Part shown: piece after piece, positions 1 to 64,000 of the stretch | How positions within the stretch are numbered: position 1 is the stretch's first letter | How the letters are laid out: each line of letters starts with the position of its first letter | Virus genome (UHGV): UHGV-1558314 | Origin: a virus | Length of the DNA stretch: 64,000 nt | Reading direction: 5' to 3' (one strand) | The notes under the pieces: generated by a model | What the model saw: the letters and a program-made list of their open reading frames with translations, nothing else | Database searches by the model: none | Told to the model about the DNA's origin: nothing | Translations under genes and position numbers: made by a program

Positions 1-1417
1 CATATTGTGTAGACGCTTTTTGACGTTCAACATCATTCTTGAAATTGTTTGTATTGAGCTTTGACATCACAGATGCAATGTCAGAGTCAAGCACCGACAT
101 TTCTTGCTGAACTGCTCGTTTTTGATTGTACAATGACAAAATTCGAGATTTGTCAGTGTTGTCAATCAAATGCGTGTTAAGCTGAATGACTTTGAATGCT
201 TCTGCAGACAATTGCAAACGATTTGGCTTAATTGCATATTGCGATGGCGCAAGCATATCAGTAGTCAATGCGGCAATATAAGTGCCAATTGATGCGTCGC
301 CATGTGACAACATATACGAGTTTGCATTGACAAGCTCATTTGTTGCAGTACGAATTGTAAGTGTTGCAGTGTCAATCAAAACTGCTGGGCTGTACTGAGC
401 TACTGTGTTATATGCATCATGCACAGGCGACAAGAACAACACGAATTTTTCAGAATGTCGAAGTGGTACTTCAATGACTTTTCGAACAATGGGCTCTACA
501 AAGACGAGGTCAGTGACTTCTACATTCAATGCATTCAAGCCTGCAGTACGCTGCAGTATACATGTTTGCGACAGTTTGTCAATCGAAACAATTTGCAGTA
601 ATACTGAACCAGTTGGGTCTGACAATGTGTCACCGACTTTCAATGTCAGTGAACCAGCAACTTTTGCGTCAATTGCATCATATACAATGCTGTCAAGTTT
701 GACAGCGATTGTGCCATTGTTCGCATTTTGCTTCTTGAGAATTTTGAAGCTGCCACTTGATGCTGCTCGTCGTGGTCGCAGATTAACTGTGAAGTCTTCA
801 AGAGTATAGTCATCATCAGTATGCCAGCCATGCGCATCAATTTCAGCAAGCAATGCAGCATGGCTCATTTCAATGCCTGTTTGTGTCACAATTTGCTGCA
901 ATGCAGCAAACATGACGTCTGAGCATATGTACTTTGTAACTTGACATTGTTTAAGATACGATGATGCTTGACCAGTCACATCAATTTGCACGTGCATACC
1001 AAGCGCTGTTGCGCGTTCAAGCATATCATTGCCAAGTGCGACAACATTGTTATCTTCTGCTATCGTGCCTTGCAAAGTTTTCAAAGTCTCAGGCTGATTC
1101 AACAAGCTCATATGCACCATTGTACGCATATTGTTGTTTGCATCTACAAGTTGTGCATACAACTGCTCGCCATTATTTAAGCCTATCAAGACTTTCATAT
1201 TTTGCTCAATGACAGTCATGCGACGTTGAATTGACGCAAAGCTTGGCACAGTAATGCTTGTTGTGTTGCCATCGTCATTTGTCAATGTTATTGTGACTGT
1301 ATCTTCTGATGATGACACTGCAGCTTGCAGCACATCAAGGTATTGCAGACTATTGTCATACAGTTGCTTAATGTCTGACAGCAATTGTTGCATTGCATTT
1401 GTTGAAACTTCTGACAT
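1..1417 (-). CDS. hypothetical protein, 3' end beyond window (at least 472 aa)
   Basis: Manual reverse translation: ATG at 1417-1415 opens a continuous frame (MSEVSTNAMQQLLSDIKQLYDN...) with no stop before position 1. Absent from ORF track because it has no stop in window. Antisense ORFs 405..809 etc. are low-complexity. Confidence 0.5.
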   Translation of the reverse strand, partial: MSEVSTNAMQQLLSDIKQLYDNSLQYLDVLQAAVSSSEDTVTITLTNDDGNTTSITVPSFASIQRRMTVIEQNMKVLIGLNNGEQLYAQLVDANNNMRTMVHMSLLNQPETLKTLQGTIAEDNNVVALGNDMLERATALGMHVQIDVTGQASSYLKQCQVTKYICSDVMFAALQQIVTQTGIEMSHAALLAEIDAHGWHTDDDYTLEDFTVNLRPRRAASSGSFKILKKQNANNGTIAVKLDSIVYDAIDAKVAGSLTLKVGDTLSDPTGSVLLQIVSIDKLSQTCILQRTAGLNALNVEVTDLVFVEPIVRKVIEVPLRHSEKFVLFLSPVHDAYNTVAQYSPAVLIDTATLTIRTATNELVNANSYMLSHGDASIGTYIAALTTDMLAPSQYAIKPNRLQLSAEAFKVIQLNTHLIDNTDKSRILSLYNQKRAVQQEMSVLDSDIASVMSKLNTNNFKNDVERQKASTQY

Positions 1418-1503
1418 ATGCTTAAAATGTGGTGTTTGAATATGTACAAACAAAAAGACTGCTGCAAATTATTGCAGCAGTCTTTGATAATTGCTTGTTT
1501 ATG

Positions 1504-2397
1504 CTATGTCAATGCAATAAAGACATCACCAGATTGCTCAGCCTCAAGCTCTTTTTCAACTGTCTGTTGCATTGTTTGACCTTTTGACGCAAGTCTATCA
1601 AAGTTAATGCGAACATTGCCGGGCAACTTGAAGTCATATGTGCCAATGATATCTGCAAGTTCTTGCATGCATTGACCAGTGCAGTATCTCAAGAAACGCC
1701 TGTCTTCATACAATGATTGCAGTGGCACTCTTACCCAACACATCAACACCAAATCAGACCCTTCATTGTCACCAAGAATGTTCAGCTTATGACTAAATCT
1801 GTTGAAGTTATACGTGATTGTTCGTTGCAGAATGCTTTCATACGTGCCAATTTCATACATTGTCACCCACAAGTCATCTGCAATTGATGCATTTTGAGAA
1901 CCTGCAGGCCCAGCGTAGTTAAATGACACACCATTTGCCTCACTGTAGAAATTGATTGAATTGCTAAGCAGTCGTTCAAGATAGAAATTTGCACGCCGCA
2001 TTGATAACTTATGCTGCGATTCAAGTAGCTGAACATCTGATACAGCCCAGATTTGTGGCGGCAATTTGACAATTTTGTTTGCGCCATCAGTCATGTCAAT
2101 ATCGCGAACAACAAACCAGCGCTCTTCAAGAGCAGACTCAGAATGTTCAAAGAACCATTCTGCACAAGTCTCAATGATTTGTGGCATACGAGTCTTCGGA
2201 ATTGCAAATGGCAATGCACAGCCTCGTGTGACTTCTTGTACAAGTCGCTCAATAAATCGCAAGTCTATGCTGTAGTCATATCGAGAATTGATATTTTCGA
2301 CTTCAGGCTTATTGCACGCAGTTGTTGTAGCACCTTCAACTTTCCAAGAAGTTGCACCATCATTAAATTCTGCTTGTGGTTTACGATTGACTTTCAT
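1504..2397 (-). CDS. hypothetical protein (297 aa), possibly virion-associated
   Basis: Long ORF in track, co-directional and tightly packed with neighbours; no recognised motif. Confidence 0.5.
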   Translation of the reverse strand: MKVNRKPQAEFNDGATSWKVEGATTTACNKPEVENINSRYDYSIDLRFIERLVQEVTRGCALPFAIPKTRMPQIIETCAEWFFEHSESALEERWFVVRDIDMTDGANKIVKLPPQIWAVSDVQLLESQHKLSMRRANFYLERLLSNSINFYSEANGVSFNYAGPAGSQNASIADDLWVTMYEIGTYESILQRTITYNFNRFSHKLNILGDNEGSDLVLMCWVRVPLQSLYEDRRFLRYCTGQCMQELADIIGTYDFKLPGNVRINFDRLASKGQTMQQTVEKELEAEQSGDVFIALT

Positions 2398-2846
2398 AGA
2401 GTTTGTCTTACAACAAGTTGAATGACCGGCATATTGTACACGTCCATTTTGAATATGTCTTCGCCTTCTGTCATTAGCAATGCATCAAGAACCGCATTGC
2501 CAATGGGTGAATTCATAAACATTGACGTGCTATTAAGTGCCAATTCAGCCAAATATGTAGAAATATCTACATTATCGCCAGGTCGCATTTCCTGACGTAT
2601 ATAATAAGGGTCGTTTGGATTATCCAAGTAATCATTCCAGCCAAAACCATCGGGCTGCTTAGTATAAGCAATATCAGTAAAACCAAGCTGTGCTCTTATC
2701 ATCTTATCATTGTCAAGTAACTTGTACCAAACTTGGCCATCAGCAGATACCATGTAATTTGATGGCACAGTTAAGTTGTACTTTGATTTTGCTTGTGCAG
2801 CAGTTAATACGCCGCTTTCAAATGTGAAGCCAGCTGTTGCATGCAT
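2394..2846 (-). CDS. hypothetical protein (150 aa)
   Basis: ORF track; 4-nt overlap with the downstream gene typical of phage operons. Confidence 0.5.
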   Translation of the reverse strand: MHATAGFTFESGVLTAAQAKSKYNLTVPSNYMVSADGQVWYKLLDNDKMIRAQLGFTDIAYTKQPDGFGWNDYLDNPNDPYYIRQEMRPGDNVDISTYLAELALNSTSMFMNSPIGNAVLDALLMTEGEDIFKMDVYNMPVIQLVVRQTL

Positions 2847-2915
2847 AGCATTTTGTGCTCTGTAATGTTATTGAGTTACACGTGACATATGAGTCTCAAT
2901 TTTATTGTGTTTGTT

Positions 2916-2985
2916 TATCTATCAACTTGTGATTATCTCTATCTATCAACTTATGATTGTCCATCTCTTATCAAAGTTGTGATGT
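2916..2985. repeat. imperfect direct repeats (about 23-28 bp period, unit TATCTATCAACTT[G/A]TGAT)
   Basis: tatctatcaacttgtgattatctc / tatctatcaacttatgattgtccatctc / ttatcaaagttgtgatgtcaacttatggtg read directly in the intergenic region upstream (minus sense) of gene 2394..2846. Confidence 0.5.
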
Positions 2986-2989
2986 CAAC

Positions 2990-3601
2990 TTATGGTGCAA
3001 CAATCGGTCCGCCACCAGGCAGACTTGAGCATGTTTGCATGTACGAGTACAACAAGTTGCCAATGTTCTGCATAATGTTTGCAAACATAAGTGCAATGCC
3101 TCGCAAATCTGCTTCGCCTTCAAATGTGTTGATAAATGCTTGCTGAGCGCATGCAAACATTACTGGCACAGTCGATGCACTTGTCATTGCTATCACAGGT
3201 CCACCAGGCGACAAGGGCAGCACCGGTGGTGATGCTGGCACAGTTAAGTTTGTTGGAATCCATGCTGCAACTGCTGCAGCATAGGGCTTAAAGCCATTGC
3301 CAAACTTTATTGCAATGTTCTTTGGGTCTGCTTCACCTTGAAAAGTTTCTATAAGTGCTTGTCTGCCTGCTTCAAATAGAGATTGCTCAAGTGTAGCAGT
3401 TGGACCTGCAGCTATTGGACCGCCGACAGGCAAACCTGTGCAAGTTGCAATGTAGCTTGCTACACCTGTAGCAAACAATTGACTGAATTTGTTGGCAAAC
3501 TTTGATGCAATTTGTGGTCTATCAAGCTCACCTTGAAAAGTTGCAGTGTATGCTTGATATGCAATTGGCTGCACAGCAGCTTGCAATGTAGCGCCTGACA
3601 T
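2990..3601 (-). CDS. hypothetical protein with three internal repeats of about 70 aa
   Basis: ORF 2990..3664 trimmed to internal Met (MSGATLQ...) so it does not overlap the upstream gene. Motif F-x-GE-x-D...IA-x-KFAN-x-F occurs three times (TFQGELDRPQIASKFANKF; TFQGEADPKNIAIKFGNGF; TFEGEADLRGIALMFANIM). Confidence 0.45.
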   Translation of the reverse strand: MSGATLQAAVQPIAYQAYTATFQGELDRPQIASKFANKFSQLFATGVASYIATCTGLPVGGPIAAGPTATLEQSLFEAGRQALIETFQGEADPKNIAIKFGNGFKPYAAAVAAWIPTNLTVPASPPVLPLSPGGPVIAMTSASTVPVMFACAQQAFINTFEGEADLRGIALMFANIMQNIGNLLYSYMQTCSSLPGGGPIVAP

Positions 3602-3602
3602 A

Positions 3603-3887
3603 TCAATCCAACAATTGAGCAGCAGCAACTGCGCCAAGTGCTGCAGATATGAATGATTGCGCAATGTATGATAAACTCCAGCAACGTTCTATTGCATAGA
3701 GTTTTGACAAGCCACATGCAATAATGTCAAGTGTTACTGAAAGTAACGTAACTACAAGCAAATGTGTTCGCAATGGCACTTCAATTGTGTCGTATGTCAT
3801 TAGTGTTGTTGCAAATGCAATGAATGCGATTATTACGCAGTGCAGCAGTGCAAACATCAAGCGTTCAATGAAATGTTGACTGTTCAT
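3603..3887 (-). CDS. small membrane protein (two predicted TM helices)
   Basis: ORF track; hydrophobic stretches LLHCVIIAFIAFATTLM and LLVVTLLSVTLDIIACGL. Confidence 0.45.
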   Translation of the reverse strand: MNSQHFIERLMFALLHCVIIAFIAFATTLMTYDTIEVPLRTHLLVVTLLSVTLDIIACGLSKLYAIERCWSLSYIAQSFISAALGAVAAAQLLD

Positions 3888-3889
3888 AT

Positions 3890-4768
3890 TTAGTCTTGGC
3901 CTTTATCAATTGTTGCGATTTTTGATAGTGTCTCAGGCAAAAAGTTTGAGTCTTTCTTATGTGTACTGTTTGATGGCTGCTGCACTTTTGTAGGATATGT
4001 TCCAAACACAGGTGCGAGTGGACTTGTGTATGGATTGCCTTGAGCTGTTGTCTGGAGCTGCTTCATGACTTCTGCAAGATTGTCAACAACTTCTTTCACA
4101 TAGTCAAGAACATTTTGATGCGCAGTTTTGTTGTCATCTCCAACTACACAAGGCTGTTCTGATTTATCTGTGCTGCCAAAGCTCAAATGACCATCAGCAG
4201 TCATATGAATGACTCCATTTTTGTCAGCATCAGTAGTCATATGAATTGACTTGTCCTTGCGCAAATTGATGTCTGTGCCATTGTAGTGAATATGCCAGCC
4301 TTGTTCAGGTGTCCACCAAATGCCAAACTTGCCCTCTGTGCCATATCGTTCAGCATCATCATAGACAACAATCTTTGCTTTGGCGTTTTCATCACCAATG
4401 ACATCTTTTGCGATATCTGAACGAGAATCAAGATGCATCCAAGTCATATTGTAAACACCTCGACTCAAATCAAGCATAACCCAGTCACCCACAATTGGCG
4501 CATCATACATGTTCATCATGCTGCTATCTGCATAGCACCATGGCAGCTTGTCTGTAGCAATTTCATTGTCAGCAAATCGAGTAAAGCCATCAATTTGACA
4601 GCGTATACGACATTGTAACATGTCATCATCAACATCAACAACTTCACCAATGAGCTTAACTGGCATACCCTCTGTCAAAGACCCAATTGATGATGCAGTT
4701 ATTGATGCATTGTATGCTGATATCTTTTCAAACAGCTCTTCTTGAGTAACAAGCAACATATCAGACAT
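3890..4768 (-). CDS. putative baseplate spike/hub protein (gpV/gp5-like OB-fold motif)
   Basis: ORF track; YDAPIVGDWVMLDLSRGVYN resembles the P-x-VGD-x-V...G motif of gpV/gp5 N-terminal domains. Remembered motif, not searched. Confidence 0.35.
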   Translation of the reverse strand: MSDMLLVTQEELFEKISAYNASITASSIGSLTEGMPVKLIGEVVDVDDDMLQCRIRCQIDGFTRFADNEIATDKLPWCYADSSMMNMYDAPIVGDWVMLDLSRGVYNMTWMHLDSRSDIAKDVIGDENAKAKIVVYDDAERYGTEGKFGIWWTPEQGWHIHYNGTDINLRKDKSIHMTTDADKNGVIHMTADGHLSFGSTDKSEQPCVVGDDNKTAHQNVLDYVKEVVDNLAEVMKQLQTTAQGNPYTSPLAPVFGTYPTKVQQPSNSTHKKDSNFLPETLSKIATIDKGQD

Positions 4769-6198
4769 TACATTGAATCTTCATACACATTGATACGACC
4801 AAGCTTTGGTAGTTTGCTTTGGTCTGGTTCATACACAGGATTTGCAAGTGCTTTCTGTGATAAGTTGTCATCATACTTTGTTACTGCAGACCCTTTGAGC
4901 AATTGCTTTGCTCTTGAATATGCAAACTGTGGATTTGTCAATGCTGCAATTTCAACAGAATTCAAGCCATAAACATTGCCAACAGTCTTGCCAACAAGTA
5001 TTCGACTTGCTTGCATATTGATTTCAGCCAACGCATTTGCTGCAGTAGACAAAGCAAACTCTTTTGCATATTCAAGCGCTTCTTTAGCCGCTTTATTGAC
5101 TGCGTCTTTGAGCAATTGTTTGACTGATTGACCTTTCATTGTCGACACAACTTGCTGTGTAATCTTGCCGTATTTGCTGTCTTTTGCAAGCTTGACAAAT
5201 TGCTGGCCGTACGTCTCTTTCTTTTTCTCAACTGTTTCTGATGTATCAGTGTCACTAAGAATTTTTTGAGACTGCACTACAAGGCCCTTATGGCTATCTT
5301 TCATTGCTGCAAATGCAGATGAAATTGACAATGTGCCATATGACACTTTGATGTTGTTTGTCGCCATTGTAGGCTCAGCAGTGTTGTCTATGTCTTGTAC
5401 AAAATTTGCGCCAGAATCGGGCATAAATGCACATTGCCCAAAATTGAAGAGCACATACTGACCAGCATTGATTACGACTGCAATGTCATCAGGTCTTGCC
5501 ATTTGAGTTGATGATGACACGCCTTCTATGCGTGCTTGCTGAATTGCTTTGATGTCTTCACCGTAGTTTGCAACTTCTGTTCTCGTATCACCAAAACTGT
5601 GCTCTGACATACCAAGCATTTGCTCAACTTCATTGTCAAGTTTTAATGACTTGTCATCTGCAAGTTCTTCTTGGAATATGCGAACTTCTGTTACATACAC
5701 AAACATATTGAAGCGTTGCAAGTTCAGTGGTAGCACATAGACCATGCGGTCGTAGTCATATAACACTTGCTTGAGCAGTGTGTTAATTGTCGCAAATCGC
5801 CAGTCAACGCTTTCTGTCACAGTAAGCCCAATGGTTTTGTCATTCAAAATGACTTCTTTCATTGTTCGCTTATATGCGTCAGCAAGTCCTTGAATGCCTG
5901 TAAAGCAATGAAACGCAGAGTCCTGAATTGCTTGCAGCATCTTTATGACAATTTCAAGCTGTGCATATCGTGTATCATCACCAATTCGCTTCAAATACGC
6001 CAATGCGCTGTTCTTAAACTTAGCATCTGCAAGTAAACCCATTTCAGAGTCAAAGTTAAAGAACACTCTGAATGTCAAATATGTTGGGTCTTGATATGCA
6101 TTGCACAACACACCATTTATGACCTCTGGGTCAAGTGACATGAACTGGTATACACCATTGAACATGTCTATGCGTGAAGTTGCGTGATTTGATGGCAT
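4768..6198 (-). CDS. hypothetical protein (476 aa), likely virion-associated
   Basis: Long ORF in track; no recognised motif. Confidence 0.5.
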   Translation of the reverse strand: MPSNHATSRIDMFNGVYQFMSLDPEVINGVLCNAYQDPTYLTFRVFFNFDSEMGLLADAKFKNSALAYLKRIGDDTRYAQLEIVIKMLQAIQDSAFHCFTGIQGLADAYKRTMKEVILNDKTIGLTVTESVDWRFATINTLLKQVLYDYDRMVYVLPLNLQRFNMFVYVTEVRIFQEELADDKSLKLDNEVEQMLGMSEHSFGDTRTEVANYGEDIKAIQQARIEGVSSSTQMARPDDIAVVINAGQYVLFNFGQCAFMPDSGANFVQDIDNTAEPTMATNNIKVSYGTLSISSAFAAMKDSHKGLVVQSQKILSDTDTSETVEKKKETYGQQFVKLAKDSKYGKITQQVVSTMKGQSVKQLLKDAVNKAAKEALEYAKEFALSTAANALAEINMQASRILVGKTVGNVYGLNSVEIAALTNPQFAYSRAKQLLKGSAVTKYDDNLSQKALANPVYEPDQSKLPKLGRINVYEDSM

Positions 6199-6304
6199 AT
6201 TGTGTATAGTTTGCTTTCTTAATTTTTGGATATATACACATGCTCAAACTGCACAAAAAACTTCGCATCAATAACTTGATGCGAAGTGTACTCAATGTAA
6301 TATG

Positions 6305-7966
6305 CTAACGACCGTAGCTGTATGCATTTGCTTTATCAGCATTTGCTTTACGTGCATTGTTTCGTTGAGTTTGACTACGAATTGCTTTCTTATTGCCAGA
6401 TGCTGCAAGTGCATCATTGTACTGCTTAACTGCTGCATTGAGCTCGTTCACAAATTGCTGTGTATTGCATTGTTCAAGCAACAGCATGTCAGATGTCAAT
6501 TGCGCTGACTCAGTATTATCATTGAGCTGCTCCAAATCACGACAATTGTAATATGTGGTGACGTCATCATCTGTAATGCTGACACAAGTTGATGCAAATG
6601 CCACTGTAGGCTTAGCAATGTTGCATTCATATTCATAGTATTTGACGTCTTGATAGTCATATCCACCACTCAAGCGCTTAACTTTGACATTATTGCGAAC
6701 TTGTTCTACTTTCTGAATGTTTGCTATCTGTGCAAGCTGTGCATACTTAGACGCATCAATGGTTGCAACTCCAAGTGATTCAGATGCTTTAATGTCTTCA
6801 AGCAATTCATAAATTGCTGCAGCAATGTTTGATTTGATGCCTACATAATTTGCTGTTAGCTGCTGAGGCGTACGAGCTTGTTCAACAATCTTTACATTTT
6901 GACGAAGCTTAGCAAAGTTGTCAGTGCTTGTTAGCAATGCATTGTAGAGCAAAGTGTCATTTGCAGGCTCACCACCGTATTTGGCGCATAATGCATCGTT
7001 GGGCTTGCCAAACACGTCTTCAATACGATTTGCGTAGATACCAGTTGGAATTCGTGCAGCACTTCTGTTTGTCACATAGATTTCATTACCAGATTCATCG
7101 CAAATTGCTAAGTAACTGTTGTCTTCTGTGTATACTCTGCAAGTTTTGCCTTTGATATTTTTGAGCTTATATTTGCGATTGTTACTGTCAAACCATACGC
7201 TGTCGCTTTTAATGACATTGCCATCAGTGTCATAATTTGCAAACCACTGAAAAGTTTTAGAATTGAAACTCTTAGACTGCACTGCATCATTAGGTTCCCA
7301 AGTTGCATTTGGCAGCTGACGAGCATGCGTAGTCAATTCATATCGTCCATCGTCAGCATTCCATGTTTTTGTAATGATATGCGCCTTTGTTTTGTCTGTC
7401 CATACAGTGCAAGTGCCATCAGATGTTCGCTCAGAATACATTTCGCCAATAGGACTGATTTCCCAAAAGATGTCACCAGTTTTGCCAGCAGTCTGTATAA
7501 ACTTGCGATTGTCTTCACCAGTGATTCTATCGATGCGACCAACAAGTTCATATTTGCTTACAGTGTATTCATAGCCATTGTCGTCATATGCAATAGTGTG
7601 TTTGAGTCTGCACTGATATTTGCCATTGTCGGTATACAACTCCTGATAAACTTCACGGCCTTTGCTGTCATATGACCACTTGCCTAACAGTTGACCAAGT
7701 GAATTGTATTCAAGCCAAGTGCCTGACTGCTTGCCATCATTGTCCCAAGTTCGAATCATAGCAAGTTGAGCGTTATCGAACCACTGTTCGTCTTTAATGA
7801 CGACGCCTGCAGCATTCGTAGTAGTTCTACTACGCAAGCATTTGTCTACAAGACTTCCGTCTTTAAGTGTTTGCCAATGCGTCGTCGTGACTTTTTGTGC
7901 GTCTGCGTTTACATGCATAAGCACACTTGCCGCTAATACAAGCAGCAACATTTTTAGTGTTTTCAT
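6305..7966 (-). CDS. secreted repeat protein with N-terminal signal peptide and MORN-like repeats
   Basis: N-terminus MKTLKMLLLVLAASVLMHVNADAQ has basic n-region, hydrophobic core and A-x-A-like site. Body has W/Y-x-Y-x-x-x-G repeats (TWLEYNSLGQLLGKWSYDSKGREVYQELYTDNGKY). Confidence 0.55.
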   Translation of the reverse strand: MKTLKMLLLVLAASVLMHVNADAQKVTTTHWQTLKDGSLVDKCLRSRTTTNAAGVVIKDEQWFDNAQLAMIRTWDNDGKQSGTWLEYNSLGQLLGKWSYDSKGREVYQELYTDNGKYQCRLKHTIAYDDNGYEYTVSKYELVGRIDRITGEDNRKFIQTAGKTGDIFWEISPIGEMYSERTSDGTCTVWTDKTKAHIITKTWNADDGRYELTTHARQLPNATWEPNDAVQSKSFNSKTFQWFANYDTDGNVIKSDSVWFDSNNRKYKLKNIKGKTCRVYTEDNSYLAICDESGNEIYVTNRSAARIPTGIYANRIEDVFGKPNDALCAKYGGEPANDTLLYNALLTSTDNFAKLRQNVKIVEQARTPQQLTANYVGIKSNIAAAIYELLEDIKASESLGVATIDASKYAQLAQIANIQKVEQVRNNVKVKRLSGGYDYQDVKYYEYECNIAKPTVAFASTCVSITDDDVTTYYNCRDLEQLNDNTESAQLTSDMLLLEQCNTQQFVNELNAAVKQYNDALAASGNKKAIRSQTQRNNARKANADKANAYSYGR

Positions 7967-8273
7967 TGTTTGTTGTTATTTGAGATGGTTTTGGGCAAGC
8001 TGCAAAGAATGGATTGCATTTGTAGTTGTTCAGTCGCAAATCATCATACTGTGACTTGTCAATGTATTGCACTGTGACTTTGTTAAACGCTAGTTTGACG
8101 CCAAATCGAGCAGCGCATTGGCCATATAACATATAACGATAATTGACGTTCTTACGAGATATGCTGCTGTCCTTATTAAAGGATATTTTTCGTGTGCTTA
8201 TGTATGCAAATGTAACATCGCCGTCAAGACATGTAAACTTGCGTGCATACACATATACTAGAACAGTTTTCAT
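7863..8273 (-). CDS. doubtful small ORF
   Basis: ORF 7863..8375 trimmed to internal Met; its 3' end overlaps the signal-peptide gene start by about 100 nt and it is Cys-rich. Confidence 0.2.
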   Translation of the reverse strand: MKTVLVYVYARKFTCLDGDVTFAYISTRKISFNKDSSISRKNVNYRYMLYGQCAARFGVKLAFNKVTVQYIDKSQYDDLRLNNYKCNPFFAACPKPSQITTNNENTKNVAACISGKCAYACKRRRTKSHDDALANT

Positions 8274-8277
8274 AGCA

Positions 8278-9543
8278 TTACCGATATTTGATGTGCCATG
8301 GCCGCATAAATGCGCATGCATTAATGCAGTTTGCATACACATATCGAAGCATTGCAATTGCATTGCTGACATCACTTACTGCAGCAGGCTCATAATTTGC
8401 ATGGCCGCCAATCTTAGCATTCAAAGCATCACGAGTAATTGGTGCAAGACTCCCATTTCTGAGTTCAGGCCATAACTGTGCTGCAAGTGATGCATTGTTT
8501 ACAATGGCTTGCTTATGAAATATTGCATTTTCTCGTGCGTTCTTTTTGCAATTTGACTGCCATATGCCATACACAAAGTATGGCTGATGCATAACCACAC
8601 AATTGCCAGACAGCTGCAAAATTGCATGCACAAAGTCGATTGCAGTGTCTGCATCAAGACCCTTTGTTTTGCAATCATTGTAATCGATATTGTACAACTT
8701 AAGCCACTCTGCATCGAACATCTCATATGGGTCATTGATGTAAATGTGCTTGAACCATAGCAATTCTGCATCAGAAGACATCACTGCAATGTCTACTTGT
8801 GCAATACGCTGCCAGTTGTCATCAAATATGCTGCTTGGGATGCTGTCATGCTTTACGCCACTGTAGCATGTCATTGCTGCAGTGCAATGCAGCATAGGCC
8901 AAACTTGAAGTCGCTTGCAGCATTCTGCAAAAACATCTGCGCATGCATTGACATCAGCAAGGGCGTCATGAGCAGATTCAAAGTCATGACCGAACAAACC
9001 TCGATATGCATCGACAAGTTTTGCAGACCCATTGCTCAAATGCTTTGCAAAGCCTTTGTACAGAAACTTTGTGTCAATGACGGGATATTGAGTCATGAAG
9101 TTTGCAGTTTTGCAACGCTGACATTCATAATCGAGAATCGTCAAGTCATATGGTGCGTTGTGTGCAATAAGATGCGTTACACCAAAACGCTCCAAGTCAA
9201 GTCTGAACTGGTCAAGCACTTTTTGCATTGGCTCTCCATGTTCATACAACTGCGCCATAGTATGACCATGCACAGCAAGAGCTTCTGCTGGCATATCATC
9301 AAAACTGCTGTTGAATCTGCCAAGTGGCATTACAAGCATGTTGTTTCGATGCAGTTCTATAATGTTGCCCGCATAGTCAAGTCTGAAGATTTTGTATGCA
9401 AGCTGAACTACAAATGACATCTCTTGCAAATCAATGACATCTTGCTTATGCCAGTAATCGACTGCTAACCCTGTTGACTCTACATCAAACGCTGCGCATA
9501 CAAGCTCTGTGATATGCTCTTTGCTTTTATTGATATGTTCCAT
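8278..9543 (-). CDS. DEDDh-type 3'-5' exonuclease (DnaQ/DexA-like) with C-terminal extension
   Basis: Exo motifs AFDVESTGL (D-x-E), LIAHNAPYDLTIL, SAHDALADVNAC (H-x4-D) in the N-terminal 200 aa. Confidence 0.65.
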   Translation of the reverse strand: MEHINKSKEHITELVCAAFDVESTGLAVDYWHKQDVIDLQEMSFVVQLAYKIFRLDYAGNIIELHRNNMLVMPLGRFNSSFDDMPAEALAVHGHTMAQLYEHGEPMQKVLDQFRLDLERFGVTHLIAHNAPYDLTILDYECQRCKTANFMTQYPVIDTKFLYKGFAKHLSNGSAKLVDAYRGLFGHDFESAHDALADVNACADVFAECCKRLQVWPMLHCTAAMTCYSGVKHDSIPSSIFDDNWQRIAQVDIAVMSSDAELLWFKHIYINDPYEMFDAEWLKLYNIDYNDCKTKGLDADTAIDFVHAILQLSGNCVVMHQPYFVYGIWQSNCKKNARENAIFHKQAIVNNASLAAQLWPELRNGSLAPITRDALNAKIGGHANYEPAAVSDVSNAIAMLRYVYANCINACAFMRPWHIKYR

Positions 9544-9545
9544 GC

Positions 9546-10178
9546 TTATAAGAATTTTTCTGCAATCAAGCCAGGTGTAAAATCAGGATGGAACTGCAGA
9601 GGCCCATTATCAATGACATTGATTTCGAGATGATTGCCATCGATGTCTATGACAGACGCTTTGTCAAAGCCTACAGGGCTATTGTAGATGTACGCATTGC
9701 CAGATTTGTCAATGACAATATCACCATGAACAAAGTATTCACGCTCAGTTACAGCAAAGCCTCCGCAAGTTGCAGTGTTGTCTGACTCTTGTTTGACATC
9801 GTAGTCAGCTTTCAATGCTTGTGCAAGCGTAATGACATCTTTGCTGTACTTTCTGCGGCCAATAGGCGTGTCAATCATATTGATGAGCGACGTAATTTTG
9901 TCTTGCGGCGACATGTTCATAGCAGCATATTGCAATGCTGACATACAATGTAGCAATTCGCATGTATCAGTTGTAATACGACAAATCTGACAAACGTCAC
10001 CAATTGCAATGTCATCAATGTTGTCGCATTTTATTGATGTCACCAATAACTTTACGTTGTCATGCATGCACGATACTACAATAGAACTGATGCTGTTATC
10101 ATAATAACGTTCAATTTTTGTCACGGTTGCAATGCGGTAATTGCTGCGCTCTATCATGCGATAATTTGTTTTATTCAT
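9546..10178 (-). CDS. hypothetical protein (start uncertain)
   Basis: ORF 9546..10277 trimmed to internal Met MNKTNYRMIERS to avoid overlap with the upstream small gene. Confidence 0.4.
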   Translation of the reverse strand: MNKTNYRMIERSNYRIATVTKIERYYDNSISSIVVSCMHDNVKLLVTSIKCDNIDDIAIGDVCQICRITTDTCELLHCMSALQYAAMNMSPQDKITSLINMIDTPIGRRKYSKDVITLAQALKADYDVKQESDNTATCGGFAVTEREYFVHGDIVIDKSGNAYIYNSPVGFDKASVIDIDGNHLEINVIDNGPLQFHPDFTPGLIAEKFL

Positions 10179-10392
10179 ATGTGTAAGTGTGAAGTTGTTC
10201 AAAAAGGTCTTCAATTGAGTTTGTTTCAAATGCAAACTCATCTTTTGATATGCAAGTGACCATATAAATGCCATCAATATTTACAATGCGGCAATCATGG
10301 CCATCTGGGCTGAACTTCTTGTCTTTGTACAGAATTTCAGCCATGATGAGTCGTTGGTTAAGCGTAAGTGGATTGCTATAGAATCGTTTCAT
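10171..10392 (-). CDS. hypothetical small protein (73 aa)
   Basis: ORF track; operon packing. Confidence 0.4.
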   Translation of the reverse strand: MKRFYSNPLTLNQRLIMAEILYKDKKFSPDGHDCRIVNIDGIYMVTCISKDEFAFETNSIEDLFEQLHTYTYE

Positions 10393-10396
10393 ATCA

Positions 10397-10618
10397 TTAA
10401 GCTTCTTTGAAATTCAAGCAATTATTGAACCAGAGTTCTTCTGCAATCGTAAGCTCCAGTTCAGAGCAGTTATTCTTAATGAAGTCAGTCGGGTCATAAT
10501 TGAAATACACATATTCACCTGAATAGTGAAAAGGCTGTTCCATAGCAATCAATGCGAACATTAAACTGTCGATGTCCCTTTTATTGCCATATGCTACGTA
10601 AACTTTAATCTGTTTCAT
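10397..10618 (-). CDS. hypothetical small protein (73 aa)
   Basis: ORF track; preceded by a conserved promoter motif and a 5' UTR (AACCTCTACAACA-ATG) shared with gene 43203..43514. Confidence 0.45.
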   Translation of the reverse strand: MKQIKVYVAYGNKRDIDSLMFALIAMEQPFHYSGEYVYFNYDPTDFIKNNCSELELTIAEELWFNNCLNFKEA

Positions 10619-10635
10619 TGTTGTAGAGGTTTTAT

Positions 10636-10664
10636 ATTATATATTGATATATTACAACATTTGT
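10636..10664 (-). promoter_or_regulatory. conserved phage promoter motif (ATGTTGTAATAT...TATAAT)
   Basis: Minus-sense AAATGTTGTAATATATCAATATATAATATAAAACCTCTACAACAATG; the -10 TATAAT lies about 20 nt before the ATG. Confidence 0.45.
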
Positions 10665-10710
10665 TGTCAATTTGCACAATTGTTGTTAACAAAATGCATT
10701 ACATTGACAA

Positions 10711-10744
10711 AAAAATAAAGGCTCAGTTTGTATAACTGAGCCTC
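10711..10744 (-). terminator. rho-independent terminator after thyA
   Basis: 10-bp stem AGGCTCAGTT/AACTGAGCCT with 5-nt loop, followed on the minus strand by TTTATTTTTTTG. Confidence 0.55.
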
Positions 10745-10763
10745 TTGAAATGACACGAACTTA

Positions 10764-11822
10764 TTACTGCTTCAAGCCTGTGAACAGTTCATACTTGAAT
10801 GCAGGCCCTGCTGTGTAAGCCTCAAAGTAGAAGTCACCAATATTGATGCTTGCAATAGCGTCATCGACAGCTTTCTTGTAGCCTACACGTTCAATTGTCT
10901 GCTTATCGCATTTACGCCAATATGTGCTGTGCATCATAAGCGTGGGTGATGCAGCATAGTCTACTGCAAGCTGTTGTTTTGCAGTGTCAATGTGATGTTC
11001 ATAGATGTGCACATCATTGCCAGTCCAAATGAACTCTCTTGCCGCACAGTTAGTCAATGTTGCAACAATATGTGTAAGCAATGCATATGATGCGATATTG
11101 ATGGGCACACCAAGACACATGTCACAACTACGCTGAGTAAGCGCACAGTCAAGCCACATGCTTGGTACTTGAGCAGAATCAAGGCATTCTGCAGAACAAT
11201 CATGCACAAGCATGCTATCATTAGCAATCTGAATTCGTTCTTCAAGAGTCATTGGCTGACAATTGAACTGAAACAGCATATGACATGGCGGCAATGCCAT
11301 CTGAGACATTTGTGCAGGATTCCATGCAGACACGACTTTGTAGCGGCCAGTTGGATTGATGACAATGTCTTTAATGCAAGTTGCAAGTTGGTCATATCCA
11401 CTGTCATTGAAGTTGCGCCACTGATACCCATAGATAGGTCCGCAATCACCATACTCAGGCTTGCTGAATTTTGTGTTATGCAGTTCTGTGCACCAAGTTT
11501 CAAAGTCGACATCTTCACCTGGATGCAGTTTACGCCAATGACGATATGCATCCTGATGCCAGAACTTTGTAATACCAAGCGTGTCAAGCGTTTTTACATT
11601 TGTATCACCTGACATAAACCACAGAAGTTCTCCAATGACACCCTTGACAAACATTCTCTTGGATGTCAACAGTGGAAAGCCTTTACGCAAATCAAATCGC
11701 ATTGATTCTACAAACAATGACTTTGTGCGAGGCATGTTTTCACGAGCAGGCTCCTTAAATCTGCCATGTTCAATAACATTGTTAAGTACTCTCAAGTACT
11801 CAGTGTCGTGTTTGATATTCAT
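10764..11822 (-). CDS. thyA: thymidylate synthase (ThyA family, with insertion)
   Basis: FPLLTSKR, VVSAWNPAQ, catalytic ALPPCHMLFQF, and LGVPINIASYALL with Asn at the base-specificity position (uracil-specific). Confidence 0.8.
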   Translation of the reverse strand: MNIKHDTEYLRVLNNVIEHGRFKEPARENMPRTKSLFVESMRFDLRKGFPLLTSKRMFVKGVIGELLWFMSGDTNVKTLDTLGITKFWHQDAYRHWRKLHPGEDVDFETWCTELHNTKFSKPEYGDCGPIYGYQWRNFNDSGYDQLATCIKDIVINPTGRYKVVSAWNPAQMSQMALPPCHMLFQFNCQPMTLEERIQIANDSMLVHDCSAECLDSAQVPSMWLDCALTQRSCDMCLGVPINIASYALLTHIVATLTNCAAREFIWTGNDVHIYEHHIDTAKQQLAVDYAASPTLMMHSTYWRKCDKQTIERVGYKKAVDDAIASINIGDFYFEAYTAGPAFKYELFTGLKQ

Positions 11823-12483
11823 GAATGGGATGTTTATGAGTGTCTAATGATATGTCTGAGAATTCATATGCATACTTTGATATTGCAACACCATTTGCAT
11901 CTTCAAATGCTTCTGTAAAGTTGCTATCAATCCATCGTTTGACAGACTTAACTCCGCCTAAATGACATGCTGCAAGCAATGACGCTTCGGTTATTGTAAA
12001 TGTGTTATCATTGTATGTCGCTTTACGCCCAATTGCGTCATAACAACCGTAGTGCTGCAGCAATTCTTGTTGACGTTCAAGTAGCATATGCTGCACCGCA
12101 ATCTGCTTTGTAGAATCTTTAGCAATTTCTTGCAGTGAACAAGTCAATCCTTTGTATCGTACCAAGTCATCATGAGCAATCTTTGTTAGCTGCCATCGAC
12201 CTGTTGCGCCAAATCGATTTGTGATATGCCAACGATTGCGAGATTCAAGATAGCCCAGCTTATCTAAGTATTCTGCAAAGCTGCAAGTTTCTGGTTCAGT
12301 GACGTCTAACAAGACGTGCACATTTGACAAATTTGCGACTGGCGCATATGTGACATGTTTTGTTGCAGTGCAATCACATAATGTCGGCCATGCAATGATA
12401 AAAGCAACACCAATTTTGATGAGCGATTCACATAATCTTATCATTTGTTTGAAATTAGTGAAGAGCACTTGCAGGCAGCTCAA
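11800..12483 (-). CDS. hypothetical protein (227 aa; start uncertain)
   Basis: ORF track; overlaps thyA start by 23 nt; no confident motif. Confidence 0.4.
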   Translation of the reverse strand: MSCLQVLFTNFKQMIRLCESLIKIGVAFIIAWPTLCDCTATKHVTYAPVANLSNVHVLLDVTEPETCSFAEYLDKLGYLESRNRWHITNRFGATGRWQLTKIAHDDLVRYKGLTCSLQEIAKDSTKQIAVQHMLLERQQELLQHYGCYDAIGRKATYNDNTFTITEASLLAACHLGGVKSVKRWIDSNFTEAFEDANGVAISKYAYEFSDISLDTHKHPIHEYQTRH

Positions 12484-12509
12484 TCTCCTGACAGTACACT
12501 GTCATGCAA

Positions 12510-14387
12510 TCAAAAGCCTGCAAAGAAATCAGCATCAGCAGCATCTTGCTGCGATGTTGACTCTTGTTCAATCACAAATCGACTGTGCAACTTTTGATTA
12601 TGTTTTATGTATGGCATAATGCGCCGGATTGATTCATCAATGACAAACGTTTCACACCAGTCATTTGCATGTCGAATGCCTCGACCAACTGACTGTACGA
12701 AGCTTTGATAGCACTTATTGCGATACCAGCTTTCGTGATTTGCAGCTTTTGTTTTGACTACGATATCACCAAGTGATTGCCAAGGTAATTTTGCAACAAT
12801 TTGACATCTACAACGATTGTCTGGTAAGTCAACGCCTTCAGTAATGCTAAAGCCTACAAGTACGTAGTTAGTGCCATCAGCAAGCATTGCAAGTTTGTTT
12901 TGTTTATCTTCAGCATTGACATATGTCAGCATTCTGCGTTTGTGCTTGCTGTTATTGATGATATAGTTTGCAATGTCTCGTGTTGATGTGTGTATGATAC
13001 AGTTGCAGTCATGCGTGTCAAGAATGCTGTCAATCTTCTCAACAAGTCGAGGCATATTTGCCGCTTTATTCTTGTAGCTCAATGACAACGCAGGCCTGCA
13101 CAGTACAATGGGGGATTTGCTAAAATCCCAATCAGGCTCCATGTAGAATGCTACATAGTTTTTGATGCCATTGAGTGCAGCAAATGTGTCGATGTCACCA
13201 ATTGTCGCTGACATCCACAATTGTGCGTGTGTAGCATCACTGTGATGCACCAGCGTATTTGCAAGAAGCTCATCATTGACACATTTGAATTGCAAGCTGT
13301 TTGTTGCAGCGTCAAGTACTACAAGCATGTCACCAGGTGATTGTTCAGTTGCATCAAGCATTGTAATGATTGAATATGACAACGTATCACAGCTGGCAAC
13401 AAAGCGAATGAACGCTTTCTCAAATTGACCAAGTATTTTACCAGAATCCTGAAGTTCACTTAGCTTGTCATATGCAGTATGCAAAAAGTCTACAAGTTCT
13501 GACAACTGCTGTGCAAGCACTCTTGCTTCTGCTCGCATTGTTGCAATGTCATATTGTGTTGTTGCAAGCTTAATGATTGCTTTGACTTGTGCAAACACAT
13601 TATTGCGAAGTTCTACATATTTATTCTGATTTTCAAGAGTCATGATACCTGCAATCAGTGACTCGGCCTTTGTGCAATTCTGAATGAATCGAGGACCAAT
13701 TGACGTGTAAAGAAAGCCTGACAAAATGTCATCAATCTTATGGCACTCATCGAATATTGTCAATTCACGAGGCCCAAATAAGTTTTTGACGCAATTGACT
13801 TGTATCAACCAGTATGCATAATTGAGCACAGTGCAATTTGCTGCTGCAGCCTTTTGACGAGTCTGCAAATATGCGCATTTAGGTCCGCATGGCAATGCAA
13901 GAGCTTTCTTTGATGACAGCCCGTCTTGCTGGCATTTGCCCATACTGAATGGCAGCCCATTGACATGACAAATGTAGTTGTCTCGACCTTTGAGCATTAC
14001 ACAACTTCTGAATGCTGAAGTAGTTGTATCTGCTTTAGCATTGTTGTCGTACAAATATTGCTGAATGAACTTGTCGTACTGGTCTTGCAGCAGTTTATCA
14101 GAAGTCAGTACATACGACTTAAAGAACGTTGCACAAAACATTGCAACCACAGATTTCCCCGTTCCAGTCGCGCCCTGCAACACAACATTTTGCCCATTTG
14201 CAATGCAACGAATGATGTCAATAATTAGTTGACGTTGAGTTGCGTCAAAACGTGCTTGGTCCCATTTGCATGTCTTTGATTGTGCAAGATATGCTGAGAA
14301 TTTGTCGATATGTGCTACAATGAGCTCATCAAGCTCTTGCTGAGACTGTTCTTCTGTCTTATGTTCTGTTGGTGTTAGTCTACCCAT
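12510..14387 (-). CDS. XPD/DinG-like (Rad3 family) SF2 DNA helicase with Fe-S Cys cluster
   Basis: Walker A VLQGATGTGKSVV, DECH box IFDECHKIDD, motif VI VQSVGRGIRHANDW, and four Cys between motifs I and II (ICH, KCQ, PCGPKC). Confidence 0.7.
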   Translation of the reverse strand: MGRLTPTEHKTEEQSQQELDELIVAHIDKFSAYLAQSKTCKWDQARFDATQRQLIIDIIRCIANGQNVVLQGATGTGKSVVAMFCATFFKSYVLTSDKLLQDQYDKFIQQYLYDNNAKADTTTSAFRSCVMLKGRDNYICHVNGLPFSMGKCQQDGLSSKKALALPCGPKCAYLQTRQKAAAANCTVLNYAYWLIQVNCVKNLFGPRELTIFDECHKIDDILSGFLYTSIGPRFIQNCTKAESLIAGIMTLENQNKYVELRNNVFAQVKAIIKLATTQYDIATMRAEARVLAQQLSELVDFLHTAYDKLSELQDSGKILGQFEKAFIRFVASCDTLSYSIITMLDATEQSPGDMLVVLDAATNSLQFKCVNDELLANTLVHHSDATHAQLWMSATIGDIDTFAALNGIKNYVAFYMEPDWDFSKSPIVLCRPALSLSYKNKAANMPRLVEKIDSILDTHDCNCIIHTSTRDIANYIINNSKHKRRMLTYVNAEDKQNKLAMLADGTNYVLVGFSITEGVDLPDNRCRCQIVAKLPWQSLGDIVVKTKAANHESWYRNKCYQSFVQSVGRGIRHANDWCETFVIDESIRRIMPYIKHNQKLHSRFVIEQESTSQQDAADADFFAGF

Positions 14388-14404
14388 TCTAAATGAGATT
14401 TAGA
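14388..14404 (-). promoter_or_regulatory. palindromic leader element TCTAAATGAGATTTAGA abutting the helicase start codon
   Basis: Perfect 7-bp inverted repeat with 3-nt spacer at positions -1 to -17 from the ATG; identical element at 21342-21358. Confidence 0.5.
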
Positions 14405-14626
14405 TTATGTTCGAATATATGAGAACATATATTATTTGTAAAGATATAATACTACAAACAGCACACATTTGCACTTTGACATAACTGATTGAGTATCAAT
14501 CAATTATGAGTTTATAAAAGTTTTTCAAAAGTAGGGTGTTGTTGTTTGAGTAGAGTGTTGTTAATGCTGTCAGCTGTCTTGTTAGCATTATCGATTGCTT
14601 GCAAACTATCAGCCGTCATAGAACAT

Positions 14627-14666
14627 CACAAAAGCAAGCAGACTACAATTGCAGTCTGCTTGCTTT
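14627..14666 (-). terminator. rho-independent terminator (13-bp stem) followed by TTTTGTG
   Basis: AAGCAAGCAGACT / AGTCTGCTTGCTT stem; near-identical palindrome at 30977-31004. Confidence 0.55.
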
Positions 14667-14687
14667 GACATATGTGTAGCATATAGC

Positions 14688-15044
14688 TTATTTGCACATA
14701 AACAATGCAGCAAACCAATTCACTGGCTTGTCAATAAGCTGCTTCCACATAGTCCAATTGTACATGCCATGTGCAAACATTGTAAGAGCAAACAGCAGCA
14801 TACACATTGATACAAGCCAATCAGCAAATGGCATATTGCCCCATCGAATGTACTCGAAAATGCCAACTTTAACAAGCTGAGCAAACAAAATGAGCATTAC
14901 AGCCATTGCAAGTCGCGTCCAGACTACATATTGCTGAGTCTTATCTACAAACTTTGCAATCAATGCTGGCACAAAGTACATAATGTATGCAAACAGCAGC
15001 AAGCAAAAGCCTGCATACAGCAGATTAGAAATAAAAGCTCCCAT
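14688..15044 (-). CDS. integral membrane protein (3-4 TM)
   Basis: ORF track; strongly hydrophobic segments (FCLLLFAYIMYFVPALIA, AMAVMLILFAQLV, LVSMCMLLFALTMF). Confidence 0.45.
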   Translation of the reverse strand: MGAFISNLLYAGFCLLLFAYIMYFVPALIAKFVDKTQQYVVWTRLAMAVMLILFAQLVKVGIFEYIRWGNMPFADWLVSMCMLLFALTMFAHGMYNWTMWKQLIDKPVNWFAALFMCK

Positions 15045-15047
15045 ATT

Positions 15048-15929
15048 CTATCGTTTGAATTTGATGAAGTGTTCAGCATCGAGGCCCTCAAATACATACG
15101 GGTCAAGAGTTTCCCAGAAGTTTGAGTATGTCGTTGTCTTTGCAATGCTTGTTTGCTTTGACAAGTTCATATTTGGGTAGCCAAGCATTGCATAGTGTCG
15201 CTCATATATGTGCATTGACGTCGCATTATGCACATATGCGCCAAGCTTAAGACCAAGTTCATTTGCGACAAGTTCTTGCAACAAAGTGAATGCAAACTGG
15301 TCGTTGCAAAAGCCCCAAATGACATCATTGCTTCGCATGTATGTTGTCAAGTACAGCTTATCACCACGAACATTGAAAACAAGATTCAATGTGCATGGCA
15401 TGTCTTTGCCAGTGTAGTTTGCATATTGCGGCTCATAAATGCTAATAACTGCTCGTCTTGTGCATTCATGATTTCGCAAACGTTCAATGACATCTGCAAT
15501 CTGCTTGTGCCAAATTGCGCCATACTGTGAATTGACATTGACACCATCGTCGCTGAATTGCTTCCAACGAGGCAAATAACGTTCAATGCATTCAACTGCA
15601 GGATTGGCTGTCATGTACCACGCAAATTCTGCAGCAGCATTGAGCTTTTTCCATGGTCGTACGTCAATCTTGATTTGCCGCTGTGAAGGGTCCTGAATAA
15701 CTACAGACACATTCAGCAATTCTTTTGTTCGAGTCACTGTTTGTGCATTGTTGCCCTTTGATTCTACAAACTCACCTCTACAATGAAGTTCATACAAAAT
15801 TGAGCGAAATGCTTCTGTTGCAGTGTTTTCAATGATTGTCGTCTGTTGATAACATAAATTTGACGACAATGCTTCAGCATCATTGTACTTTATGCTGTCA
15901 TTGTCATAAGGTGAATTTTTTGTGTGCAT
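15048..15929 (-). CDS. deoxycytidylate 5-hydroxymethylase (T4 gp42-like, ThyA fold)
   Basis: Catalytic Cys in DMPCTLNLVF; YMRSNDVIWGFCNDQFAF closely resembles gp42 NMRSNDVVFGFRNDYAW, with Asp at the position equivalent to ThyA Asn177 / gp42 Asp179. Confidence 0.7.
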   Translation of the reverse strand: MHTKNSPYDNDSIKYNDAEALSSNLCYQQTTIIENTATEAFRSILYELHCRGEFVESKGNNAQTVTRTKELLNVSVVIQDPSQRQIKIDVRPWKKLNAAAEFAWYMTANPAVECIERYLPRWKQFSDDGVNVNSQYGAIWHKQIADVIERLRNHECTRRAVISIYEPQYANYTGKDMPCTLNLVFNVRGDKLYLTTYMRSNDVIWGFCNDQFAFTLLQELVANELGLKLGAYVHNATSMHIYERHYAMLGYPNMNLSKQTSIAKTTTYSNFWETLDPYVFEGLDAEHFIKFKR

Positions 15930-15953
15930 ATTTTGGGATGTTTGTTTTTGTTA

Positions 15954-17048
15954 TCATACAACGACGGTATCTCGTTTGCAATCTGTTCTGTCGAATATCG
16001 AGCAACAATATGATGCAGATTGCTCTTTGATTGCAATAGCTTCGTCATTGTCAAGTGATGAAATACCATCTATGTATGCTTTTGTATTGCCAGCGATGTC
16101 ATCATTTGTTAGCAATGCTGCACGACGTTCAGTACCAAAGAAGCCAAAGCACAATTGACGCTGCAATGCTTCACGAGAAATCTTGTCATCAAACTCGGAT
16201 TTCATGTGTTGCATAAATTCGACAATATCATCAATGTCGCATTGAGTAAAGTCAATGTACAATTTATGCATGTACTTGAATCGTTTGTAGTCTGTTGCAA
16301 GAATTTCTGGGTGCACAATGAACAACGTCTTTTTGCTGTCTATTGGATTTGCAATGACTGACGCTTGAACATAATCAACAAGCACGCCAGATTCACGAAG
16401 TTGCTCAACTGTTTTGCCAAATATATGCCCAAACGTGTCATCAAACCACTTCAAGTATACTTCGTTGTCTTCATCTTTTGATGCGCCAACAATGTAAATC
16501 TCATTGACTCCAAGCGCTTTAAGACGAGTGTCAGATAGCATCGTGTTCAATTGATGCTGCACATACAGCATTGGGCTGCTATGCAAAACTGTTTTGACAA
16601 TCTCACAAGCAATGTCCATATATGCATAGTCAAGCTTTGCAGATTTTGACACATACACTGCACGTTGCTGCAATGGCTCAATTGCTGAGCATGTGGTCAC
16701 AAAGTTGCCAACACATTCTGCTACTGCAATGTCATGCAAGTCATCTGCAATGTACACAATACTTGACAAGTCATCAAATGTTTGAACAAGTTGCTGAAGC
16801 TTTGTTTTGTAATTGCAGAGCATCAATGACTTGATGTTGCAATTGCCAAGCATTGTCTTGATGAGTCGTTGACCTGCTTCAGTGCTGTCACCAGAAATGA
16901 CATGCACATCGCAGTCAAACCAGTTCAACATGTCGATTGCATGCCGAACGCCATATTGCATTTGTTTTGCGAACTTGCCAGATTCATTGAACAGCATTTC
17001 ACCTGACATAATGCCGTCAAAGTCACATACGATTTGAAGTCTGTCCAT
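15954..17048 (-). CDS. HAD-superfamily phosphatase domain protein with uncharacterised C-terminal domain
   Basis: N-terminal IVCDFDGIM matches the HAD motif I (D-x-D-G). Confidence 0.5.
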   Translation of the reverse strand: MDRLQIVCDFDGIMSGEMLFNESGKFAKQMQYGVRHAIDMLNWFDCDVHVISGDSTEAGQRLIKTMLGNCNIKSLMLCNYKTKLQQLVQTFDDLSSIVYIADDLHDIAVAECVGNFVTTCSAIEPLQQRAVYVSKSAKLDYAYMDIACEIVKTVLHSSPMLYVQHQLNTMLSDTRLKALGVNEIYIVGASKDEDNEVYLKWFDDTFGHIFGKTVEQLRESGVLVDYVQASVIANPIDSKKTLFIVHPEILATDYKRFKYMHKLYIDFTQCDIDDIVEFMQHMKSEFDDKISREALQRQLCFGFFGTERRAALLTNDDIAGNTKAYIDGISSLDNDEAIAIKEQSASYCCSIFDRTDCKRDTVVV

Positions 17049-17052
17049 GTTG

Positions 17053-17358
17053 CTACAATTTTGAAGTTAAGTCAATTCGAATTTTGTCTGCGTTGCTTTG
17101 GTCAACAAATCTGTCATCAAAGAAACATTCAACTACGACAAGCTTCTTTGAATTCACAAATTCGATTAGCGATTTTTGCATTGCATCAAGTTGCTTCATG
17201 CATTTACAAAAGCTGCTGTATGACATGATTTGCTTTGGTAACATATCAAATGCGTCTGCAATTCGCTGATGAGCAATCTTTTTTGATGTTGCAATAATGA
17301 CATCTGCTTTGTTGTCATTTGCATGATTGCCAAATATCGCAATATGGTAAACTTTCAT
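17053..17358 (-). CDS. hypothetical small protein
   Basis: ORF 17053..17385 trimmed to internal Met MKVYHIAIFG. Confidence 0.35.
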   Translation of the reverse strand: MKVYHIAIFGNHANDNKADVIIATSKKIAHQRIADAFDMLPKQIMSYSSFCKCMKQLDAMQKSLIEFVNSKKLVVVECFFDDRFVDQSNADKIRIDLTSKL

Positions 17359-17412
17359 TGTATGAGTGATTTTGCTGTTATACATTTATGTTATATATGC
17401 ACATTGTGCCAG

Positions 17413-20400
17413 TTAACAAATTGATGACGTGCCATCAGTATTTGCTACAACTGTCAATGCACTATCAAACTCATCTTGTTGCAATACATGGTCAACTATG
17501 AGTGTTTTGCGAATTGCAGAAAGCTTGGTAAGCAACTGCATCAACACTTGCTGATAATTGATATTGTTGACATCATGCTCAGCGCCAACAATCTGCCCAT
17601 TGCTAAGCTTGCCACTGATTTCGTCAATGAGCAAGATGTTGCCCACTTTGTTTAAGCGTTGAGTCAAAATGAGATGCACGATTGCAAGACCTGCGAAAGT
17701 TCCTTCCATGCCAGACATTTGACTTACACTTCGAATTGACTTCGAGCCCATCAAGTCAATCATCTTCAACACATTGTTGTCATTGATGTCAAAGAACACT
17801 CGGTAGTTCAATGAATCCAGCAAATCATTGAGCTGTGCATTCAGTGATGTTGCAATTGCTGCAAAGACATATGAAACTAAGCCTCGTTTGCTTGTGCACT
17901 GCTTATATGCATTGTACACCAAGTTTGCAATGTTCCACTTTTTCGAAGCTTGCAAATCTTTCTTGAGAGCTTCAATTCGCACATTGTTTGCTGATAAGTC
18001 TGCTTGCATTGTTGCAATTTCTGCATTGATGCTTAGCAGTTTTGAGTTCGCTTCAGTTTCATGCTGCTTAGCATCATCAATGTCGACTTGCAATGCAGCA
18101 TTTGTTGTAATATGCTGCTGAGTTTGCTGTGCATGTTCAAGTGCAAATGCTGCAGCAGTCTTATCAATCTCAAGTTGTTTAAGCGCAGACTCATATGTCG
18201 CTTTCTTATCATACTCTGCTTGAGCAATTTCAAGTTCAGCATTTATTGCAGCCAGTTCTGATTCTACTGTAGATTTTGATTGCAATACATCTTGCTTTGC
18301 TTGTTCAGCTTTACGTTTGATGTCTGCAAGTTGATTTGTGATATCTGCAATTTGCATTTTGACTGCTTCGACTTCAAGCAATGTTGCTGCAGTAGCCATT
18401 GGTTGTGCAATGAATGCATCTAAGTCTCTTTGCGCATTGACTACAGTTCTCTGCAAATCATTGAGCTTTTCTGCATGCATGTCATATGCTGCTTTGTGTG
18501 CTGGATTCAGTGCAGCAATTATTGCATTTGAATCTGTAACATCTATGATTGCTGCTTGCAGTTGCTCAATTTCATACTTCAAATTGCCAATTTTGACAAC
18601 ATTCTCATTGAATTGCTCTGTCTTTTGCGCACATTCTTGACGCAACTTAGCAAGCTCAGTTGACAACCACAGCTTGTATGCTTGTCCTGTGCCAGATGTC
18701 AAGTCATTTGTACATACAGGGCATTTGTCGTTTTCAAGTTGCTTTTGCTTGTCTATAACATTGTCGATGTTTGTTTTTGCAGCAGATATTTCTGTTCTAA
18801 GTGCATTTTGAACAGTGTTGATGTCTTCAATTTGCTTTTGCAAAGCATCTATTTTTGCCCGAGTGTTTGCATTGTACGACTTGCCAAGATTTATCAGCAC
18901 AGAATCAATGTGCTGCTTTGCTGCATCATATGCAAGCTTTGATTCATCAAGCTTTGTTCTGTACAATGACTCTGCATGCGCAACTTCTTTCTGCACTTTT
19001 GCAGATAGCTCATTCTGTTTTGTAAGCAGCTCAGCATATGTATTGTGCAGCTGTGAGCCAGATGCTATGACATTTGTGTATGCTGTATTAGCTTCATTGT
19101 CAATATTAGTGAGTTGCTGCTCAATCTGTGCTTTTGCTGTTTGCAACTTAGACATATCTTGCAATGCAAGTGCAGCAATGTCAAGCTCAACTTTGTGAAT
19201 CTTTGCAATGATGCCATCGATATTTGCTGTTGCATCTTCTATAGTTAAGATGTCTGCAGGAATTTGATGTAGTTTCTTTGAGAGCTCTTCTACTTTTGCA
19301 CGAGCTTTTGTAAGCTTCGCGGACCACTCTTTTTGATTATCTTGTCGTAACTGCAAAGAGTAATTGAGTTCATTGCAAGTTGTATTGAGAGACTCAAGTT
19401 CTGCTTTTATTGCAACATCAGTCAATGCGGGCTTACTAAGGCCATCAAACAATGCAGCCTTTGCAGCATCATTAGAATTGCCAAGCTGTACAAATGTATT
19501 GATGCCAAGAGTATCAAGTAGCCAGTCATTCAATGAATTTGAGTCCATTGCAATGATTTGGTCAAGTAGTGTCTGATTGATACAAACATATCGCGACAAT
19601 TCCCAGATAGAGCCAAAGATTGCATATAGCGTGTCTTTGATTTCATGCTGCGGCACTACGTAGTCATCTGACAATCTTACAAGCTGAACAGTCTCATTGA
19701 CTGCTGACACGTTATCTCGCCATGAGCCATCTGCATTTATTCGAGAACCTCGTTTGAATTTGCGTTCAAGTGTTCGAATCAATTTGTAGTGAACATTTTG
19801 ACCTGCTACTACATGCACAAAGACACAAGAAGCTTCAAGCTTATCATATGACTCATTGTCAATCAATTTGTCATTGAAGTATGTCAAAGCGTTCTGCTTT
19901 GTTGCTGCAGAAGACTGTTCAGCGTCAATAAAGCCAGTCAGCAGCCATTTGATAAGTCTGAAGATTGTAGTCTTGCCATTGCCATTGTTGCCTCTAACTT
20001 GTGTAAGCTGTGCAAGATTGTCAAAGCTGACATCAACATCTTTCAATGCCATGAACTGATTTGCTTTAACATTTTGAATGACATATTTTGCAACTTCAGT
20101 GTCAAAAGACAATTTATCAATTTGTTCATCAATCAATGACTTGAACATGTCAACAAACTGCTGAGCATCTTCAGTAGCAACTATGGCATTGCGTTCAATG
20201 TATGCATTGACCCAGTCAAGTGCAGCGTCTTTAAGCCATTCAGCAGTTTGAACCTTTTGCAGCAAATTGTCGCCATTTGCGTCTACAGCATTGATTGAAT
20301 CAATGACAGCAGAATCATACAGAATGTCAATTGCAGCAACAACATATGAACTTACAAGATTCTGTGCAATGCGCTCAACAATACCAGACAGTTCGGGCTT

Positions 20401-21339
20401 TGTGACCTTTGACTTGATTTTGATTTTATTGATGCGGCCAGGGTTGATGAGTGCAATCTTGTCTGTTTTGACATCATTATCAATTGTGATTGTATGATAA
20501 TGCACAAGCTGCTCAAGTGGATGCCACTCTACCACAATTCGCTTGTTGTCAATATCGATGTCAAGCAAGTTGTAGCCATGTTCTGCAGTACCATGCTGTA
20601 TTGCAGTGTCATTCAACAAATAGTCGCCTTCACCAAAATCTCTGACAATTGGCGAGCCGCAATATGTTAATGTCTTATCACCAGCAACCCATATTGCATG
20701 CTTATGAATGTCACCCATTGCAACAAAGTTGCTATTAAATTGCATTGCATCTATACGACTGTCATTGTCACCACGAACAATACAATCATCAAAGTTGACA
20801 CAATTCTTTACAGGGTCATGGAACAGCTCAATGACACACATTGATGACAATGCTGCAATCTGCGATTCATCAAGTGATGCCCAAGGCGAATATGTGCCAC
20901 CAGACCACTTCTCATTTTGAGCCCATACTGCAGCAGCAAAACCAGGTGCAAGCAGTTCAACTCTTGAACTGTTGATATACTTGATTCGCTTGTCATCAAT
21001 TGCAGTTACAAGCTTGTCAATGCTATCTGTCCACTGCATTTGTGAACCATCACCAGCATCAAATGTGTTATCACGTTGCTTCAAATCATGATTGCCAGCA
21101 GTAATGACAATTTGAAGCTTGTCATTGACTTCAAGCATGCCTTTGAGCAGCTTAACAAACAGCGACTCTTCAAGTGAATTGCTATTCCAATGCTCAAACA
21201 CGTCGCCGACAATGAATACAAACTCAACTGACTTTGCTTTGTCAATTAGTTGTTTGTTGATGTGCTCATATTCTACGAAACGTCGTAAATGACCTTGTCG
21301 AACATTATATTGAATGTCTGCTATGTGAAGTGCTTTCAT
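17413..21339 (-). CDS. fused Mre11/SbcD nuclease - Rad50/SbcC ATPase (1308 aa)
   Basis: N-terminal phosphoesterase motifs VFIVGDVFEHW, VITAGNHDL, GDIHKH; Walker A GNNGNGKTTIFRLIKWLL; coiled-coil with zinc hook DKCPVCTNDL; signature SGMEGTFAGLAIV; Walker B LLIDEISGKLS. One uninterrupted ORF. Confidence 0.75.
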   Translation of the reverse strand: MKALHIADIQYNVRQGHLRRFVEYEHINKQLIDKAKSVEFVFIVGDVFEHWNSNSLEESLFVKLLKGMLEVNDKLQIVITAGNHDLKQRDNTFDAGDGSQMQWTDSIDKLVTAIDDKRIKYINSSRVELLAPGFAAAVWAQNEKWSGGTYSPWASLDESQIAALSSMCVIELFHDPVKNCVNFDDCIVRGDNDSRIDAMQFNSNFVAMGDIHKHAIWVAGDKTLTYCGSPIVRDFGEGDYLLNDTAIQHGTAEHGYNLLDIDIDNKRIVVEWHPLEQLVHYHTITIDNDVKTDKIALINPGRINKIKIKSKVTKPELSGIVERIAQNLVSSYVVAAIDILYDSAVIDSINAVDANGDNLLQKVQTAEWLKDAALDWVNAYIERNAIVATEDAQQFVDMFKSLIDEQIDKLSFDTEVAKYVIQNVKANQFMALKDVDVSFDNLAQLTQVRGNNGNGKTTIFRLIKWLLTGFIDAEQSSAATKQNALTYFNDKLIDNESYDKLEASCVFVHVVAGQNVHYKLIRTLERKFKRGSRINADGSWRDNVSAVNETVQLVRLSDDYVVPQHEIKDTLYAIFGSIWELSRYVCINQTLLDQIIAMDSNSLNDWLLDTLGINTFVQLGNSNDAAKAALFDGLSKPALTDVAIKAELESLNTTCNELNYSLQLRQDNQKEWSAKLTKARAKVEELSKKLHQIPADILTIEDATANIDGIIAKIHKVELDIAALALQDMSKLQTAKAQIEQQLTNIDNEANTAYTNVIASGSQLHNTYAELLTKQNELSAKVQKEVAHAESLYRTKLDESKLAYDAAKQHIDSVLINLGKSYNANTRAKIDALQKQIEDINTVQNALRTEISAAKTNIDNVIDKQKQLENDKCPVCTNDLTSGTGQAYKLWLSTELAKLRQECAQKTEQFNENVVKIGNLKYEIEQLQAAIIDVTDSNAIIAALNPAHKAAYDMHAEKLNDLQRTVVNAQRDLDAFIAQPMATAATLLEVEAVKMQIADITNQLADIKRKAEQAKQDVLQSKSTVESELAAINAELEIAQAEYDKKATYESALKQLEIDKTAAAFALEHAQQTQQHITTNAALQVDIDDAKQHETEANSKLLSINAEIATMQADLSANNVRIEALKKDLQASKKWNIANLVYNAYKQCTSKRGLVSYVFAAIATSLNAQLNDLLDSLNYRVFFDINDNNVLKMIDLMGSKSIRSVSQMSGMEGTFAGLAIVHLILTQRLNKVGNILLIDEISGKLSNGQIVGAEHDVNNINYQQVLMQLLTKLSAIRKTLIVDHVLQQDEFDSALTVVANTDGTSSIC

Positions 21340-21341
21340 AT

Positions 21342-21358
21342 TCTAAATGAGATTTAGA
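21342..21358 (-). promoter_or_regulatory. palindromic leader element TCTAAATGAGATTTAGA just upstream of the Mre11-Rad50 start codon
   Basis: Same 17-bp palindrome as at 14388-14404, at -3 to -19 from the ATG. Confidence 0.5.
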
Positions 21359-21386
21359 TTATATGTTGATATTGTACAACATGCAA
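21358..21386 (-). promoter_or_regulatory. sigma-70-like promoter TTGCAT-N17-TATAAT with conserved TTGTACAA core
   Basis: Minus-sense TTGCATGTTGTACAATATCAACATATAAT, about 18 nt upstream of the ATG at 21339. Confidence 0.55.
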
Positions 21387-21418
21387 AATGCACTTGCATT
21401 TTGATACAACGTATGTCA

Positions 21419-21766
21419 TTATTTTGCAAGCATTTTGCTGATTGCATCTATCACAGTTTCACTGAGCAAGTAGTAGACAACGCTTATCAGCAATGATATC
21501 AGTACTGCAGCTGTGATAAATTGCAACGCATTCACAATTGCACGCACAAATGTTATCTGTGTGTTGTATGCAAGCACTATGCAGCATAGCACAATAATGA
21601 CACACCAGACTACAATTGCATATGCAGGCATCAATGAATTTGTCCATATGCAGTACAATACAGTAGTTAGCATCAAAAATGCTATTGCTCTGATGACTGA
21701 CACAATGATGTCTATGTAGAGCTTCATTACACGTAAATGAACTCTTGGCTTATGCGGTTTCATCAT
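21419..21766 (-). CDS. small membrane protein
   Basis: ORF 21419..21829 trimmed to internal Met; hydrophobic segments IIVSVIRAIAFLMLTTVLYCIW, AIVVWCVIIVLCCIVLAY, AAVLISLLISVVYYLL. Confidence 0.4.
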   Translation of the reverse strand: MMKPHKPRVHLRVMKLYIDIIVSVIRAIAFLMLTTVLYCIWTNSLMPAYAIVVWCVIIVLCCIVLAYNTQITFVRAIVNALQFITAAVLISLLISVVYYLLSETVIDAISKMLAK

Positions 21767-23001
21767 GACTTTATGTACAATTCTGCAAGTTGTCTGGTGT
21801 ACAATCGTGGATTGTGATATGCTTTCCAATATGCAGTAGACTTTATTGCAGCAAGAATCTCATCATAATGTTTGACTGCTTTTGCTACAACTTCATCAAG
21901 TACATGCAAATCTTCTACACTAACAAGCAGCCATTTTTCTACAATGTCAATGAATTCTTGATTGCAATTAAAGCCATATTTGTAGTTGCAAGTGTCAAGT
22001 ACAAGTGGGATGCAGTCATTTGTCAGTGCTTCAAAAAATCTACGAAGACTGAAACAATTCTCATCATATGATGGAATGCTTAATGTAAACTTGGCAGTCT
22101 TGATGAGTTGCAAATACTCTTCGTATGGAATCAGAGGACCATTGTGCTTCCACTGATTGTTATGTCGTCTTGTTGTGTACTTGAACAAAAACTTTGAACT
22201 GTCAAGCTCACAAAGATGGTCCATGCGTAAAATGTAGTTATAGCGGTCTCTTCTATCAGGCCAACTGTCAGTCATTGCAAACACAAAGTCTCTTTGCTTG
22301 TCACATTTTGCTGACATACCTCTATGCTGACACATGCAGTACCAATATTGCTGCGATGGACTGAACTCGAACTTTGAGTGATGCTCACTGCCATCTTTGC
22401 ATTGTTGAACGTAAATATTGTCAGGCACAAAGTGAAAGTAGAAATGTCGAATTTGCAAGCCGTCAATGTAGTCAAGCTTATGCTGCAATGGGTCCTCACA
22501 GAAATTGTAACACTGAATGCGTTTTGCTGCAGCATACTCAGCAACTATGAATGTGCACACCCATTGCAATGCGATGTCTTCACTCTTCAAAAAGTCAACA
22601 AGTGGCTCATTTGGATGCGCTTTGCATTCATTGAACATTTTGTACCACTTGCATTGCTCCATGTCATACTTGGAGACTGTATTGCCATTAAAAAATGACA
22701 CAGTATCAATTTTGAATGCCTCAAGTTGTTTATGCACAATGTCGATTGCTTGTGCATATGTGACAGTCTCATCAGACATTATTTGTGCAAACTTGATTGG
22801 ATGCGCATGCAAATTTGCAATTGTGTCTGCTGACATTTTGCGCTGTGTATGATAATCGACATACAAAAACTGACACTTGTCTGTAAGCAATTCAAGCATT
22901 GCTACAGATTTCCATCGAATTGCTTGAAAGAAATTGAAGTGCGCAGTTTGAAAAATGAGATGCGTAGGCTTGTCAGAATGAGTCAAAGTTTGCATGGACA
23001 A
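21763..23001 (-). CDS. putative DNA glycosyltransferase, GT-B-like (paralog A1)
   Basis: Paralogous to 26026..27582 (shared EDPLQHKL[D/N]YID, SPSQQYWY, IPSYDENCFSLRRFFEALTNDCIPLV). The C-terminal S-L-R-x-F-x-E...P-L-V patch resembles the catalytic region of phage beta-glucosyltransferase. Family assignment is from memory. Confidence 0.45.
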   Translation of the reverse strand: MSMQTLTHSDKPTHLIFQTAHFNFFQAIRWKSVAMLELLTDKCQFLYVDYHTQRKMSADTIANLHAHPIKFAQIMSDETVTYAQAIDIVHKQLEAFKIDTVSFFNGNTVSKYDMEQCKWYKMFNECKAHPNEPLVDFLKSEDIALQWVCTFIVAEYAAAKRIQCYNFCEDPLQHKLDYIDGLQIRHFYFHFVPDNIYVQQCKDGSEHHSKFEFSPSQQYWYCMCQHRGMSAKCDKQRDFVFAMTDSWPDRRDRYNYILRMDHLCELDSSKFLFKYTTRRHNNQWKHNGPLIPYEEYLQLIKTAKFTLSIPSYDENCFSLRRFFEALTNDCIPLVLDTCNYKYGFNCNQEFIDIVEKWLLVSVEDLHVLDEVVAKAVKHYDEILAAIKSTAYWKAYHNPRLYTRQLAELYIKS

Positions 23002-24158
23002 ATGTCGCAGTTATGTTGATGTTTGTGTTTATTTATGAAGTCATATGTCACTGCAAAAAAGTGCTTTGCAATGTCATATCGAGTTTTCAAATATGCTGCT
23101 TGTCGTTCACAAAATGCTGCATAAATATCTGGGTGTTGTTTGAATGCTGCAATGCGTTGCTGTACTTGTTCTGCAGAATGCACATATGACACTTTGCTCA
23201 AATATACATCATCTGCAAATAATCGTTTGTCTTTGTCAACTGCGCAATCAACAAAAGTTGCAATTCGTGCAACAATTGCTTCACCGACACGATTTGGTAT
23301 TAGCCCATATTGCTCATATTGCTGTTCGCCGATAGCAATGTGTGCTGCTGCATATGACATTGCATATGGCACACTATAAAATGGCACACTAAAATCAAAT
23401 GAACAATTTGACTGCAGCAATTGTGTTTGTGCATCAGACAATCTACTTGTCAAGTTGCCTGTATATTTGTGCTCACCAAGAAAACTTGAGCGACAGCCTG
23501 AATCTACATAGTATCGAATGACTTTGTTTATGCGACTGTCAGATAGCATATGCCAATCTCTTGTAGCATATATCAAGTCTACTGTTTTTGCGCCAATATG
23601 ACGAGGCTCTATCGCAACATTGCTGTATGTTGGCAGCATAAACAATGGCAGCCATTTGACATTGTTGAACACTGAATGCTCATTTGACAAATTCATGCAC
23701 TGGCTAAGTTCAAGTACTGGCTCATCATACACGCCATGTAGCTCAACTCTGCCTGCATGCACAAAGTTGACACGCTTAAATGGAAATCGCATATCAGTGC
23801 AAACTGTCATTCTTGCTGCAATAGACATTCGCCACATAGCATGCAGCTTAACAACTGCTTCTGCTTGAGGTCGAGGCAACATATTTAGCAAATCAATCCA
23901 GCCGCCCCACAAAATCCAAACATCATTTGAACAGATGTTGAATTGCAAACTCAATATGTCTTCTACTGTTGTAGCAATAATGTCATGCCCATTGATGCTT
24001 GCAAGGTGTTTTCGTTGATTTGCAATAATAATGACTTGACTGAATGGAGACTCTGGAAATGACACAAGCGCTTTTGCAAACAACACGGGTTCTTGCGACA
24101 CCAAGTTGTTTGAGTATGGGTCGATTATGCAATCAAGCTTGTGTATGAAGAGTCTCAT
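22983..24158 (-). CDS. hypothetical DNA-modification-associated protein (paralog B1)
   Basis: Paralogous to 27579..28745 (similar N-termini MRLFIHKLD / MSKLFILKFD; shared L[L/I]PNR[W/V]-x-E-x-[V/I] near C-terminus). Sits immediately upstream of A1, as B2 does of A2. Confidence 0.4.
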   Translation of the reverse strand: MRLFIHKLDCIIDPYSNNLVSQEPVLFAKALVSFPESPFSQVIIIANQRKHLASINGHDIIATTVEDILSLQFNICSNDVWILWGGWIDLLNMLPRPQAEAVVKLHAMWRMSIAARMTVCTDMRFPFKRVNFVHAGRVELHGVYDEPVLELSQCMNLSNEHSVFNNVKWLPLFMLPTYSNVAIEPRHIGAKTVDLIYATRDWHMLSDSRINKVIRYYVDSGCRSSFLGEHKYTGNLTSRLSDAQTQLLQSNCSFDFSVPFYSVPYAMSYAAAHIAIGEQQYEQYGLIPNRVGEAIVARIATFVDCAVDKDKRLFADDVYLSKVSYVHSAEQVQQRIAAFKQHPDIYAAFCERQAAYLKTRYDIAKHFFAVTYDFINKHKHQHNCDICPCKL

Positions 24159-24889
24159 TTTGCAGATGATTCAAAAAATTTGTAGACATCGCAGTTAGCA
24201 ATGTGGTCATTCCAAGCATCTTCAGAGTCTGCAACAAAGCCACAATGACAGCGTTTTGGCTGCCAAACTGGTTCAACTACTGCAGGCATTGCTTCTTCAA
24301 TAGTGTTTGCAGGTTCATTATCTGCTGGCAATACTTCAACGTCTTCAACTTGTGCTGCATCTTGTTGTGCACGCTGCTCAATGACATTGCCCTCAAAGTC
24401 AAACTGAATGCCAGCTTGTTCTGCTTTTGTACGATTATTACGAGCTACGAACAAATACGCAAAGATGAATTCGACAAGCGCTATGGCAAGTGACTTCAGT
24501 GCATTGACAAGAAGCATGATGCCTGTTGATAAATGGCCGTCAAAGCTCAAAAACACGAACACACATGTAAAGCATGACATAAACACTGCAATCAGTGGAA
24601 TGTTCTTGTATTTTGGCAACAAATCAGAGTTGACTGATGTAAGCAACACAACGAATTGATAACCTATTGCAAGCCAATAGTCGCCAAACACTGCATAGAT
24701 ATGCGTAGTGATGCCAATAAGAAATGTGATAGTCACAATCATAATGAGCAACACACTTGTCAGAAAGTCTGCAATAGAATTGCTGAGCTTGTCATACCAG
24801 TGTTTGTTGACAATTGACGTGTTGGCTACGCGCACTTTACTAAGTGCATCTATGCCGCTTTTGATATTTGATTGTGCTTTCATACACAT
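24155..24889 (-). CDS. membrane protein with C-terminal Cys/His cluster
   Basis: Four hydrophobic segments; C-terminal RCHCGFV...HIANCDVY could bind zinc. Confidence 0.45.
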   Translation of the reverse strand: MCMKAQSNIKSGIDALSKVRVANTSIVNKHWYDKLSNSIADFLTSVLLIMIVTITFLIGITTHIYAVFGDYWLAIGYQFVVLLTSVNSDLLPKYKNIPLIAVFMSCFTCVFVFLSFDGHLSTGIMLLVNALKSLAIALVEFIFAYLFVARNNRTKAEQAGIQFDFEGNVIEQRAQQDAAQVEDVEVLPADNEPANTIEEAMPAVVEPVWQPKRCHCGFVADSEDAWNDHIANCDVYKFFESSAK

Positions 24890-25030
24890 ATAACGTTATA
24901 TCATATCTACACACAAAGCAAATGCTACTGCAAGTGCAGCCATAATTGCATATACGACTATCGATGCAGTATAATCTGATTCAGGATTCCACTTATCAGG
25001 TGTGTTAAGCTTGTGATACTTGTCTCGTCT

Positions 25031-25082
25031 CATCTTGAGTCAAAAAATGATGGCTGCTGCTACATTTTGTGAAATCATGTGC
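25031..25082 (-). promoter_or_regulatory. hairpin plus U-tract (possible attenuator or terminator) between promoter and gene 24155..24889
   Basis: 12-bp inverted repeat GATGGCTGCTGC / GCAGCAGCCATC with 20-nt loop, followed on the minus strand by TTTTTT. Confidence 0.4.
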
Positions 25083-25124
25083 AGCAGCCATCTGGCAGGT
25101 TTCTTGCTTTGTAAAGCTTGGATA

Positions 25125-25153
25125 GAGGATGGATTTTATATGTTGATATTGTA
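25125..25153 (-). promoter_or_regulatory. sigma-70-like promoter TTGCAT-N17-TATAAA (second copy of conserved motif)
   Basis: Minus-sense TTGCATGTTGTACAATATCAACATATAAA; spacer identical to the copy at 21358-21386. Confidence 0.5.
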
Positions 25154-25195
25154 CAACATGCAAAATGTATTTGCATTTTGATACAACATATATTG

Positions 25196-25411
25196 TCATT
25201 TTGCACAGTCTGATGCAATTAAATCTTTGTCAAAGCATTCATCTATAATGTCTTCAATAAGATACGCTTCGACATTGTTAAGCTTCAAGATATCTACGAG
25301 TTTTGCTTTGATATCGCAAGCTAATGCAGATTCGACTGTATGCAATATGACTGATGATACGACATGCTTGTCTGTCATCATTTGTAATTGCTGTGGTGTT
25401 ACTCTACTCAT
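25196..25411 (-). CDS. hypothetical small protein (71 aa)
   Basis: ORF track; 4-nt overlap with the upstream kinase gene. Confidence 0.35.
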   Translation of the reverse strand: MSRVTPQQLQMMTDKHVVSSVILHTVESALACDIKAKLVDILKLNNVEAYLIEDIIDECFDKDLIASDCAK

Positions 25412-25980
25412 GCGCCAAGTTCAGCTAAGCATTTCAACACATTGTCTTGCAGACTTGCATTGTTGTCAATTTCGACAATATGCAATGGTGAGTTCTTTCG
25501 CCACTCATCATATGCAGCAATCATTTCATTGCGTTTGCTGACATCAATGTTGACATCACCGCAAAAATTATCGACAAAATCTGGCACAACATCACGCTTG
25601 CATAAGAACACTACGTGCGGCAATGTTGCAAGCTTCTTTTCATATGCTTCAAAGAATGCTTGATGCTTATCAGTGTGCAGCTCTTTGTAAAGCGTTGTGT
25701 TGAAGATTTGATGCGTGATGAATGAACGGTCACACAAAAACGTTGCTTTGCCAAAGCCTTGAGAGTCATTTCCAATGAACTCTAAGAAGAAGCGCCAATC
25801 ATAAAAGAACGCTTCATTGAGGTCCCAAGGTTCGGGCATTGGGTCATCACCTGACTCATGCTGCTGCCACCAAGAACGAGATGTTCGTTTGCAATTGATA
25901 AACCATGGGCGCCACTTCATCAATTCATTGATGAGTGTTGTTTTGCCTGAAGCTTCTACACCTTCAAATATCGCTATCAT
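25408..25980 (-). CDS. P-loop deoxynucleoside monophosphate kinase (thymidylate kinase-like)
   Basis: N-terminal IAIFEGVEASGKTTLI (Tmk-type P-loop) and CDRSFITHQ (DR[Y/S]-like motif). Confidence 0.6.
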   Translation of the reverse strand: MIAIFEGVEASGKTTLINELMKWRPWFINCKRTSRSWWQQHESGDDPMPEPWDLNEAFFYDWRFFLEFIGNDSQGFGKATFLCDRSFITHQIFNTTLYKELHTDKHQAFFEAYEKKLATLPHVVFLCKRDVVPDFVDNFCGDVNIDVSKRNEMIAAYDEWRKNSPLHIVEIDNNASLQDNVLKCLAELGA

Positions 25981-26025
25981 TGTGTATTATGTTTGATTTT
26001 TGATTACAGTACAACGTAGTTATGC

Positions 26026-27582
26026 TCATTGCACTTCTACGAATGGCTCTTTCAACACAAAGCTGTCACCATTGCAACATGCGGCTGAGCCATCGTCTGC
26101 ATCAAGTGCGCATGACATATCAGACTTGCAGAACTTGCAATATGAACATGACCATGCATGACTCATAAAGTTGTTTGCTTCACAAATTACACAGCGCTCA
26201 TGTGAAAGTGTATTGTCGCAATTGTCACAAGACTTCTTGATTGGCACATCTTTATTGATATATGCAAGATGCAATGCAATATCATACACAAAGTCACCCG
26301 TATATTGCTGAATGAAATCAGTGTGCCACAACTCTTTTAACAATTGTGTATGTCTATATGGCTGAACAATGTCTTCAAGATGCTGCAAGTCATCATCGCT
26401 AACCATGAGCTTCTTAATGACAAACTGTTTGAACTGCGGCCATCTGTCAAACATATAGAGTTTGCATGAGTTGTGCACAAGTGGAACACAGCCAAGCACA
26501 ATGCTTTCACAGAATCTACGCAAACTAAAACAGTTTGCATCATATGACGGCACAATCAATGTGAATCTGCTATGCTTGATGAGTTCAAGGTATGTGTCAT
26601 ATGGCAGTAGCTTGTCTGACAATGGCTGCTGTTGCTTGTCCCTGCTGAAAAATCTGAACACAATGCCTTTATCAATTGCATCTTGATTGTGCAGATGCAT
26701 GAGTTTGTTGATGAGTTCTGTGCGTTCAGTTTTGTCTCGCCAAGTATTCGTCAATGCAAATGCAAAATTCAGTCGCTTGTCATCAAACGTCGCTTCAATG
26801 TCATCCCAAGTTTTGTCATGCAAATACCAGTATTGCTGTGATGGGCACCATCCATAATATGCAATAGCGTCTTGTTCTGCTGTAACGTCATACACATATG
26901 CAGAATTGTATTCAAGGCCAAGCCCTTTGACATTGTTGCAGTCATGAAAGTACCAATGCTGCACTTTGAATATCTTTGATGCACTGAATGCGCTTTCATA
27001 TGGCCCTGAATAGCGATAGTCAATGTAATTGAGCTTGTGCTGCAATGGGTCTTCGACAAAGTTGTTTATGACTGTGCCTTGTTGTTTGCCATTAGTCTTG
27101 CGAGCATTCAATGCAATATTGTACTGCATAATGACTGACAGCATCTCATACACTACATACATGAGTGCTTTGTAGACTGAGCCTGCTGCGTCAATTAGCG
27201 GCAAATCACGTTTGACTGATGCAGTACCAAATGTCTTGCAATATGCAGAAAATGTATCAAGTTCTGCCTGTTGAAATGAATTGCATGCGCCATTGAATAT
27301 GTTGAATGTTGCAATGTAGCTCATATTACAAGATGTCATTGACATATCAAGACGCTTCATAATGTCAGCAATGCGACATTGAGCAAAATCTGACACATCA
27401 ACATATTTGACATGATGACCTGATGCAGTCAAGCCAACTGCGACTTCTTTCATTTGTGGCACAAAGCCTACTACAATGAACAAGTCATCTTTGTTTGCTC
27501 GTTCAAACATTGCTGCACTTTTCCAAGTCAATGAATTGAAAAAGTCTATGTAGCCAGTCTGTGTGATGATATGTGTTCTCAT
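26026..27582 (-). CDS. putative DNA glycosyltransferase, GT-B-like (paralog A2) with Cys-rich C-terminal tail
   Basis: Paralog of 21763..23001 (VEDPLQHKLNYID, CPSQQYWY, VPSYDANCFSLRRFCESIVLGCVPLV). Extra C-terminal Cys cluster (CDNCDN...CVICE...CSYCKFCK). Confidence 0.45.
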   Translation of the reverse strand: MRTHIITQTGYIDFFNSLTWKSAAMFERANKDDLFIVVGFVPQMKEVAVGLTASGHHVKYVDVSDFAQCRIADIMKRLDMSMTSCNMSYIATFNIFNGACNSFQQAELDTFSAYCKTFGTASVKRDLPLIDAAGSVYKALMYVVYEMLSVIMQYNIALNARKTNGKQQGTVINNFVEDPLQHKLNYIDYRYSGPYESAFSASKIFKVQHWYFHDCNNVKGLGLEYNSAYVYDVTAEQDAIAYYGWCPSQQYWYLHDKTWDDIEATFDDKRLNFAFALTNTWRDKTERTELINKLMHLHNQDAIDKGIVFRFFSRDKQQQPLSDKLLPYDTYLELIKHSRFTLIVPSYDANCFSLRRFCESIVLGCVPLVHNSCKLYMFDRWPQFKQFVIKKLMVSDDDLQHLEDIVQPYRHTQLLKELWHTDFIQQYTGDFVYDIALHLAYINKDVPIKKSCDNCDNTLSHERCVICEANNFMSHAWSCSYCKFCKSDMSCALDADDGSAACCNGDSFVLKEPFVEVQ

Positions 27583-28745
27583 GATTTGAATGTTTGTTCA
27601 AGAATTGTGTAACACTGCACAATCATTACTGCAAGAGCTTTTTGCTGTGCTTGTTTGCAATCATCAAAATTTGTGGGCGCAGTGCGTACGCGTGTTTTGC
27701 TATTAAGTGTCGCAAATGTCGCGTAGTCATCGAAGCCTATAATGTCAGCAAATAGGGCAATTGGCTTATAATCTACAAGTATGTTGCAGCAATTTGCAAG
27801 TACGCCTTCAACCCATCGATTTGGCAGCAAGTCTGCTTGCACATACAATGAATCACCAACTACAAGATTGTATGCCGACTGTGACATTACACGCGGCATT
27901 GCATCGTATGTGACTTTGTATTTAAGTGTAAAGTTTGGTGCTGCTGATTTAATCGCAGACAAAATTGTGTCATCAAGATATGATGTTATGAGACACGTGT
28001 CGCACATATGTATGACAAATTGTTCAATCACACTTCTACGATACTCGTCAAGATATGTGAAACCTGCACAACTTGCACAGCATGCATATTGCTGCTTTAT
28101 GTCAGCAAAGCTACGCACATGAGCTTCAATTGCATTTTGCATCGTTACTTGTAGTTTAAGCAATCTTGGCTCTTTAATGTATTGAAGCTTCAATGCATTG
28201 ACTGCTGCAATGATTTGCAATGGGGCAAACACACATTGAGACTCATCAAGCCAAGCGTATTTGAGATTTTTGTGCTGGCATAGATGCGTAATGTTGTCTT
28301 TTTGTGATTCTAAGTACTCTTTGTAATTGTGCAATCGCTTTGTCAATGTGCATTCTTTATCAAAGTCGAATCGCAAATCAGTTGTTAGTGTAAATTTGCG
28401 AGCGTTTGACAAACACCATGTTTTGAATGCATTCCACAGAACATCTTGCTGAAATTCTGAGCAATGTTCAAGAGCAGCCTTTGAACCTTGCCAGAATATT
28501 GCGCAATCATCTGATTTTGCGCACTTCAGCATATCTTGCCATGCATGTATGTTATTGATAATATGCACATTATCATACACAAGCTCATCAAGTATTGCAT
28601 GCTTGTTCTCAGGGTCGCCAAACACATATACAGCATCAAACATTGTCTGCACAAAACCTGCAAATGCAATAGGTTCTGTATGCTTAAGATGCTGTACGTC
28701 TGAACGCACGCATGTGTCAAATTTCAAAATGAATAGTTTGCTCAT
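27579..28745 (-). CDS. hypothetical DNA-modification-associated protein (paralog B2)
   Basis: Paralog of 22983..24158; same position relative to its A partner. Confidence 0.4.
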   Translation of the reverse strand: MSKLFILKFDTCVRSDVQHLKHTEPIAFAGFVQTMFDAVYVFGDPENKHAILDELVYDNVHIINNIHAWQDMLKCAKSDDCAIFWQGSKAALEHCSEFQQDVLWNAFKTWCLSNARKFTLTTDLRFDFDKECTLTKRLHNYKEYLESQKDNITHLCQHKNLKYAWLDESQCVFAPLQIIAAVNALKLQYIKEPRLLKLQVTMQNAIEAHVRSFADIKQQYACCASCAGFTYLDEYRRSVIEQFVIHMCDTCLITSYLDDTILSAIKSAAPNFTLKYKVTYDAMPRVMSQSAYNLVVGDSLYVQADLLPNRWVEGVLANCCNILVDYKPIALFADIIGFDDYATFATLNSKTRVRTAPTNFDDCKQAQQKALAVMIVQCYTILEQTFKS

Positions 28746-29442
28746 ATACTTTGCAATTATCTATTACATGTTGATATTGTACTTCATCTATGATGTGATT
28801 TGCAATGACACCATATGAGGCGTCATACATTGGCATCTTCTCATATGACAATGCTGCGTCAAGATTGCATATCACATAATTGCAATGCACAATGTCATCT
28901 ACATTGTCACTAACTGCTACGATATTGACACACTTTGCAAGAAATGCATCATCAAAGTCTACTTGATTGCATGCAACCTCATAATCTGCTGCGCTTCTTG
29001 GGTACCAATATAACTCAATGCCAGCACTACTAAGTAGTCGCAAGCCATCTATGTGATGATACAAGTCAACAAAATGCACTTGCTTAACGCCTGCTTGCAA
29101 AATAAGCTTTGCGCAATCAATGCATGGACTGTATGTTACATACAGCACTGCGTCATTTGCGGTCGCATTGCCATATTTGCACAGCTTCATCAATGCGTTT
29201 GATTCTGCATGCAAAACTTCTTTGTTGGTTTTGATACCTGCCGATGTTGCATGCTCACAACAATTTGACATGCCAGTTGGCATGCCATTGTAGCCATCTG
29301 AAATTATGCAACCATTTTTTACAAGCAATGCGCCAACTTTTGCTCGCTGAGCATATGAATTTAATGACCAAAGCTCAGCCATTTTAAGATATATGAGATT
29401 TCGTTGAAACTGCTTTGTTTCAGACCAAGTTAGCCATTTCAT
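28717..29442 (-). CDS. dCMP deaminase (zinc-dependent cytidine/deoxycytidylate deaminase family)
   Basis: Zinc-ligand motifs LHAESNAL (H-A-E) and YSPCIDCAKL (P-C-x-x-C). Confidence 0.8.
   Translation of the reverse strand: MKWLTWSETKQFQRNLIYLKMAELWSLNSYAQRAKVGALLVKNGCIISDGYNGMPTGMSNCCEHATSAGIKTNKEVLHAESNALMKLCKYGNATANDAVLYVTYSPCIDCAKLILQAGVKQVHFVDLYHHIDGLRLLSSAGIELYWYPRSAADYEVACNQVDFDDAFLAKCVNIVAVSDNVDDIVHCNYVICNLDAALSYEKMPMYDASYGVIANHIIDEVQYQHVIDNCKVYEQTIHFEI
28763..28791 (-). promoter_or_regulatory. partial copy of conserved promoter motif inside the 3' end of the dCMP deaminase gene
   Basis: Minus-sense GAAGTACAATATCAACATGTAAT, about 18 nt upstream of the B2 start codon at 28745. Confidence 0.35.
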
Positions 29443-29446
29443 ATGC

Positions 29447-30829
29447 TTACAGTGAGTTTATAATTTTGATAAAGTCTGTTACAATGTTTGTATGCAACTC
29501 AATGAGATAGTTGTCTTGTAATGTCATAAGCTCATCAAGTTCATCTACACTTAATGACTTGAAGACTTCTGCACAATGCTTGGCATTTTTGATGTGTGCG
29601 ACTTTATGATACTTGATAAAGTCAGGACACACACAATTATTCACGTACATACAAGGCAAGCCTGCAAGCATTGATTCAGTTGCTCTGAATGTAATTGCGT
29701 TGCATTGTTTCATATTCTCTTCACACACAATGTATGCAAAGTCGAACTGCGACAAGTATGTTAACATGTCAAAATACTTGATTGTGCCATTATAGACATG
29801 TGGCATATCAATGTCGATATTGCCGACAACATGAGTTTCGATGTCTGCGCAGCCAAGCAAATCAATGACTTCTTGTTTGCGTTCAGCGCACATGTCATTC
29901 CAAGCAACCATCGGCATTGCAGTAGTCAACTTGCCTGATTGCAATTTTGCTAAACGTTTTTCGTTATGTGATGCATACAATGGAATGCCTTCAAGTCTTG
30001 CATGCTGAATTGTGTTGACATTGATTTCTGTCAGCATTGACAACGCATTATGCATGTTCTGTGCTTGTGTGACAACTGTCATCTTTTTGCAGCGCAATCT
30101 AAAGTTTGCAATGTGTGGCACGAGTCGTAAATCATACCACAGCCATACAATGTCACCCTTCCATGACTCAATAAGCTGCTTGTGCTGTTTGTAGATGACT
30201 GACTGACTCATCAAGTCATTCATTGCTGAGCATACAATGTACAACACACCATATTTGTCAATTGAGTGCTGCACATAGTCAACTGAGCAGCATAGCACAT
30301 CTTTGTCGAAAAGTTTTGGGTCATGCACTTCTGCATCATCTACAATAAGATGTGCCTTGTATTGATGCTGCTTTGTTGCATCAATGATGCGAGCAATTGC
30401 AAAGCATTCTCTACTTTGAATGTCTGTCTTATCTTGTCGTGGTTGGTCTTGTGTTCGTACAGGATATGCAGGCTTAAGTATTACAGGCACAAAATGTGTT
30501 TTTGCAGAATATGGTGCATCTACTGCAGCAAACTCCGCGTTGCATCGTTGTGAATGCAGATGTCGTGCATATGATTGCAACAATTCATGAATCATTGCAA
30601 TGTACTCTTTCAATTCAAACAGCTCGTGTACAGTTGCGTTTGTTATGTCGACTACGACAGTTTGTCGCACAATTGGATACACACAAATAACGTAATCATT
30701 ATATGATAGTGGAATGCCTATAAATGCTGAGCATCTGTTTCGAAGCCATGCAATGCAATCAGCGTCAAACACAATTTCATATTGCTGCTGCAAAGCATTT
30801 AATTGCGCTATAATCAAATCATTGTGCAT
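29447..30829 (-). CDS. putative glycosyltransferase-like protein (family C)
   Basis: C-terminal ITFRATESMLAGLPCMYV resembles the GT-B acceptor/donor motif (R-x-x-E...G-x-P). Confidence 0.4.
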   Translation of the reverse strand: MHNDLIIAQLNALQQQYEIVFDADCIAWLRNRCSAFIGIPLSYNDYVICVYPIVRQTVVVDITNATVHELFELKEYIAMIHELLQSYARHLHSQRCNAEFAAVDAPYSAKTHFVPVILKPAYPVRTQDQPRQDKTDIQSRECFAIARIIDATKQHQYKAHLIVDDAEVHDPKLFDKDVLCCSVDYVQHSIDKYGVLYIVCSAMNDLMSQSVIYKQHKQLIESWKGDIVWLWYDLRLVPHIANFRLRCKKMTVVTQAQNMHNALSMLTEINVNTIQHARLEGIPLYASHNEKRLAKLQSGKLTTAMPMVAWNDMCAERKQEVIDLLGCADIETHVVGNIDIDMPHVYNGTIKYFDMLTYLSQFDFAYIVCEENMKQCNAITFRATESMLAGLPCMYVNNCVCPDFIKYHKVAHIKNAKHCAEVFKSLSVDELDELMTLQDNYLIELHTNIVTDFIKIINSL

Positions 30830-30845
30830 ATTCGTATTGTTTTAT

Positions 30846-30874
30846 CATATATGAATATATTGTACAACATGTAT
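30846..30874 (-). promoter_or_regulatory. conserved promoter motif (ATACAT-N17-TATATG variant)
   Basis: Minus-sense ATACATGTTGTACAATATATTCATATATG, 16 nt upstream of the ATG at 30829. Confidence 0.45.
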
Positions 30875-30970
30875 TGAGCTTTTGCACAACATATGTTGTT
30901 AAAATATCATCATTGTACAACATAAAGCGCATATTTGCACGTTGTGTTGCTAAAAATATTGTTATTGTAC

Positions 30971-31004
30971 ACAAAACAAGCAGACTGCAATTGCAGTCTG
31001 CTTG
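30971..31004 (-). terminator. rho-independent terminator (perfect 28-bp palindrome) followed by TTTTGT
   Basis: CAAGCAGACTGCAATTGCAGTCTGCTTG; stem near-identical to the hairpin at 14632-14666. Confidence 0.55.
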
Positions 31005-31051
31005 CACTTGTTATTAACCCTTAAAATCAATGACACTATGTCAATGTCATT

Positions 31052-31597
31052 TTAGTTTGCGTCCGCTTCCTGCGATTCAGCTTCAGCAGACTTTTCAGCA
31101 AGTTCTGCTTGCTTGCGTTTGTCAATTTCCTGCAAGCAAGTATCAAGTGCAGTAGCATTTTCACGATACTGCTCGTCGAACTTCTGTACTTCTGCTGCAG
31201 GTGCCTCAAGCAGATTGTTGAGCGAATCCAGTGCTGCAGCAACCTGAGCACCCTTGAACTTCGTTGTAGATACTGCACGAACAATGTACTTGAACTCGAA
31301 GATGCCCATGGTGCTTCGTCCTTTTGCAGCGTCAGTAGCCCATGCAGCAAATGCGACAACATCACGCATAAGTCGCATATCAAACTCAAGCTGCGGCAAA
31401 ACAAGTTCGCACACATTACGTGCAACAGACTTGAGCAATTCGCCATCAGTCGTGACAATCATCTGCATTGACTGCGATTTGTCTTCGAGTTCTTTTCGAG
31501 CTTCACTGAGCAACTTTTCAAGTGCTTTCAGCTGCTCCATTGTCATGTCTTTGAGTTCAGTTGCAGGCTTTGCTGCAACAGCATTTTTCTTTGCCAT
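31052..31597 (-). CDS. hypothetical protein (181 aa), predicted helical with acidic C-terminus
   Basis: ORF track; charged, Ala/Lys/Glu-rich sequence. Confidence 0.45.
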   Translation of the reverse strand: MAKKNAVAAKPATELKDMTMEQLKALEKLLSEARKELEDKSQSMQMIVTTDGELLKSVARNVCELVLPQLEFDMRLMRDVVAFAAWATDAAKGRSTMGIFEFKYIVRAVSTTKFKGAQVAAALDSLNNLLEAPAAEVQKFDEQYRENATALDTCLQEIDKRKQAELAEKSAEAESQEADAN

Positions 31598-31610
31598 ATG
31601 AATAAATGTG

Positions 31611-32171
31611 TTATGAGATGATTTTGATGATTGCTAATGCTAATGTTGCTAAGCACAATGCGCTTAACAGAATCTTCCATATTGTGGCAGAATATCTTAA
31701 CAATCGTAAGGGCTGTTCTTCTGCATATGCAAGATATTCGAGTTCAGCAACATTTGACATCACTGTTCTAATGATGCCATTGCCAGTGTAGTTATGTCGA
31801 AGTGTTACGACATCAAGCAGATTGTTTTGCACAAGTTGATTGAAGACAGGTTCCATGCGTTCATGCATGATGTGCTCAACAATTGCGACTGAGTCAAGTG
31901 CTTCAAATTCTGTGCCCTGTATTGTTGCAATGACTTCAGCAGGGAGCTGCGTATGCACAATGAGACATCGTTGTTCATTGAACAATGCAAATCCACTGTT
32001 CTTCAAAAATGTCAAAAAGTACTCATGCTCAGGGTCATTAAGATAGTCAAGCAGATATTGATGCCACTTGTTAGCTTCTGCATCAAGCTTGTTTAGACGT
32101 CGAATGACACCAAATGGCCATAGAGCCAATTTGGTATTGTGGAGGACGGTTTTATATTTCATATGCATCAA
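31611..32171 (-). CDS. hypothetical protein with C-terminal membrane anchor
   Basis: ORF track; C-terminal ILLSALCLATLALAIIKII. Confidence 0.45.
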   Translation of the reverse strand: MMHMKYKTVLHNTKLALWPFGVIRRLNKLDAEANKWHQYLLDYLNDPEHEYFLTFLKNSGFALFNEQRCLIVHTQLPAEVIATIQGTEFEALDSVAIVEHIMHERMEPVFNQLVQNNLLDVVTLRHNYTGNGIIRTVMSNVAELEYLAYAEEQPLRLLRYSATIWKILLSALCLATLALAIIKIIS

Positions 32172-33166
32172 TGTTCAAGATGACATGCACCATTCTGACA
32201 GCCCGCATTGCCATCTGACATGCTTGCAAGATTTGCATTGCTGTCACCACCAGCAGCTTGACCAATATTACCAGATGAGCCAACAATGCTTATGAGTCTG
32301 CTGTCAGACATTGCAGAGCCTGCATTAGCCGAACCTGATTTGCTTGGCAATGATATTCTGGCTTCATCATAGTTGCCACCAAAAGTGATGTTCAAGTCAA
32401 GTGTAGAATCATCACCATCAATATCAATGTTGTGCTCGTAGTCTGTGATGATGTCATCGCCAGCCCATATATTATCGCCAGAATTAATTGCAGGATATTG
32501 CAAGTGTAATGTCAATGGAAGCTTGATGACTGCATCAATGTCTTCTTTGCCATGCGCAATTGTATGCTGAGCATCCATAGAAGACACATCGAATTCATAT
32601 GACGCGCCATGCATAGTGCCCGCCCAGACAAAACCATACATGTTCAACTGATACAGCTTGCTAAGCAGATACTCGTAAGTCTCAAGCGCAGTTAGCCAAT
32701 CTGTTGAAAACACTTGAACATTGATTGCAAAATCTACTGGTATTCGTCTCATTGTGCTATACAATGCAGCAGGCACGCTGTCAATTGTAGCAATCAAACG
32801 AATCTGTGTATCTTGCATGCCAAGCGCTTGTTTGTTGATTCGAGGCGACTCTACTTCAACAACGCATCGCGGCACAGTTTGAACAAAGTTCTTCGCGTCA
32901 ACAAATGCATTTTCAAGTGAATTTGTTGGTGTATTGCCAACTGGGCTTGAGCCTTTACCAACAAGTTCACCTGACCAATATCGTTGGTCGCCAGTGCTCA
33001 GCATGTATGTAGGCATATTCAGACGAGCATACAAATCAGACAGCAGGCCAATAAATGCATTACGAAAGAAGTGCTGAAATGTCACGTCTTTTGCATTGAC
33101 TTGCTGTTTGATTGCAGCTTGAGCTGATTTCAGCTCAGCCGAGCCTCTGTTCAGTGAATCTTTCAT
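32168..33166 (-). CDS. hypothetical protein (332 aa)
   Basis: ORF track; Gly/Ser-rich C-terminal tail. Confidence 0.45.
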   Translation of the reverse strand: MKDSLNRGSAELKSAQAAIKQQVNAKDVTFQHFFRNAFIGLLSDLYARLNMPTYMLSTGDQRYWSGELVGKGSSPVGNTPTNSLENAFVDAKNFVQTVPRCVVEVESPRINKQALGMQDTQIRLIATIDSVPAALYSTMRRIPVDFAINVQVFSTDWLTALETYEYLLSKLYQLNMYGFVWAGTMHGASYEFDVSSMDAQHTIAHGKEDIDAVIKLPLTLHLQYPAINSGDNIWAGDDIITDYEHNIDIDGDDSTLDLNITFGGNYDEARISLPSKSGSANAGSAMSDSRLISIVGSSGNIGQAAGGDSNANLASMSDGNAGCQNGACHLEH

Positions 33167-33597
33167 TGGTCAAGCATATCATTAGCAGCTTTTTGCTGCA
33201 TAACGAGTTTTAGCAAAGCGTCATTGCCCTGTGATTCAAGCATGTTTTTAGCTATGATGAGCTTGTTTGTGTATGACAACTGGTCCCAACAAAGCTTTGT
33301 GTCAAGCTCATAGTATGTGTTGATTGCATCAAACACATCGATAAGCTGCAAAGCGTTTTTTGTTAACGCAGCGCATTTTGCAATGCACTCATTGTACTTT
33401 GTAGGTTCAATGAACTTATATTTGCGAAGTCTTATTCTAATGTACCTGTGATACGAAGACTTTTGCAAAAACTGTTCTATTGTAGATGTTGCTAATGCTA
33501 CTACAGTGTCGTCATTGATTGAAAGCTTGTCGTATTTGATTTCAAACCGCTCAAGTTCCGTAGATAGCCATTCATTGTCAAATATCGACTTACCCAT
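33163..33597 (-). CDS. hypothetical protein (144 aa)
   Basis: ORF track; operon packing. Confidence 0.45.
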   Translation of the reverse strand: MGKSIFDNEWLSTELERFEIKYDKLSINDDTVVALATSTIEQFLQKSSYHRYIRIRLRKYKFIEPTKYNECIAKCAALTKNALQLIDVFDAINTYYELDTKLCWDQLSYTNKLIIAKNMLESQGNDALLKLVMQQKAANDMLDQ

Positions 33598-33621
33598 AGT
33601 GTATGAACTGCTTGTAGCGTG

Positions 33622-33939
33622 TTATTGCATATTGTCGACAATCAGTTGTTCAAGTGCAATAGCTGACAATGCACCAGTTGCACGACCAGCTTCAATGCAA
33701 TCACGAAAGACAATTGTCGTTGGTACTGAACGAACATTATGAGTGCTATCAAGCTCATCGCACTCTTCAACATTCACTTCAGCAAATGTCACCTTGCCAT
33801 TGAATTTCTTTTCAGTTGACTCGAAAATTGGTGCATAGCCTTGACAAGGCACGCACCATGGCGCACTGAACTTCACTACAACGAGTTGATTGTTTGCAAG
33901 TGCTCGAGCCATTTCGGCTTTATGTTTGAGTTGCAACAT
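33622..33939 (-). CDS. thioredoxin
   Basis: Active-site APWCVPCQ (W-C-x-P-C) in a 105-aa protein of thioredoxin size. Confidence 0.75.
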   Translation of the reverse strand: MLQLKHKAEMARALANNQLVVVKFSAPWCVPCQGYAPIFESTEKKFNGKVTFAEVNVEECDELDSTHNVRSVPTTIVFRDCIEAGRATGALSAIALEQLIVDNMQ

Positions 33940-33981
33940 ATCTTTTTATGTTTGTTTGTTGACAATATATGTATATTTGCA

Positions 33982-34437
33982 TTACTCATCATCTTCTACA
34001 GCAAGAACAGCTTCAAGCAATCTTGCGGTGCCTTTGCTAATGTTCTTGTCTTTGACGTTGGTGAGCTTTTTAAGGTCATACTGCATGATGCGCTCAAGCT
34101 TCTTTGCAGACTTGACTATGTCAACATCTTCAGCACGCATTGCTTTTGCAATTTGTGCAGCAAAGATGCACTTGTAGATATCAAGTTCTACGAAATCTGC
34201 TGCTTTGATGTCCTGTTCTTTGTACAGCTCAGTCAATGCTAAGCCAAACTGATTTGACGCTCTGTCAAAATCAACTTTTGTTGCGGGCTGTTGTGTTGCA
34301 TTTGCTACAGCTTGAATTCGCTTTGTGACAAGCAAATAAGTGTCAAACACACCTTTGAGGTCTCGCTGCTCAACTATAGGCCGCAGCATTTCTTTGATTT
34401 CAGTAGAATTGAACGGTTGCATATTGTTTATTAGCAT
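33982..34437 (-). CDS. hypothetical protein (151 aa)
   Basis: ORF track. Confidence 0.45.
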   Translation of the reverse strand: MLINNMQPFNSTEIKEMLRPIVEQRDLKGVFDTYLLVTKRIQAVANATQQPATKVDFDRASNQFGLALTELYKEQDIKAADFVELDIYKCIFAAQIAKAMRAEDVDIVKSAKKLERIMQYDLKKLTNVKDKNISKGTARLLEAVLAVEDDE

Positions 34438-34455
34438 TTATATTGATAATGTACA

Positions 34456-36051
34456 TCAAAGTTTGAATTTTTGCACTTTTGCATCTACTGGCATCTTTTC
34501 AGCGTCATAGATTCGTTTTCGAGCAGCAAAGTGTTGCATGTCATAATTGCAGTAGCAGTAGCCTTTGCGAAGCTTGACAAGCATATCACTGTGAATTGTA
34601 AGCTTATGTGCAATATCAATAATGATTGCTTTCTGCTTAAGTGGATGCTTACGCAACAGTCGCCCAATTGACTGCAATGTTACGTTGTCAGATTTGCCAA
34701 TCATCAAGAATGCAGCATAAAACCAAGCATGCACAGATACGCCTGTAGATAATGTGCCAGTTGTTGCAATCATGATGTGTCTATCAGGCTCTGCTTCCAT
34801 CATTGCAAGCATGTCTTTGCGTTCATGCAAGGGTACATCACCTCTAATGATGTGAACAACCTTGTCAACACCAGACTGCTGTATGAATGTTTGACATGCA
34901 TCATAGATGTTCTGCACATGGTCTCGTCGTTTGCAAAGCACAAGAGCATTTTTGTCAAGCGAACAAATGATTTTTGCAATGAGCTTGTTAGCATCGACGT
35001 AGTTCATGCAATGATGTTGTTCTGCTGGAAGCAGTCTTGCAGTGTTATCAAACACTTCAGGATGCTCTTCAAGATACTGCACAAATGACGCATCATATTC
35101 TGCTGAATGCTCAATGACTACTCGTTTAATTTCAAAGTCAGACACGATGTTCTTTTCGAGTGCTTGAGCTACACCAAATGTACCCAATATTGGCCCAATG
35201 TAAGATTCAATTGTCAAACGAGCTGCAGTGTGCTCAAGTGGCAATGAACCAGAAACTCCAAGACGATAATGAGCTTTTGTGCAATGACTGAAGATTTCAC
35301 GAATTGATGCTGCAGGTGCACCATGAGCTTCATCAGTTACAATGAAGTCGAACTGTTCGAAAAAATCTGCTGGCATATTAACAAGACTTTGATATGTGCC
35401 GACAACCATATCTGCATCTTGCATCTTGTACTCATTGCGAACGCCTGAATGGATTTTGTAGAGCTTGTAGTTCTTGTTTGCTAAATCTGACTCATTTTGT
35501 TGATAGCTGACAACAATATCGTCAAATGCTTGTGACACGAGATGCACCGAGGGCACAATCATAAGTGTTTTGCCATTGATTCTCTTGCTATCTTTTAAGA
35601 AGCGACTAATTACATAAACAAGAGCTGTTTTGCCATAAGAAGTCGCAAGGCGTAAACAGCATTTCTTGAATTTGCAAGCAGTCAAAATAAACTTGAGCTG
35701 GTCGTCACGCATGTCAAATGGCATGTCAAGACATTCTGCCCATTGCTCAAGTTCTTCAAGCGACACAATGCGGTCAAAGTTGTCAATGAGGCCCTCAATC
35801 TTGACTTCGTATGGAATTGGCTTACGCAATTGTAAGTCCCAAATACGCTTCCATAAGCCAAATGGTAGGTATATGCCATTAAACACATAGCAAATTTGCC
35901 CATTCCAATCTGTTTTGCGCCCTTTGCGCTTATTGACTGCTGCTGCAACAAAGTTTGGCACTTCTGCAGTAGCTTCAGCGTATAATTGCTTGGCTTCCAA
36001 ATCATTTGCTTCGACAATCTGAAGCAAATCACCTATGACTTTGAGTCTCAT
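34456..36051 (-). CDS. SF2 DEAH-box DNA helicase (UvsW-like)
   Basis: Walker A LATSYGKTALVYVI, DEAH box FIVTDEAHGAPAA, motif VI LQSIGRLLRKHP. Confidence 0.65.
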   Translation of the reverse strand: MRLKVIGDLLQIVEANDLEAKQLYAEATAEVPNFVAAAVNKRKGRKTDWNGQICYVFNGIYLPFGLWKRIWDLQLRKPIPYEVKIEGLIDNFDRIVSLEELEQWAECLDMPFDMRDDQLKFILTACKFKKCCLRLATSYGKTALVYVISRFLKDSKRINGKTLMIVPSVHLVSQAFDDIVVSYQQNESDLANKNYKLYKIHSGVRNEYKMQDADMVVGTYQSLVNMPADFFEQFDFIVTDEAHGAPAASIREIFSHCTKAHYRLGVSGSLPLEHTAARLTIESYIGPILGTFGVAQALEKNIVSDFEIKRVVIEHSAEYDASFVQYLEEHPEVFDNTARLLPAEQHHCMNYVDANKLIAKIICSLDKNALVLCKRRDHVQNIYDACQTFIQQSGVDKVVHIIRGDVPLHERKDMLAMMEAEPDRHIMIATTGTLSTGVSVHAWFYAAFLMIGKSDNVTLQSIGRLLRKHPLKQKAIIIDIAHKLTIHSDMLVKLRKGYCYCNYDMQHFAARKRIYDAEKMPVDAKVQKFKL

Positions 36052-36065
36052 GACATGACTTGTTA

Positions 36066-36105
36066 AATGAAAAGAGGCTCAGACAAACAATGTCTGTCTG
36101 AGCCT
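36066..36105 (-). terminator. rho-independent terminator after the SSB gene
   Basis: 12-bp stem GAGGCTCAGACA / TGTCTGAGCCTC, followed on the minus strand by TTTTCATTT. Confidence 0.55.
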
Positions 36106-36131
36106 CGAGCATCTTTGATGCGCTTGTACTG

Positions 36132-37265
36132 CTACTTGAGCCCATTGATGAATGCTTCAGTTTCAGCATCCATCGTTGCTGCTGCAGGTGCTGCTGCTGG
36201 AGCTGCTGCAGGTGCAGGCTCTGCTGCAGGTGCTGAAGCTGCTGCAAACGGGTCAATAGCTGTCTGAGCTGCTGGTGCAGTAGCAGGCGCAGCTGCCGGA
36301 GCTGCTGCAGGTGCAGGCTGAGTAGTCTGTGCCTGCTGAGCTGCTGACGAATTGATGACAATGTCAGGCCAGATATCCGACACATCCTTGTAGTTAGCAA
36401 GGCGCATCTTAACCTGACGCTTGATGTCATCAGAAGCTTCGTGGTAGCCCCACTCCTTTTCGACATTCGGGTACTCCTTGAGCATGTCGACAATCTGCTG
36501 CATGATTTGCTGCTTGTATGCAGGGTCAGTGTCATACTTCGCCTGGTCAACAAGGCTGCCATCTGCAAGCAGCATCGACGATACGTTGGGCGAAATCGTC
36601 GAAGTCTCGTAGTCACGCATTTCAACGCCATTGACGTCTTTAAGCGTAATCTTCAAGAGAATGTCGTGGCCCTTAACAGGATGGAACATGTCCATAGGCT
36701 GAGCGCCCATTTGGATGTCTTCGTCGGTCGGCTTCATTGAGCTCAGCATTCTTTTATACAATGCAGCAGGGAGTCGATATGGGAGTACTTTCCCAACGTT
36801 CTCAGGGTGCACTGAATCAGCTTTGATTTGCACGAGGCAAGTGTACTGACTCTGCATACTGAACTCTCGCTTTGCAAGCGCTTCCTGCTGAGCATCCTTG
36901 GTATTGATGAGTTCCCAGTAGAACGCCGAAATGGGGCACCAACCGTAGGGTTTCATCAAATTTTCCGGATTTTCAGGATGCGGATTAGGCGAGCTCGGCG
37001 AATTGTAGCGGAAGCCCTGATTATGGCCAGTTGCAAACCAGTAATAACGAACGATTGAAATCGGTACTGCTGGGTCTGCTAAATTCGGCAATACGCGAAT
37101 AACTGCACGATAAACTTTGTCCTTTGGCGAATCCTGCGGCTTAGGATTGAAGAACTCAGGTCCTGCAGAACGTTCCGGCTTAGCAAAGCTTGCTACATTG
37201 TCCGGCTGGACATCAAAGATTGACAGCGGCTGATTACCGGTCTGTCCATTTTCAATTTGTGACAT
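36132..37265 (-). CDS. single-stranded DNA-binding protein (T4 gp32-like) with Ala/Pro-rich linker
   Basis: RAVIRVLPN and HPENVGKVLPYRL resemble gp32 core segments (AVIRFLPS; APENEGKVFKYRF), recalled from memory. Codon usage is visibly G/C-richer than neighbours. Confidence 0.55.
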   Translation of the reverse strand: MSQIENGQTGNQPLSIFDVQPDNVASFAKPERSAGPEFFNPKPQDSPKDKVYRAVIRVLPNLADPAVPISIVRYYWFATGHNQGFRYNSPSSPNPHPENPENLMKPYGWCPISAFYWELINTKDAQQEALAKREFSMQSQYTCLVQIKADSVHPENVGKVLPYRLPAALYKRMLSSMKPTDEDIQMGAQPMDMFHPVKGHDILLKITLKDVNGVEMRDYETSTISPNVSSMLLADGSLVDQAKYDTDPAYKQQIMQQIVDMLKEYPNVEKEWGYHEASDDIKRQVKMRLANYKDVSDIWPDIVINSSAAQQAQTTQPAPAAAPAAAPATAPAAQTAIDPFAAASAPAAEPAPAAAPAAAPAAATMDAETEAFINGLK

Positions 37266-37337
37266 CGCAATAAATTTTTAGAAAGTTTAACAAAAAGTTT
37301 GAAATGAACTCTTCAGAAAATCTTCAGAAGTTTATTT

Positions 37338-37398
37338 GTTATTTGTATATGTATTGTGCAACATGCATATTCATATTGTATATGAATATGATACAACA
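37338..37398 (-). promoter_or_regulatory. two tandem copies of the conserved promoter motif upstream of the SSB gene
   Basis: Minus-sense TTCGCATGTTGTATCATATTCATATACAAT and ATATGCATGTTGCACAATACATATACAAAT. Confidence 0.45.
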
Positions 37399-37416
37399 TG
37401 CGAATATCATTTGCAC

Positions 37417-38553
37417 TTATCTTGCATGACCGCAATCGTACACTGCAACATAACCAGCATCAATCATAGTCTGTTCATCTTGACCACAGTCTTCAATGTG
37501 CTCTTTTGTCTTCAAATGACACCAGTGCTTACGAATTGTTGACTTGTCATCTGACAGTTGCGGATTGAGCACAAAATCAGTTGAGTCTACTTGTTCACCT
37601 GCAAGATGCTTTCTAATGGCGTCAATGACTTCGTTGTCATCCATCCATTCGAATATTGTAATGCAAGTGTAGCCATGTTTGAGAGCAAGTTGAGCTTTGT
37701 CGAAGTGGTAGAATTTGCCAACTGGCTTATTGTGTTTTGTGCGCCCAGTTAAATATGCAAAGCCATATGTTGCATTGTGTGACCAAAGAGGATTAACTTC
37801 AATCAAAAGTTTGCAGTGTTCATTACAATAATCAAGGTCATATGACCATCGTCCAAGATTGACATTATCAAGCCCGCAATCAATACCAAGTTCTTGCAGC
37901 AATTTGTCATGCCACCAATGGTTTGTTTGCGATTTTATATGACCTTGAGCATTACGGCATTTAGTAGTCATACAAAACCATGGCACACCATGTCGTTCCA
38001 TATTGACTTCTTGAACGCGTTCAAGATTGCCGCTCTTATTGCCATAACGTTGCTGTTTTGTTTGCAATGCAGCATCAATATTGCCCCATGCATTGCCATA
38101 TCGTTTTACAACAGTTTGTCTACGTTTTTCAACATCACAGCACTTATTGCCATATTTACGCAATTTAGTGTCAAATGCTTTTTGTGTATTGCCTACGCCA
38201 CGTTTGACCCATTTGCGCTCTTTGCCTTGTTGACATCGTTCTTGGTTACCCCATGTGCTGCCATATCGTTCTAAATTTGTTTGTCTACGTTTTTCAACAT
38301 TGCCTGCTTTGCATCCATATCGTGCTAAATTTGTTTGTTGTTGTTTAGCTACGCAATCTTTGTTACGTGCAGGAAATTCAACGCCTAATGAACGTAGACA
38401 GCCAATTCTACGATTATAATTACGTTTAATATTGCCGTGTGATGTTTTACAAGGCCCATATCTTACAAACTCAGTTGTTCTCAACAACTCATCTCGCTCT
38501 TGCTCAAGCTCTGCAATGCGCTTCTCAAGAGCTTCACCAGTTAGTGGCGTCAT
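37417..38553 (-). CDS. basic tandem-repeat protein with C-terminal restriction-endonuclease-like domain (putative homing-type nuclease)
   Basis: Five to six tandem repeats of about 22 aa with consensus [K/Q]-x-QTN-L-x-RYG-x-x-x-GN; C-terminal DLDYCNEHCKLLIEVNPLWSHN resembles the D...l-IEV-[D/N]-G...H patch of Vsr/DUF559-type nucleases. Tentative. Confidence 0.4.
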   Translation of the reverse strand: MTPLTGEALEKRIAELEQERDELLRTTEFVRYGPCKTSHGNIKRNYNRRIGCLRSLGVEFPARNKDCVAKQQQTNLARYGCKAGNVEKRRQTNLERYGSTWGNQERCQQGKERKWVKRGVGNTQKAFDTKLRKYGNKCCDVEKRRQTVVKRYGNAWGNIDAALQTKQQRYGNKSGNLERVQEVNMERHGVPWFCMTTKCRNAQGHIKSQTNHWWHDKLLQELGIDCGLDNVNLGRWSYDLDYCNEHCKLLIEVNPLWSHNATYGFAYLTGRTKHNKPVGKFYHFDKAQLALKHGYTCITIFEWMDDNEVIDAIRKHLAGEQVDSTDFVLNPQLSDDKSTIRKHWCHLKTKEHIEDCGQDEQTMIDAGYVAVYDCGHAR

Positions 38554-39305
38554 TTCACTTCAGGTTTTGCTTGCTTGGCCAACTCAGCTTCAGCATTGAA
38601 CTCTTTGCCCTCAGCTTTCATTGTTTCAGCATAAGTCTTTTCATCAGTGTAACGTTCTACGTCATCACCAAGCAGTTTTGCAACTTCATCATCTGCTTCA
38701 AACAATGGCTGTGGATTGTCATCATTGTCATCTTTGAGTTGCTCAAATGTGCTGTTATGCTTTTCTGCAATTTTGATGAGGTCAACGATTGAACGAGTTA
38801 CGAGTTCACCATTGATGCCTGACTGTTGTTCAGATTGACCAGAGCCTTGTTGCAATTCTGCTTGAGTTGCTCGAACATTATTATTGAGTGATGCAAGTAC
38901 ATTGGGAAGAGTTCGACAATATGATATATACTGCTGAACCAACGACATTGCATCATTCTGCAGTTTGATGAGAAATGCAAACTCACCCATGCCTCCGCCT
39001 TGTGCATCAATGCGCTCGAATACTGAATCAAGTGCATGCATTGCATAGAACACTTGTTTGCAAAGTAAATTGATGTTTGTCTTCTCCATCTCGATTGATG
39101 CATCGATAAACGGTGACTTAACATCTGCTGCTATGCACAATTTGCGAACTTCGTCAACATATTTTGAACACTTGTCAAGTGTCTTGTCAAGTTTGCTTCG
39201 GTCAAACTGCTTGTAAACTTCTAATGCATCGCTTACTTCTGCAGCATCCAATATTGCATTTGCTGCAGCCAATTCTGATTCTCTGCTCATCTCAAAATGG
39301 TCCAA
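38550..39305 (-). CDS. hypothetical protein (251 aa)
   Basis: ORF track. Confidence 0.45.
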   Translation of the reverse strand: MDHFEMSRESELAAANAILDAAEVSDALEVYKQFDRSKLDKTLDKCSKYVDEVRKLCIAADVKSPFIDASIEMEKTNINLLCKQVFYAMHALDSVFERIDAQGGGMGEFAFLIKLQNDAMSLVQQYISYCRTLPNVLASLNNNVRATQAELQQGSGQSEQQSGINGELVTRSIVDLIKIAEKHNSTFEQLKDDNDDNPQPLFEADDEVAKLLGDDVERYTDEKTYAETMKAEGKEFNAEAELAKQAKPEVK

Positions 39306-39901
39306 GCTTCAATGATTGCTGAAAAATCTTCAAAGGGCATTGTAGTGTAGCCGGAATCACCCCAAGATATACCCCAGCTATTCTTGATGATGAATGAGTC
39401 TTTTGTATAGCCGACAATTGACACTGCATGACCACCAAAATTGCCATCGCCTTTCCAAAAATGCTCAGCATCAATGTCTTTTACGAGCATACCAACAAAG
39501 ACAGGCCCATTTGCTACAACAGCAGATTTGATTTCATCAATTGTGTAGCAACGTCTGTATGCAGTTATTGGCAATTGCTCTGAGCCCTTTGACATTTTGA
39601 TTGGCTGTGCTTTGAGTAGCTTAAAGACGTCACGTGGAATCATGCCCTCTTGAGGCTTATTTGAACGACGCTCATACAATGCTTTGATGTCAAGCTTGCC
39701 TTGCATAGACAGCACAGAAGACCACCAGTCAATCATTGTTGCTGCTGTGTAAGCTGCACACATTGATGTACTGCCTTGGTCTTCTACTTGAAGCTGAGCA
39801 AGCTTATATGCAAGTGGCAAGTCGGTTTTTGCGTCAAAGCGCAAGTCTCTGTCATCTTGTGGTGACTGGATGTAGCCCAGTCCATATGTCATCTGTTTCA
39901 T
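39287..39901 (-). CDS. papain-like (C1 family) cysteine peptidase
   Basis: Catalytic motifs in order: QGSTSMCAAYTAA (Gln...Cys), GGHAVSIVGY (His), KNSWGISWGDSGY (Asn-Ser-Trp). Confidence 0.6.
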   Translation of the reverse strand: MKQMTYGLGYIQSPQDDRDLRFDAKTDLPLAYKLAQLQVEDQGSTSMCAAYTAATMIDWWSSVLSMQGKLDIKALYERRSNKPQEGMIPRDVFKLLKAQPIKMSKGSEQLPITAYRRCYTIDEIKSAVVANGPVFVGMLVKDIDAEHFWKGDGNFGGHAVSIVGYTKDSFIIKNSWGISWGDSGYTTMPFEDFSAIIEAWTILR

Positions 39902-39916
39902 ATCAGATAGTGTATA

Positions 39917-40213
39917 TCATTGTTCATGCCAGTGTCCTGTCAAGTCAAACATTGCTTCACGTTGTGCCTTTGTGCATTTTGCAATGTCGTCAATAATCCA
40001 ACGCGGAGTGCTTCCCCAGTTGCAATATCGAATATAGCCTAATTGCTCAAGTTCTGCAACTGGGTCATACGCAAGACTAATTGGCATATTGTATGCATCA
40101 AACAGTTCTGGTTTGAGCTTTTGCAACAATATGTCAGCAGTTTTGTTATGTTCAGCAAAGCCACAGTAGGTGACTTGACCTGATGAGCTTAACCAGCAAG
40201 ATTGCATTGTCAT
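39917..40213 (-). CDS. hypothetical protein (98 aa)
   Basis: ORF track. Confidence 0.4.
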   Translation of the reverse strand: MTMQSCWLSSSGQVTYCGFAEHNKTADILLQKLKPELFDAYNMPISLAYDPVAELEQLGYIRYCNWGSTPRWIIDDIAKCTKAQREAMFDLTGHWHEQ

Positions 40214-40572
40214 TCATTTGGTTGAGGCTCAATTCGCATCACTACACGCACAGAATCTCTATAAGGATAAACTGACGCAACAATCAAATACCAACGTTTG
40301 TCGTCGACTTCGCCATTTGACTTGATGTATGGCGCAGAAGTAGTAATGTATCGAGCATGTTTGAATGTCGTATCTACTCTTGCAGCAAGACAGGTAGAAT
40401 CAGTCGTTTGAGCATGCCACACATCAATTTCTGGTAAATACGTGTTATGAGCATTGCATACACTATCAACAAATTCTCGTGGTTGCAAAGTGACAGTTGA
40501 CACATATATTGGCTTAACTGCAGCGCATGCAATGCATGCAATTGCAATGAACAACAATGTAAATCGTTTCAT
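40210..40572 (-). CDS. small secreted or lipoprotein-like protein
   Basis: N-terminus MKRFTLLFIAIACIACAA is a signal peptide with Cys near the predicted cleavage region. Confidence 0.45.
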   Translation of the reverse strand: MKRFTLLFIAIACIACAAVKPIYVSTVTLQPREFVDSVCNAHNTYLPEIDVWHAQTTDSTCLAARVDTTFKHARYITTSAPYIKSNGEVDDKRWYLIVASVYPYRDSVRVVMRIEPQPNE

Positions 40573-40576
40573 ATTC

Positions 40577-40846
40577 TTAGACGTTTTGTAGTTCTACAAT
40601 ATCATATCGCTTATGCAATTCAGACCAGTCACGAACGTAGCCTGTCATAAAGACATGCAACATGTATGGCTTGCTGTCAACATACTTGACTGCACCTGCA
40701 GCATCTTTGATTTGCTTGGCAGTTAGCCAAACTTCTGCGTTGTTACTTGTGTATACGCAATGATACACAGGCTCTGACAATTCAGTCACTGTGATTTTCT
40801 TGCCATTGCGCAATATGCATCGTACTTGTTTGCCCATTGCTTGCAA
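40577..40846 (-). CDS. small hypothetical protein (paralog of 41180..41476)
   Basis: Shared segments VTELSEPVYHCVY / ITELAQPVFPCFVY and GYVRDWSEL / GYVRGWTEL. Confidence 0.4.
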   Translation of the reverse strand: MQAMGKQVRCILRNGKKITVTELSEPVYHCVYTSNNAEVWLTAKQIKDAAGAVKYVDSKPYMLHVFMTGYVRDWSELHKRYDIVELQNV

Positions 40847-40886
40847 TTTATGATATTGTTAAGATATCTACAAAAAGCAATGCACT

Positions 40887-41183
40887 CTACAAAAAGCAAT
40901 GCACCATAAAACCCAAGAACATAATTATTGCAGGCTGCATGATGCAATACATAAAGAACTGTGCAGCAATCGGCAATTCATTGAACTTGTTGACTGTGTC
41001 ATGATTCTTGAACAATGCCAGTACAAATGATATCCCAATTGCATGCTTAAGCGATAACGCAGTCAATGCGGGCCACACAGGCATCACAAACCACTCCCAG
41101 AAGTTCATAATAATGCAGCCATTCAGAATATAGCCTAACAGCATGAACATAATGCATGCAACAGTTGTCAGAAAGTTTTTCAT
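40887..41183 (-). CDS. small membrane protein (3 TM; holin-like candidate)
   Basis: ORF track; three hydrophobic segments in a 98-aa protein. Confidence 0.4.
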   Translation of the reverse strand: MKNFLTTVACIMFMLLGYILNGCIIMNFWEWFVMPVWPALTALSLKHAIGISFVLALFKNHDTVNKFNELPIAAQFFMYCIMQPAIIMFLGFMVHCFL

Positions 41184-41476
41184 ATACGCTCAAGTTTTAT
41201 GATGTCAGTTCTTAATGATTTGTATACAGCAAATAATTCAGTCCAGCCTCGTACATAACCAACGCCAATTACATGCAATGCATGTGCATCTGGTTTTGTA
41301 TGGCAATGTCTTGCATGAGGCTGCTGTTCAAGTTCTGCTTGTGTAAGATAGACCTTTGATGTGTCATCATACACAAAACATGGAAATACTGGCTGTGCAA
41401 GTTCTGTTATGTCAATGTCTTGACCATTAGATAGCTTTGCAAGATATAATGTATTGGATTGCATATTAGCTTGCAT
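41180..41476 (-). CDS. small hypothetical protein (paralog of 40577..40846)
   Basis: See 40577..40846. Confidence 0.4.
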   Translation of the reverse strand: MQANMQSNTLYLAKLSNGQDIDITELAQPVFPCFVYDDTSKVYLTQAELEQQPHARHCHTKPDAHALHVIGVGYVRGWTELFAVYKSLRTDIIKLERI

Positions 41477-41477
41477 A

Positions 41478-42401
41478 TTACATTGAGATGTTAAGAATTC
41501 GCTTGACTACAGAATCGATATCATTGTTTGCAGCATTGCACAGTTCCATGCGAACATTAGAATCAATGAACAAGTTATGAAACGTTGACGCAGCTTGAAC
41601 AAGATGACACCAGATTGCTCGTCTACACATTGCAAGTTCTCTGTCAGCTTTGCTGCATTGCATGAGATACGAGTTTGCTCTATCACTGTAATATGACTGA
41701 GCATACTTGCATTGACGTTCAGCGTCATTTACAATGTACATGTATGGAGTCTTGACGTCAAAGTAAATTTTGCAATACAATGACTTGTCATCAATTGCAA
41801 AGTCATCAATATTGACAGTCAAATCTGTCATTGCATACGTCAAACCTCTGTCATGCAAATATGCAAACATTGCAGTATAGCATTGATGCAATGTAGCAAT
41901 CAATTCACATTTGTCAGTTGACTGAACAACTTTGTATGCTGCTTTGATTGCCTTTGCATATATGAGCTGCAAACACAGCTCTTTGCGACGCAATGCTTTG
42001 CGTTCAAATTGTCGCTCATATTTGATGTGCTTACGTATGCGTTTGCGTTCTGTAAGCAATTTCGACAAGTCAATACGAATGTATTTTGATACATTTGTAA
42101 CAGCGGTGTCAATACTGTGCCACTGTTCAATGTCGTCAATGTCAAGTTCATGCGCAAGTGAATGTGACACTCTGCCGTACATGTATAAGACTTTGCAGTT
42201 GTCATCGCATAATGCATACATACACCATGATGACAGTTCAATGTCATGCTCAAATGTGGCAAAATCAACTTCTACTGCAATATTTGCGTTTGTGCATATG
42301 CATTTTTGAATGTCAATGTCACTTAAGTACCACTTGAAAAATGAATCGACTTCTGCAGAATGTTGACTTATGATGCGCTTGAACAGCTTGTTCGATTTCA
42401 T
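41478..42401 (-). CDS. hypothetical protein (307 aa)
   Basis: ORF track. Confidence 0.45.
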   Translation of the reverse strand: MKSNKLFKRIISQHSAEVDSFFKWYLSDIDIQKCICTNANIAVEVDFATFEHDIELSSWCMYALCDDNCKVLYMYGRVSHSLAHELDIDDIEQWHSIDTAVTNVSKYIRIDLSKLLTERKRIRKHIKYERQFERKALRRKELCLQLIYAKAIKAAYKVVQSTDKCELIATLHQCYTAMFAYLHDRGLTYAMTDLTVNIDDFAIDDKSLYCKIYFDVKTPYMYIVNDAERQCKYAQSYYSDRANSYLMQCSKADRELAMCRRAIWCHLVQAASTFHNLFIDSNVRMELCNAANNDIDSVVKRILNISM

Positions 42402-42688
42402 GCTCGTATAAGTTTGATGACACAGTGCCTACAAGTAGCAAAAGTACTCAATATTGTTTCTACTTTGACACTGTACTGCACATCAATGACACGATATGTG
42501 CCACACAATGCAGACATTTCTTGACGACGTTCTGCAGGTACATTGACACTGTCTGTCAAATTGATGATTGCACCAATCTGCATAGATGACATGACTGCAA
42601 ATTGTTCTGGACCTACTTCTGCTTTGCGATATGCGACTTGTTTGTTGTTTTCGCAAATACTGAATGCTACTGTATAATCTGGTGTCAT
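42398..42688 (-). CDS. hypothetical protein (96 aa)
   Basis: ORF track; 4-nt overlap. Confidence 0.4.
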   Translation of the reverse strand: MTPDYTVAFSICENNKQVAYRKAEVGPEQFAVMSSMQIGAIINLTDSVNVPAERRQEMSALCGTYRVIDVQYSVKVETILSTFATCRHCVIKLIRA

Positions 42689-42700
42689 GATAGTCGCGTT

Positions 42701-43180
42701 TTATTCATTATCGTCATCATATCCCATGCAATCTTCAAGACTTGCAAAGTCATCATCAAAGTCATCGAATTCAGGCTCTTTATTGCACCATTTGTAAGGT
42801 GGATTGTTGAGCAATTCAAGCTCTATTGCATTTGACTGTGCAGAAATCGGAACATATTCGAATGCTTCGACTGACATATCAAATTTGATGCAATGCAGCC
42901 ACGGAAACATATCAGTGTCCTCATGCACAATGGGCTGACGAACGTAGTCTTTCATTGCAATGAACTTGCTGCTGTTGTCCCAGTCTTCAATAGGAATTTC
43001 AAACTGTGATATGGTCGTATGACAATCGTCAAAGAAATTGCAGGATACGCCTACAATAACGTGCGTGTCTGTACGTTGACGTTCTATTGCAAGAAAGTCG
43101 TGTTTCTTGGAAAGATGAACTTCTCCATGCTTCTCTAAAAAGATTTTAAGAAGCTCTTTGTTAATGTCATTGATATTCAT
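42701..43180 (-). CDS. hypothetical acidic protein (159 aa)
   Basis: ORF track; acidic C-terminus. Confidence 0.4.
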   Translation of the reverse strand: MNINDINKELLKIFLEKHGEVHLSKKHDFLAIERQRTDTHVIVGVSCNFFDDCHTTISQFEIPIEDWDNSSKFIAMKDYVRQPIVHEDTDMFPWLHCIKFDMSVEAFEYVPISAQSNAIELELLNNPPYKWCNKEPEFDDFDDDFASLEDCMGYDDDNE

Positions 43181-43202
43181 TGCTGTAGAGATTTTATGAT
43201 GT

Positions 43203-43514
43203 TTAATACTGAGTTTTTGCAGATATAGCTACTTTAATTGCTGCTTTAATTTGTTCGATTGCATCTTGTGAGAACAATTCTGGCACTGCTAAATAGTGAT
43301 ACCATGATGTTGGCGCTGCCTGCATATCAGTTCGTTTAATTGCGAACCGAAGTTCTTTTGGTGAACCAAGGCAACCCATATATTGGCAGCTTATTAGCTT
43401 AACTTGCACATTGTTAATGCTGCTATGAATAGCAAGATGAGACAGATTTATTCTGTCATAGAATTTTAGATGCTTGAGTTGTTTTTCAATTGCTTTGAAT
43501 GCGTTTGTATTCAT
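43203..43514 (-). CDS. hypothetical protein (103 aa)
   Basis: ORF track; promoter/5' UTR (AAACCTCTACAACA-ATG) near-identical to that of gene 10397..10618. Confidence 0.4.
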   Translation of the reverse strand: MNTNAFKAIEKQLKHLKFYDRINLSHLAIHSSINNVQVKLISCQYMGCLGSPKELRFAIKRTDMQAAPTSWYHYLAVPELFSQDAIEQIKAAIKVAISAKTQY

Positions 43515-43587
43515 TGTTGTAGAGGTTTGTATACTATATTGATATATGATAATTGTACTACAAATTTATCAAATTTGCACTGATTTA

Positions 43588-43696
43588 ATATATAATATGT
43601 CAATAAATTTCACATATAAAGTCTTTTCGCTTATGAAAACTACTCAACTCTGGTTTGAACGCCAGCAGTCAATCGCGGGGGGGCTCTTCGTGACAC
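43588..43696. repeat. left arm of a near-perfect inverted repeat of about 109 bp
   Basis: tatataatatgtcaataaatttcacatataaagtcttttcgcttatgaaaactactcaactctggtttgaacgccagcagtcaatcgcgggggggctcttcgtgacac; its reverse complement occurs at 46611-46721 with one small indel. Confidence 0.85.
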
Positions 43697-43749
43697 AGGC
43701 ATGCGCATATACGTGCGTGACAATGCTGATAACATTGTTAATGGGCTAA
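43633..43749 (+). other. short leader ORF (MKTTQLWFERQQSIAGG...) containing a G7 tract, in the +1 frame relative to downstream gene 43701..44333
   Basis: ATG at 43633; G7 at 43677-43683. The gene A frame is open from 43659 through the G tract, so a -1 shift or one extra G fuses leader and gene. Confidence 0.5.
43677..43683 (+). repeat. homopolymeric G7 tract (candidate slippage site)
   Basis: cgcgggggggctc read directly. Confidence 0.9.
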
Positions 43750-44333
43750 CTTGCTATTTGCACTGTATTGAAACAGGTCGAACACTTCAAAGAGACTTGC
43801 ACACAAGCAATAATGGTGATGGCGTCACATTTTACATAACTGGTGATGACTATAAGCAATTAGTCGGCTCAACAAAAGACGCACAATTTTATCTTATTGA
43901 CACGCCTGATGCTGCAGATATGTCTTGGTCATCTGCAGCATTTACACTTAGATATGGCGCAGATATAGTTAACAACACACTAAATGTCAATATTGAAGCG
44001 TTCAAATCATGCGAAGTAACAATAACTAACAGTGGCAATACATGCAGTTGCACCGCAATGCTTGAATCTGCATTGCCAGTGGCAATTAAACTGTCAACAA
44101 TTTGCAATACATCAGTAGCATCTAATGTCGATGTGTCAGTTAACATAGCTGCAAATAGCTTGACTGCTAATTTTAGAGTTGGCAATAGCTTATCTGCAAA
44201 ATTGACGCATGTCGGCATATGGTCTATTGCTAATGCTTCTTATGTTTCACCAATATATGAGGGTGCTATAATTGTGAAAACACTGAACGACATATTTCAC
44301 GTGTTCATAACAGATAAGACAACACTTGGCTAA
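43701..44333 (+). CDS. cassette gene A (210 aa), candidate variable fibre or receptor-binding protein
   Basis: ORF track; first plus-strand gene after the strand switch; starts 5 nt after the IR. Confidence 0.5.
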   Translation: MRIYVRDNADNIVNGLTCYLHCIETGRTLQRDLHTSNNGDGVTFYITGDDYKQLVGSTKDAQFYLIDTPDAADMSWSSAAFTLRYGADIVNNTLNVNIEAFKSCEVTITNSGNTCSCTAMLESALPVAIKLSTICNTSVASNVDVSVNIAANSLTANFRVGNSLSAKLTHVGIWSIANASYVSPIYEGAIIVKTLNDIFHVFITDKTTLG

Positions 44334-44368
44334 GTGTACATATCTTACAACATTCAAACATATAGCAT

Positions 44369-44425
44369 ATGAAAACTCCACAATTTTGGTTTGAGCGTCA
44401 ACAAGGGCTAGCGGGGGGGCTCTAA
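44369..44425 (+). other. leader ORF copy B (MKTPQFWFERQQGLAGGL, 18 aa) with G7 tract
   Basis: Diverged at nucleotide level from the IR copy but conserved as peptide. Stop immediately after the G tract, while the gene B frame opens immediately before it. Confidence 0.5.
44413..44419 (+). repeat. homopolymeric G7 tract
   Basis: gcgggggggctc read directly. Confidence 0.9.
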
Positions 44426-44462
44426 ATTAGTCTACCTGCAACTTGTTATTGGCGACGCTTCG

Positions 44463-44891
44463 TTGTACAACTTTGGCACTACTGAAACAATGGCGATACA
44501 AGGTACAATATCGCTTGACAATGTCACAGTTAACATACCAACGTCAGGCTTTCCTATCAAAATGATGGAATGCCGCGGTGGTGAAACTCATGCAATTGGT
44601 GCGTTAATGATGCCAAAAGCTTATGACTACTCAAACTTTGCTGCAAAAATTGGTTTTGGCTGCTATGCAGCAGATGGTCGTGGCACTGGCAACGTTTACA
44701 ACATCAATGTGTATGCCAACATTAACAACACAAGCCCTGGTGGTAATCCCATACTGTTAACTTCTATGGCATGGCAATATCCATTAGGCGTTGGTGATAA
44801 GCTTACATTGCCAATGTCAAATCCATCTGTCAAAGTTAACAATGGAGATATCGTGTCAATCATACTTAAGAATGCAAGGAAAGTCAGCTAA
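44463..44891 (+). CDS. cassette gene B (142 aa; start uncertain)
   Basis: ORF track uses a TTG start; in-frame ATG at 44490. The frame is open upstream to the G7 tract (RGGSKLVYLQLVIGDASLYNFGTTET...). Confidence 0.45.
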   Translation: MYNFGTTETMAIQGTISLDNVTVNIPTSGFPIKMMECRGGETHAIGALMMPKAYDYSNFAAKIGFGCYAADGRGTGNVYNINVYANINNTSPGGNPILLTSMAWQYPLGVGDKLTLPMSNPSVKVNNGDIVSIILKNARKVS

Positions 44892-44975
44892 CTGACAGAT
44901 GCATCACATATAAGCAATGCTCCACTGAGAAATCTCAGTGGAGCATTTTTTGTGCTGTTTGGCAATTTTAGACAT

Positions 44976-45386
44976 CTATATGCTATAGTATGCCCTATTG
45001 ACAAGCAACACATAGTCACCACACAGTAATGCAGCGTACGACATCATGCAATCATCTTGCGGCGCACTGACATCTGCATATCCTTTTGCGTACATAACCA
45101 TGTTGTTGTGCACAAAGTCAACTTTAGCATTTGCATAAATTGCATCAGTGCCACGGTCAACTATAAATGATTCACCGCGTTCAAGCGCATTTGCATTAAT
45201 TGTCACGGTAGATGTACCAGCATTAATGCTGTACAATGTATTTGGCACAGCATTAATGCTGGTACTTGATACCGTCATAAACTTAGCAGCAAATATGCTA
45301 TCAACCAAATCACCAAATTGTGCTGAGGTGGGTTTATCTCCGGTTTCAAAATACGTTTTGAGTACCGAACGTGTTTGAACTGCCAT
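44976..45386 (-). CDS. tail-fibre-like protein (cassette gene D, 136 aa)
   Basis: N-terminal LKTYFETGDKPTSAQFGDLVDSIF resembles a motif I recall from phage tail fibre/collar proteins. Not searched. Confidence 0.45.
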   Translation of the reverse strand: MAVQTRSVLKTYFETGDKPTSAQFGDLVDSIFAAKFMTVSSTSINAVPNTLYSINAGTSTVTINANALERGESFIVDRGTDAIYANAKVDFVHNNMVMYAKGYADVSAPQDDCMMSYAALLCGDYVLLVNRAYYSI

Positions 45387-45404
45387 ATGTTTCGATGTTT
45401 TAAG

Positions 45405-45587
45405 TTATGCAATGTGACATGAAAGCAACACTGCAAACTTTTCATCGAATGCAATGTCACCTACGTTATAACAAGAGATTGAGCCAGATATGTGACCCCC
45501 CCAATTCAATTTGAATGTCATAAAGCTTATGAGTTTGTAAATGTTTGTTTTGTTTATATATTTTGACTGCCCATATGTACATATCAA
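45405..45587 (-). other. small upstream ORF (60 aa) containing a G7 tract, in frame with and 6 codons upstream of gene D
   Basis: ORF track; ...FKLNWGGHISG... spans the G7 tract. Confidence 0.3.
45496..45502 (-). repeat. homopolymeric G7 tract (C7 on plus strand)
   Basis: gtgaccccccccaatt read directly. Confidence 0.9.
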
Positions 45588-45658
45588 AACAACATCTTAG
45601 TTGTTTTGCATCTTGCATCAAAACAACATCTTAGTTGTTTTGCATCTTGCATCAAAAC
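45583..45658. repeat. tandem direct repeat (34-bp unit, 2.2 copies), each unit containing a 9-bp-stem hairpin
   Basis: atcaaaacaacatcttagttgttttgcatcttgc repeated; CAAAACAAC / GTTGTTTTG inverted repeat inside each unit. Confidence 0.8.
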
Positions 45659-45895
45659 TCATAGGCATTGCATTCAAAGATGAAGATTTTACAGCAGACA
45701 TTGCACTTGATAACGCGTCATTTTATGATGGCCAAACTGCATGGCTAACTGGAAAGCTTCTGGCAGCATTGTGTTAAGTATAAAACAGTTACATTGAAAG
45801 CTAACACAACAGTAAACATCGCCATTTAATGCACATCAAAAACTCCACTGAACAATTAAGTTCAGTGGAGTTTTTGATGTGTAGTGTGCAAAATA

Positions 45896-46549
45896 CTACA
45901 ACATATTCCAGTTTGTTATGTCATACATGTTGAAGCTGAACGCTGATGTGATGTATCCAAGAGTAGTCAAGATGTCCACACCAACTACAGGGTCATTTGC
46001 AATAAGCAAAATACAGTTAGTGACAGACGTATCGACCATATTGTCTGCTTGAAAATCATTGTGCATCAACCAGTCAGCAAAGCAGATGTCATAGTACACA
46101 GGATTGCCTGCAAATACTTTATCATTTCCAAATGCTTCTGATGGGTGCGACAATGTAGATGCAAGCAGTTGAATGTCTTCATCTGTGCAAGACGATTTAA
46201 TGTCATCAAGCACAATTGCTACACGCTGCTCATTTGTCTCTGAATCACCTCTATGAATTTCATGAATCCAAGGCAAGCATGCAAGTGCATCACCACATGT
46301 CAAATTGACATTATCAAGTGTCTCGCCTTGACCTGCGTAGCAATATAAAGTGGAGCCAGTGCCATAACGTAGACAGTCATTTATGCTGACATTATCAAGA
46401 TACACTGAACAAATTGACAATGCACCTGCACCAAGCCTGTTTGCAGGAATTGTCAACTTATATGTTGGCACGCCATTTGACTGCACTGTAATAGGCGAGC
46501 CCGCTAATAATTCACCAGTGTCAGCATCATAGCATTCGACTTCTTGCAT
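45896..46549 (-). CDS. cassette gene C (217 aa), candidate variable fibre or receptor-binding protein
   Basis: ORF track; its frame is open upstream through the IR G7 tract (TPAVNRGGALRDTIISGTINKADGSLLEAAYAT-MQEVECYD...). Confidence 0.5.
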   Translation of the reverse strand: MQEVECYDADTGELLAGSPITVQSNGVPTYKLTIPANRLGAGALSICSVYLDNVSINDCLRYGTGSTLYCYAGQGETLDNVNLTCGDALACLPWIHEIHRGDSETNEQRVAIVLDDIKSSCTDEDIQLLASTLSHPSEAFGNDKVFAGNPVYYDICFADWLMHNDFQADNMVDTSVTNCILLIANDPVVGVDILTTLGYITSAFSFNMYDITNWNML

Positions 46550-46610
46550 AGTCGCATATGCAGCTTCAAGTAGTGAACCATCTGCTTTGTTGATAGTGCC
46601 GCTGATAATA

Positions 46611-46721
46611 GTGTCACGAAGAGCCCCCCCGCGATTGACTGCTGGCGTTCAAACCAGAGTTGAGTAGTTTTCATAAGCGAAAAGACTTTTTGTATGTGAA
46701 ATTTATTGACATATTATATAT
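46611..46721. repeat. right arm of the inverted repeat (reverse complement of 43588-43696)
   Basis: Direct comparison of both arms; includes the leader ORF start (ATG at 46674, minus) and a G7 tract. Confidence 0.85.
46624..46630 (-). repeat. homopolymeric G7 tract (C7 on plus strand)
   Basis: gagcccccccgcg read directly. Confidence 0.9.
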
Positions 46722-46734
46722 CAGGCAGCAATAT

Positions 46735-46775
46735 GCACAAAAAAGAAGAGCATCGGTTAAAAACCGATGCTCTTT
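46735..46775 (-). terminator. rho-independent terminator after BACON-like gene
   Basis: Stem GAAGAGCATCGGTT / AACCGATGCTCTTT, followed on the minus strand by TTTTTTGTG. Confidence 0.55.
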
Positions 46776-46822
46776 CAAGTTCTGCTGTGAACTGTTCAAT
46801 AGTGTAATCTTGTTGTACTCGA

Positions 46823-47437
46823 TTACGATACAGTCCACGGGCAGTTTGCGGTAACCGTAACCGTAACGGCAGGAGTACCGGCCTGAGGAATCGTGATTTC
46901 CTGCTTGTCGAGTACCAGCGTCGGGTCACCAGCAGCCTGAACGATTGCAATCTGAGCAGTCTGGGCACCGTTGGCAGTTACCAAAATCGATGTCGTGCGC
47001 TCGTTAATCGTCAAGTTGGCAGGAATGTCAAGCTCAATGCTGAAAGCAAACTCGGCGTTGGCACCAGGGTCACCAGTGATTGCTACGCCATTGTTGGTTT
47101 CTACACCAGCAACTGCGTACTTTTTAGGCAGTTCGATAACAAACTCGCCGCCCTCAACGATGCTGAACGTCAGCTTCGATGAGTTAGATACACCGGTTAC
47201 GGTAAGAGTACCGCCAGCTTTAGGAGCTGACATCTCTGAGCCGTTGTCAAATGACACGAACTCAGCCTTTGCAGTCTGCTGTACATTGTACGTTGAAGGC
47301 GCTGCAATACCAGCACCCTGAACGGTTACAACACCAGTACGTGCAATACGACCAGTGTGGGCGTCAGCAGAGTTGGAAATTGAACCATTACCCGAACCAG
47401 ATGTCGGGCTAAGTTTCAACCATGCGGGTTTAGCCAT
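46823..47437 (-). CDS. BACON/Ig-like domain protein (204 aa)
   Basis: N-terminus MAKPAWLKLSPTSGSGNGSISNSADAHTGRIARTGVVTV fits the BACON pattern (W-L...SP-x-SG-x-G...R-x-G-x-VTV) and ends ...VTVTANCPWTVS. Codon usage is G/C-richer than its neighbours. Confidence 0.5.
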   Translation of the reverse strand: MAKPAWLKLSPTSGSGNGSISNSADAHTGRIARTGVVTVQGAGIAAPSTYNVQQTAKAEFVSFDNGSEMSAPKAGGTLTVTGVSNSSKLTFSIVEGGEFVIELPKKYAVAGVETNNGVAITGDPGANAEFAFSIELDIPANLTINERTTSILVTANGAQTAQIAIVQAAGDPTLVLDKQEITIPQAGTPAVTVTVTANCPWTVS

Positions 47438-47495
47438 TGTTCAAAATTGTTATTAAGTGAGTGTATATGTTTAACACAAATTCGATGATTGCTCA

Positions 47496-48095
47496 TCAAA
47501 GAATTTTCCAAGAAGCGTTTGATGTCAAATTCATTGTGATTGTCGTGCCATCATCATCAACTGTCACAGATTCTGTACTCAGCACAAGAGTTGCTGCAGC
47601 AGCTGCTTGAGTAATGCTAACATTCAATGATTTGCCACCAGGAGTTGTCACTGTCAATACAAATGATTTCTGTTCAATTGTCAAATTTTGCGGTATTGTA
47701 GCTTCAATTGACCATGCAAACTTTGCAATATATCCAGGGTCATTTGCAATTGCTGTGTCATTTGTTGCAGCGACGCCATTTGCTGTGTACGCAGTCGGAA
47801 TGCTAAGATTCGGATTTGTAGTTGCAAACTTAAGTTTTGCTGCGTTAGACTCACCAGAAACAACAATTTTTGTGGTTGCCGCAGAAACATTGTATGATGT
47901 TGTGCCAGATACAAATTCTGCAAGAGCAGCTTGGTTGATTGTTGCTTGCTTTGTAACTGTTGGTGTGGTCTTCGTTTGCACAGTCGCAATTGTGCTACGA
48001 ATGCCTCTGCCGGTATGAGCTCCTGCAGTAAATGCCAGGATATCATTACCCTCACCAGACATTGGTGAACACTGTGCCCATATAGCTTTTGCCAT
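47496..48095 (-). CDS. BACON/Ig-like domain protein (199 aa), paralog
   Basis: N-terminus MAKAIWAQCSPMSGEGNDILAFTAGAHTGRGIRSTIATV parallels 46823..47437 and 48167..52495. Confidence 0.5.
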   Translation of the reverse strand: MAKAIWAQCSPMSGEGNDILAFTAGAHTGRGIRSTIATVQTKTTPTVTKQATINQAALAEFVSGTTSYNVSAATTKIVVSGESNAAKLKFATTNPNLSIPTAYTANGVAATNDTAIANDPGYIAKFAWSIEATIPQNLTIEQKSFVLTVTTPGGKSLNVSITQAAAAATLVLSTESVTVDDDGTTITMNLTSNASWKIL

Positions 48096-48166
48096 TGTTA
48101 CTGTGCAATTTTTAATTGTTTGACATGATATTTATATGCATTGCTTAAGCAATGTTGAATTGACAT

Positions 48167-51100
48167 TTATCGAACAAGGAATGATGTACCAACAACCATA
48201 TTCGGGATTGCCAAGCCATTGCCAGACTGGCTTACTGCAACTGTGCCACTTGTGTAGCCTGACAATGCAGCAGTAATTGTTGCCGACCTGCTGTTATCTG
48301 AACCCCAGTTGTTTGCAGCTGACAATGTCGAACCGCTGATTGTGAATGCACCATTGTTCGATGAGTACGTTGGAGTAACCGCAGCATCTGATGTTGTAGA
48401 CTGACCTGTCGTGTACTTTGTGACAGTTCGACCTGTCGTAGACAATGTTGCAGTGCCACCAGCAGCCCCAAAGCTTGTAACAGTTGAGCTGACAATCAGA
48501 GTCTTCGTAGTCGAAGTCACACTGTTGGCTTCCTGTGTAGCAGTGATTGCTTTTGAGCCAGTTTGACCATTCAACGCAACCGTCATATTGACTGTAGCGG
48601 TTCTTGCAGAACCAGCAGTTGTGCCACGATTTGCAGCAGTCAATGAACCGGTTGTACTACTGTTAAGCGTAAAGCCAGTAGTTGTAGCCATACTGTATGA
48701 AATTGTACCGCCAGATGTAATAGTAGTTTTTGAACCACTTGTGTACGTTGCTGTCTGCGAGTATGCTGGCGTGCCTGTTGGAGTCTTTGTTGCACCTGCT
48801 GCAGCAAATGTTGCATATGATGTTGCTGTAGTAACTGTGACTGCGCTGTATGATACACTGTTAGCTGCTTGATAAACATCAAGAGCTTTTGTAGCAGTCT
48901 TAGACCCTTCACCAGTAGCAGTTGCAGTCAAAGTGCCAATCTTTGTACGAGCTTTGACTGTAGTGCCAAGCGATGATGCGCTGACTTTTGTGCTATACGC
49001 AATGCTAACTGAACCTGGCCTTGTGCTGCCAGACGTATATGTAATTGTCTGTGATGCACTGATGCCAGACATTGATGCAACTTCACCGCCACCAGCAGGA
49101 ATATCTGACACAGTTCCACCAGAAATTGTAACCGCGCCATATGTCGTAATTGCATTTGCAGCTTGGTACACATCGACTGCTTTTGTTCCAGATTTGCCAT
49201 TGACTGTTACTGTAACAGTAGATGTTGTAATCTTTGTGCGGGCTTTAGCAGTAGTGCCAAGTGAACTACCAGACACTGCGCCAGTAGACGTTGTTACACC
49301 AGTGCCAGACCATGATTTGCTGCCACCAGACGTAACTGTCTGTGTTGAGCCACTTGACCACATAACTGATTGACTGAATGACACTGAAGGCGTAACTGAG
49401 CCACCCTTTGCAGGAACATCGCTATAAGTCATCGAAACTGTGGGCGTACCATATGTAGCAGCATTAGCATTTTGAGATGCAGTAGCAGTCTTTGTTCCAC
49501 TGATGGCTTTTGTGCCTGCAGCATTGTATGACGCAGTAGGCGTCCATGTAGCTGTTACAGTCTTTGTGACTGTCAGCGATGTAGTTGCGCCACTTGCAGT
49601 AGTGCCTTTTGATGATGCGGTTATAGCACCAGTAGATGTATTGAGTGCAGTGAACAATCCTGATGCGCCTGGCCAACTATATGATGTTGTAGTTGACAAT
49701 GAACCATACGTAGATGCTGGCGCAGTAGTTGAAGTACTGCCACTACTAAAATGGTATGTTACTGTGTTTGCACCATTTGACGGTGTAGATGTTCCGCCAC
49801 CTGCAGCAATTGCAGGATATGACATCGAACCAACTGCAATATTGAGTGCAGTCACATAGTTGCCTGCCTGATAAATCGTGGCAGACTTGCTGGCAGATTT
49901 GCCATTCATTGTGACTTTAACAGTCAGTGTGCCTGCAGTAGTCTGGTTAGATATTGCGGTGTCTTTTGATTGCGCAGTGACTGTTGACGTATACTCAATT
50001 GTTCCGCCGCTTGTCAGTGTTTCTGTCGTCTTTTCACCAGTAGCATATGTCGTAGTTTTGACCTGCGAGTAAGTTACTGTGCCAGATTTTACAGAACCTC
50101 CGCTTGCTGCAATGATAGTTGCAGACGGCGTCAAGTTAACTGTGATATCGCTATATGTAACTGTGCCAGCAGATTGAGCTGCTTGATAAACATCTGCAGC
50201 TTTTGATGCAGACTTGCCATTGAGTGCTACTGTGACAGTCAATGTGCCAATCTTTGTTCGTGGCTTAACTGTTGTGCCAAGTGATGATGCAGTGATACCT
50301 GCTGCTGGACTGTATGAAATTGTTGCACCAGTAGTGATGTTCTGTGTTGAAGTTGATGTGTATGTTGCAGTCTGCGAATATGACACATTGCCGCTCTTAA
50401 TTGTACCACCAGTTACAGGAATATCTGCTACAGTGAAGCTTGAAATTGTAACTGCGCCATATGACACAGTGTTTGCAACTTGCTTGACTGTGCAAGAACC
50501 AGTTTTTGTAACACCGCCCTCAGTATATGAGCCAGAAATTGTAATGCTGCGTTCTGCGCCTACGACTGTTGTGCGATTTGCTGCAGTTACTGTAGCAGTC
50601 GACAATGTAAAGCCAGTTGCTGAACCGCTAAGTGTTGCAGATACTGCAGCAGATGACGTTGAGCCTGATGCATATGTGTATGACGCTGTTGAAGTGATTG
50701 TAGTTGAACCGCCACCAGCTGCCAATGTTGCAGCGCCAGGTGTCAATGTCAAGCCATTCAGCGTCTTTGAGTTTGCAGTTTGTGTTGCAGTAGCAGTTTT
50801 TGTAGCAGACTTGCCATTGATTGCTACCGTAACTGTGACAGCATTTGAAGCATCAGTAGAGCCTACATATGATGTGCCCATTGACGTTACAGTCAATGCG
50901 CCACTTGTCGTATTCAATGTCCAGCGTGACTTAGCAGTCATTGCATAAGACAATGTAGCGCCACTTGTCAATGTGCCACCTGAGCCAGCTACGCCATTCC
51001 AAGTCCAAACTTGTGAATATGAAACAGTTGGGTTTGATGTACCACCAGCAGGAGCAATGTTAGCATATGAGAATGTTCCAATGACAGGCGTTGCATAGAC

Positions 51101-52495
51101 TTTAGCACCTGCAGCTTGGTTGAACGTAATATCTTTTGATGCAGACTTACCATTTGCAGTGACTGTCAAGGTGACAACAAACCCATTACGTGCAACAGTA
51201 GAATTGTTGTTTGTCACTGTGACATTCAAGCCAGACAAGCTGTAGCCTGTTGCAGCAGTTTTGACGGCAGCAGTCCATATGCCGCCTGACGTGTTACTAT
51301 CAGTTGAGCCGCTGCTGTATGTCATTGACTGCGTAAATGTTGCAGATGCATTAGCTGCAACAGTTTGACCTGCTACTGCAAGAGCAACTGGTGTTGTCTT
51401 TGTAATGACTGGTGTGCCGTATGTAATGCTGTTGGCTGCTTGTGTAATTGATACAGTAGCAGTTGCATTGCCATATGACGCTGTGCCGCTAAATGACCGA
51501 GCATCACCGACAGTCTTACCACGATTTGCAGATGTTACAGAATTTGCAGATATTGTAAAGCCTGTTGCAGTGCCTGTAATTGTTGGCTTGACATTTGTTT
51601 CAGTAGATGTAACAACACCGTTCCATGTCACAGTGTACGTACCAGTGATGGTTGATGTTCCACCTGCTGCAGTATGACTTGTTGAATATGTGTTCAAAGC
51701 AAGTTTGTACACAACTGAACCTGCAGCTTGTGAGCATTTAACGGTCTTCGATAATTCATGACCACTTACAGTCAGTGTTGGTGTAACTGCTGCAGTTGAC
51801 GTGTTGTTCGGTGTATTGACAGTGATTGTTGCAGGACCTGTGCCAGATGCTTTTGAGACTGACCAACCTGCAGGTACGCCCGAAATTGTCCATGCAAAGT
51901 CAGGATTACAAGAAATTGCGAATGTCTTCGATTCACCCTTTGCAACAAATGACAAAGTTTCTGGTGATACTGCCAATGTTGCACTTGCACCAGCTTGATT
52001 TACTGTAAATGTTGCAGACTTGCCACCAGGCGTTGACAATGTGAAAGTGAATGCCTTTGCAGCGATTGCAGTATGTGCAGCAATCTGCACTCGTACAATG
52101 ACTTCAAATTCTGCATTGACACCAGGGTCATTGTCAAAATTTGTATTAAGCGCATAATCTTTGCTTGCAACAGTTACGCCAAGCACTGTGCCACTTGCAG
52201 TACCGCCAGTACTGCCAAGCACAAGTTTTTGTGCATTTGTGACACATTTCAATGTTGCAATAGTGCCACCATTTGACGCAATGTTTGTAGATGCAACTGT
52301 AGCTCGTATAGTTTCACCAGGAGACTCTTGCAATACTGCACAGTTTTCAGTTACTACTGGTGAACCTGTAGTTGTTTGCGCAGTAAAGCTGCCAGACCTG
52401 TTATTTCGACCAGTATGCACAGATGCTTTGACAGACAACTGTGAGTTGCCTGTGCCAACATCAGGTGTAACTGTCAACCAAGTAGGCTTTGCCAT
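48167..52495 (-). CDS. giant Ser/Thr/Gly-rich fibre or adhesin-like protein (1442 aa) with N-terminal BACON-like domain and about eight tandem Ig-like repeats
   Basis: N-terminus MAKPTWLTVTPDVGTGNSQLSVKASVHTGRNNRSGSF; repeated T[L/V]TV-x-x-NGKS-x-[ST]K...YQAAN modules of about 100 aa. Plus-strand ORFs here are antisense artefacts. Confidence 0.65.
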   Translation of the reverse strand: MAKPTWLTVTPDVGTGNSQLSVKASVHTGRNNRSGSFTAQTTTGSPVVTENCAVLQESPGETIRATVASTNIASNGGTIATLKCVTNAQKLVLGSTGGTASGTVLGVTVASKDYALNTNFDNDPGVNAEFEVIVRVQIAAHTAIAAKAFTFTLSTPGGKSATFTVNQAGASATLAVSPETLSFVAKGESKTFAISCNPDFAWTISGVPAGWSVSKASGTGPATITVNTPNNTSTAAVTPTLTVSGHELSKTVKCSQAAGSVVYKLALNTYSTSHTAAGGTSTITGTYTVTWNGVVTSTETNVKPTITGTATGFTISANSVTSANRGKTVGDARSFSGTASYGNATATVSITQAANSITYGTPVITKTTPVALAVAGQTVAANASATFTQSMTYSSGSTDSNTSGGIWTAAVKTAATGYSLSGLNVTVTNNNSTVARNGFVVTLTVTANGKSASKDITFNQAAGAKVYATPVIGTFSYANIAPAGGTSNPTVSYSQVWTWNGVAGSGGTLTSGATLSYAMTAKSRWTLNTTSGALTVTSMGTSYVGSTDASNAVTVTVAINGKSATKTATATQTANSKTLNGLTLTPGAATLAAGGGSTTITSTASYTYASGSTSSAAVSATLSGSATGFTLSTATVTAANRTTVVGAERSITISGSYTEGGVTKTGSCTVKQVANTVSYGAVTISSFTVADIPVTGGTIKSGNVSYSQTATYTSTSTQNITTGATISYSPAAGITASSLGTTVKPRTKIGTLTVTVALNGKSASKAADVYQAAQSAGTVTYSDITVNLTPSATIIAASGGSVKSGTVTYSQVKTTTYATGEKTTETLTSGGTIEYTSTVTAQSKDTAISNQTTAGTLTVKVTMNGKSASKSATIYQAGNYVTALNIAVGSMSYPAIAAGGGTSTPSNGANTVTYHFSSGSTSTTAPASTYGSLSTTTSYSWPGASGLFTALNTSTGAITASSKGTTASGATTSLTVTKTVTATWTPTASYNAAGTKAISGTKTATASQNANAATYGTPTVSMTYSDVPAKGGSVTPSVSFSQSVMWSSGSTQTVTSGGSKSWSGTGVTTSTGAVSGSSLGTTAKARTKITTSTVTVTVNGKSGTKAVDVYQAANAITTYGAVTISGGTVSDIPAGGGEVASMSGISASQTITYTSGSTRPGSVSIAYSTKVSASSLGTTVKARTKIGTLTATATGEGSKTATKALDVYQAANSVSYSAVTVTTATSYATFAAAGATKTPTGTPAYSQTATYTSGSKTTITSGGTISYSMATTTGFTLNSSTTGSLTAANRGTTAGSARTATVNMTVALNGQTGSKAITATQEANSVTSTTKTLIVSSTVTSFGAAGGTATLSTTGRTVTKYTTGQSTTSDAAVTPTYSSNNGAFTISGSTLSAANNWGSDNSRSATITAALSGYTSGTVAVSQSGNGLAIPNMVVGTSFLVR

Positions 52496-52550
52496 TTTAT
52501 GTCGTTTTGTTATTTTCTGTGATATTTACACACACAATGTAACTTGCATT

Positions 52551-54479
52551 TTATCGAACATGCCAAAGAGTGTTCGACTTCACATTGACAGAGCTCTTAA
52601 AGTTATTATGACTACATAGCCAAACATGCGACTTATCAAGTTCTGCATAGGCATCTGACTTTAAGAATGCTTCAGAAGATTTGCTTGTCTGTTGCTTTGT
52701 CATTGATGCATCGCCTACAAGCATTGCAGTAGAGCCTTTGTACACTTGTTGCGCGTCATCTGCAATCAATGTAGCTTCAAACGGCTGTTGCTGCATAAGC
52801 AATGCAAGCGTAGACCTACATGCATCTTTGTCTACTCGTATATGTGTGATTTTGCCAGCAAAGCCATACAGCTGAACAATGTCTGAGTCATTTGACCAGT
52901 CATGCAAAATTGATGTAGACTTAACAACTTCTGTCAAGATTTGCATGTCATTGACTATGGTCGATGTTGACAAACTCAGTACAAGTTCAACGTCACCATT
53001 GTTAAGATTGCGTTGTCTAATGACTACGCCGTTCCAGCTCTTGCAAATCTTATCATCTACGCTTGCTAAGCTTTCGCCAGTTTTGACATCAAGCACATGT
53101 AACAAGCCAGATGACACTGCAAGCATCAATCTGCCAAGTCGCATCAGTTGCCATGATGCTGCTTGAGCTTTTGCATTGTCTTCAAGCATAAACAAGCAAC
53201 ATGCAGACCAATCTGACGTATCAAGTGATTTGACATACTCAACTGCAATGTCATTGCCAACTGCATTCATATCATAATATGCAGCAGACACTGGCACATA
53301 TTTGAACGACAGCGGTGATTCATTTACACTGACTGCTTTATGAATGAATCTACGATTAGTTTCGTACATGCTCAAGTCGACATGCATGTCATTAACAAAC
53401 ATATTGAGAGCAATGTCTTCGACTTGTTCAGTTGCAACTTTGTCTGCATCAAAAGTATCGAATGTTTTTGTGAGCTCGTCCAAATTAAGTATCTCTTTCA
53501 CATCATCAGCAACTTGCATCTTAGACTCGTCACGATATTCAGGTCGATGCTCATATGACTTCAATGTTAGCTCATAATATGGCGTTGATAACATAATGCC
53601 ATTTGGATGCTGCACAGATGCGACTTCAAGCATTCGATTTGCTATTGGCACGTAGCAATAGTCAAATTGCTGCGGCTGCTTGCCAATGCCAAATACTCGT
53701 TCATATTCTGCTTTTGGCACATGAGCTGTTATGCATTGTTCAAAATCAATGTCAAATGCGTCATATGTGACTTTGTTCGTGCTAAATTCATTGTCAACGA
53801 CCATCAACTTCAGCCACTTAACTGCGCCAGTATGAATCAAATCATATGCACGCAATGATGCAACACGATGTTCATCTGACACTTCATGACTAAACCAGAT
53901 AACAACATGACCAAGCTGACGATTCACAGCATTTACAATGTTGTCTTGCAATGCTATAGCATCTTGCATGTGCGTGTATGGATTGTACAGATGATTGTCT
54001 GATTCAATGACAATTGATGCTTGTTTTGCTGGTGCAAAAATCTCGTCAGCATATGTGACATTGTCAACAGACTCTTCATTGACTTTGATGTCTTCAAGCA
54101 CGTATGAGTCATGACGAACATTTGCTGCATCTGTCCATTGCTTGCGCCATGCAATATCAACAATCATAATGAACTTGACATACACTGGTTCGTCCGCAGT
54201 TGCATATGCAAGTACAAACTCATTCAAATGCGTTGCAGCATCATACACAGACCCAGGCTCAGACCACGTCTTGCCTACATCTACAGACCATTTGAACTGC
54301 ACATTGAGCATTGCATGACATTGCTCAGCATTGTCGACAAGCTCAATGTTATTCAATGAGCCTTTGATATCTGCAGCAAATTCAAGATACAGCGTAGAAT
54401 CTTGTCTTACGATGATGCAATCGTCATCAGCCCTTTGTGACACTGACTGCTTTGTTGATTCGTTTGATGACTTTGCCAT
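52551..54479 (-). CDS. hypothetical virion structural protein (642 aa)
   Basis: Long ORF directly upstream of the fibre genes; no confident motif. Confidence 0.45.
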   Translation of the reverse strand: MAKSSNESTKQSVSQRADDDCIIVRQDSTLYLEFAADIKGSLNNIELVDNAEQCHAMLNVQFKWSVDVGKTWSEPGSVYDAATHLNEFVLAYATADEPVYVKFIMIVDIAWRKQWTDAANVRHDSYVLEDIKVNEESVDNVTYADEIFAPAKQASIVIESDNHLYNPYTHMQDAIALQDNIVNAVNRQLGHVVIWFSHEVSDEHRVASLRAYDLIHTGAVKWLKLMVVDNEFSTNKVTYDAFDIDFEQCITAHVPKAEYERVFGIGKQPQQFDYCYVPIANRMLEVASVQHPNGIMLSTPYYELTLKSYEHRPEYRDESKMQVADDVKEILNLDELTKTFDTFDADKVATEQVEDIALNMFVNDMHVDLSMYETNRRFIHKAVSVNESPLSFKYVPVSAAYYDMNAVGNDIAVEYVKSLDTSDWSACCLFMLEDNAKAQAASWQLMRLGRLMLAVSSGLLHVLDVKTGESLASVDDKICKSWNGVVIRQRNLNNGDVELVLSLSTSTIVNDMQILTEVVKSTSILHDWSNDSDIVQLYGFAGKITHIRVDKDACRSTLALLMQQQPFEATLIADDAQQVYKGSTAMLVGDASMTKQQTSKSSEAFLKSDAYAELDKSHVWLCSHNNFKSSVNVKSNTLWHVR

Positions 54480-55977
54480 TTCGAGGATTTATGATTGCAA
54501 GTTCAATATCATAGTCGCCGATATGACGAAAATGATGTCTAAAAAGATATTTGTCAGATGTAGCTTCAATGACTCCACCAGATATTGCATTGCGATATGT
54601 GCATGTCCATTTGATGTCATGTGGAGCATAAGCATATGACAGCTCATCTGGGAAGCAGCACACTTGACTACCAACTGTCACAGTTGCGCCATTGTCAATC
54701 TTGCAAAACCTTGTATCATTTGGTCTACGTTGCACTGCATAGTGATGTTGACATTCAAACATATCTGATTTGATTGACAAAGTTTGCCAAGGTGATTCAA
54801 TGAGATATCGAGGCTTTTGAGACTCTTCACTTACAAGTTTACAATGTAACCCAAGATTTTCAAGCTCTTCAACAAGTTGAGTGTTTGCAATGTGTAGGGT
54901 GTAGTGTTTGTCATTTGTGTGTATTTCCACATCATGCTCAGTAGCATCAACGACATCTGCAATGATTGTCGCAGGCCAATTGCCAGTCAGCTCAAAGTCA
55001 TCAAATGAGAAATGCAAATCTGTTTTGACATGCAATTGTGCTCTGCTCATAGGCTCTTTGCTGTACGCATACAATGCCCATTGCATTGAATTGTCAAGCA
55101 TCTGAATTTCTTGCACAGACCATGTAAACTTCACAAATTGTGAATCTGCTTGCAATTCACAGTAGTCATTGATTTGCTTGAGCAAGTCTTTAACATCTGT
55201 GTATGCAATGTTGACTTCATCTGCGTCAACTTGAACGCCATCGACATCGACAAACTCAGACATCGACATTGCAAACGTGCCAGCACCTTCAATATCAATT
55301 TGCATGTTCAGATATGTTGAGCCGTACTGCAACAATCGCATGCAATCAGAATCAATAAGTTTGATGTCATTCAAATGGTCAAGCCATAGAACATTTGATT
55401 GCGCCTTGTCAAGATTGTAGAGCCATTTTATGATTGAGCCGTCTTTTTTGACATTTTCTGGGTCAAATACGTTAGGGTCTGGGTAGCTCATGAAATCTGG
55501 CACACCCAATGCTTTGCGTGTGCTATAGAACAATGTAGCATTGTTCATGCCTGCAATGTCAATAGACTCATCAGGCTCTTGAAGCTTTGCAGCAATTTGA
55601 GACAATGAATTGCCAGCATATGACTGCTCAAGTGAATGTAGTTTGCAGTCTGCAATAGCAATGACGAAGTTTGCTTGCAATTCTACGATGTTCAGTGTGC
55701 GTTTGAACACTTGCACTTGACCATAGCAATCTTTGAGAGTCAACACAAGTTCATATGCACCTGCAGTTGTTATGCCAAGCTTAAGATGCTGTTGAACATC
55801 AAGATACGTTCTGTCAAACACAAGCTTGCCAGATTCATCATAGATTTCATATGTAGCTTCTCTACAATTTTGTATGAGCGCAGATAAGTCTGCGTCTTTT
55901 GATGACCATGCTGCAATTGAAATGTCTATAATTGCTACATTGTCTCTGTAAAAAAGCCCTATAGGTTGCGGATTCAT
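54427..55977 (-). CDS. hypothetical virion structural protein (516 aa)
   Basis: ORF track. Confidence 0.45.
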   Translation of the reverse strand: MNPQPIGLFYRDNVAIIDISIAAWSSKDADLSALIQNCREATYEIYDESGKLVFDRTYLDVQQHLKLGITTAGAYELVLTLKDCYGQVQVFKRTLNIVELQANFVIAIADCKLHSLEQSYAGNSLSQIAAKLQEPDESIDIAGMNNATLFYSTRKALGVPDFMSYPDPNVFDPENVKKDGSIIKWLYNLDKAQSNVLWLDHLNDIKLIDSDCMRLLQYGSTYLNMQIDIEGAGTFAMSMSEFVDVDGVQVDADEVNIAYTDVKDLLKQINDYCELQADSQFVKFTWSVQEIQMLDNSMQWALYAYSKEPMSRAQLHVKTDLHFSFDDFELTGNWPATIIADVVDATEHDVEIHTNDKHYTLHIANTQLVEELENLGLHCKLVSEESQKPRYLIESPWQTLSIKSDMFECQHHYAVQRRPNDTRFCKIDNGATVTVGSQVCCFPDELSYAYAPHDIKWTCTYRNAISGGVIEATSDKYLFRHHFRHIGDYDIELAIINPRNGKVIKRINKAVSVTKG

Positions 55978-55988
55978 TATATTGCAGT

Positions 55989-56438
55989 CTATTGATGATT
56001 GTTGTTATCGCACTTATTGAGCAACTGGTCATAATACGTTTGCTCTGTCTTACGCTGCTGTTCTATCAAAATGATGATTTGTTCCATCTGAATTTCAAAC
56101 GCGGCGTTTTTGCGAACAAGTGCCTTATGTTGCTCAGCAGTCAATGATGCGTCAAGAATATCCAACATATCTGCATAATATGCAGCAATAATTTTGTTGT
56201 ATTGCTGCATTGCAGTTTGCAATGACTCAAATGACTGGTCAGATAATGTTGACAAAATCTGAACATGCATTTTGTCTGTCAAGCCAATTTTTGCTTGCAG
56301 CAAATCACGTTCTGCTGAATGCTTTCTGTCAATGTTGATGATAAACATCATCAAAATCATCAATACAAAAGCTATAACAGTCTTGTAGTTCTTGTCATCA
56401 ATGAATCGCAGCAAAAATATGTCTAAAAACTTTTCCAT
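55989..56438 (-). CDS. hypothetical protein with N-terminal TM segment (149 aa)
   Basis: ORF track; VIAFVLMILMMFIINI hydrophobic segment. Confidence 0.4.
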   Translation of the reverse strand: MEKFLDIFLLRFIDDKNYKTVIAFVLMILMMFIINIDRKHSAERDLLQAKIGLTDKMHVQILSTLSDQSFESLQTAMQQYNKIIAAYYADMLDILDASLTAEQHKALVRKNAAFEIQMEQIIILIEQQRKTEQTYYDQLLNKCDNNNHQ

Positions 56439-56440
56439 TG

Positions 56441-57790
56441 TTACTCTGCGATTTCCCAGATTCGTGTTCGTTTATTTGCTATGCTTCGTACAACAGCATC
56501 ATCACCTATGTGAACATCCAATGCTCGATTTGACGTCAATGTGATGTTCTTTGTGCCACCAGGCTGCTCAAATGACAAGTTAGCTTTGTCAAGTTCAAGC
56601 AATGGGGCCAAGTCCATGCTTTGGTCAATAAGCCAATCAAAGTACTCAGCGTCAATTTGTGTCGTGTCAATGTCTGCTTCAGTTACTACAAAAATGTCAT
56701 TAAGCTTGTTTGGTCTAACAGTGTCACCAATTGGCTCAAATGCAGTGCTTGACAGAAGCATTGTATGTGGACGAATGTAAATGATGTCTTCATCTACAAA
56801 TGCATTCATATCTTTGACGACAATTTGTGCTGCAGGAGTGTATGGCTTTGACGTCACAATTTCTGCATTGTCTGAGCCATACAAATACCGAGCCATGTAG
56901 GATGCAAAAACATCAATGCTGACATCTGCAAAATGAATGTGCTCTGGCAAAAAGACATCTTCAAGAATCATGACAAGATACTGCAGCTTCAGCAACAAAT
57001 CTTGATTGTCTGCCATGTTCTTGACAAATTCAGGCATGCCACAATTCAGATATTTGCCAGACGCTTCATTGTATTCATAGGTCAATTGCAGCAAATTTGT
57101 GCGTTTGTACATGCCTGCGTATGGCGAAATGTCATCTTGCAATGACAATAATGTTCTGTTGTTGCCATCAAGTGATTTGAGCACTTCATAGATGCGAACA
57201 GCTTCACTGTAGCCAAGCCAGTCTAATGCAGCATGCAACCCATTGTATGTACCAAGCTTACTGTCAATGTCATCTCGTCGTATGAGCCACTCTCTTGCTT
57301 TGCTATTCTGCAATATGAAGTCAACGACATCTTGTCGAATGTCATTCAGCATCAATGCTTTGTTGTAGTACTCAAGATAGTCATGACCCATATTAGACAT
57401 CATGACAAGCAAGCGTTCATCTGCGTCAACGACTGTAGCAGTCACATTGACATGCAATGCAATGCCATCAACGACAACTTCAATTGCACAAACATTATTG
57501 CCAACATCAACAGCGTTGAATATGATGTTTGCAATCATATCATTGTTGACAAGATGTCGAGTAGTCTTATCTACAAGCAGCAATTCATTGTTCTCGTCAA
57601 CTGCAAAGAAACTCAATGCAGATGATAGCAATCTGACTGTGCATTCAACATTGTCTGAAAACAATGATGCAATGTTATATGTGCCCTTTGACACATTGCC
57701 AAGCTCTATGTTAGCGCCGTCATAGATGCGCTTGCCGAATCTGTCAAAAATGTTTATTGCAGCCATGTTACAGTTTCTTATCGATGTCAA
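56441..57790 (-). CDS. hypothetical virion structural protein (449 aa)
   Basis: ORF track. Confidence 0.45.
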   Translation of the reverse strand: MTSIRNCNMAAINIFDRFGKRIYDGANIELGNVSKGTYNIASLFSDNVECTVRLLSSALSFFAVDENNELLLVDKTTRHLVNNDMIANIIFNAVDVGNNVCAIEVVVDGIALHVNVTATVVDADERLLVMMSNMGHDYLEYYNKALMLNDIRQDVVDFILQNSKAREWLIRRDDIDSKLGTYNGLHAALDWLGYSEAVRIYEVLKSLDGNNRTLLSLQDDISPYAGMYKRTNLLQLTYEYNEASGKYLNCGMPEFVKNMADNQDLLLKLQYLVMILEDVFLPEHIHFADVSIDVFASYMARYLYGSDNAEIVTSKPYTPAAQIVVKDMNAFVDEDIIYIRPHTMLLSSTAFEPIGDTVRPNKLNDIFVVTEADIDTTQIDAEYFDWLIDQSMDLAPLLELDKANLSFEQPGGTKNITLTSNRALDVHIGDDAVVRSIANKRTRIWEIAE

Positions 57791-58010
57791 AGTATGACGT
57801 AAAGCGATTCACAAATTCAACAAACAAAATCGACAATGCATCACACATGCCAATGAGAGTTGACACGCCAAAATACGCTGCAACTCTTGTGCTCTTATTG
57901 AACACTACTCTACTATATACGCCACTCTGCCATGATGGCTTTGCGGTGACAAGCATTGATTGCTTGATTTTGTCTCTTGTTGTGAAATTCGATTGCATAT
58001 TTGTGAATCA

Positions 58011-59621
58011 TCAACATTCTACATACGAGCCATCAGTGTTTTCAACAAGCACTTTGATGCTCAAGCCCACATCTGTGCCTTGCTGACTTCTTATCAATGG
58101 CACAATGTTTTTTGATTGTGGTGCAATGTTGCCCATATTGTCAATGTGCTCGTCATTGCCAATAAACTGTACATCCACTGATTTGATGACATCAAGCTCT
58201 TCAAGTTTTGCAATTGCAGCAGAACGACTAACGAATGTCGATGCATTTGACCATGAGTCTTCTACAAATGTTTTTGCAGCATCAAGCAATTGCTGCTTGA
58301 CGTCTTCTATATTTTGCAGTACTGCGGTCTTTTTGACAAGAATGAGCATCTGATAAAATTCAAGTTGCACAGTGTCAAATTGTACATCAGTTAGCAGCAC
58401 ATAGTCACCAGTGTTTTCAATAGCATTGTTCAGATATTGTCTATCTATAGAGTCAATCGTAAATTCTGCTATTGGCAATGACCAGTAGTCATACACTATT
58501 GAGCCTGCTTTGACATACTTGTCTGCAATGTTGGGCACCAGTACAACATGAATTGTCTGAGTCTCTGTATTTGACCAGACATCAAGTATCTTATACTGGC
58601 CAAAACGTGACATGAATGCTCTGATTGAATCTGCTGAGTGCAACACAAGTGCCCTGTTAATTGAGCCTGCATGTGAACGTATCGATTCGATGTCTTCACC
58701 ATTGTAACCACCTACAATGTCTGTCAACTGTTCAATGACTAATACACCCTTTGGGCTTACAGCAGTAGTGTTTGCATCATACATGCCATTGACCCATTCA
58801 AATGTTGCATCATTGTCAATCAAAATGTTTCCTGCATAGCCCTCACATGCAGTGTATTCTACATTGACGACTGCATTTTGTGCAGGAATTTGACCAGCAG
58901 TACCATTGCCAAACACAATCTGTAGTTTGCCATCATATGACCAGCGTTCAATGTACCCCTTGCTGTATCGGTCCATTTCATCAAACCCTGCATAGCAAGT
59001 CCACAGCTCATTGCCAACTGTGACAGTCAATGAATCCTCAGACACAATCAAGTTGCGCTCTTCGATAGTGAATGTTGTCATTGACTCACCATCAGAAATA
59101 TATTGCTGAGACTTGCGTTCACCTTGTCTAACTGCGAATTCATATCGTACACCCGTCAACTCATTGTTGATGTTGAGTTGCGCAAAGTCTTGATGCATGT
59201 CGATGTAGTACATCAGCGAGTTCTCTTTGCATTTAATTGCAGCATATCGCTTAATGAACACAGTCGGGCCAAGCTCTTTAACTGCGTCATATGAAAAACT
59301 TAATGCAATTTTGCCTGATGCTGCAATGCCACCAACACATTTGTAGCATGCAAGCTGCGCAAGACCTCGTACAGATGCAGTTTGTTCTGCAGTAAGCAAG
59401 TTGTTTTCTTTTGTGCCTACTACAATTTGCGTAAAGATGAGTGACGCAAGTTCTCTGAAACTCTGAACAAGAATTCCAAAAATTGTATATTTGCCATACT
59501 GCTTCTTTGTAGAGTTCAGCAAATTCTGCAGCCAAGTATCTATAGACTGTGACACGCCTGAATATGACATTTGCATTTTCTGCATCCATGTCATATTGTC
59601 ACGAGTGTTATTTGTGCGCAT
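58011..59621 (-). CDS. hypothetical virion structural protein (about 536 aa; start reassigned)
   Basis: ORF 58011..59723 begins by translating the tandem DNA repeats (MCAYSKRLILICAHSKR...), so the start is moved to an internal Met (MRTNNTRDNMTWMQKM...). Confidence 0.4.
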   Translation of the reverse strand: MRTNNTRDNMTWMQKMQMSYSGVSQSIDTWLQNLLNSTKKQYGKYTIFGILVQSFRELASLIFTQIVVGTKENNLLTAEQTASVRGLAQLACYKCVGGIAASGKIALSFSYDAVKELGPTVFIKRYAAIKCKENSLMYYIDMHQDFAQLNINNELTGVRYEFAVRQGERKSQQYISDGESMTTFTIEERNLIVSEDSLTVTVGNELWTCYAGFDEMDRYSKGYIERWSYDGKLQIVFGNGTAGQIPAQNAVVNVEYTACEGYAGNILIDNDATFEWVNGMYDANTTAVSPKGVLVIEQLTDIVGGYNGEDIESIRSHAGSINRALVLHSADSIRAFMSRFGQYKILDVWSNTETQTIHVVLVPNIADKYVKAGSIVYDYWSLPIAEFTIDSIDRQYLNNAIENTGDYVLLTDVQFDTVQLEFYQMLILVKKTAVLQNIEDVKQQLLDAAKTFVEDSWSNASTFVSRSAAIAKLEELDVIKSVDVQFIGNDEHIDNMGNIAPQSKNIVPLIRSQQGTDVGLSIKVLVENTDGSYVEC

Positions 59622-59648
59622 ATCAGTTAATTTGTTTGTATATGTATT

Positions 59649-59722
59649 CGAATGTGCACACATGAGAATAGGTCTCTTCGAATGTGCACATATGAGAATA
59701 AGTCTCTTCGAATATGCGCACA
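59649..59722. repeat. tandem direct repeat (30-bp unit, about 2.5 copies) with TGTGCACA palindromes
   Basis: cgaatgtgcacacatgagaataggtctctt / cgaatgtgcacatatgagaataagtctctt / cgaatatgcgcaca; related atttgtgcgcatatc at 59611-59625. Confidence 0.8.
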
Positions 59723-59752
59723 AAAAGAAGAGCTTGCATATGCAAGCTCTTC
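59719..59752 (-). terminator. rho-independent terminator (26-bp perfect palindrome) followed by TTTTTGTG
   Basis: GAAGAGCTTGCATATGCAAGCTCTTC, downstream of gene 59795..60178. Confidence 0.55.
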
Positions 59753-59794
59753 CATCGCCAAAACCTATCTAATTATGGAAACACCTCTGAAAGG

Positions 59795-60178
59795 TCAAAT
59801 TATGAATCGTTTTGTGATTGGCCTGAAGTCTTCTGGCAAATCATAACGTTTTGTGATTGTTACATCGCAAACAAGCAAATCGTTCATTTGTGTAGCAGAT
59901 TTTGTAATGAAACAGTTGACAGACCATTCAAACAAATGCTGCGTAACGCTATAGTTTTTGAGTGCAGTAATGATATGTGATTGAATTGTTGCTGTCGAAA
60001 TGCTTCTGTGATAAAGCGCAGCATCAATCTTCTCGACATCAAACATAATGTCAATTTCATTCAAAAAGACACGCAATGAATCTGTTGTTTGCAATTCATC
60101 ATCTTCTTGAGTTTCTACAAAGTCAATACCTTGTAGCTCTTGTGACATTTGTGATGTATCGAAACGATTATCTGACAT
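59795..60178 (-). CDS. hypothetical protein (127 aa)
   Basis: ORF track. Confidence 0.4.
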   Translation of the reverse strand: MSDNRFDTSQMSQELQGIDFVETQEDDELQTTDSLRVFLNEIDIMFDVEKIDAALYHRSISTATIQSHIITALKNYSVTQHLFEWSVNCFITKSATQMNDLLVCDVTITKRYDLPEDFRPITKRFII

Positions 60179-60184
60179 GATATG

Positions 60185-61495
60185 CTATGCTGTTTGTTGA
60201 ACATTGACAGTCACAAGCACCTGTTTACCAGGCTCCTGCGATTTCATTTGACGTGACACTTCAATGAATGCATCAAGCAATTGCGCAGGTGAAACAGTCA
60301 TGCCTTGCTCCATAAGCTGCTTACGCAATGCTGCGATTTGCTGACTTGCATTTTGGTCATTGCCAATTGACAACATTAGTGAATCAAGTCGACGTCCAAG
60401 TTCTGCAACTTTAAGTTGAATTGACTGCAATTGCGATGCTGAATCTGCAAGTTGACTGATAGCTTGCATGTACAAATCAAGCGACACGCCATCAATGTTC
60501 GACACTTCAATTGGTGCAAGGCCGACATTGCATGAGCTTACTCGAGTGCAAATGCGAAATGCGATTGCATTTGCAGAGCCATCATCAGACATTGCTTTCT
60601 TAACAAAGCGTTGCATGCTATAGCCTCTGCCACCTGATTCTTCATATCGATTGACAAAGAACAATGAGTGCAAGCATCGTGTTTTGATAGATGGATTTGA
60701 CTGCAGCCAAACATCACAATACAATGCAATGCAATTGAATTCAATGTCTTCATTGAATGTTTCATAATCTGAGAACTGCAGCTTCAATCTGTCAACTGCA
60801 CGGCTCAAACTGTATCGACTTGCAGGTTCTACGACATCTGCATTGTCATAGATTGCTTTTGTGAATGTCGTGTCGCCATCTTCAAGACCTTGCGCGTTTT
60901 CTTGAAATGTTTCTGGCACATAGCCAACTTCAATGTCTGGATATGTTGCAGCAGTCCACTTTGCATTGCATCGCTTTGCATTTGCAGGTATGTACAGATA
61001 CTGTTCTGTGTATGACATGCCGTTAAGCTCAACTACACCAAAATCTATCGCATTGCCAATGTATGTAACAAGCGGCTGCCAATCTGAACGTTGCACGAAT
61101 GCTGCGCCATCTGCAGTAGACTCAAGTTCAAGAGCAGAAGCCTTTTGAAACATCTTCCACAACGCAGATTCTGTGAATGTTTCATTGGCAGACTCCAGCA
61201 ATGACGTTGCAAGCAATGAGCAGTTGTCGAGGTAGTTTTGACACAATGCTGGCACAAGAGCATTGGCGTCTTCGACCATCGTAGTGTCATTGAACTCTGA
61301 TGGATGCACAAAGAACTTTTGCCCATTGTGCTCAGCGTCATTGTACCAATCTGGAATGTTCAAACAAGCAAACACAGATGGTGACACGACAATGTCGTGA
61401 TTTAATGTCGCATTTGTCAGTAGCGTATTTGTGTCAGTGAACACAAGTACAGTGCCTTGTGTTAACTTTAACGGGTCGAAAACGGAAACTCTCAT
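60185..61495 (-). CDS. hypothetical virion structural protein (436 aa)
   Basis: ORF track. Confidence 0.45.
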   Translation of the reverse strand: MRVSVFDPLKLTQGTVLVFTDTNTLLTNATLNHDIVVSPSVFACLNIPDWYNDAEHNGQKFFVHPSEFNDTTMVEDANALVPALCQNYLDNCSLLATSLLESANETFTESALWKMFQKASALELESTADGAAFVQRSDWQPLVTYIGNAIDFGVVELNGMSYTEQYLYIPANAKRCNAKWTAATYPDIEVGYVPETFQENAQGLEDGDTTFTKAIYDNADVVEPASRYSLSRAVDRLKLQFSDYETFNEDIEFNCIALYCDVWLQSNPSIKTRCLHSLFFVNRYEESGGRGYSMQRFVKKAMSDDGSANAIAFRICTRVSSCNVGLAPIEVSNIDGVSLDLYMQAISQLADSASQLQSIQLKVAELGRRLDSLMLSIGNDQNASQQIAALRKQLMEQGMTVSPAQLLDAFIEVSRQMKSQEPGKQVLVTVNVQQTA

Positions 61496-61497
61496 TG

Positions 61498-61932
61498 TTA
61501 TAAAATTGTCAATCGATGCTCTGCATCAGTTTGCTCACTGTTAAATGTCACTGTCACTGAGTGCTCAGTGTCATTGAAACTTGCAATGCATTCATGCTCA
61601 ATGCCTGCAATTCGCAAATGCACATCAGCAAAAGTCTTGTCAATTGTTGATTTGATGACATACACATATTGCGGTGCTTGTGATTCAAGTCGAGTAACAG
61701 TCACATACTGATTGTCTACTTGCTCTTCACTATTTACAAGCTCAGTCAATGTTGGCTTTACTACACTGACATGTGCAAACTGCAATGCTTTAAGTACTGC
61801 TTTGCTTCTTGAATCTACTTGTTGCTGATTTGACACCAGCAGTTTGATTGCAGAGTATGGTGTCTCTACATTAGCATCAATAGTATTGAGTGCAATAGGC
61901 TTTACAGTAGCCAAAAATTCTGCAAGTGTCAT
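61498..61932 (-). CDS. hypothetical protein (144 aa)
   Basis: ORF track. Confidence 0.4.
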   Translation of the reverse strand: MTLAEFLATVKPIALNTIDANVETPYSAIKLLVSNQQQVDSRSKAVLKALQFAHVSVVKPTLTELVNSEEQVDNQYVTVTRLESQAPQYVYVIKSTIDKTFADVHLRIAGIEHECIASFNDTEHSVTVTFNSEQTDAEHRLTIL

Positions 61933-61933
61933 A

Positions 61934-62464
61934 TTATGAAAGCTGAGCCGTAGTGTACCAAGTTAAGTCAGATTCATTGTACGTCAATGCAATTGTAAGA
62001 GCTTGACCAAGTTGCTGTGACAATTGCTTACATGAATCAATGAATGCTTGCATATCTGCATATGACTTTGTGTAGAACATGCCCCATTCTGTTGTATTGA
62101 CTGCGACATTATGAACATCTGCAAGATGACAGACTTCTACAGATGATACATTAAAGTCTGAGCCATCTTCATCAACATGATGCACATTGTTTGCGCACCA
62201 ATACTGATACAAACGAGCTTTGTCTGATGCAGTCATGTCAAACTGCATGCGTTGAGCAATTGATTCATCGACATTATCAATGAATTGCTTTGCTGACTTT
62301 GATTCAAGCATCGCATGATGCAGTGTATGATTTGCATGCCAGTCTGGAGTGCCGATTGCTACGCTAAGCTGATTTTCAAACACAAATTGTTGTGCTTGAG
62401 CTTCTTCGTAGCATTGTGTCCATGTCTTTGTCATGTTGTTTATCTTAAGTTTGTATATGTACAA
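61934..62464 (-). CDS. hypothetical protein (176 aa)
   Basis: ORF track. Confidence 0.4.
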   Translation of the reverse strand: MYIYKLKINNMTKTWTQCYEEAQAQQFVFENQLSVAIGTPDWHANHTLHHAMLESKSAKQFIDNVDESIAQRMQFDMTASDKARLYQYWCANNVHHVDEDGSDFNVSSVEVCHLADVHNVAVNTTEWGMFYTKSYADMQAFIDSCKQLSQQLGQALTIALTYNESDLTWYTTAQLS

Positions 62465-62490
62465 ATAATGTTGATGTTGTATTGAAGCAT

Positions 62491-62533
62491 CGCAAAATAA
62501 GGCCAGACTACTCGGTTGAGCTTGCCTGGCCTT
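62491..62533 (-). terminator. putative terminator after sigma factor gene
   Basis: 8-bp stem AAGGCCAG / CTGGCCTT with long loop, followed on the minus strand by TTATTTTG. Confidence 0.35.
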
Positions 62534-62551
62534 TCAAATGCATTTTGCTTA

Positions 62552-63448
62552 TTACAGTGTTCCGCAAAGCAATTCACGTAAATCCATGCCGGCTTGTGTA
62601 CTGTACTGAGCAATAAGATTACGTTCTGAATCAGACATACTCCAATAAATCTTATGCAGAGCTCTACGAATAATAGTATGAATGCCAGATGTGCTACAAT
62701 TGAACTTCTTTGCAAGTTCTGCATGAGTTAACAAATCAGCATCGCCAAGGCCATACACATGTGTGAGTACAAGCTTTTCATTTTGAGTGAGTTGTTCAAA
62801 TGCTCTTTGCAGAATCTTTGTGATACGTTTGTGAGCATCTTCGATTTCAAGAACTTCTTGGCCTGTTTTGAAGTCTGACCTCAAATCATTCTGAACTGGT
62901 GACCATGCGTCACCATCTTTGTCAAGTGTAGTGTCATCCTTGCTGATGAATTGCTTGCCTTCAAGAGCTCTTTCATATGCTCCACGAATACCAGTAGATA
63001 ATTGTTGACTTGTCAGATTGAGTTCGTCAAGCACATATTTCTTAATCCAAGGATATGCATATGTGCTAAACTTTGCTTCACGAACTCCTGCAGGCAATAC
63101 GCCTTCTACGTAATTCTTGGCTGCTATTGACAATCCAAGATTGCCTGCTTGAATGACGTCATCAAATGGAACCGAGCGTTTGCCAGATGCGAACCATAAG
63201 CTTCGTGCAACTGATATGACCAATCTTAAACAAGATTTGATAAGAGCTTCACGATTTTCTTGAGTCTTCTTGAATCGAGTAACATCACAATATCGCTTTG
63301 CAGTAGCCAGCGATTTGACTTCTTCAGGAGTAAGCTCATTCTCCATCCTCATTTGCTTGAGCTCTTCCTTTGTGTATAGACGTTCTCTTGTGATTCTACC
63401 TACGTCCTTTACGTAGCCTTGATTGATTTGTGAATTTGAACCTGCCAT
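62552..63448 (-). CDS. sigma-70-family RNA polymerase sigma factor (regions 2 and 4)
   Basis: Region 2: DDVIQAGNLGLSIAAKNY and FSTYAYPWIKKYV; region 4 HTH: LTQNEKLVLTHVYGLGDADLLTHAELAKKFNCSTSGIHTIIRRALHKI. Confidence 0.7.
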   Translation of the reverse strand: MAGSNSQINQGYVKDVGRITRERLYTKEELKQMRMENELTPEEVKSLATAKRYCDVTRFKKTQENREALIKSCLRLVISVARSLWFASGKRSVPFDDVIQAGNLGLSIAAKNYVEGVLPAGVREAKFSTYAYPWIKKYVLDELNLTSQQLSTGIRGAYERALEGKQFISKDDTTLDKDGDAWSPVQNDLRSDFKTGQEVLEIEDAHKRITKILQRAFEQLTQNEKLVLTHVYGLGDADLLTHAELAKKFNCSTSGIHTIIRRALHKIYWSMSDSERNLIAQYSTQAGMDLRELLCGTL

Positions 63449-63581
63449 GGTTGTGTAACTTATTTAGTTTTAATTTGTTATATAAATTTAATCATTTTTT
63501 GTCACATATGAAAATGTTTTGCACATTATTGTCACATAAAGTGTAAAAAAGTTATGAACATTTTGTTAACACATGTAGACA

Positions 63582-64000
63582 TCAAACCATTTCATTCAAC
63601 TTGTCGACGTTCTTTTTAGCGTCTGCACTTTGTACAAATGCATAGACATTATCATAGACTTTGCTAATTGCTGCATCTGTGTAATCATAGAAGCTGTGTC
63701 GAGTTCTTGAAGTTCTGCCACCTTTGATGCCAAGTGATGCTTTGTCAGAATCTGATGGTTTCCAATATGTTCGTCCAAACCCCGTAGATAGAATCATACT
63801 TTCCACGCCAGACCTATCTCGTGGCATAGCATGTTTCAAATGGCAAGTTACAATGAAGTCAGTTGGAAAGTCATCATAGCCAAGCTCACTTGATGCAGGT
63901 TGAATGTCAGTCTTCGTTAAGATAAGATTGCCAATGCTTGCTATGGGTCGAAGTGGGTTTCCTAATAGCAAGTGCCATTCGCCGATGGCGTCGCCCTTCA
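63582..64000 (-). CDS. hypothetical protein, 5' end beyond window; weak calcineurin-like phosphoesterase resemblance
   Basis: Frame is open to the window edge (…KGDAIGEWHLLLGNPLRP…); the listed ORF start at 63971 is a TTG. GD-x-x-G...LLLGN loosely recalls the GD...GNH[DE] metallophosphatase motif. Confidence 0.35.
   Translation of the reverse strand, partial: KGDAIGEWHLLLGNPLRPIASIGNLILTKTDIQPASSELGYDDFPTDFIVTCHLKHAMPRDRSGVESMILSTGFGRTYWKPSDSDKASLGIKGGRTSRTRHSFYDYTDAAISKVYDNVYAFVQSADAKKNVDKLNEMV

What the first reader, a model, noticed from the sequence alone, without database searches (positions are those of the whole stretch)
17413..21339. Mre11 nuclease and Rad50 ATPase fused in one 1308-aa polypeptide
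Phosphoesterase motifs (GDVFEHW, GNHD, GDIHKH) occupy the N-terminal 340 residues and are followed without interruption by a complete Rad50/SbcC (Walker A, long coiled coil with CPVC zinc hook, SGME signature, Walker B). T4 gp47/gp46 and bacterial SbcD/SbcC are separate subunits, so a covalent fusion with fixed 1:1 stoichiometry is unusual.
Basis: partly seen in the sequence, partly recalled or inferred. Interest (0 to 1): 0.55.

Follow-up and report, generated by a model that had tools for sequence, protein, structure and literature searches.

The report
Fused Mre11-Rad50 phage repair enzyme
A large phage encodes its DNA-end-processing nuclease (Mre11/SbcD) and ATPase (Rad50/SbcC) as one real, conserved 1308-residue protein, but this fusion has been known since 2011 and is shared by a large family of phage and giant-virus proteins, so it is ordinary.

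Summary
Window 17413-21339 (-) is one uninterrupted 1308-aa ORF. It reads Mre11/SbcD-like nuclease and capping domain (aa 1-345), a predicted helix-loop-helix (366-408), an ~8-residue linker, then a complete Rad50/SbcC: Walker A, ~230/265-aa antiparallel coiled coil, CPVC hook, SGME signature, Walker B, H-loop.

It is not a frameshift artefact:
- The identical protein was found on three contigs, from at least two separate sources: a 175-kb ENA assembly contig and a Logan assembly of run ERR1136818.
- A 97%-identical IMG/VR copy gives dN/dS 0.07, with no amino-acid change in the linker/HLH.
- 144 retrieved homologs, mostly representatives of separate 50%-identity clusters, carry all three parts in one chain.

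The novelty claim fails. Yoshida, Claverie and Ogata (2011) described natural Mre11/Rad50 fusions in Mimivirus R555, a Bacillus phage, plasmids and abundant phage-like metagenome sequences. PHROG 35725 covers the fused protein end to end. Phages PAU, PTm1, PTm5, pT24 and MA9V-1/2 all carry it, annotated as "metallo-phosphoesterase".

The most likely function is a single-chain M2R2-equivalent end-resection and tethering machine for recombination-dependent replication and repair.

One point appears undescribed. Two canonical His metal ligands are replaced family-wide: motif I DxH to DxQ, and motif V GH to GD. Verdict: new member of a known kind, low interest.

The parts
17413..21339 (-). Whole fused Mre11-Rad50 gene (1308 codons plus stop at 17413-17415)
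   Evidence: Single ORF. Full-length match to phrog_35725, E 7e-113. Identical protein on three contigs from at least two separate sources. dN/dS 0.071 against the 97%-identical IMG/VR copy.
20635..21339 (-). Calcineurin-like phosphoesterase (nuclease) domain, aa 1-235. Motif I D8-I-Q10, II G45-D46, III G82-N83-H84-D85, IV H174, V/VI G209-D210-I211-H212.
   Evidence: Pfam Metallophos above cutoff. These residues are invariant in 18-28 homologs. AF2 model pLDDT mostly above 90. The top 50 PDB fold matches are all Mre11/SbcD.
20305..20634 (-). Capping domain, aa 236-345 (beta-rich, with the invariant GEG 236-238 and H254)
   Evidence: AF2 secondary structure. Foldseek alignments of 360-450 columns to SbcD/Mre11 structures that include the capping domain, e.g. 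7dog_A and 1ii7_A.
20092..20304 (-). Flexible linker (aa 346-358), two helices 366-383 and 389-408 (candidate Rad50-binding helix-loop-helix), and a short ~8-residue connector (aa 409-416, SFDTEVAK) to Rad50
   Evidence: Low pLDDT at 346-354, then two helices. Zero nonsynonymous and 7 synonymous codon differences against L004. The connector length agrees with the 9-12 residues predicted for such fusions in PMC3175470. Binding to the coiled-coil base is inferred, not shown.
19420..20091 (-). Rad50/SbcC ATPase N-lobe, aa 417-640, with Walker A G450-T458 and a Q-loop candidate Q589
   Evidence: Pfam AAA_23 E 2.7e-10. N452, G455 and K456 are invariant. Weak PDB sequence match to Rad50 3qf7 at aa 426-469.
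18736..19419 (-). Ascending coiled-coil arm, aa 641-868 (with a predicted interruption at about 689-730)
   Evidence: AF2 long helices, model residues 311-537. Ala/Leu/Lys/Gln/Glu-rich, with only 4 Pro and 6 Gly over aa 641-1148 (both arms and hook). phrog_77 SbcC-like and NCBIfam Rad50 matches over this region.
18688..18735 (-). Zinc hook apex, aa 869-884, with C873-P-V-C876 at 18712-18723
   Evidence: C873 and C876 are invariant in 18 homologs. A CxxC lies between the ATPase lobes in 143 of 144 family members. Pfam Rad50_zn_hook matches only weakly (E 0.12). The model shows a helix-turn-helix apex with no SMC hinge domain.
17896..18687 (-). Descending coiled-coil arm, aa 885-1148
   Evidence: AF2 helices, model residues 554-818.
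17416..17895 (-). Rad50/SbcC ATPase C-lobe, aa 1149-1308: signature S1209-G-M-E, Walker B L1236-L-I-D-E1240, D-loop region 1239-1243, H-loop H1284
   Evidence: S1209 is nearly invariant; G1210, M1211, D1239, E1240, G1243 and H1284 are invariant. One nonsynonymous against 17 synonymous codon changes.
21340..21418 (-). 79-nt upstream intergenic region with the best promoter-like site of the region (TTTGCA-18-TATAAT, 21387 to 21358). No Shine-Dalgarno-like sequence before the ATG.
   Evidence: This is a consensus match only; the total number of promoter-like sites in the region is not above the shuffled expectation.

Best explanation
The gene encodes a genuine single-chain Mre11-Rad50 (SbcD-SbcC) enzyme of a roughly 175-kb contractile-tailed phage. 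It belongs to the established family of natural Mre11/Rad50 fusion proteins (phrog_35725; fusions of the Mimivirus R555 type). The N-terminal two-metal phosphoesterase with its capping domain is the nuclease. Two helices after the capping domain probably dock on the base of the Rad50 coiled coil, as the Mre11 helix-loop-helix does in the two-subunit complexes. An ~8-residue connector then leads into a complete Rad50 ABC-ATPase, whose two lobes are separated by a ~230/265-residue antiparallel coiled coil capped by a CxxC zinc hook. Two chains would dimerise through the nuclease domains, through ATP-dependent head engagement and through the zinc hooks. That reproduces the M2R2 architecture from a homodimer. 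By analogy with T4 gp46/gp47 and E. coli SbcCD, ATP binding and hydrolysis would clamp DNA ends and license the nuclease to trim ends and hairpins. This would generate 3' single strands for recombination-dependent replication and double-strand-break repair of the phage genome, while the hooks tether DNA molecules. Shown here: the ORF, the domain order, motif conservation, purifying selection, predicted folds and family-wide fusion. Inferred: dimerisation, HLH docking, nuclease and ATPase activity, and the role in recombination-dependent replication.
For: One ORF of 1308 aa. Pfam Metallophos and AAA_23 pass their cutoffs, and phrog_35725 matches end to end with E 7e-113. Full-length homologs from 97% down to ~20% identity, all 1284-1401 aa. 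An exhaustive phmmer search with aa 1-700 found 200 cluster representatives; nearly all listed are 1100-1480 aa and match continuously across the junction. 144 of 172 retrieved proteins carry nuclease, N-lobe and C-lobe, and 143 of those have CxxC. Catalytic, Walker A/B, signature, H-loop and hook residues are invariant. The AF2 model of aa 1-430 (pLDDT 88) matches only Mre11/SbcD in its top 50 PDB hits. The model of aa 331-1308 (pLDDT 82) gives an SMC/Rad50 head with a long coiled coil and a hook apex, with Rad50 7zr1 at ranks 2-3. The closest viral folds are the fused proteins of pT24, PTm1 and PAU, then giant-virus fused proteins, ahead of stand-alone gp47/SbcD. dN/dS is 0.071 with no amino-acid change in the linker/HLH. 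The identical protein was assembled on three contigs from at least two separate sources. There is no in-frame start with an upstream ribosome-binding site that could give a separate complete Rad50. No second Mre11- or Rad50-like ORF lies in the 64-kb window. Neighbours are replication and recombination genes: helicases, a gp32-like SSB and a polymerase exonuclease subunit. The literature precedent and the compatible ~28 Å linker geometry are in PMC3175470. SbcC/SbcD are described as a near-universal core of jumbo phages in PMC7824862.
Against: No biochemical or structural data exist for any member of this fused family; the best PDB sequence hit has E 0.03. Two canonical His metal ligands are substituted (Q10, D210), so nuclease activity is assumed, not shown. 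NCBIfam Rad50 and SbcD models score far below their curated cutoffs, and the Rad50 zinc-hook Pfam model matches only at E 0.12. Only 64 kb of a ~175-kb genome was searched for additional SbcCD-like genes.
Confidence: 0.88

Rival explanations
1. Sequencing or assembly artefact: a frameshift or missing stop codon merged separate mre11-like and rad50-like genes.
For: None was found. Separate genes are the norm in T4 and in bacteria (PMC3175470).
Against: The identical 1308-aa protein occurs on three contigs, including a 175-kb ENA assembly contig and a separate Logan assembly of run ERR1136818. A 97%-identical IMG/VR contig has the same uninterrupted ORF with dN/dS 0.07. Isolate phage genomes annotate a single CDS of 1301-1326 aa. 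144 homologs are fused. Alignments are colinear through the junction.
Confidence: 0.01
2. The nuclease domain is catalytically dead. Motif I His is replaced by Gln and motif V His by Asp, and the protein acts only as an ATP-driven DNA tether or clamp.
For: Two of the canonical metal-ligand histidines of Mre11/SbcD are replaced. There is no experimental activity data.
Against: All other ligands (D8, D46, N83, H174, H212) and the catalytic H84 are invariant in the 28-sequence alignment at 16-99% identity. That pattern is not expected for a decayed site. Gln and Asp side chains can ligate metal ions (general coordination chemistry). Q and H alternate at motif I among family members. The Asp at motif V is shared with Mimivirus R555.
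Confidence: 0.08
3. The main role is not phage recombination or replication. Instead the protein acts in conflict: degrading host DNA, or working as an SMC-type defence or counter-defence module of the Lamassu LmuB or Wadjet JetC kind.
For: PADLOC LmuB models match the Rad50 half (E 7e-16). Fold search also returns JetC and LmuB-containing complexes. From established knowledge, T4 gp46/47 also contribute to host DNA breakdown.
Against: The LmuB and JetC hits cover only the generic SMC head and coiled coil, and none covers the nuclease domain. No LmuA or JetABD partners were seen among the window ORFs scanned, and none appears in the gene-call Pfam annotations of L005, which span window 7414-31339. 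The gene is conserved across a whole clade of lytic phages next to replication genes. Host DNA degradation would be an added activity of the same machine, not a different mechanism.
Confidence: 0.05

Closest known systems
phrog_35725 proteins of the PAU/PTm1 phage group: Sphingomonas phage PAU gp288 (YP_007006895), Tenacibaculum phages PTm1 gp075, PTm5 and pT24, Chryseobacterium phages MA9V-1 ORF70 and MA9V-2
   Same: Same end-to-end architecture and length (1301-1326 aa). Full-length alignment at 23-26% identity. Same DxQ / GDxxE / GNHD / GDIH nuclease motifs (PAU has GHIH), and the same Walker A, CxxC hook, SGM[EQ] signature and Walker B. Best structural matches in BFVD.
   Different: Only ~25% identical. 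The window phage (~175 kb, 40% GC, uncultured) belongs to a different lineage; its nearest relatives are metagenomic (51-34% identity). No conserved gene order around the gene. These proteins are annotated only as 'metallo-phosphoesterase', 'DNA repair' or 'DNA repair exonuclease'.
Mimivirus R555 and other giant-virus Mre11/Rad50 fusion proteins (Yoshida, Claverie and Ogata 2011, PMC3175470)
   Same: N-terminal Mre11-like and C-terminal Rad50-like domains in one ~1200-1400-aa chain. Long, cellular-size coiled coil. Asp in place of P. furiosus Mre11 His206 (motif V). A short connector compatible with cis docking. Giant-virus fused proteins (Tupanvirus, Harvfovirus, Yasminevirus, Tetraselmis virus 1 and others) are the next-best viral structural matches after the phage orthologs.
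   Different: R555 keeps D-x-H in motif I and has GDxxH in motif II; this protein has D-x-Q and GDxxE. Structure-based identity in the nuclease domain is only 14-19%. The hosts are eukaryotes. A common fused ancestor is suggested by shared motifs and fold ranking but was not tested by phylogeny here.
T4 gp47/gp46 and E. coli SbcD/SbcC (canonical two-subunit Mre11-Rad50)
   Same: Same two enzymatic modules, the same fold for the nuclease and capping domains (E. coli SbcD 6s6v_B is the top PDB hit), the same ABC-ATPase motifs and zinc hook, and presumably the same M2R2 working assembly and role in end resection.
   Different: They are separate polypeptides held together by the HLH-to-coiled-coil contact. 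They have canonical DxH and GH ligands. T4 gp46 has a much shorter coiled coil (stated in PMC3175470). Sequence similarity is marginal: PDB phmmer E 0.03-0.5, and NCBIfam scores are far below cutoff.
Bacillus phage 0305phi8-36 A7KV18 (769 aa), the first phage fusion reported
   Same: A phage-encoded SbcD-SbcC fusion; it appears among the BFVD fold matches (rank 49).
   Different: It lacks one P-loop ATPase segment and the capping/HLH region. The window protein is a complete fusion.

Membership tests
Natural Mre11/Rad50 (SbcD/SbcC) fusion proteins sensu Yoshida et al. 2011 | Mre11-like phosphoesterase and Rad50-like ABC ATPase in one polypeptide, in the order N-Mre11 then Rad50-C | tested here: met
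   Single ORF. Metallophos at aa 1-95 and AAA_23 at 427-690. Fold matches for both halves.
Natural Mre11/Rad50 (SbcD/SbcC) fusion proteins sensu Yoshida et al. 2011 | The region between the domains has the length of the capping and HLH domains, plus a short connector compatible with cis docking (~9-12 residues) | tested here: met
   Capping domain 236-345, helices 366-408 and an ~8-residue connector before the first Rad50 strand at ~417. Docking itself was not testable.
phrog_35725 (phage 'metallo-phosphoesterase', 1376-position profile) | Significant end-to-end match to the family profile | tested here: met
   E 7.1e-113, 379 bits, protein 2-1304 against profile 8-1366 of 1376.
Mre11/SbcD nuclease | Motif I D-x-H (two metal ligands) | tested here: not met
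   The sequence is D8-I-Q10. Asp is kept and His is replaced by Gln. Q is invariant in the 16 closest homologs and present in at least 112 of 144 family members; a minority have H. The domain is therefore a divergent branch, not a canonical SbcD.
Mre11/SbcD nuclease | Motifs II (GD), III (GNH[D/E]), IV (H) and VI (H of GxxH) | tested here: met
   G45-D46, G82-N83-H84-D85, H174 and H212 are invariant in 28 sequences.
Mre11/SbcD nuclease | Motif V G-H (metal ligand, P. furiosus His206) | tested here: not met
   The sequence is G209-D210. Asp is invariant in the 28-sequence set, and the same substitution is reported for Mimivirus R555.
Mre11/SbcD nuclease | Phosphoesterase fold plus capping domain | tested here: met
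   AF2 pLDDT 88. All top 50 Foldseek PDB hits are Mre11/SbcD (E down to 2e-13, TM normalised to target 0.55-0.69).
Mre11/SbcD nuclease | C-terminal helix-loop-helix that binds the Rad50 coiled-coil base | tested here: inconclusive
   Two helices (366-383, 389-408) are predicted at the right position and are under strong constraint (0 nonsynonymous changes). Contacts could not be examined because no coordinates were returned.
Mre11/SbcD nuclease | Metal-dependent exo- and endonuclease activity | not testable with these tools
   Requires biochemistry.
Rad50/SbcC ATPase | Walker A, Walker B, D-loop and H-loop, split between the N- and C-terminal lobes | tested here: met
   GNNGNGKTT 450-458, LLIDE 1236-1240, DEISG 1239-1243 and DH 1283-1284. 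The key residues are invariant.
Rad50/SbcC ATPase | ABC signature motif (canonical S-G-G-[EQ]) | tested here: inconclusive
   The sequence is S1209-G-M-E. G1210 and M1211 are invariant and S1209 nearly so, but the third position is Met, not Gly.
Rad50/SbcC ATPase | Long antiparallel coiled coil with a CxxC zinc hook at the apex, and no SMC hinge | tested here: met
   Helical arms 641-867 and 884-1148 with the apex at 868-883 in the model. C873 and C876 are invariant. CxxC is present in 143 of 144 members. The Pfam hook model matches only at E 0.12.
Rad50/SbcC ATPase | Curated family-level score (NCBIfam Rad50/SbcC, SbcD) | tested here: not met
   Rad50_Sulf scores 52 bits against a cutoff of 1000; sbcd TIGR00619 scores 36 bits against 77.65. 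The protein is too divergent for equivalog assignment.
Lamassu LmuB / Wadjet JetC defence SMC proteins (considered and rejected) | Partner genes (LmuA/LmuC or JetA/B/D) and a defence-island context | tested here: not met
   Only generic SMC similarity was found. The phage replication-gene context has no such partners among the ORFs scanned.

The most novel reading that the evidence does not exclude
The fused family has a remodelled two-metal centre. His is replaced by Gln in motif I in most members and in all of the closest relatives, and by Asp in motif V in nearly all. This could give it a different metal preference or cleavage specificity from every characterised Mre11/SbcD. Covalent fusion may be what allows it, for example a nuclease that is active only when clamped in cis by its own ATPase, possibly adapted to the modified DNA suggested by the flanking thymidylate-synthase-like, deaminase and glycosyltransferase-like genes. 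No member has been characterised biochemically or structurally, so the family would be a natural single-chain model of the Mre11-Rad50 machine.
Probability: 0.15. Interest if true: 0.4.

Novelty: new member of a known kind. Interest (0 to 1): 0.18.

Why it matters
It matters little as a discovery. Natural Mre11-Rad50 fusions have been in the literature since 2011, and this clade is already in RefSeq, UniProt/BFVD and PHROGs. The practical value is in annotation: proteins labelled 'metallo-phosphoesterase' in PAU/PTm1-like phages and their metagenomic relatives are complete single-chain SbcDC machines, probably the only end-resection complex these phages encode. The family, with at least 144 diverged members retrieved here, could also serve structural biology as a naturally tethered M2R2 system. 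Its conserved DxQ and GD metal-ligand variants are an untested biochemical question.

Tried and rejected
1. Megablast of the gene against 50,697 phage records found no near-identical deposited genome.
2. A frameshift or artefact was rejected.
3. I looked for an internal translation start that could yield a separate Rad50. The only in-frame ATG, GTG or TTG codons near the junction (aa 398, 402, 410, 430, 432) lack a ribosome-binding site. They either precede the Rad50 start within the HLH or would delete the first Rad50 strand.
4. I searched the 64-kb window for a second Mre11- or Rad50-like gene with phmmer and a family HMM. Only weak coiled-coil noise turned up.
5. A defence-system reading (PADLOC) gave only generic SMC/LmuB similarity.
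6. Short hits in the exhaustive search were checked as possible unfused relatives. Most are truncated fragments ending in or just after the Rad50 Walker A. Only P0216 (417 aa, canonical DLH and GDIFD, basic tail) looks like a complete stand-alone Mre11-like protein.
7. I tried to read model coordinates to measure HLH-to-coiled-coil contacts, but none were available.
8. Literature searches for other descriptions of natural fusions found only Yoshida et al. 2011. The first version of one search failed on a syntax error.
9. Cluster look-up of distant fused proteins gave no organism names, only JGI's 'SbcCD ATPase subunit/predicted phosphodiesterase'.
10. I ran no further search on retrieving R555 itself. 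The link to giant-virus fusions therefore rests on fold ranking and shared motifs.

Full report
**Observation.** The window contains a single ATG-initiated ORF of 1308 codons on the minus strand at exactly 17413-21339.
- GDVFEH at aa 45-50
- GNHD at 82-85
- GDIHKH at 209-214
- Walker A GNNGNGKTT at 450-458
- CPVC at 873-876
- SGMEG at 1209-1213
- Walker B LLIDE at 1236-1240

An H-loop (VDHV, 1282-1285) is also present. Pfam Metallophos and AAA_23 both pass their curated cutoffs.

**Is the fusion real?** Four independent lines say yes.
- The identical 1308-aa protein is encoded on three contigs. These include a 175,395-bp ENA assembly contig and a separate Logan assembly of run ERR1136818.
- An IMG/VR contig of 174,628 bp carries a 97%-identical, equally uninterrupted copy. 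Codon comparison gives dS 0.186, dN 0.013 and dN/dS 0.071. The linker/HLH segment (aa 346-416) has seven synonymous and zero nonsynonymous codon differences.
- Word-indexed and exhaustive protein searches return full-length relatives of 1284-1401 aa, from 97% down to about 20% identity. The exhaustive search found 200 representatives of 50%-identity clusters. Nearly all those listed are 1100-1480 aa and align continuously across the junction. Re-scoring with separate HMMs for the nuclease, the Rad50 N-lobe and the Rad50 C-lobe shows all three parts in 144 of 172 retrieved proteins (1048-1477 aa). A CxxC lies between the lobes in 143 of those 144. Most shorter hits are truncated fragments; several stop right at the Rad50 Walker A.
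- No in-frame start codon with a ribosome-binding site could yield a separate complete Rad50.

**Anatomy.** AlphaFold2 models were built with a 28-sequence family alignment.
- The model of aa 1-430 has mean pLDDT 88. It shows a phosphoesterase core (aa 1-235), a beta-rich capping domain (236-345), a disordered stretch (346-358) and helices at 366-383 and 389-407.
- The model of aa 331-1308 has mean pLDDT 82. It shows the same two helices, an ~8-residue connector (SFDTEVAK) and the first Rad50 strand at about aa 417.
- After the N-lobe (to ~640) comes an ascending helical arm (641-867, interrupted around 689-730). A short apex (868-883) carries CPVC. A descending arm (884-1148) leads to the C-lobe.

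Foldseek of the N-terminal model against the PDB returns only Mre11/SbcD chains in the top 50. E. coli SbcD in the SbcCD head complex is first, at E 2e-13. The C-terminal model returns SMC-superfamily ATPases, with Chaetomium Rad50 at ranks 2-3. A hook rather than a hinge at the apex places it with Rad50/SbcC. The connector length agrees with the 9-12 residues that Yoshida et al. calculated would bridge the ~28 Å between the Mre11 C-terminus and the Rad50 N-terminus in the Thermotoga complex.

**Conservation.** In 18 full-length homologs the following are invariant or nearly so:
- Nuclease half: D8, Q10, G45-D46, G82-N83-H84-D85, H174, G209-(D210)-I211-H212, G236-E237-G238 and H254.
- ATPase half: N452, G455, K456, (T457), C873, C876, (S1209)-G1210-M1211, D1239-E1240, G1243 and H1284.

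Two canonical histidine metal ligands of Mre11/SbcD are replaced.
- Motif I is D-x-Q instead of D-x-H. Q is found in all 16 closest sequences and in at least 112 of 144 family members, with H in a minority.
- Motif V is G-D instead of G-H. Asp is invariant in the 28-sequence set.

The more distant ~1050-1250-aa marine fused proteins carry GDxxH in motif II and GDIH in motif V. That is the combination the 2011 paper reports for Mimivirus R555. All other ligands and the catalytic His84 are invariant, and Gln and Asp can both ligate metals. I therefore read the site as a functional variant, not a dead one, but this is inference.

**Context.** The window is phage DNA.
- Structural genes include a baseplate wedge and a head-closure protein.
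- Replication genes include two helicases, a gp32-like SSB and a polymerase exonuclease subunit.
- Nearly every gene is on the minus strand.
- The fused gene is flanked by a thymidylate-synthase-like gene and a glucosyltransferase-like gene.
- No second Mre11- or Rad50-like ORF is present in the 64 kb.
- A 79-nt intergenic region upstream holds the best promoter-like match of the region, and there is no Shine-Dalgarno sequence.

**Comparison with what is known.** It is met.
- PHROG family 35725 is a 1376-position profile that matches the protein end to end (E 7e-113).
- tblastn against deposited phages finds full-length single-CDS orthologs at ~26% identity in Chryseobacterium phages MA9V-1/-2 and Tenacibaculum phages PTm1, PTm5 and pT24, and a C-terminal match to Sphingomonas phage PAU gp288, which aligns over its full length. 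They are annotated 'metallo-phosphoesterase', 'DNA repair' or 'DNA repair exonuclease'.
- Yoshida, Claverie and Ogata (Virol J 2011, PMC3175470) explicitly described natural Mre11/Rad50 fusions. Their examples were Mimivirus R555 (1351 aa), Bacillus phage 0305phi8-36, plasmids, some eukaryotes and abundant homologs in aquatic viral-fraction metagenomes. They argued that many of those homologs come from phages and that the fusion is sterically compatible with the known complex.
- In BFVD the nuclease model's best matches are the pT24, PTm1 and PAU fused proteins. Next come fused proteins of giant viruses (Tupanvirus, Pyramimonas orientalis virus, Harvfovirus, Yasminevirus, Tetraselmis virus 1, Catovirus). 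All of these rank ahead of stand-alone phage gp47/SbcD.
- Iyer et al. 2021 list SbcC/SbcD as a practically universal jumbo-phage core.
- Further literature searches found no other discussion of natural fusions, and none of the DxQ variant.

**Mechanism (inferred).** A homodimer of the fused chain would reproduce the M2R2 heterotetramer of canonical Mre11-Rad50. The 'fixed 1:1 stoichiometry' is therefore the native stoichiometry, made covalent. By analogy with T4 gp46/gp47 and E. coli SbcCD, ATP-driven head engagement would clamp DNA ends and gate the nuclease. This would produce the 3' single strands needed for recombination-dependent replication and break repair, with zinc-hook-mediated tethering over about 30 nm. 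Fusion guarantees co-expression and assembly, and it eases horizontal transfer, as Yoshida et al. argued.

**Rivals.**
- An artefact is excluded.
- A catalytically dead nuclease is unlikely, given the invariance of the remaining active-site residues.
- A defence-type SMC role is supported only by generic SMC similarity to LmuB/JetC and has no partner genes.

**Verdict.** It is a new, divergent member of an already described and already catalogued kind. The residual novelty is the family-wide DxQ / G-D metal-ligand variant and the lack of any biochemical or structural characterisation of these single-chain enzymes. Interest is low (0.18).

Noticed in passing
window 21304-21321 (aa 7-12) and 20698-20715 (aa 209-214): Motif I of the nuclease is D-I-Q instead of the canonical D-x-H, and motif V is G-D instead of G-H. 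Q10 is invariant in the 16 closest homologs and present in at least 112 of 144 family members. The effect on metal use or activity is unknown.
   Followed up: partly
window 10764-11822, 15048-15929, 15954-17048, 22983-24158, 26026-27582, 28717-29442 (all minus strand): This is a possible DNA-hypermodification gene set around the fusion gene. It includes two thymidylate-synthase-family genes, a dCMP-deaminase-family gene, a 364-aa protein with an N-terminal DFDG (HAD-like) motif, a weak beta-glucosyltransferase-like protein and a weak GT47-like protein.
   Followed up: no
window 48167-52495 (-): A 1442-aa ORF, the largest in the window, has no PHROG match at E <= 0.001. It lies next to head-closure and baseplate-like genes and is probably a structural protein.
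   Followed up: no
window 21419-21829 (-): A 136-aa TTG-start ORF with hydrophobic, membrane-protein-like sequence fills most of the 423-nt gap upstream of the fusion gene. It was not called as a gene in the public assembly (L005).
   Followed up: no
window 21340-21400 (-): There is no Shine-Dalgarno-like sequence before the ATG of the fusion gene. A TTTGCA-18-TATAAT promoter-like site lies at 21387 to 21358. Lack of SD would fit a Bacteroidota-type host like those of the related isolates, but the host is unknown.
   Followed up: no
protein P0216 (417 aa, sequence): This is the only retrieved relative that looks like a complete stand-alone Mre11-like protein. It has canonical DLH and GDIFD motifs but the family's GDIH motif V, and it ends in a Lys/Pro/Ala-rich basic tail instead of Rad50. 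It is a possible unfused cousin, useful for dating the fusion.
   Followed up: partly
L007 14070-15983 (contig ena:ERZ27320162:k141_353438): In a 178-kb relative, the fused gene (P0009) is immediately followed by an NAD-dependent DNA ligase gene, with a DEAD-box helicase upstream. The neighbours differ from those in the window, so gene order around the fusion gene is not conserved.
   Followed up: no
whole window: Of 67 ORFs kept by a simple greedy (longest-first, non-overlapping) ORF selection, 63 are on the minus strand; the four plus-strand ones lie at 405-1212 and 43701-44891.
   Followed up: no

What the first reader, a model, noticed from the sequence alone, without database searches (positions are those of the whole stretch)
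21358..21386. Conserved promoter family with a TTGTACAA palindrome and sigma-70-like spacing
TTGCATGTTGTACAATATCAACATATAAT (-35 TTGCAT, 17-nt spacer, -10 TATAAT) occurs with identical spacer at 21358-21386 and 25125-25153. Variants occur at 30846-30874, 10636-10664, 28763-28791, twice at 37338-37398 and near 43518-43560, always 15-20 nt before a minus-strand start codon. Conservation beyond the hexamers suggests recognition by a dedicated factor, possibly the phage sigma factor at 62552..63448. Start codons lie so close to the -10 that transcripts would have very short leaders.
Basis: partly seen in the sequence, partly recalled or inferred. Interest (0 to 1): 0.5.

Follow-up and report, generated by a model that had tools for sequence, protein, structure and literature searches.

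The report
Conserved phage promoter family, hexamers re-registered

Summary
The repeat is real. The exact 29-mer is at 21358-21386(-). The second copy is at 25135-25163, not 25125-25153, and has one mismatch. The family has about 16 members, all on the gene strand between 10.6 and 43.6 kb, in the DNA-metabolism module.

Syntenic metagenomic phages (34-51% identity in the adjacent 1308-aa nuclease) carry the same signal. A matrix built only from their sites finds 9 window sites, all intergenic and all on the minus strand (0.6 expected).

The conserved anatomy is (G/T)TGCAA - 17 nt - TAcaAT, preceded by T-17 G-16 T-15 n G-13, with A exactly 7 nt downstream. Leaders are mostly 17-31 nt, not very short.

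Genes lack Shine-Dalgarno sites, as in Bacteroidota. The motif misses three of the six near-invariant positions of that phylum's sigma-A -7 box.

The phage sigma gene (62552-63448) has a host-type promoter of its own. I therefore propose a cascade: host sigma-A, then phage sigma, then this promoter class. This is inferred, not shown.

It is a new variant of a known kind and of moderate interest.

The parts
21364..21399 (-). Promoter copy at the finding (P2 of a tandem pair): -35 ATGCAA 21399-21394, 17-nt spacer ending ATGTTG, -10 TACAAT 21376-21371, predicted +1 A at 21364. The leader is 25 nt to the ATG of the 1308-aa SbcCD-like gene (17413-21339).
   Evidence: (14.7 bits with a matrix built from relatives only)
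21394..21429 (-). Upstream tandem copy P1: TTGCAA - 17 nt - TATCAA (-10 at 21406-21401). The 97%-identical relative L001 has a single promoter here.
25141..25176 (-). Promoter copy: ATGCAA - 17 nt - TACAAT (-10 at 25153-25148). It is followed by a strong hairpin and a U-run rather than directly by a gene.
   Evidence: (19.2 bits)
25171..25206 (-). Upstream tandem copy: GTGCAA - 17 nt - TATCAA.
43545..43580 (-). Best-scoring copy: GTGCAA - 17 nt (ending TTGTAG) - TACAAT. The leader is 31 nt to gene 43203-43514, the first gene of the minus-strand DNA-metabolism block.
   Evidence: (35.5 bits)
37381..37416 (-). Copy: GTGCAA - 17 nt - TATCAT, upstream of the SSB-like gene 36132-37265.
   Evidence: (23.8 bits); SSB
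37346..37381 (-). Weaker tandem copy: ATACAA - 17 nt - CACAAT. Its start region overlaps a TACATATACAAAT box (37341-37353) of the candidate late class.
   Evidence: (6.9 bits)
34441..34476 (-). The likely start is the second ATG at 34422, giving a 19-nt leader.
   Evidence: (25.4 bits)
30852..30887 (-). Copy: GTGCAA - 17 nt - TACAAT. The leader is 23 nt to gene 29447-30829.
   Evidence: (16.7 bits)
30905..30940 (-). Tandem copy 53 nt upstream: GTGCAA - 17 nt - TACAAT.
   Evidence: (12.6 bits)
30957..30991 (-). Weak third copy: TTTGTG-TACAAT directly after a terminator hairpin. It has no clear -35.
28769..28805 (-). Copy: TTGCAA - 18 nt - TACAAT. It lies inside the 3' end of the dCMP-deaminase gene. 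The leader is 24 nt to gene 27579-28745.
25999..26034 (-). Probable weak copy: GTGCAA - 17 nt - TACTGT. The leader is 19 nt to gene 25408-25980.
   Evidence: (2.0 bits)
15946..15981 (-). Copy: TTGCAA - 17 nt - TATGAT. The leader is 17 nt to thymidylate-synthase homologue 15048-15929.
14439..14474 (-). Copy: GTGCAA - 17 nt (ending TTGTAG) - TATTAT. The leader is 52 nt to helicase gene 12510-14387.
   Evidence: (24.9 bits)
10642..10677 (-). Copy: GTGCAA - 17 nt - TAATAT. The leader is 24 nt to gene 10397-10618. It lies 40 nt after the terminator at 10717-10745.
   Evidence: (22.0 bits)
10717..10745 (-). Intrinsic-terminator-like hairpin (12 pairs plus T-run) that closes the upstream transcription unit just before a promoter copy.
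30976..31005 (-). Intrinsic-terminator-like hairpin (13 pairs) just upstream of the promoter cluster at 30.85-30.99 kb.
62552..63448 (-). Phage sigma-70-family protein (298 aa; regions 2 and 4). It is the candidate reader of the promoter family.
63477..63514 (-). A different, host-type promoter (TTTT-N20-TAAATTTA) directly upstream of the sigma gene. It is conserved upstream of the sigma orthologues in related phages and recurs many times in Chryseobacterium phage MA9V-1.

Best explanation
This is a family of about 16 phage promoters that drive the DNA-replication and nucleotide-metabolism genes, a 'middle' class. The host is Bacteroidota-type. The closest cultured relatives are jumbo phages, and a near-identical contig is 174.6 kb.

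Each promoter has sigma-70-family geometry:
- a -35 box (G/T)TGCAA;
- a 17-nt spacer (18 nt at one site, 16 nt at one weak site) whose last bases form a conserved block T-17 G-16 T-15 n G-13;
- a -10 box T-12 A-11 c a A-8 T-7;
- a start at the A seven bases downstream.

Several genes carry two or three copies in tandem.

Proposed mechanism (inferred, not shown): the host RNA polymerase with its own sigma-A transcribes the phage sigma gene from a host-type promoter. The phage sigma (62552-63448) then directs the host core enzyme to this class, which host sigma-A should read poorly.

My confidence that this is a promoter family with the register given here is about 0.85. My confidence that the phage sigma is its reader is about 0.5. 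The figure below is for the whole statement.
For: Shown here:
- Family and chance. The exact 29-mer occurs twice against 0 expected. ATGTTGT is the most enriched 7-mer in intergenic DNA: 12 of its 24 occurrences lie in 7% of the window, p = 2e-8.
- Independent test. A matrix built only from 14 sites in related phages (L003, L006, L007) gives 9 window hits of 10 bits or more. All 9 are on the minus strand and all are intergenic. The null expectation is 0.62 for both strands.
- Register. Over 33 sites, G-13 occurs in 33, A-11 in 33, T-12 in 32, G-16 in 32, T-7 in 31, T-17 in 30, T-15 in 30, A-8 in 29 and +1 A in 31. The -35 TGCAA lies 17 nt from the -10 in 14 of 16 window sites.
- Context. Terminator hairpins lie just upstream of copies. 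In the window, nine of the ten promoter-proximal leaders are 17-31 nt and one is 52 nt. Most of the relatives' leaders that I measured are 16-25 nt.
- Distribution. The sites occur only at 10.6-43.6 kb, before helicase, SSB, SbcCD-like, thymidylate-synthase-like and glycosyltransferase-like genes. None occurs before the structural genes.
- Not host type. Only 1 of 69 genes has a Shine-Dalgarno-like 4-mer, and A is enriched at -3, -6, -12 and -13. This matches Bacteroidetes (PMC6847099). That paper gives host sigma-A near-invariant positions T-12 A-11 T-8 T-7 T-6 G-5. This class has A-8 (29/33), A-6 (29/33) and T/A at -5. TAnnTTTG is not enriched upstream of genes.
- No cellular counterpart. 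The full pattern occurs 3 times in the window, but only 43 times, always singly, in 596 Gb of bacterial genomes, with no taxon enriched.
- Sigma. It has regions 2 and 4 and keeps the KFSTYA motif of region 2.3. Orthologues at 43-78% identity occur in the clade, one of them on the same 153,672-bp contig that carries motif sites. The segment after region 2.4 is nearly invariant.
- Sigma gene promoter. The sigma gene has a different, host-type promoter with -7 box TAAATTTA. In MA9V-1 the box is TATATTTG.

From the literature: jumbo phages of this group lack their own RNA polymerase and encode RpoD-like and minimal sigma factors (PMC7824862).
Against: - No transcription data exist for this phage. 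Start sites and timing are inferred.
- I picked the relatives' sites using the TTGTnGTA core, so the invariance at those positions is partly ascertainment. The scan from relatives to the window and the k-mer test are free of this bias.
- The sigma factor is conserved well beyond the clade (27-32% identity in MA9V, PAU and PTm1). A candidate late box is also shared with MA9V-1. The GTGCAA-17-TACAAT class is seen only in the closer clade and was not found in PTm1. By parsimony the sigma could therefore serve the late class instead.
- No sigma-3 domain could be established, because the AlphaFold model was poor (pLDDT 51.6).
- The -35 and the sigma region 4.2 do not co-vary in any way I could exploit.
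- The host is inferred from translation signals and phage relatives. It was not identified.
Confidence: 0.5

Rival explanations
1. The sites are promoters with the register given here, but they are read by something other than the 298-aa sigma. One possibility is host sigma-A redirected by a phage appropriator and activator, as with T4 AsiA/MotA. Another is a second, unrecognised phage sigma. The 298-aa sigma would then serve the late genes.
For: - The sigma is conserved across a much wider phage group than this motif.
- A late-type box (TACATATACAAAC here, ATATATAAAC in MA9V-1) is likewise widely shared.
- The window covers only about a third of the genome, so other factors may lie outside it (174,628-bp relative).
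- Group 2 jumbo phages often carry two sigma types plus a gp33 orthologue (PMC7824862).
Against: - Pfam and PHROGs found no MotA-, AsiA-, gp55- or gp33-like protein in the window.
- The 17-nt spacing between the -35 and -10 boxes is the geometry of a single sigma with domains 2 and 4. A MotA box sits about 12 nt from the -10 (my own knowledge).
- The candidate late box shows no obvious -35, which suits a minimal sigma better than one that has a region 4.
Confidence: 0.25
2. The sites are ordinary early promoters read directly by the host's housekeeping sigma-A.
For: - T-12, A-11 and T-7 are shared with the host -7 element.
- The distance from the -35 TG to the TA of the -10 (20 nt) equals the host spacing of 19-21 nt (PMC6847099).
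- DNA-metabolism genes are often early genes.
Against: - Three of the six near-invariant host positions are replaced: T-8, T-6 and G-5 become A-8, A-6 and T/A-5.
- E. coli-type promoters are reported not to work in Bacteroidetes.
- A separate host-type promoter class exists in the same genome.
- No bacterial genome shows recurrent copies of the pattern.
Confidence: 0.12
3. One reading: -35 TTGCAT, 17 nt, -10 TATAAT, with transcripts starting 10-12 nt before the ATG.
For: It is a perfect sigma-70 match at 21358-21386 and a near-perfect one at 25135-25163. TATAAT-like hexamers (5/6 or better) occur at 5 of the 16 window sites in that register.
Against: - TTGCAT is present only in the two near-duplicate copies.
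- In the relatives the mean match in this register is 1.6/6 and 2.9/6.
- The leaders in the relatives would shrink to about 3-12 nt.
- Generic sigma-70 hits are not enriched over shuffles: 55 against 58.7, and 62 against 52.5.
- A Bacteroidota host would not use TTGACA/TATAAT.
Confidence: 0.04
4. The core is a palindromic operator for a dimeric phage repressor or activator (TTGTACAA, or ATGTTG..CAACAT) rather than a polymerase recognition element.
For: TTGTACAA is a perfect 8-bp palindrome. In two copies ATGTTG and CAACAT flank it.
Against: - The dyad is not conserved. Relatives have TTGTAGTACAAT, and other window copies lack CAACAT.
- All copies point the same way as the genes.
- The conserved positions are asymmetric and fit the -35, -10 and +1 positions.
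- Pfam and PHROGs searches of the window's proteins named no DNA-binding regulator other than the sigma.
Confidence: 0.04

Closest known systems
Extended -10 promoters of sigma-70/sigma-A holoenzymes (TRTGnTATAAT; E. coli, Bacillus; my own knowledge)
   Same: - -10 hexamer with A-11 and T-7.
- A conserved block immediately upstream sharing T-17, R-16 and T-15.
- An optional -35 at 17 nt. The -35 is strong in the window phage and weaker in relatives, as is typical when the extended -10 carries recognition.
- Start 7 nt downstream at a purine.
   Different: - G-14, the defining base of the TG motif, is A/T here. Instead G-13 is invariant (33/33).
- The -35 is TGCAA rather than TTGACA.
- The inferred host phylum does not use such promoters.
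Bacteroidota sigma-ABfr promoters (-33 TTTG / -7 TANNTTTG; PMC6847099)
   Same: T-12, A-11, T-7 and the overall spacing. The phage's other promoter class, upstream of its sigma gene (63477-63514), does fit this type with 5 of 6 positions.
   Different: T-8, T-6 and G-5 are replaced by A-8, A-6 and T/A-5. There is a strong extra TGTnG block at -17..-13 and a TGCAA at -34..-30.
Phage-sigma-dependent middle promoters, such as Bacillus phage SPO1 gp28 promoters (my own knowledge)
   Same: A phage-encoded sigma made early redirects the host core polymerase to a phage-only class with its own -35 and -10 boxes, placed before replication genes. This is the logic proposed here.
   Different: The box sequences are unrelated and the sigma shows no close sequence relationship. 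The dependence has not been demonstrated for this phage.
T4 middle promoters (MotA box at -30 plus sigma-70 -10, with AsiA; my own knowledge; AsiA in jumbo phages per PMC7824862)
   Same: A middle class that keeps a -10 of the TAnnnT type but replaces the host -35 with a phage-specific upstream box.
   Different: The upstream box here lies at the canonical 17-nt spacing, not about 12 nt. No MotA or AsiA homologue was found in the window.
GTGCAA - N11 - nTGTGG - TATAAT promoter families in unrelated IMG/VR phages (L011, L071, L010/L063, L042)
   Same: The same -35 word (GTGCAA), the same 17-nt spacing, and a conserved block before the -10.
   Different: - Those have the canonical TGTGn extended -10 (G-14).
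- They have Shine-Dalgarno sites and 47-56% G+C.
- No homologue of this sigma occurs in the fetched stretches.
- They were found because the search pattern fixed GTGCAA.

Membership tests
Sigma-70-family (-35/-10) promoter | Two conserved blocks separated by 17 +/- 1 nt | tested here: met
   (G/T)TGCAA lies 17 nt from the -10 in 14 of 16 window sites, 18 nt in one and 16 nt in one weak site. The same spacing is seen in L003, L006 and L007 sites that have a -35.
Sigma-70-family (-35/-10) promoter | -10 hexamer with near-invariant A-11 and T-7 | tested here: met
   A-11 in 33/33 sites and T-7 in 31/33. A-11 in the relatives is partly due to ascertainment.
Sigma-70-family (-35/-10) promoter | Located upstream of genes and oriented with them | tested here: met
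   All 9 hits of the relatives-only matrix are intergenic and on the gene strand. In the window, nine of the ten promoter-proximal leaders are 17-31 nt.
Sigma-70-family (-35/-10) promoter | Transcripts start 6-8 nt downstream of the -10 | not testable with these tools
   The only evidence is the sequence proxy: A at the 7th base in 31/33 sites, preceded by a pyrimidine in most. No RNA data are available.
Extended -10 (TGn) promoter | T-15 G-14 immediately upstream of the -10 | tested here: not met
   T-15 occurs in 30/33 sites, but position -14 is T or A (T 20, A 13 or fewer, G 0). G is invariant at -13 and -16 instead.
Bacteroidota sigma-ABfr promoter | -7 element TAHHTTTG (T-12 A-11 T-8 T-7 T-6 G-5) | tested here: not met
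   A-8 in 29/33 sites, A-6 in 29/33, position -5 T or A and G in only 1/33. The consensus is from PMC6847099.
Regulon of the phage sigma (62552-63448) | Transcription depends on that sigma | not testable with these tools
   The support is indirect only. A sigma orthologue and motif sites lie on one contig. The sigma gene has a separate host-type promoter. The motif is unlike the host consensus.
Regulon of the phage sigma (62552-63448) | The motif is present wherever the sigma is present | tested here: inconclusive
   The motif is present in the window, L003, L006, L007, L127 and L128. It was not found in a 44-kb stretch of PTm1. In MA9V-1 it appears only as TTTGTG-TATnAT variants. Both of these phages have distant sigma homologues.
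Palindromic operator | Dyad symmetry conserved across copies | tested here: not met
   TTGTACAA becomes TTGTAGTACAAT in relatives. The outer arm CAACAT occurs in only a few copies.
Sigma-70 family protein (the candidate reader) | Regions 2 and 4 present | tested here: met
   Pfam Sigma70_r2 (34 bits) and Sigma70_r4 (31 bits) both pass their cut-offs. Primary SigA chains in the PDB match at E = 7e-9.
Sigma-70 family protein (the candidate reader) | Region 3 / sigma-3 domain, which contacts an extended -10 | tested here: inconclusive
   There is no Pfam region-3 hit. The AlphaFold model is poor (pLDDT 51.6, residues 147-200 below 50). Residues 140-160 after region 2.4 are nearly invariant in orthologues.

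The most novel reading that the evidence does not exclude
A clade of large, probably gut-associated Bacteroidota phages carries a self-contained orthogonal transcription pair. One part is an RpoD-like phage sigma made from a host-type promoter. The other is a phage-only promoter class, TGCAA-N12-TGTnG-TAnnAT, that resembles an E. coli-style -35 plus extended -10 but is shifted to G-13. Host sigma-A cannot read this class. It would be a natural sigma/promoter pair that works inside Bacteroidota without cross-talk. It might also be tuned to the phage's probably hypermodified DNA.
Probability: 0.4. Interest if true: 0.6.

Novelty: new variant of a known kind. Interest (0 to 1): 0.42.

Why it matters
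Promoter families are ordinary in phage genomes, so the existence of one is not surprising. Three things are useful here.

- The corrected anatomy gives exact, testable start sites and a matrix that transfers to a whole clade of uncultured large phages.
- The class departs from the well-defined Bacteroidota -33/-7 rule while keeping sigma-70 geometry. It lies in a genome whose only recognisable transcription factor in the window is an RpoD-like sigma that has a host-type promoter of its own. That points to a simple three-step cascade: a host-type class, this class, and a TACATATACAAAC late class. Very little is known about transcription in this phage group.
- If the sigma/promoter pairing holds, it would be a ready-made orthogonal expression module for Bacteroides and relatives, where E. 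coli parts do not work.

Tried and rejected
- Megablast of 9 kb against GenBank phages found no match. Relatives had to be found by protein search.
- The generic sigma-70 consensus scan was not enriched over shuffles. It picked the family only sporadically, so it is uninformative.
- The loose pattern nTGCAn-16..18-TAnn[AT]T gave 41 minus-strand hits against 29 expected. It is too permissive, so I replaced it with a matrix.
- I considered reading the motif on the plus strand as a host TAnnTTTG box. I rejected this because the match is poor and the sites would be antisense to all genes.
- The host-type TTTG-N17..23-TAnnTTTG scan gave only 6 hits, none placed before a gene.
- The PTm1 locus showed no copy of the motif.
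Apart from the near-identical contig it returned only unrelated phages.
- The scan of bacterial genomes gave 43 single hits. No taxon was enriched and there was no clue to the host.
- Rfam and tRNA scans of the window found nothing.
- The AlphaFold model of the sigma had too low confidence for a fold search, so I ran none.
- Pfam and PHROGs scans for a second sigma, gp55, gp33, MotA or AsiA found none in the window.
- Literature searches for the motif strings and for promoter analyses of these phages found nothing relevant.
- My first register for the upstream tandem copy at 21.4 kb was wrong by a few bases. It is corrected, and the window counts include that one mis-set row.
Full report
**1. 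The observation**

The 29-mer TTGCATGTTGTACAATATCAACATATAAT is on the minus strand at 21358-21386. The second copy is at 25135-25163, ten bases from the coordinates given. It ends in TATAAA, so it has one mismatch and an identical spacer. No match is expected by chance.

The two copies are part of a 70-nt repeat that is 90% identical (family D15). So the family is real. The coordinates of one copy and the claim of a constant 15-20 nt distance to a start codon are only partly right.

**2. Context**

Almost all genes in the window are on the minus strand. Reading in the minus-strand direction, the window holds:
- a sigma-70-family gene (62552-63448), followed by baseplate and other structural genes;
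- a short region with repeats and two plus-strand genes (43.7-46.8 kb);
- a long DNA-metabolism block from 43.5 to 8.3 kb, with helicases, an SSB, a dCMP deaminase, glycosyltransferase-like proteins, a 1308-aa SbcCD-like protein, two thymidylate-synthase homologues and a polymerase exonuclease subunit;
- more structural genes.

The nearest cultured relatives, at about 26% identity in the 1308-aa protein, are jumbo phages of Bacteroidota: Chryseobacterium MA9V-1 and MA9V-2, Tenacibaculum PTm1 and pT24, and PAU. A 174,628-bp IMG/VR contig is 97% identical.

Only 1 of 69 genes has a Shine-Dalgarno-like 4-mer, and A is enriched at -3, -6, -12 and -13. This is the translation-initiation style described for Bacteroidetes (PMC6847099). 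The host phylum is therefore inferred, not identified.

**3. Comparative evidence and the register**

Protein search found syntenic metagenomic relatives whose 1308-aa orthologue is 51% (L003), 39% (L004), 35% (L006) and 34% (L007) identical.

In L003, L006 and L007 many genes are preceded by TTGT(A/T)G-TAnnAT. This is often accompanied 17 nt upstream of the TAnnAT by (G/T)TGCAA.

A weight matrix built only from 14 of these foreign sites was scanned over both strands of the window. It gave nine hits of 10 bits or more, at -10 positions 43557, 34453, 14451, 37393, 10654, 25153, 30864, 21376 and 30917. All nine are on the minus strand and all are intergenic. A Markov null gives 0.62 such hits, and intergenic DNA is 7% of the window. 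An unbiased k-mer test also puts ATGTTGT, TGTTGTA, GTTGTAC and TTGTACA among the most intergenic-enriched 7-mers.

Aligning 16 window sites and 17 foreign sites gives the following anatomy:
- -35 (G/T)TGCAA;
- a 17-nt spacer (18 nt at one site and 16 nt at one weak site);
- T-17 (30/33), G-16 (32/33), T-15 (30/33), A or T at -14, G-13 (33/33);
- T-12 (32/33), A-11 (33/33), C/T, A, A-8 (29/33), T-7 (31/33), A-6 (29/33);
- A at the seventh base after the -10 (31/33), usually preceded by a pyrimidine.

One caveat applies. I chose the foreign sites using the core, so invariance at the core positions is partly ascertainment. The scan from relatives to the window and the k-mer test do not have this bias.

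**4.

In the foreign sites those two hexamers match on average 2.9/6 and 1.6/6. The new -10 and -35 match 5.2/6 and 3.5/6. In the window the figures are 3.5 and 3.0 against 4.9 and 5.0.

TTGCAT exists only in the two near-duplicate copies. The 'TTGTACAA palindrome' arises where ...GTTG meets TACAAT. Relatives have TTGTAG-TACAAT, which has no such dyad.

With the new register, nine of the ten promoter-proximal leaders in the window are 17-31 nt and one is 52 nt. This counts the second ATG for gene 33982-34437. Most of the relatives' leaders that I measured are 16-25 nt.

A generic sigma-70 scan is not enriched over shuffles. What is special here is therefore this particular motif, not resemblance to the E. 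coli consensus.

**5. Further promoter-like features**

- Strong terminator hairpins lie just upstream of copies, at 10717-10745 and 30976-31005.
- Copies occur in tandem before four genes: 21406 and 21376; 25183 and 25153; 30969(weak), 30917 and 30864; 37393 and 37358.
- In the 97%-identical relative the pair before the SbcCD-like gene is a single promoter, and the leader carries a 27-nt insertion. In the window that insertion sequence occurs in the leader of the 14451 copy. The cassettes are therefore being reshuffled.
- All copies lie between 10.6 and 43.6 kb, before DNA-metabolism genes. None lies before a structural gene of the window. In two relatives one copy precedes a small gene within the structural region (L127:7125 and L128:7024).

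**6. Who reads the motif**

Bacteroidetes sigma-A recognises TTTG/TANNTTTG, with T-12, A-11, T-8, T-7, T-6 and G-5 nearly invariant. E. coli-type promoters are not expressed in the phylum (PMC6847099). The family keeps T-12, A-11 and T-7 but has A-8, A-6 and T/A-5. TAnnTTTG is not enriched before genes in the window.

The stringent pattern GTGCAA-N11-WTGTWG-TACAAT occurs three times in the 64-kb window. In 596 Gb of bacterial genomes it occurs only 43 times, always singly, with no taxon enriched. It does not look like any organism's housekeeping promoter.

Of the window proteins scanned with Pfam or PHROGs, the only one recognisable as a transcription factor is the 298-aa sigma. Its properties are:
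- It has regions 2 and 4 and keeps the KFSTYA motif of region 2.3.
- Its region 4.2 recognition helix differs from that of primary sigmas (STSGIHT against TRERIRQ).
- Orthologues at 43-78% identity occur across the clade. One is on the same 153,672-bp contig as the L007 sites.
- The stretch after region 2.4 is nearly invariant, where primary sigmas contact an extended -10. That comparison is my inference.

The sigma gene itself is preceded by a different signal, TTTTCATATGTGAC-N9-TGATTAAATTTATATAAC (63477-63514). Its TAAATTTA box meets 5 of the 6 host positions. The same box precedes the sigma orthologues in L127, L128 and L129. In MA9V-1 it recurs before many genes, and before the MA9V-1 sigma gene it reads TATATTTG, 6 of 6.

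A review of jumbo phages places this group among those that lack an RNA polymerase and encode RpoD-like and minimal sigma factors plus a gp33 orthologue (PMC7824862).

The simplest model is a cascade. Host sigma-A transcribes the phage sigma gene. The phage sigma then reads this class. A third box, TACATATACAAAC, found before structural genes (5 matches against 0.42 expected, four of them on the gene strand), marks late promoters. These could be read by a minimal sigma encoded outside the window.

**7. Why the sigma link is only about even odds**

- The sigma is conserved (27-32% identity) in MA9V, PAU and PTm1. The late-type box is also shared with MA9V-1. This class was seen only in the closer clade and not in a 44-kb stretch of PTm1. 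The sigma could therefore be the late factor.
- No gp55-, gp33-, MotA- or AsiA-like gene was found, but two thirds of the genome lies outside the window.
- The structure model of the sigma was too poor to show a sigma-3 domain.
- The -35 word is the same across the clade, so there was no covariation to test.

**8. Comparison with known systems and verdict**

The family works like a sigma-70-family -35 plus extended -10 promoter, but it fails the defining T-15 G-14 test because G is at -13 and -16. It also fails the Bacteroidota -7 test. It is not a palindromic operator.

Its logic resembles phage-sigma middle promoters (SPO1 gp28) more than T4 MotA-dependent ones, because of the 17-nt spacing. 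I found no paper that describes it.

I rate it a real promoter family with a corrected register, and a new variant of a known kind. Interest is moderate (0.42). It would rise to about 0.6 if the orthogonal sigma/promoter pairing in a Bacteroidota host is confirmed.

Noticed in passing
window 63477-63514 (-); L127, L128, L129 just upstream of position 10001; L126 and L130 (MA9V-1), many sites: A second promoter-like class, TTTTCATATGTGAC-N9-TGATTAAATTTATATAAC, was found once in the window, directly before the sigma gene. Its TAAATTTA box resembles the Bacteroidota sigma-A -7 element. The box is conserved before the sigma orthologues of related phages. In Chryseobacterium phage MA9V-1 it recurs before at least a dozen genes, including that phage's sigma gene (there TATATTTG).
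   Followed up: partly
window 62449-62461, 59634-59646, 37341-37353, 1434-1446 (all -); also about 48125, 52520, 47465, 6235; L127/L128/L129 upstream of structural genes: A candidate late-promoter box TACATATACAAAC (5 matches against 0.42 expected). It usually lies just after a terminator hairpin and 12-30 nt before structural-gene start codons. Related forms (ACATATATAAAC, ATATATAAAC) occur in the relatives and in MA9V-1. It recalls the T4 late TATAAATA box.
   Followed up: partly
window 25040-25141 (-): The promoter copy at 25153 is followed not by a gene but by a strong hairpin (GAUGGCUGCUGC...GCAGCAGCCAUC) and a U-run. The folding energy is -30.1 kcal/mol with z = -4.7. This could be a roughly 95-nt small RNA or an attenuator ahead of a 45-aa ORF (24896-25033) and gene 24155-24889.
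   Followed up: partly
window 43560-43700 (+), 44334-44470 (+), 46620-46760 (-); weaker at 45440-45560 (-): An element of roughly 100 nt is repeated three times: ...TATGAAAACTACTCAACTCTGGTTTGAACGCCAGCAGTCAATCGCGGGGGGGCTCT. It ends in a run of seven G just before the start codons of three genes of unknown function. Two copies begin with ATATGTCAATAAATTTCACATA, a possible host-type -7 box. It has no Rfam match.
   Followed up: partly
window 14388-14438 and 21340-21363 (-); L001 9950-10000: A shared 5' leader, ATATGTTCTCATATATTCGAACATAATCTAAATCTCATTTAGAAT, follows two different promoter copies. The 97%-identical relative carries the full leader before the SbcCD-like gene, whereas the window has a 27-nt shorter form and a duplicated promoter.
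   Followed up: partly
window 10764-11822, 15048-15929, 28717-29442, 21763-22995, 26026-27582: Two thymidylate-synthase homologues, a dCMP-deaminase-family protein and two proteins with weak (sub-threshold) GT47/glycosyltransferase-like hits cluster in the block served by this promoter class. This suggests a pathway for hypermodified DNA bases, as reported for the relative PAU.
   Followed up: no
L011 (5 sites), L071, L010/L063, L042 (IMG/VR contigs): Unrelated phages with higher G+C and clear Shine-Dalgarno sites carry their own promoter families, GTGCAA-N11-nTGTGG-TATAAT. These have the same -35 word and spacing but the canonical TGTGn extended -10. Among the 121 pattern hits from IMG/VR, G at -14 is about twice as frequent as expected.
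   Followed up: partly
window 48167-52495 (-): The 1442-aa protein with no family match contains several families of internal DNA repeats spaced about 300-1000 nt apart (repeat families D2, D4, D6, D7, D17). This suggests tandem repeated domains, perhaps a fibre or decoration protein.
   Followed up: no
window 36165-36319 (-): GCTGCTGCAGGTGC-type repeats inside the SSB-like gene encode an Ala/Gly/Pro-rich low-complexity linker.
   Followed up: no
window 37417-38553 (-): A homing-endonuclease-like gene (PHROG 3339, DUF7487) with internal repeats lies immediately upstream of the SSB promoter pair.
   Followed up: no

What the first reader, a model, noticed from the sequence alone, without database searches (positions are those of the whole stretch)
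21763..30829. Expanded, tandem-duplicated set of putative DNA glycosyltransferases around the kinase and deaminase genes
Five large proteins here fall into paralog groups: A1/A2 (shared EDPLQHKL-x-YID, SPSQQYWY, PSYD-x-NCFSLRRF-x-E...PLV), B1/B2 (shared N-termini and L[L/I]PNR-x-x-E) and a single C with a GT-B-like R-x-x-E...G-x-P patch. The B gene immediately precedes its A partner in both copies, so a two-gene module has been duplicated. T4 uses two glucosyltransferases; five candidates suggest a more elaborate or combinatorial sugar decoration of hmC, possibly an uncharacterised glycan.
Basis: partly seen in the sequence, partly recalled or inferred. Interest (0 to 1): 0.72.

Follow-up and report, generated by a model that had tools for sequence, protein, structure and literature searches.

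The report
Five phage DNA sugar-transferase genes
An uncharacterised large phage carries five intact sugar-transferase genes beside the genes that make hydroxymethylcytosine, so it very probably coats its DNA with an unusually elaborate, still unknown sugar decoration to escape host nucleases.

Summary
All five ORFs are intact on the minus strand at the stated coordinates. A1/A2 are paralogues (30% identity, E=5e-47), as are B1/B2 (24%, E=8e-14). In both copies B lies directly upstream of A with overlapping stop and start codons.

- B1, B2 and C all belong to one superfamily of distant T4 beta-glucosyltransferase homologues. The catalytic Asp100 and the Arg195, Arg269 and Glu272 equivalents are conserved.
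- A1/A2 form a separate family. The AlphaFold model (pLDDT 88.6) has a GT-B fold, and the C-terminal domain resembles GT47/CgeB-like enzymes.
- The B-A duplication is ancient. It is conserved in divergent metagenomic relatives, the A and B trees are congruent, and all five genes are under purifying selection.
- The divergent thymidylate-synthase homologue at 15048-15929 has the T4 gp42 signature (L143D, D169 kept, N177D). This predicts 5-hydroxymethyl-dCMP, not 5-hydroxy-dCMP or hydroxymethyl-dUMP.

Multi-enzyme glycosylation of phage cytosine derivatives is already known (T2/T6, RB69, DLP3, RL38J1, methyltransferase/TET clusters). This is therefore a new variant of a known kind. The set is unusually large and organised as paired modules, and the A family has no characterised relative. 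The sugars, linkages and order of action are unknown.

The parts
29447..30829 (-). C: BGT-like (GT63-like) glycosyltransferase with a ~120-aa N-terminal extension. Conserved E141, D233-L-R235, R317 and R382-x-x-E385.
   Evidence: No single-sequence Pfam, PHROG or NCBIfam hit. A 12-member family alignment hits T4 BGT at E=1.2e-10, while the D100A mutant chain scores 5.7 bits lower. hhalign against T4 BGT: 95.8%, E=7.5e-9, 283 columns. hhalign against the B family: 97.7%, E=2e-12. dN/dS 0.12. The AF2 model failed (pLDDT 36).
28717..29442 (-). dCMP deaminase, which supplies dUMP for the canonical ThyA.
   Evidence: Pfam dCMP_cyt_deam_1 5.5e-21; PHROG dCMP deaminase 5e-44.
27579..28745 (-). B1: BGT-like glycosyltransferase, the fast-evolving paralogue of B2. 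Motifs: E24, T-D123-L-R125, R236/R237, N-R310-W-V-E313.
   Evidence: BLASTP to B2 E=8e-14. It is a member of the B-family alignment whose profile hits T4 BGT at E=4e-7. On its own against BGT it is not significant (E=0.058, but in the correct register). Orthologues occur in L007 and L016. dN/dS 0.20.
26026..27582 (-). A1: GT-B glycosyltransferase of the A family, with a 78-aa C-terminal tail holding 10 Cys.
   Evidence: 30% identity to A2, E=5e-47. Pfam Exostosin_GT47 hit at 9.7e-6, below the gathering score. Orthologues occur in L001, L007 and L016. dN/dS 0.11.
25408..25980 (-). Tmk/dNK-like P-loop nucleotide kinase, inferred to be the hydroxymethyl-dCMP kinase.
   Evidence: Weak Pfam AAA_28, Thymidylate_kin and dNK hits. 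tblastn gives 35% identity to the 'thymidylate kinase' of Chryseobacterium phages MA9V-1/2, where the gene overlaps a cytosine-type TS homologue. The gene is conserved downstream of A1 in L001, L007 and L016.
25196..25411 (-). 71-aa ORF of unknown function, overlapping the kinase stop codon.
   Evidence: ORF list. A 72-aa gene occupies the same position in L016. No family hit.
24155..24889 (-). Predicted membrane protein with hydrophobic segments, an acidic linker and a C-terminal Cys/His motif. It overlaps the B2 start by 4 nt. Its role is unknown.
   Evidence: Sequence. Only weak Pfam hits to membrane families. Homologues lie directly upstream of B2 in L001 (253 aa) and L007 (265 aa). No non-synonymous change against the UViG.
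22983..24158 (-). B2: BGT-like glycosyltransferase. Motifs: E23, T-D122-M-R124-F-P-F, R209, P-N-R290-V-G-E293.
   Evidence: PHROG beta-glucosyltransferase 1.4e-7. The family profile hits T4 BGT 1bgt at E=4e-7 over residues 97-331. dN/dS 0.07.
21763..23001 (-). A2: GT-B glycosyltransferase of the A family. The likely true start is the ATG at 22995.
   Evidence: AF2 pLDDT 88.6, pTM 0.85. Foldseek PDB hits include GT1 enzymes, UDP-GlcNAc 2-epimerases, HMW1C, OGT, EXTL3 and the phage HY126 glycosyltransferase. BFVD hits are phage and giant-virus GT-B enzymes. Pfam GT47 and Glyco_trans_1_2 hits are below the cut-off. dN/dS 0.03.
15048..15929 (-). Divergent thymidylate-synthase homologue, predicted to be a dCMP hydroxymethylase that makes 5hm-dCMP.
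   Evidence: Best PDB hit is MilA CMP hydroxymethylase at 1.5e-22. The alignment with E. coli ThyA, T4 gp42, RB69 gp48, SP8 and SeSz-1 shows Cys146 kept, L143D, D169 kept and N177D, the same as T4 gp42.
10764..11822 (-). Canonical thymidylate synthase (ThyA) with insertions.
   Evidence: Pfam 4.3e-76. L143, D169 and N177 are retained.
30841..30886 (-). Promoter/operator-like repeat (core ATGTTGTACAATAT on the minus strand) upstream of C.
   Evidence: Repeat family D1. The motif is enriched: 15 matches against 1.9 expected.
28758..28803 (-). A more degenerate copy of the same repeat, just upstream of the B1 start.
25130..25205 (-). The same repeat upstream of the membrane-protein/B2/A2 block.
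21353..21428 (-). The same repeat downstream of A2 and just upstream of the fused SbcCD-like gene.

Best explanation
The region is the sugar-decoration part of a T4-style cytosine hypermodification pathway in an uncharacterised phage of about 175 kb.

Precursor steps, inferred from sequence signatures:
1. The divergent thymidylate-synthase homologue (15048-15929) converts dCMP to 5-hydroxymethyl-dCMP.
2. The Tmk-like kinase inside the cluster phosphorylates it.
3. The phage replisome incorporates 5hmC into DNA.
4. The dCMP deaminase and a canonical ThyA keep dTTP supplied.

Sugar transfer, inferred from homology: three distant homologues of T4 DNA beta-glucosyltransferase (C, B1, B2) would flip out 5hmC and transfer a sugar from a host NDP-sugar onto its hydroxyl. 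They would use the conserved Asp (equivalent to BGT Asp100) as catalytic base and the Arg/Glu set to hold the UDP.

Chain extension, inferred from gene linkage only: each B gene is translationally coupled to an A gene, which encodes a second, unrelated GT-B enzyme. The A enzyme most likely extends the B-installed sugar, as the T2/T6 beta-alpha transferase does when it makes gentiobiosyl-hmC.

Two diverged B-A modules plus C would then give di- or oligosaccharide, and probably heterogeneous, decoration of 5hmC. That decoration would shield the DNA from restriction enzymes, CRISPR nucleases and modification-dependent defences.

Shown here: the paralogy, the GT-B fold of A2, the homology of B and C to T4 BGT with catalytic residues kept, the TS signature, conservation and purifying selection. 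Inferred: the acceptor, the donor sugars, the order of action and the biological role.
For: Homology and fold:
- Paralogy.
- The B profile hits T4 BGT at E=4e-7. TDMRFPF aligns to TD100IRLPF, the B Arg aligns to R195, and PNRVGEA aligns to LR269VWE272T (residue numbers counted from that alignment).
- The C profile hits BGT at E=1.2e-10 and loses 5.7 bits against the D100A mutant chain. hhalign C versus BGT: 95.8%, 283 columns, with E141 aligned to E22. C versus B: 97.7%.
- A2 has a GT-B fold. Its PSYD-x-NCFSLRRF-x-E-x5-C-[IV]-P-L block gives weak GT47 and Glyco_trans_1_2 hits.

Precursor pathway:
- The TS signature matches T4 gp42 and differs from RB69 gp48 (D169N) and from SP8/SeSz-1 (N at 177). 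The diagnostic positions are those given in PMC13326640.

Conservation:
- The same gene order is found in a 97%-identical 174.6-kb UViG and in divergent relatives L016, L007, L001 and L004.
- The A1/A2 and B1/B2 trees are congruent.
- dN/dS is 0.03-0.20 for all five genes.

Context:
- The cluster sits among replication and recombination genes: gp32-like SSB, helicases and fused SbcCD.
- It shares a repeated upstream motif with those genes.

Precedent for multi-GT glycans on phage cytosine derivatives: PMC13326640, bioRxiv 10.1101/2023.12.21.572611 and PMC6024577.
Against: - There is no chemical evidence for any modified base or sugar.
- No dCTPase, T4 gp1-type dNMP kinase or NDP-sugar biosynthesis gene was found in the 64-kb window. 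The rest of the genome was not examined.
- The A family has no sequence relation to T4 alpha- or beta-GT, no PDB sequence hit, and Pfam scores below the curated cut-offs. Its acceptor is inferred only from linkage.
- The A2 Foldseek hits with the highest TM-scores include UDP-GlcNAc 2-epimerases, which share the GT-B fold.
- B1 alone is not significantly similar to BGT.
- The structures of B1, B2 and C were not obtained; the C model failed.
- A conserved membrane protein co-transcribed with B2-A2 is not explained by a purely DNA-directed pathway.
Confidence: 0.62

Rival explanations
1. Only the three BGT-like enzymes (C, B1, B2) act on DNA. They would be alternative mono-glycosylases with different anomers, sugars or sequence contexts, like T4 alpha-GT and beta-GT. 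The A proteins would glycosylate something else, such as a virion protein, host envelope polymer or small molecule, or would be NDP-sugar-modifying enzymes of the GT-B/epimerase fold that prepare the donor for their partner B.
For: The A family is unrelated in sequence to any DNA glycosyltransferase. UDP-GlcNAc 2-epimerases give the highest TM-scores (0.46-0.48) among the top PDB hits. A conserved membrane protein is co-transcribed with B2-A2. Many phage GT-B genes are not DNA-directed (bioRxiv 10.1101/2023.12.21.572611).
Against: There is no Pfam Epimerase_2 hit at E<=1. The only family hits are to glycosyltransferase C-terminal domains (GT47, Glyco_trans_1_2), and an invariant R-R-F-x-E block is present. 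B and A are tightly and repeatedly coupled with overlapping codons, and their phylogenies are congruent across five divergent phages. The predicted first galactosyltransferase of RL38J1 likewise has a UDP-GlcNAc 2-epimerase as its top structural hit.
Confidence: 0.22
2. The acceptor base is not 5hmC. It would be 5-hydroxycytosine, as in RB69, DLP3 and RL38J1, or 5-hydroxymethyluracil, and the GTs would decorate that base.
For: The TS homologue's nearest solved relative, MilA, is also the top structural hit of the proven 5hodCMP synthases. Its nearest phage relatives by tblastn include annotated dUMP hydroxymethylases. A Tmk-like 'nucleotide kinase' next to glycosyltransferases is a feature of the 5hoC clusters.
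Against: The residue at the ThyA-D169 position is Asp, not the Asn that PMC13326640 reports in all tested 5hodCMP synthases. The N177 position is Asp (cytosine type), unlike SP8 and SeSz-1, which have Asn. The L143 position is Asp. Together these give the pattern RSND..GF.xND, identical to T4 gp42. A separate canonical ThyA and a dCMP deaminase provide ordinary dTMP.
Confidence: 0.1
3. The extra paralogues are redundant or decaying copies left by duplication, so the phage effectively uses only one or two transferases, as T4 does.
For: B1 is absent from relative L001. It is the most divergent gene between the window and the 97% relative. B1 alone does not reach significance against BGT.
Against: All five ORFs are intact with their catalytic motifs. 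dN/dS is 0.03-0.20. Both modules persist at 30-50% protein identity in L007 and L016. The divergent C-terminal half of B1 keeps the N-R-W-V-E motif.
Confidence: 0.06

Closest known systems
Bacteriophage T4 DNA beta-glucosyltransferase (CAZy GT63; PDB 1BGT, 1J39, 1NZD)
   Same: The B and C family profiles match it significantly over nearly its whole length. Residues aligned and conserved are Glu22, Asp100-x-Arg102, Arg195 and Arg269-x-x-Glu272. The genomic context also matches: a dCMP hydroxymethylase and replication genes.
   Different: The similarity is detectable only with family profiles; no single window protein matched a PDB or Pfam entry. There are three diverged paralogue families in one genome instead of one gene. 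C has a 120-aa N-terminal extension, and B2 has a Cys/His C-terminal motif. Donor sugar and anomeric outcome are unknown. The role of Asp100 as catalytic base is from my own knowledge of the D100A study; it is consistent with the mutant chain 1nzd scoring lower.
T2/T6 two-step glucosylation (alpha-GT, then the beta-glucosyl-HMC-alpha-glucosyl transferase that gives gentiobiosyl-hmC), and the T4 alpha-GT/beta-GT pair
   Same: More than one GT-B enzyme acts on the same 5hmC DNA, and a second enzyme can extend the first sugar (PMC6024577). T4 a-gt sits next to genes 47/46, just as A2 sits next to the fused SbcCD homologue.
   Different: The A family shows no sequence relation to T4 alpha-GT. There are five enzymes, arranged as two translationally coupled B-A modules plus C.
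Glycosylated 5-hydroxycytosine clusters of RB69, DLP3 and Rhizobium phage RL38J1 (Lee et al., NAR 2026, PMC13326640)
   Same: All combine a TS homologue, a Tmk-like nucleotide kinase and several GT-B glycosyltransferases that build mono- to tri-saccharides on a C5-oxygenated cytosine. GT assignments there were also made through AlphaFold plus Foldseek.
   Different: The TS homologue here lacks the D169N signature, so 5hmC rather than 5hoC is predicted. No NDP-arabinose or galactofuranose synthesis genes were seen in the window. The GTs there are GT4-like (BshA, MshA or PimA-like), not BGT-like or GT47-like.
Methyltransferase/5mYOX(TET)-glycosyltransferase gene clusters of metaviromes (Pyle et al., bioRxiv 10.1101/2023.12.21.572611)
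   Same: Phage GT-A or GT-B enzymes, some resembling T4 beta-GT, install mono-, di- or tri-saccharides on 5hmC. Secondary GTs extend the glycan. GT-B types associate with ThyS and dCMP deaminase.
   Different: Here 5hmC is made before replication by a TS homologue, not after replication by a methyltransferase plus TET. There are five GTs, against up to three sugars reported there.
GT47 exostosin-type and CgeB/Glyco_trans_1_2-type GT-B glycosyltransferases
   Same: The C-terminal domains of A1 and A2 match these Pfam models around the conserved S-x-R-x-x-E...C-[IV]-P block. EXTL3 appears among the fold hits.
   Different: Scores are below the Pfam gathering thresholds (25.5 and 21.6 bits against 33.4). 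The N-terminal domain and the EDPLQHKL and PSQQYWY motifs are specific to this small family, which has 12 members among 5.8 billion clustered proteins. No GT47 member is known to me to act on DNA-linked sugars.

Membership tests
T4 beta-glucosyltransferase-like DNA glycosyltransferases (GT63) | Statistically significant sequence homology to T4 BGT over most of its length | tested here: met
   B-family profile: E=4e-7, BGT residues 97-331. C-family profile: E=1.2e-10, residues 45-336. hhalign: 95.8%, residues 18-334. B1 is linked only transitively, through B2.
T4 beta-glucosyltransferase-like DNA glycosyltransferases (GT63) | Catalytic Asp (BGT Asp100 in T-D-I-R-L-P-F) conserved | tested here: met
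   B2 has D122, B1 has D123 and C has D233. Each is invariant in its family alignment and aligned to D100.
T4 beta-glucosyltransferase-like DNA glycosyltransferases (GT63) | UDP-binding Arg/Glu set (BGT Arg195, Arg269, Glu272) | tested here: met
   B2 has R209, R290 and E293. B1 has R236/R237, R310 and E313. C has R317, R382 and E385. One B1 orthologue (L007) has Lys in place of the Arg269 equivalent.
T4 beta-glucosyltransferase-like DNA glycosyltransferases (GT63) | GT-B two-Rossmann-domain fold | tested here: inconclusive
   The C model failed (pLDDT 36). The fold is implied by homology only.
T4 beta-glucosyltransferase-like DNA glycosyltransferases (GT63) | Transfers a sugar from UDP-sugar to 5hmC in duplex DNA | not testable with these tools
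   Needs enzyme assays or nucleoside mass spectrometry.
GT-B glycosyltransferase superfamily (A1/A2) | Two Rossmann-like domains with the nucleotide-sugar site in the C-terminal domain | tested here: met
   A2 AF2 model: pLDDT 88.6, pTM 0.85. Foldseek probability is 1.0 to GT1, OGT, HMW1C, EXTL3 and a phage GT, and to viral GT-B proteins with TM up to 0.61.
Pfam Exostosin_GT47 (PF03016) | Score at or above the curated gathering threshold (33.4 bits) | tested here: not met
   A1 scores 25.5 bits and A2 21.6 bits, on the C-terminal domain only. These proteins are GT47-like, not demonstrated GT47 members.
dCMP hydroxymethylase (T4 gp42 type) within the thymidylate-synthase superfamily | Catalytic Cys146 present, N177 replaced by Asp (cytosine specificity), L143 replaced by an acidic residue, D169 retained | tested here: met
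   Alignments A5 and A6 show ...KDMPC... and ...RSNDVIWGF-CND..., identical in pattern to T4 gp42. The criteria are from PMC13326640.
5-hydroxy-dCMP synthase (RB69 gp48 type) | Asn at the position of E. coli ThyA Asp169 (D169N) | tested here: not met
   The window protein has Asp at this position. RB69 gp48 has Asn in the same alignment.
Thymidine hypermodification systems (5-hmdU DNA kinase plus aGPT-Pplase) | dUMP-type hydroxymethylase (Asn at 177) and aGPT-Pplase family proteins | tested here: not met
   The TS homologue is cytosine-type. No such family appears among the Pfam hits at E<=1 for any of the nine cluster proteins.

The most novel reading that the evidence does not exclude
The two B-A modules are dedicated two-enzyme assembly lines: a BGT-like base-proximal transferase plus a GT47-like extender, possibly in a physical complex. 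Each would build a different disaccharide on 5hmC, with C adding a further or alternative sugar. The DNA would then carry a combinatorial or branched glycan more complex than any described on a nucleobase. The locally hyper-divergent donor-binding half of B1, and its presence or absence among relatives, would be the footprint of an arms race with glycan-reading defences such as GmrSD-type nucleases and glycosyl-hmC DNA glycosylases.
Probability: 0.25. Interest if true: 0.78.

Novelty: new variant of a known kind. Interest (0 to 1): 0.55.

Why it matters
Sugar-coated cytosines are a main way large lytic phages evade restriction enzymes, CRISPR nucleases and modification-dependent defences. They also hinder sequencing and engineering of such phages.

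This lineage shows very distant T4 beta-glucosyltransferase homologues, recognisable only with family profiles, multiplied to three families in one genome. Each B copy is paired with a previously unnoticed GT-B family of 12 members among 5.8 billion clustered proteins.

If the predicted pathway is real, it would extend the known chemistry of DNA glycans. It would supply new enzymes for selective 5hmC labelling with sugars other than glucose. It would also offer a tractable case of how glycan-building modules duplicate and diversify on DNA.

Practically, the family profiles built here could annotate similar genes that all standard libraries currently miss.

Tried and rejected
Searches that found nothing:
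- Megablast of the 9-kb region against GenBank phages: no match.
- tblastn of A1, B2 and C: only marginal or no hits.
- NCBIfam: nothing for any of the five proteins.
- A-family profile against PDB sequences: no meaningful hit.
- IMG/VR scans with the A, B and C families returned only one contig, the 97% relative.
- The genome-contig scan found nothing.
- Pfam and PHROG scans of about 40 other window proteins found no dCTPase, no T4 gp1-type kinase and no NDP-sugar genes.

- The C structure prediction from a 2-sequence alignment failed (pLDDT 36). This used the last prediction job, so B1, B2 and C have no models.

Hypotheses considered and rejected:
- My initial suspicion was a thymidine-hypermodification cluster (5-hmdU DNA kinase plus aGPT-Pplases). 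I rejected it because the TS homologue is cytosine-type and B and C are BGT homologues.
- 5-hydroxycytosine as acceptor was rejected on the D169 signature.
- A recent tandem duplication was rejected. The DNA-level similarity is limited to one 47-nt motif, and both copies exist in relatives at 30-50% identity.
- A as a relative of T4 alpha-GT or beta-GT: no support.
- A related to B or C: no support.

The sigma-70 promoter and terminator scan was uninformative, with counts at shuffle level.

Full report
**1. What is there**

Between 21763 and 30829 all long ORFs lie on the minus strand and are tightly packed. In order of transcription they are:
- C (29447-30829, 460 aa)
- a dCMP deaminase (28717-29442)
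- B1 (27579-28745, 388 aa)
- A1 (26026-27582, 518 aa)
- a P-loop kinase (25408-25980)
- a 71-aa ORF, followed by a 300-nt gap
- a membrane protein (24155-24889)
- B2 (22983-24158, 391 aa)
- A2 (21763-23001, 412 aa; probably 410 aa from the ATG at 22995)

The deaminase overlaps B1, B1 overlaps A1 by 4 nt, the membrane gene overlaps B2 by 4 nt, and B2 overlaps A2. A1 and A2 are 30% identical (E=5e-47). B1 and B2 are 24% identical (E=8e-14).

**2. What the five proteins are**

Standard libraries say little.
- A1 and A2 give sub-threshold Pfam hits to Exostosin_GT47, and A2 also to Glyco_trans_1_2.
- B2 gives a PHROG 'beta-glucosyltransferase' hit at 1.4e-7.
- B1 and C hit nothing, and NCBIfam has nothing for any of the five.

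The families are tiny. Among 5.8 billion clustered proteins there are 12 relatives for A, 5 for B2 and 2 for C. An exhaustive HMMER scan raised the C family to 12.

B family. A profile of the B family hits T4 DNA beta-glucosyltransferase (1bgt) at E=4e-7 over BGT residues 97-331.

C family.
- A profile of the enlarged family hits the same protein at E=1.2e-10 over residues 45-336. It scores 5.7 bits less against the D100A mutant chain 1nzd.
- hhalign gives 95.8% probability over 283 columns.
- C and B are related to each other at 97.7%, E=2e-12.

In these alignments the family-invariant residues fall on the functional residues of BGT:
- a Glu in the first loop (B2 E23, B1 E24, C E141) on Glu22
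- T-D-x-R (B2 D122, B1 D123, C D233) on T-D100-I-R102
- an Arg (B2 R209, C R317) on Arg195
- R-x-x-E (B2 R290/E293, B1 R310/E313, C R382/E385) on Arg269/Glu272

That Asp100 is the catalytic base and that the Arg/Glu residues bind UDP is from my own knowledge of the BGT structural literature. The existence of the D100A mutant structure in the PDB is consistent with it. So C is not a separate kind: B1, B2 and C are three diverged branches of one BGT-like superfamily.

A family. It is unrelated in sequence to B, C, T4 beta-GT or T4 alpha-GT.
- The AlphaFold2 model of A2, built on the 12-sequence alignment, is confident (pLDDT 88.6, pTM 0.85).
- It matches GT-B enzymes throughout the PDB: GT1 antibiotic and flavonoid transferases, HMW1C/NGT, OGT, EXTL3, the phage HY126 glycosyltransferase 9iqz, and the fold-related UDP-GlcNAc 2-epimerases. 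192 hits have E<=1e-3.
- Among predicted viral structures it matches phage and giant-virus GT-B proteins with TM up to 0.61. These include proteins annotated as DNA beta- or alpha-glucosyltransferases and the glycosyltransferase of Bacillus phage SP-15.
- The invariant block P-S-Y-D-x-x-C-F-S-L-R-R-F-x-E-x5-C-x-P-L is the part that matches GT47/CgeB-type C-terminal domains.

**3. Which base**

The window holds two thymidylate-synthase homologues. The one at 10764-11822 is a canonical ThyA. The one at 15048-15929 is divergent; its best solved relative is the CMP hydroxymethylase MilA (1.5e-22).

This needed care for two reasons. Lee et al. (NAR 2026, PMC13326640) showed that look-alike enzymes of RB69, DLP3 and RL38J1 make 5-hydroxy-dCMP, marked by Asn at the ThyA-D169 position. 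In addition, the nearest phage relatives by tblastn include dUMP hydroxymethylases.

I aligned the window protein with E. coli ThyA, T4 gp42, RB69 gp48, SP8, SeSz-1, and a Bacteroides and a Chryseobacterium phage enzyme. The window protein reads K-D-M-P-C and R-S-N-D-V-I-W-G-F-C-N-D. That means L143D, D169 retained and N177D, exactly the T4 gp42 pattern. RB69 gp48 has D169N, and SP8 and SeSz-1 have Asn at 177. The predicted product is therefore 5-hydroxymethyl-dCMP.

The cluster kinase is Tmk/dNK-like. Its only phage relatives, in Chryseobacterium phages, overlap a cytosine-type TS homologue. This fits a role as the kinase for the modified dNMP. With the deaminase and ThyA, the nucleotide side resembles T4 (cd, td, 42, 1).

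**4. Conservation and history**

| Source | Relation to window | Gene order |
|---|---|---|
| IMG/VR contig (174.6 kb) | 97% identical | identical nine-gene arrangement |
| L016 | C 44% | C, deaminase, B1, A1, kinase |
| L007 | A2 50% | deaminase, B1, A1, kinase ... membrane protein, B2, A2 |
| L001 | divergent | short C, deaminase, A1, kinase ... membrane protein, B2, A2; no B1 |
| L004 | more distant | a C-like, a B-like and an A-like gene next to the SbcCD homologue |

Neighbour-joining trees separate A1 from A2 clades and B1 from B2 clades with matching internal topology. The B-A unit was therefore duplicated once, long ago, and both copies were kept.

Against the 97% relative, dN/dS is 0.12 (C), 0.20 (B1), 0.11 (A1), 0.07 (B2) and 0.03 (A2). 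All five genes are functional.

**5. Mechanism proposed**

1. 5hm-dCMP is made by the TS homologue, phosphorylated by the kinase and incorporated into DNA during replication.
2. The BGT-like enzymes transfer a sugar to the 5-hydroxymethyl group of flipped-out 5hmC.
3. Each A enzyme, translationally coupled to a B enzyme, most likely extends the B-installed sugar, as the T2/T6 beta-alpha transferase does (PMC6024577).
4. C adds an alternative or additional sugar.

The donors are presumably host NDP-sugars, because no sugar-nucleotide genes were found in the window. The remaining ~110 kb of the genome was not examined.

The cluster lies among replication and recombination genes. It shares a repeated, near-palindromic upstream element (ATGTTGTACAATAT) with the SbcCD-like and gp32-like genes. 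This is consistent with expression alongside DNA metabolism.

Steps 1 and 2 rest on sequence signatures and homology. Steps 3 and 4 rest on linkage and analogy only.

**6. Rivals**

- The A proteins may act on a non-DNA acceptor, or be donor-modifying enzymes of the epimerase branch of the GT-B fold. The conserved membrane protein upstream of B2-A2 would fit a non-DNA role. Against this are the GT-type motifs and the repeated B-A coupling.
- The acceptor may be 5hoC or 5hmU. The TS signature argues against this.
- Some copies may be redundant. Purifying selection and conservation argue against this.

**7. Comparison and novelty**

Multi-enzyme glycosylation of C5-oxygenated cytosines in phage DNA is established. 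Examples are T4, T2 and T6; RB69, DLP3 and RL38J1, with up to three sugars and three GTs; and methyltransferase/TET/GT clusters giving mono- to tri-saccharides.

What is new here:
- the number of transferases (five)
- three BGT-like families in one genome
- the duplicated, translationally coupled B-A module
- the A family itself, which has no characterised relative

I rate this a new variant of a known kind, of moderate interest. The idea is not surprising to specialists, but the enzymes are invisible to current annotation and the glycan could be new.

Noticed in passing
window 21353-21428, 25130-25205, 28758-28803, 30841-30886, 30910-30923; weaker copies at 37351-37399, 10647-10660, 8687-8700: A repeated 46-70 nt intergenic element has the near-palindromic core ATATTGTACAACAT. 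There are 15 matches at <=2 mismatches against 1.9 expected. It lies just upstream, on the minus strand, of C, B1, the membrane/B2/A2 block, the fused SbcCD gene and the gp32-like gene. It looks like a phage-specific promoter or operator and does not resemble the sigma-70 consensus.
   Followed up: partly
window 27580-28150 (C-terminal half of B1): This stretch is only 74-87% identical in DNA to the IMG/VR relative, while the flanks are about 96% identical. Protein identity is 77% here against 94% in the N-terminal half, and the N-R-W-V-E motif is kept. B1 is also missing in relative L001. This suggests recombinational replacement or fast evolution of the presumed donor-binding domain.
   Followed up: partly
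window 17413-21339 (-): A single 1308-aa protein combines an N-terminal Mre11/SbcD-type phosphoesterase domain (Metallophos) with a Rad50/SbcC-type ATPase (AAA_23). In T4 these are the separate genes 47 and 46. The fusion is conserved in L001, L004 and L005. As in T4, where a-gt sits beside genes 47/46, a glycosyltransferase gene sits next to it.
   Followed up: no
window 24155-24889 (-): A predicted membrane protein has hydrophobic segments, an acidic linker and a C-terminal C-x-C...H...C motif. It overlaps the B2 start and is conserved directly upstream of B2 in L001 and L007. It shows zero non-synonymous changes against the 97% relative. Its role is unknown, and a DNA-glycosylation pathway does not explain it.
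   Followed up: partly
window 26026-26259 (A1 tail) and 22983-23015 (B2 C-terminus): A1 and its orthologue in L016 carry a ~78-aa C-terminal tail with 10 Cys, including several CxxC pairs (weak PHF5-like hit). The tail is absent from the L007 and L001 orthologues. All B2-clade family members examined (not B1) end in H-x-C-[DN]-x-C. These are possible small zinc-binding modules.
   Followed up: no
window 10764-11822 (-): The canonical ThyA is 352 aa and carries several insertions relative to E. coli ThyA. The largest are about 20 aa after residue ~85 and about 31 aa before the Q165-R166-S167 region.
   Followed up: no
L006 (Chryseobacterium phage MA9V-2, OR513085.1 116329-118265): The closest phage relative of the cluster kinase overlaps a 447-aa 'thymidylate synthase' that has Asp at the ThyA-N177 position and Asp at D169. 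This jumbo phage may therefore also make 5hmC. A KDO-8-P phosphatase-like gene lies nearby.
   Followed up: no
window 46823-47437 (-), 62552-63448 (-), 39287-39901 (-): The window also encodes a BACON-domain protein, a sigma-70-family factor (regions 2 and 4) and a papain-like cysteine protease. Together with the Bacteroidota-phage affinities of the kinase and the TS homologue, these may hint at a Bacteroidota host. The host was not determined.
   Followed up: no
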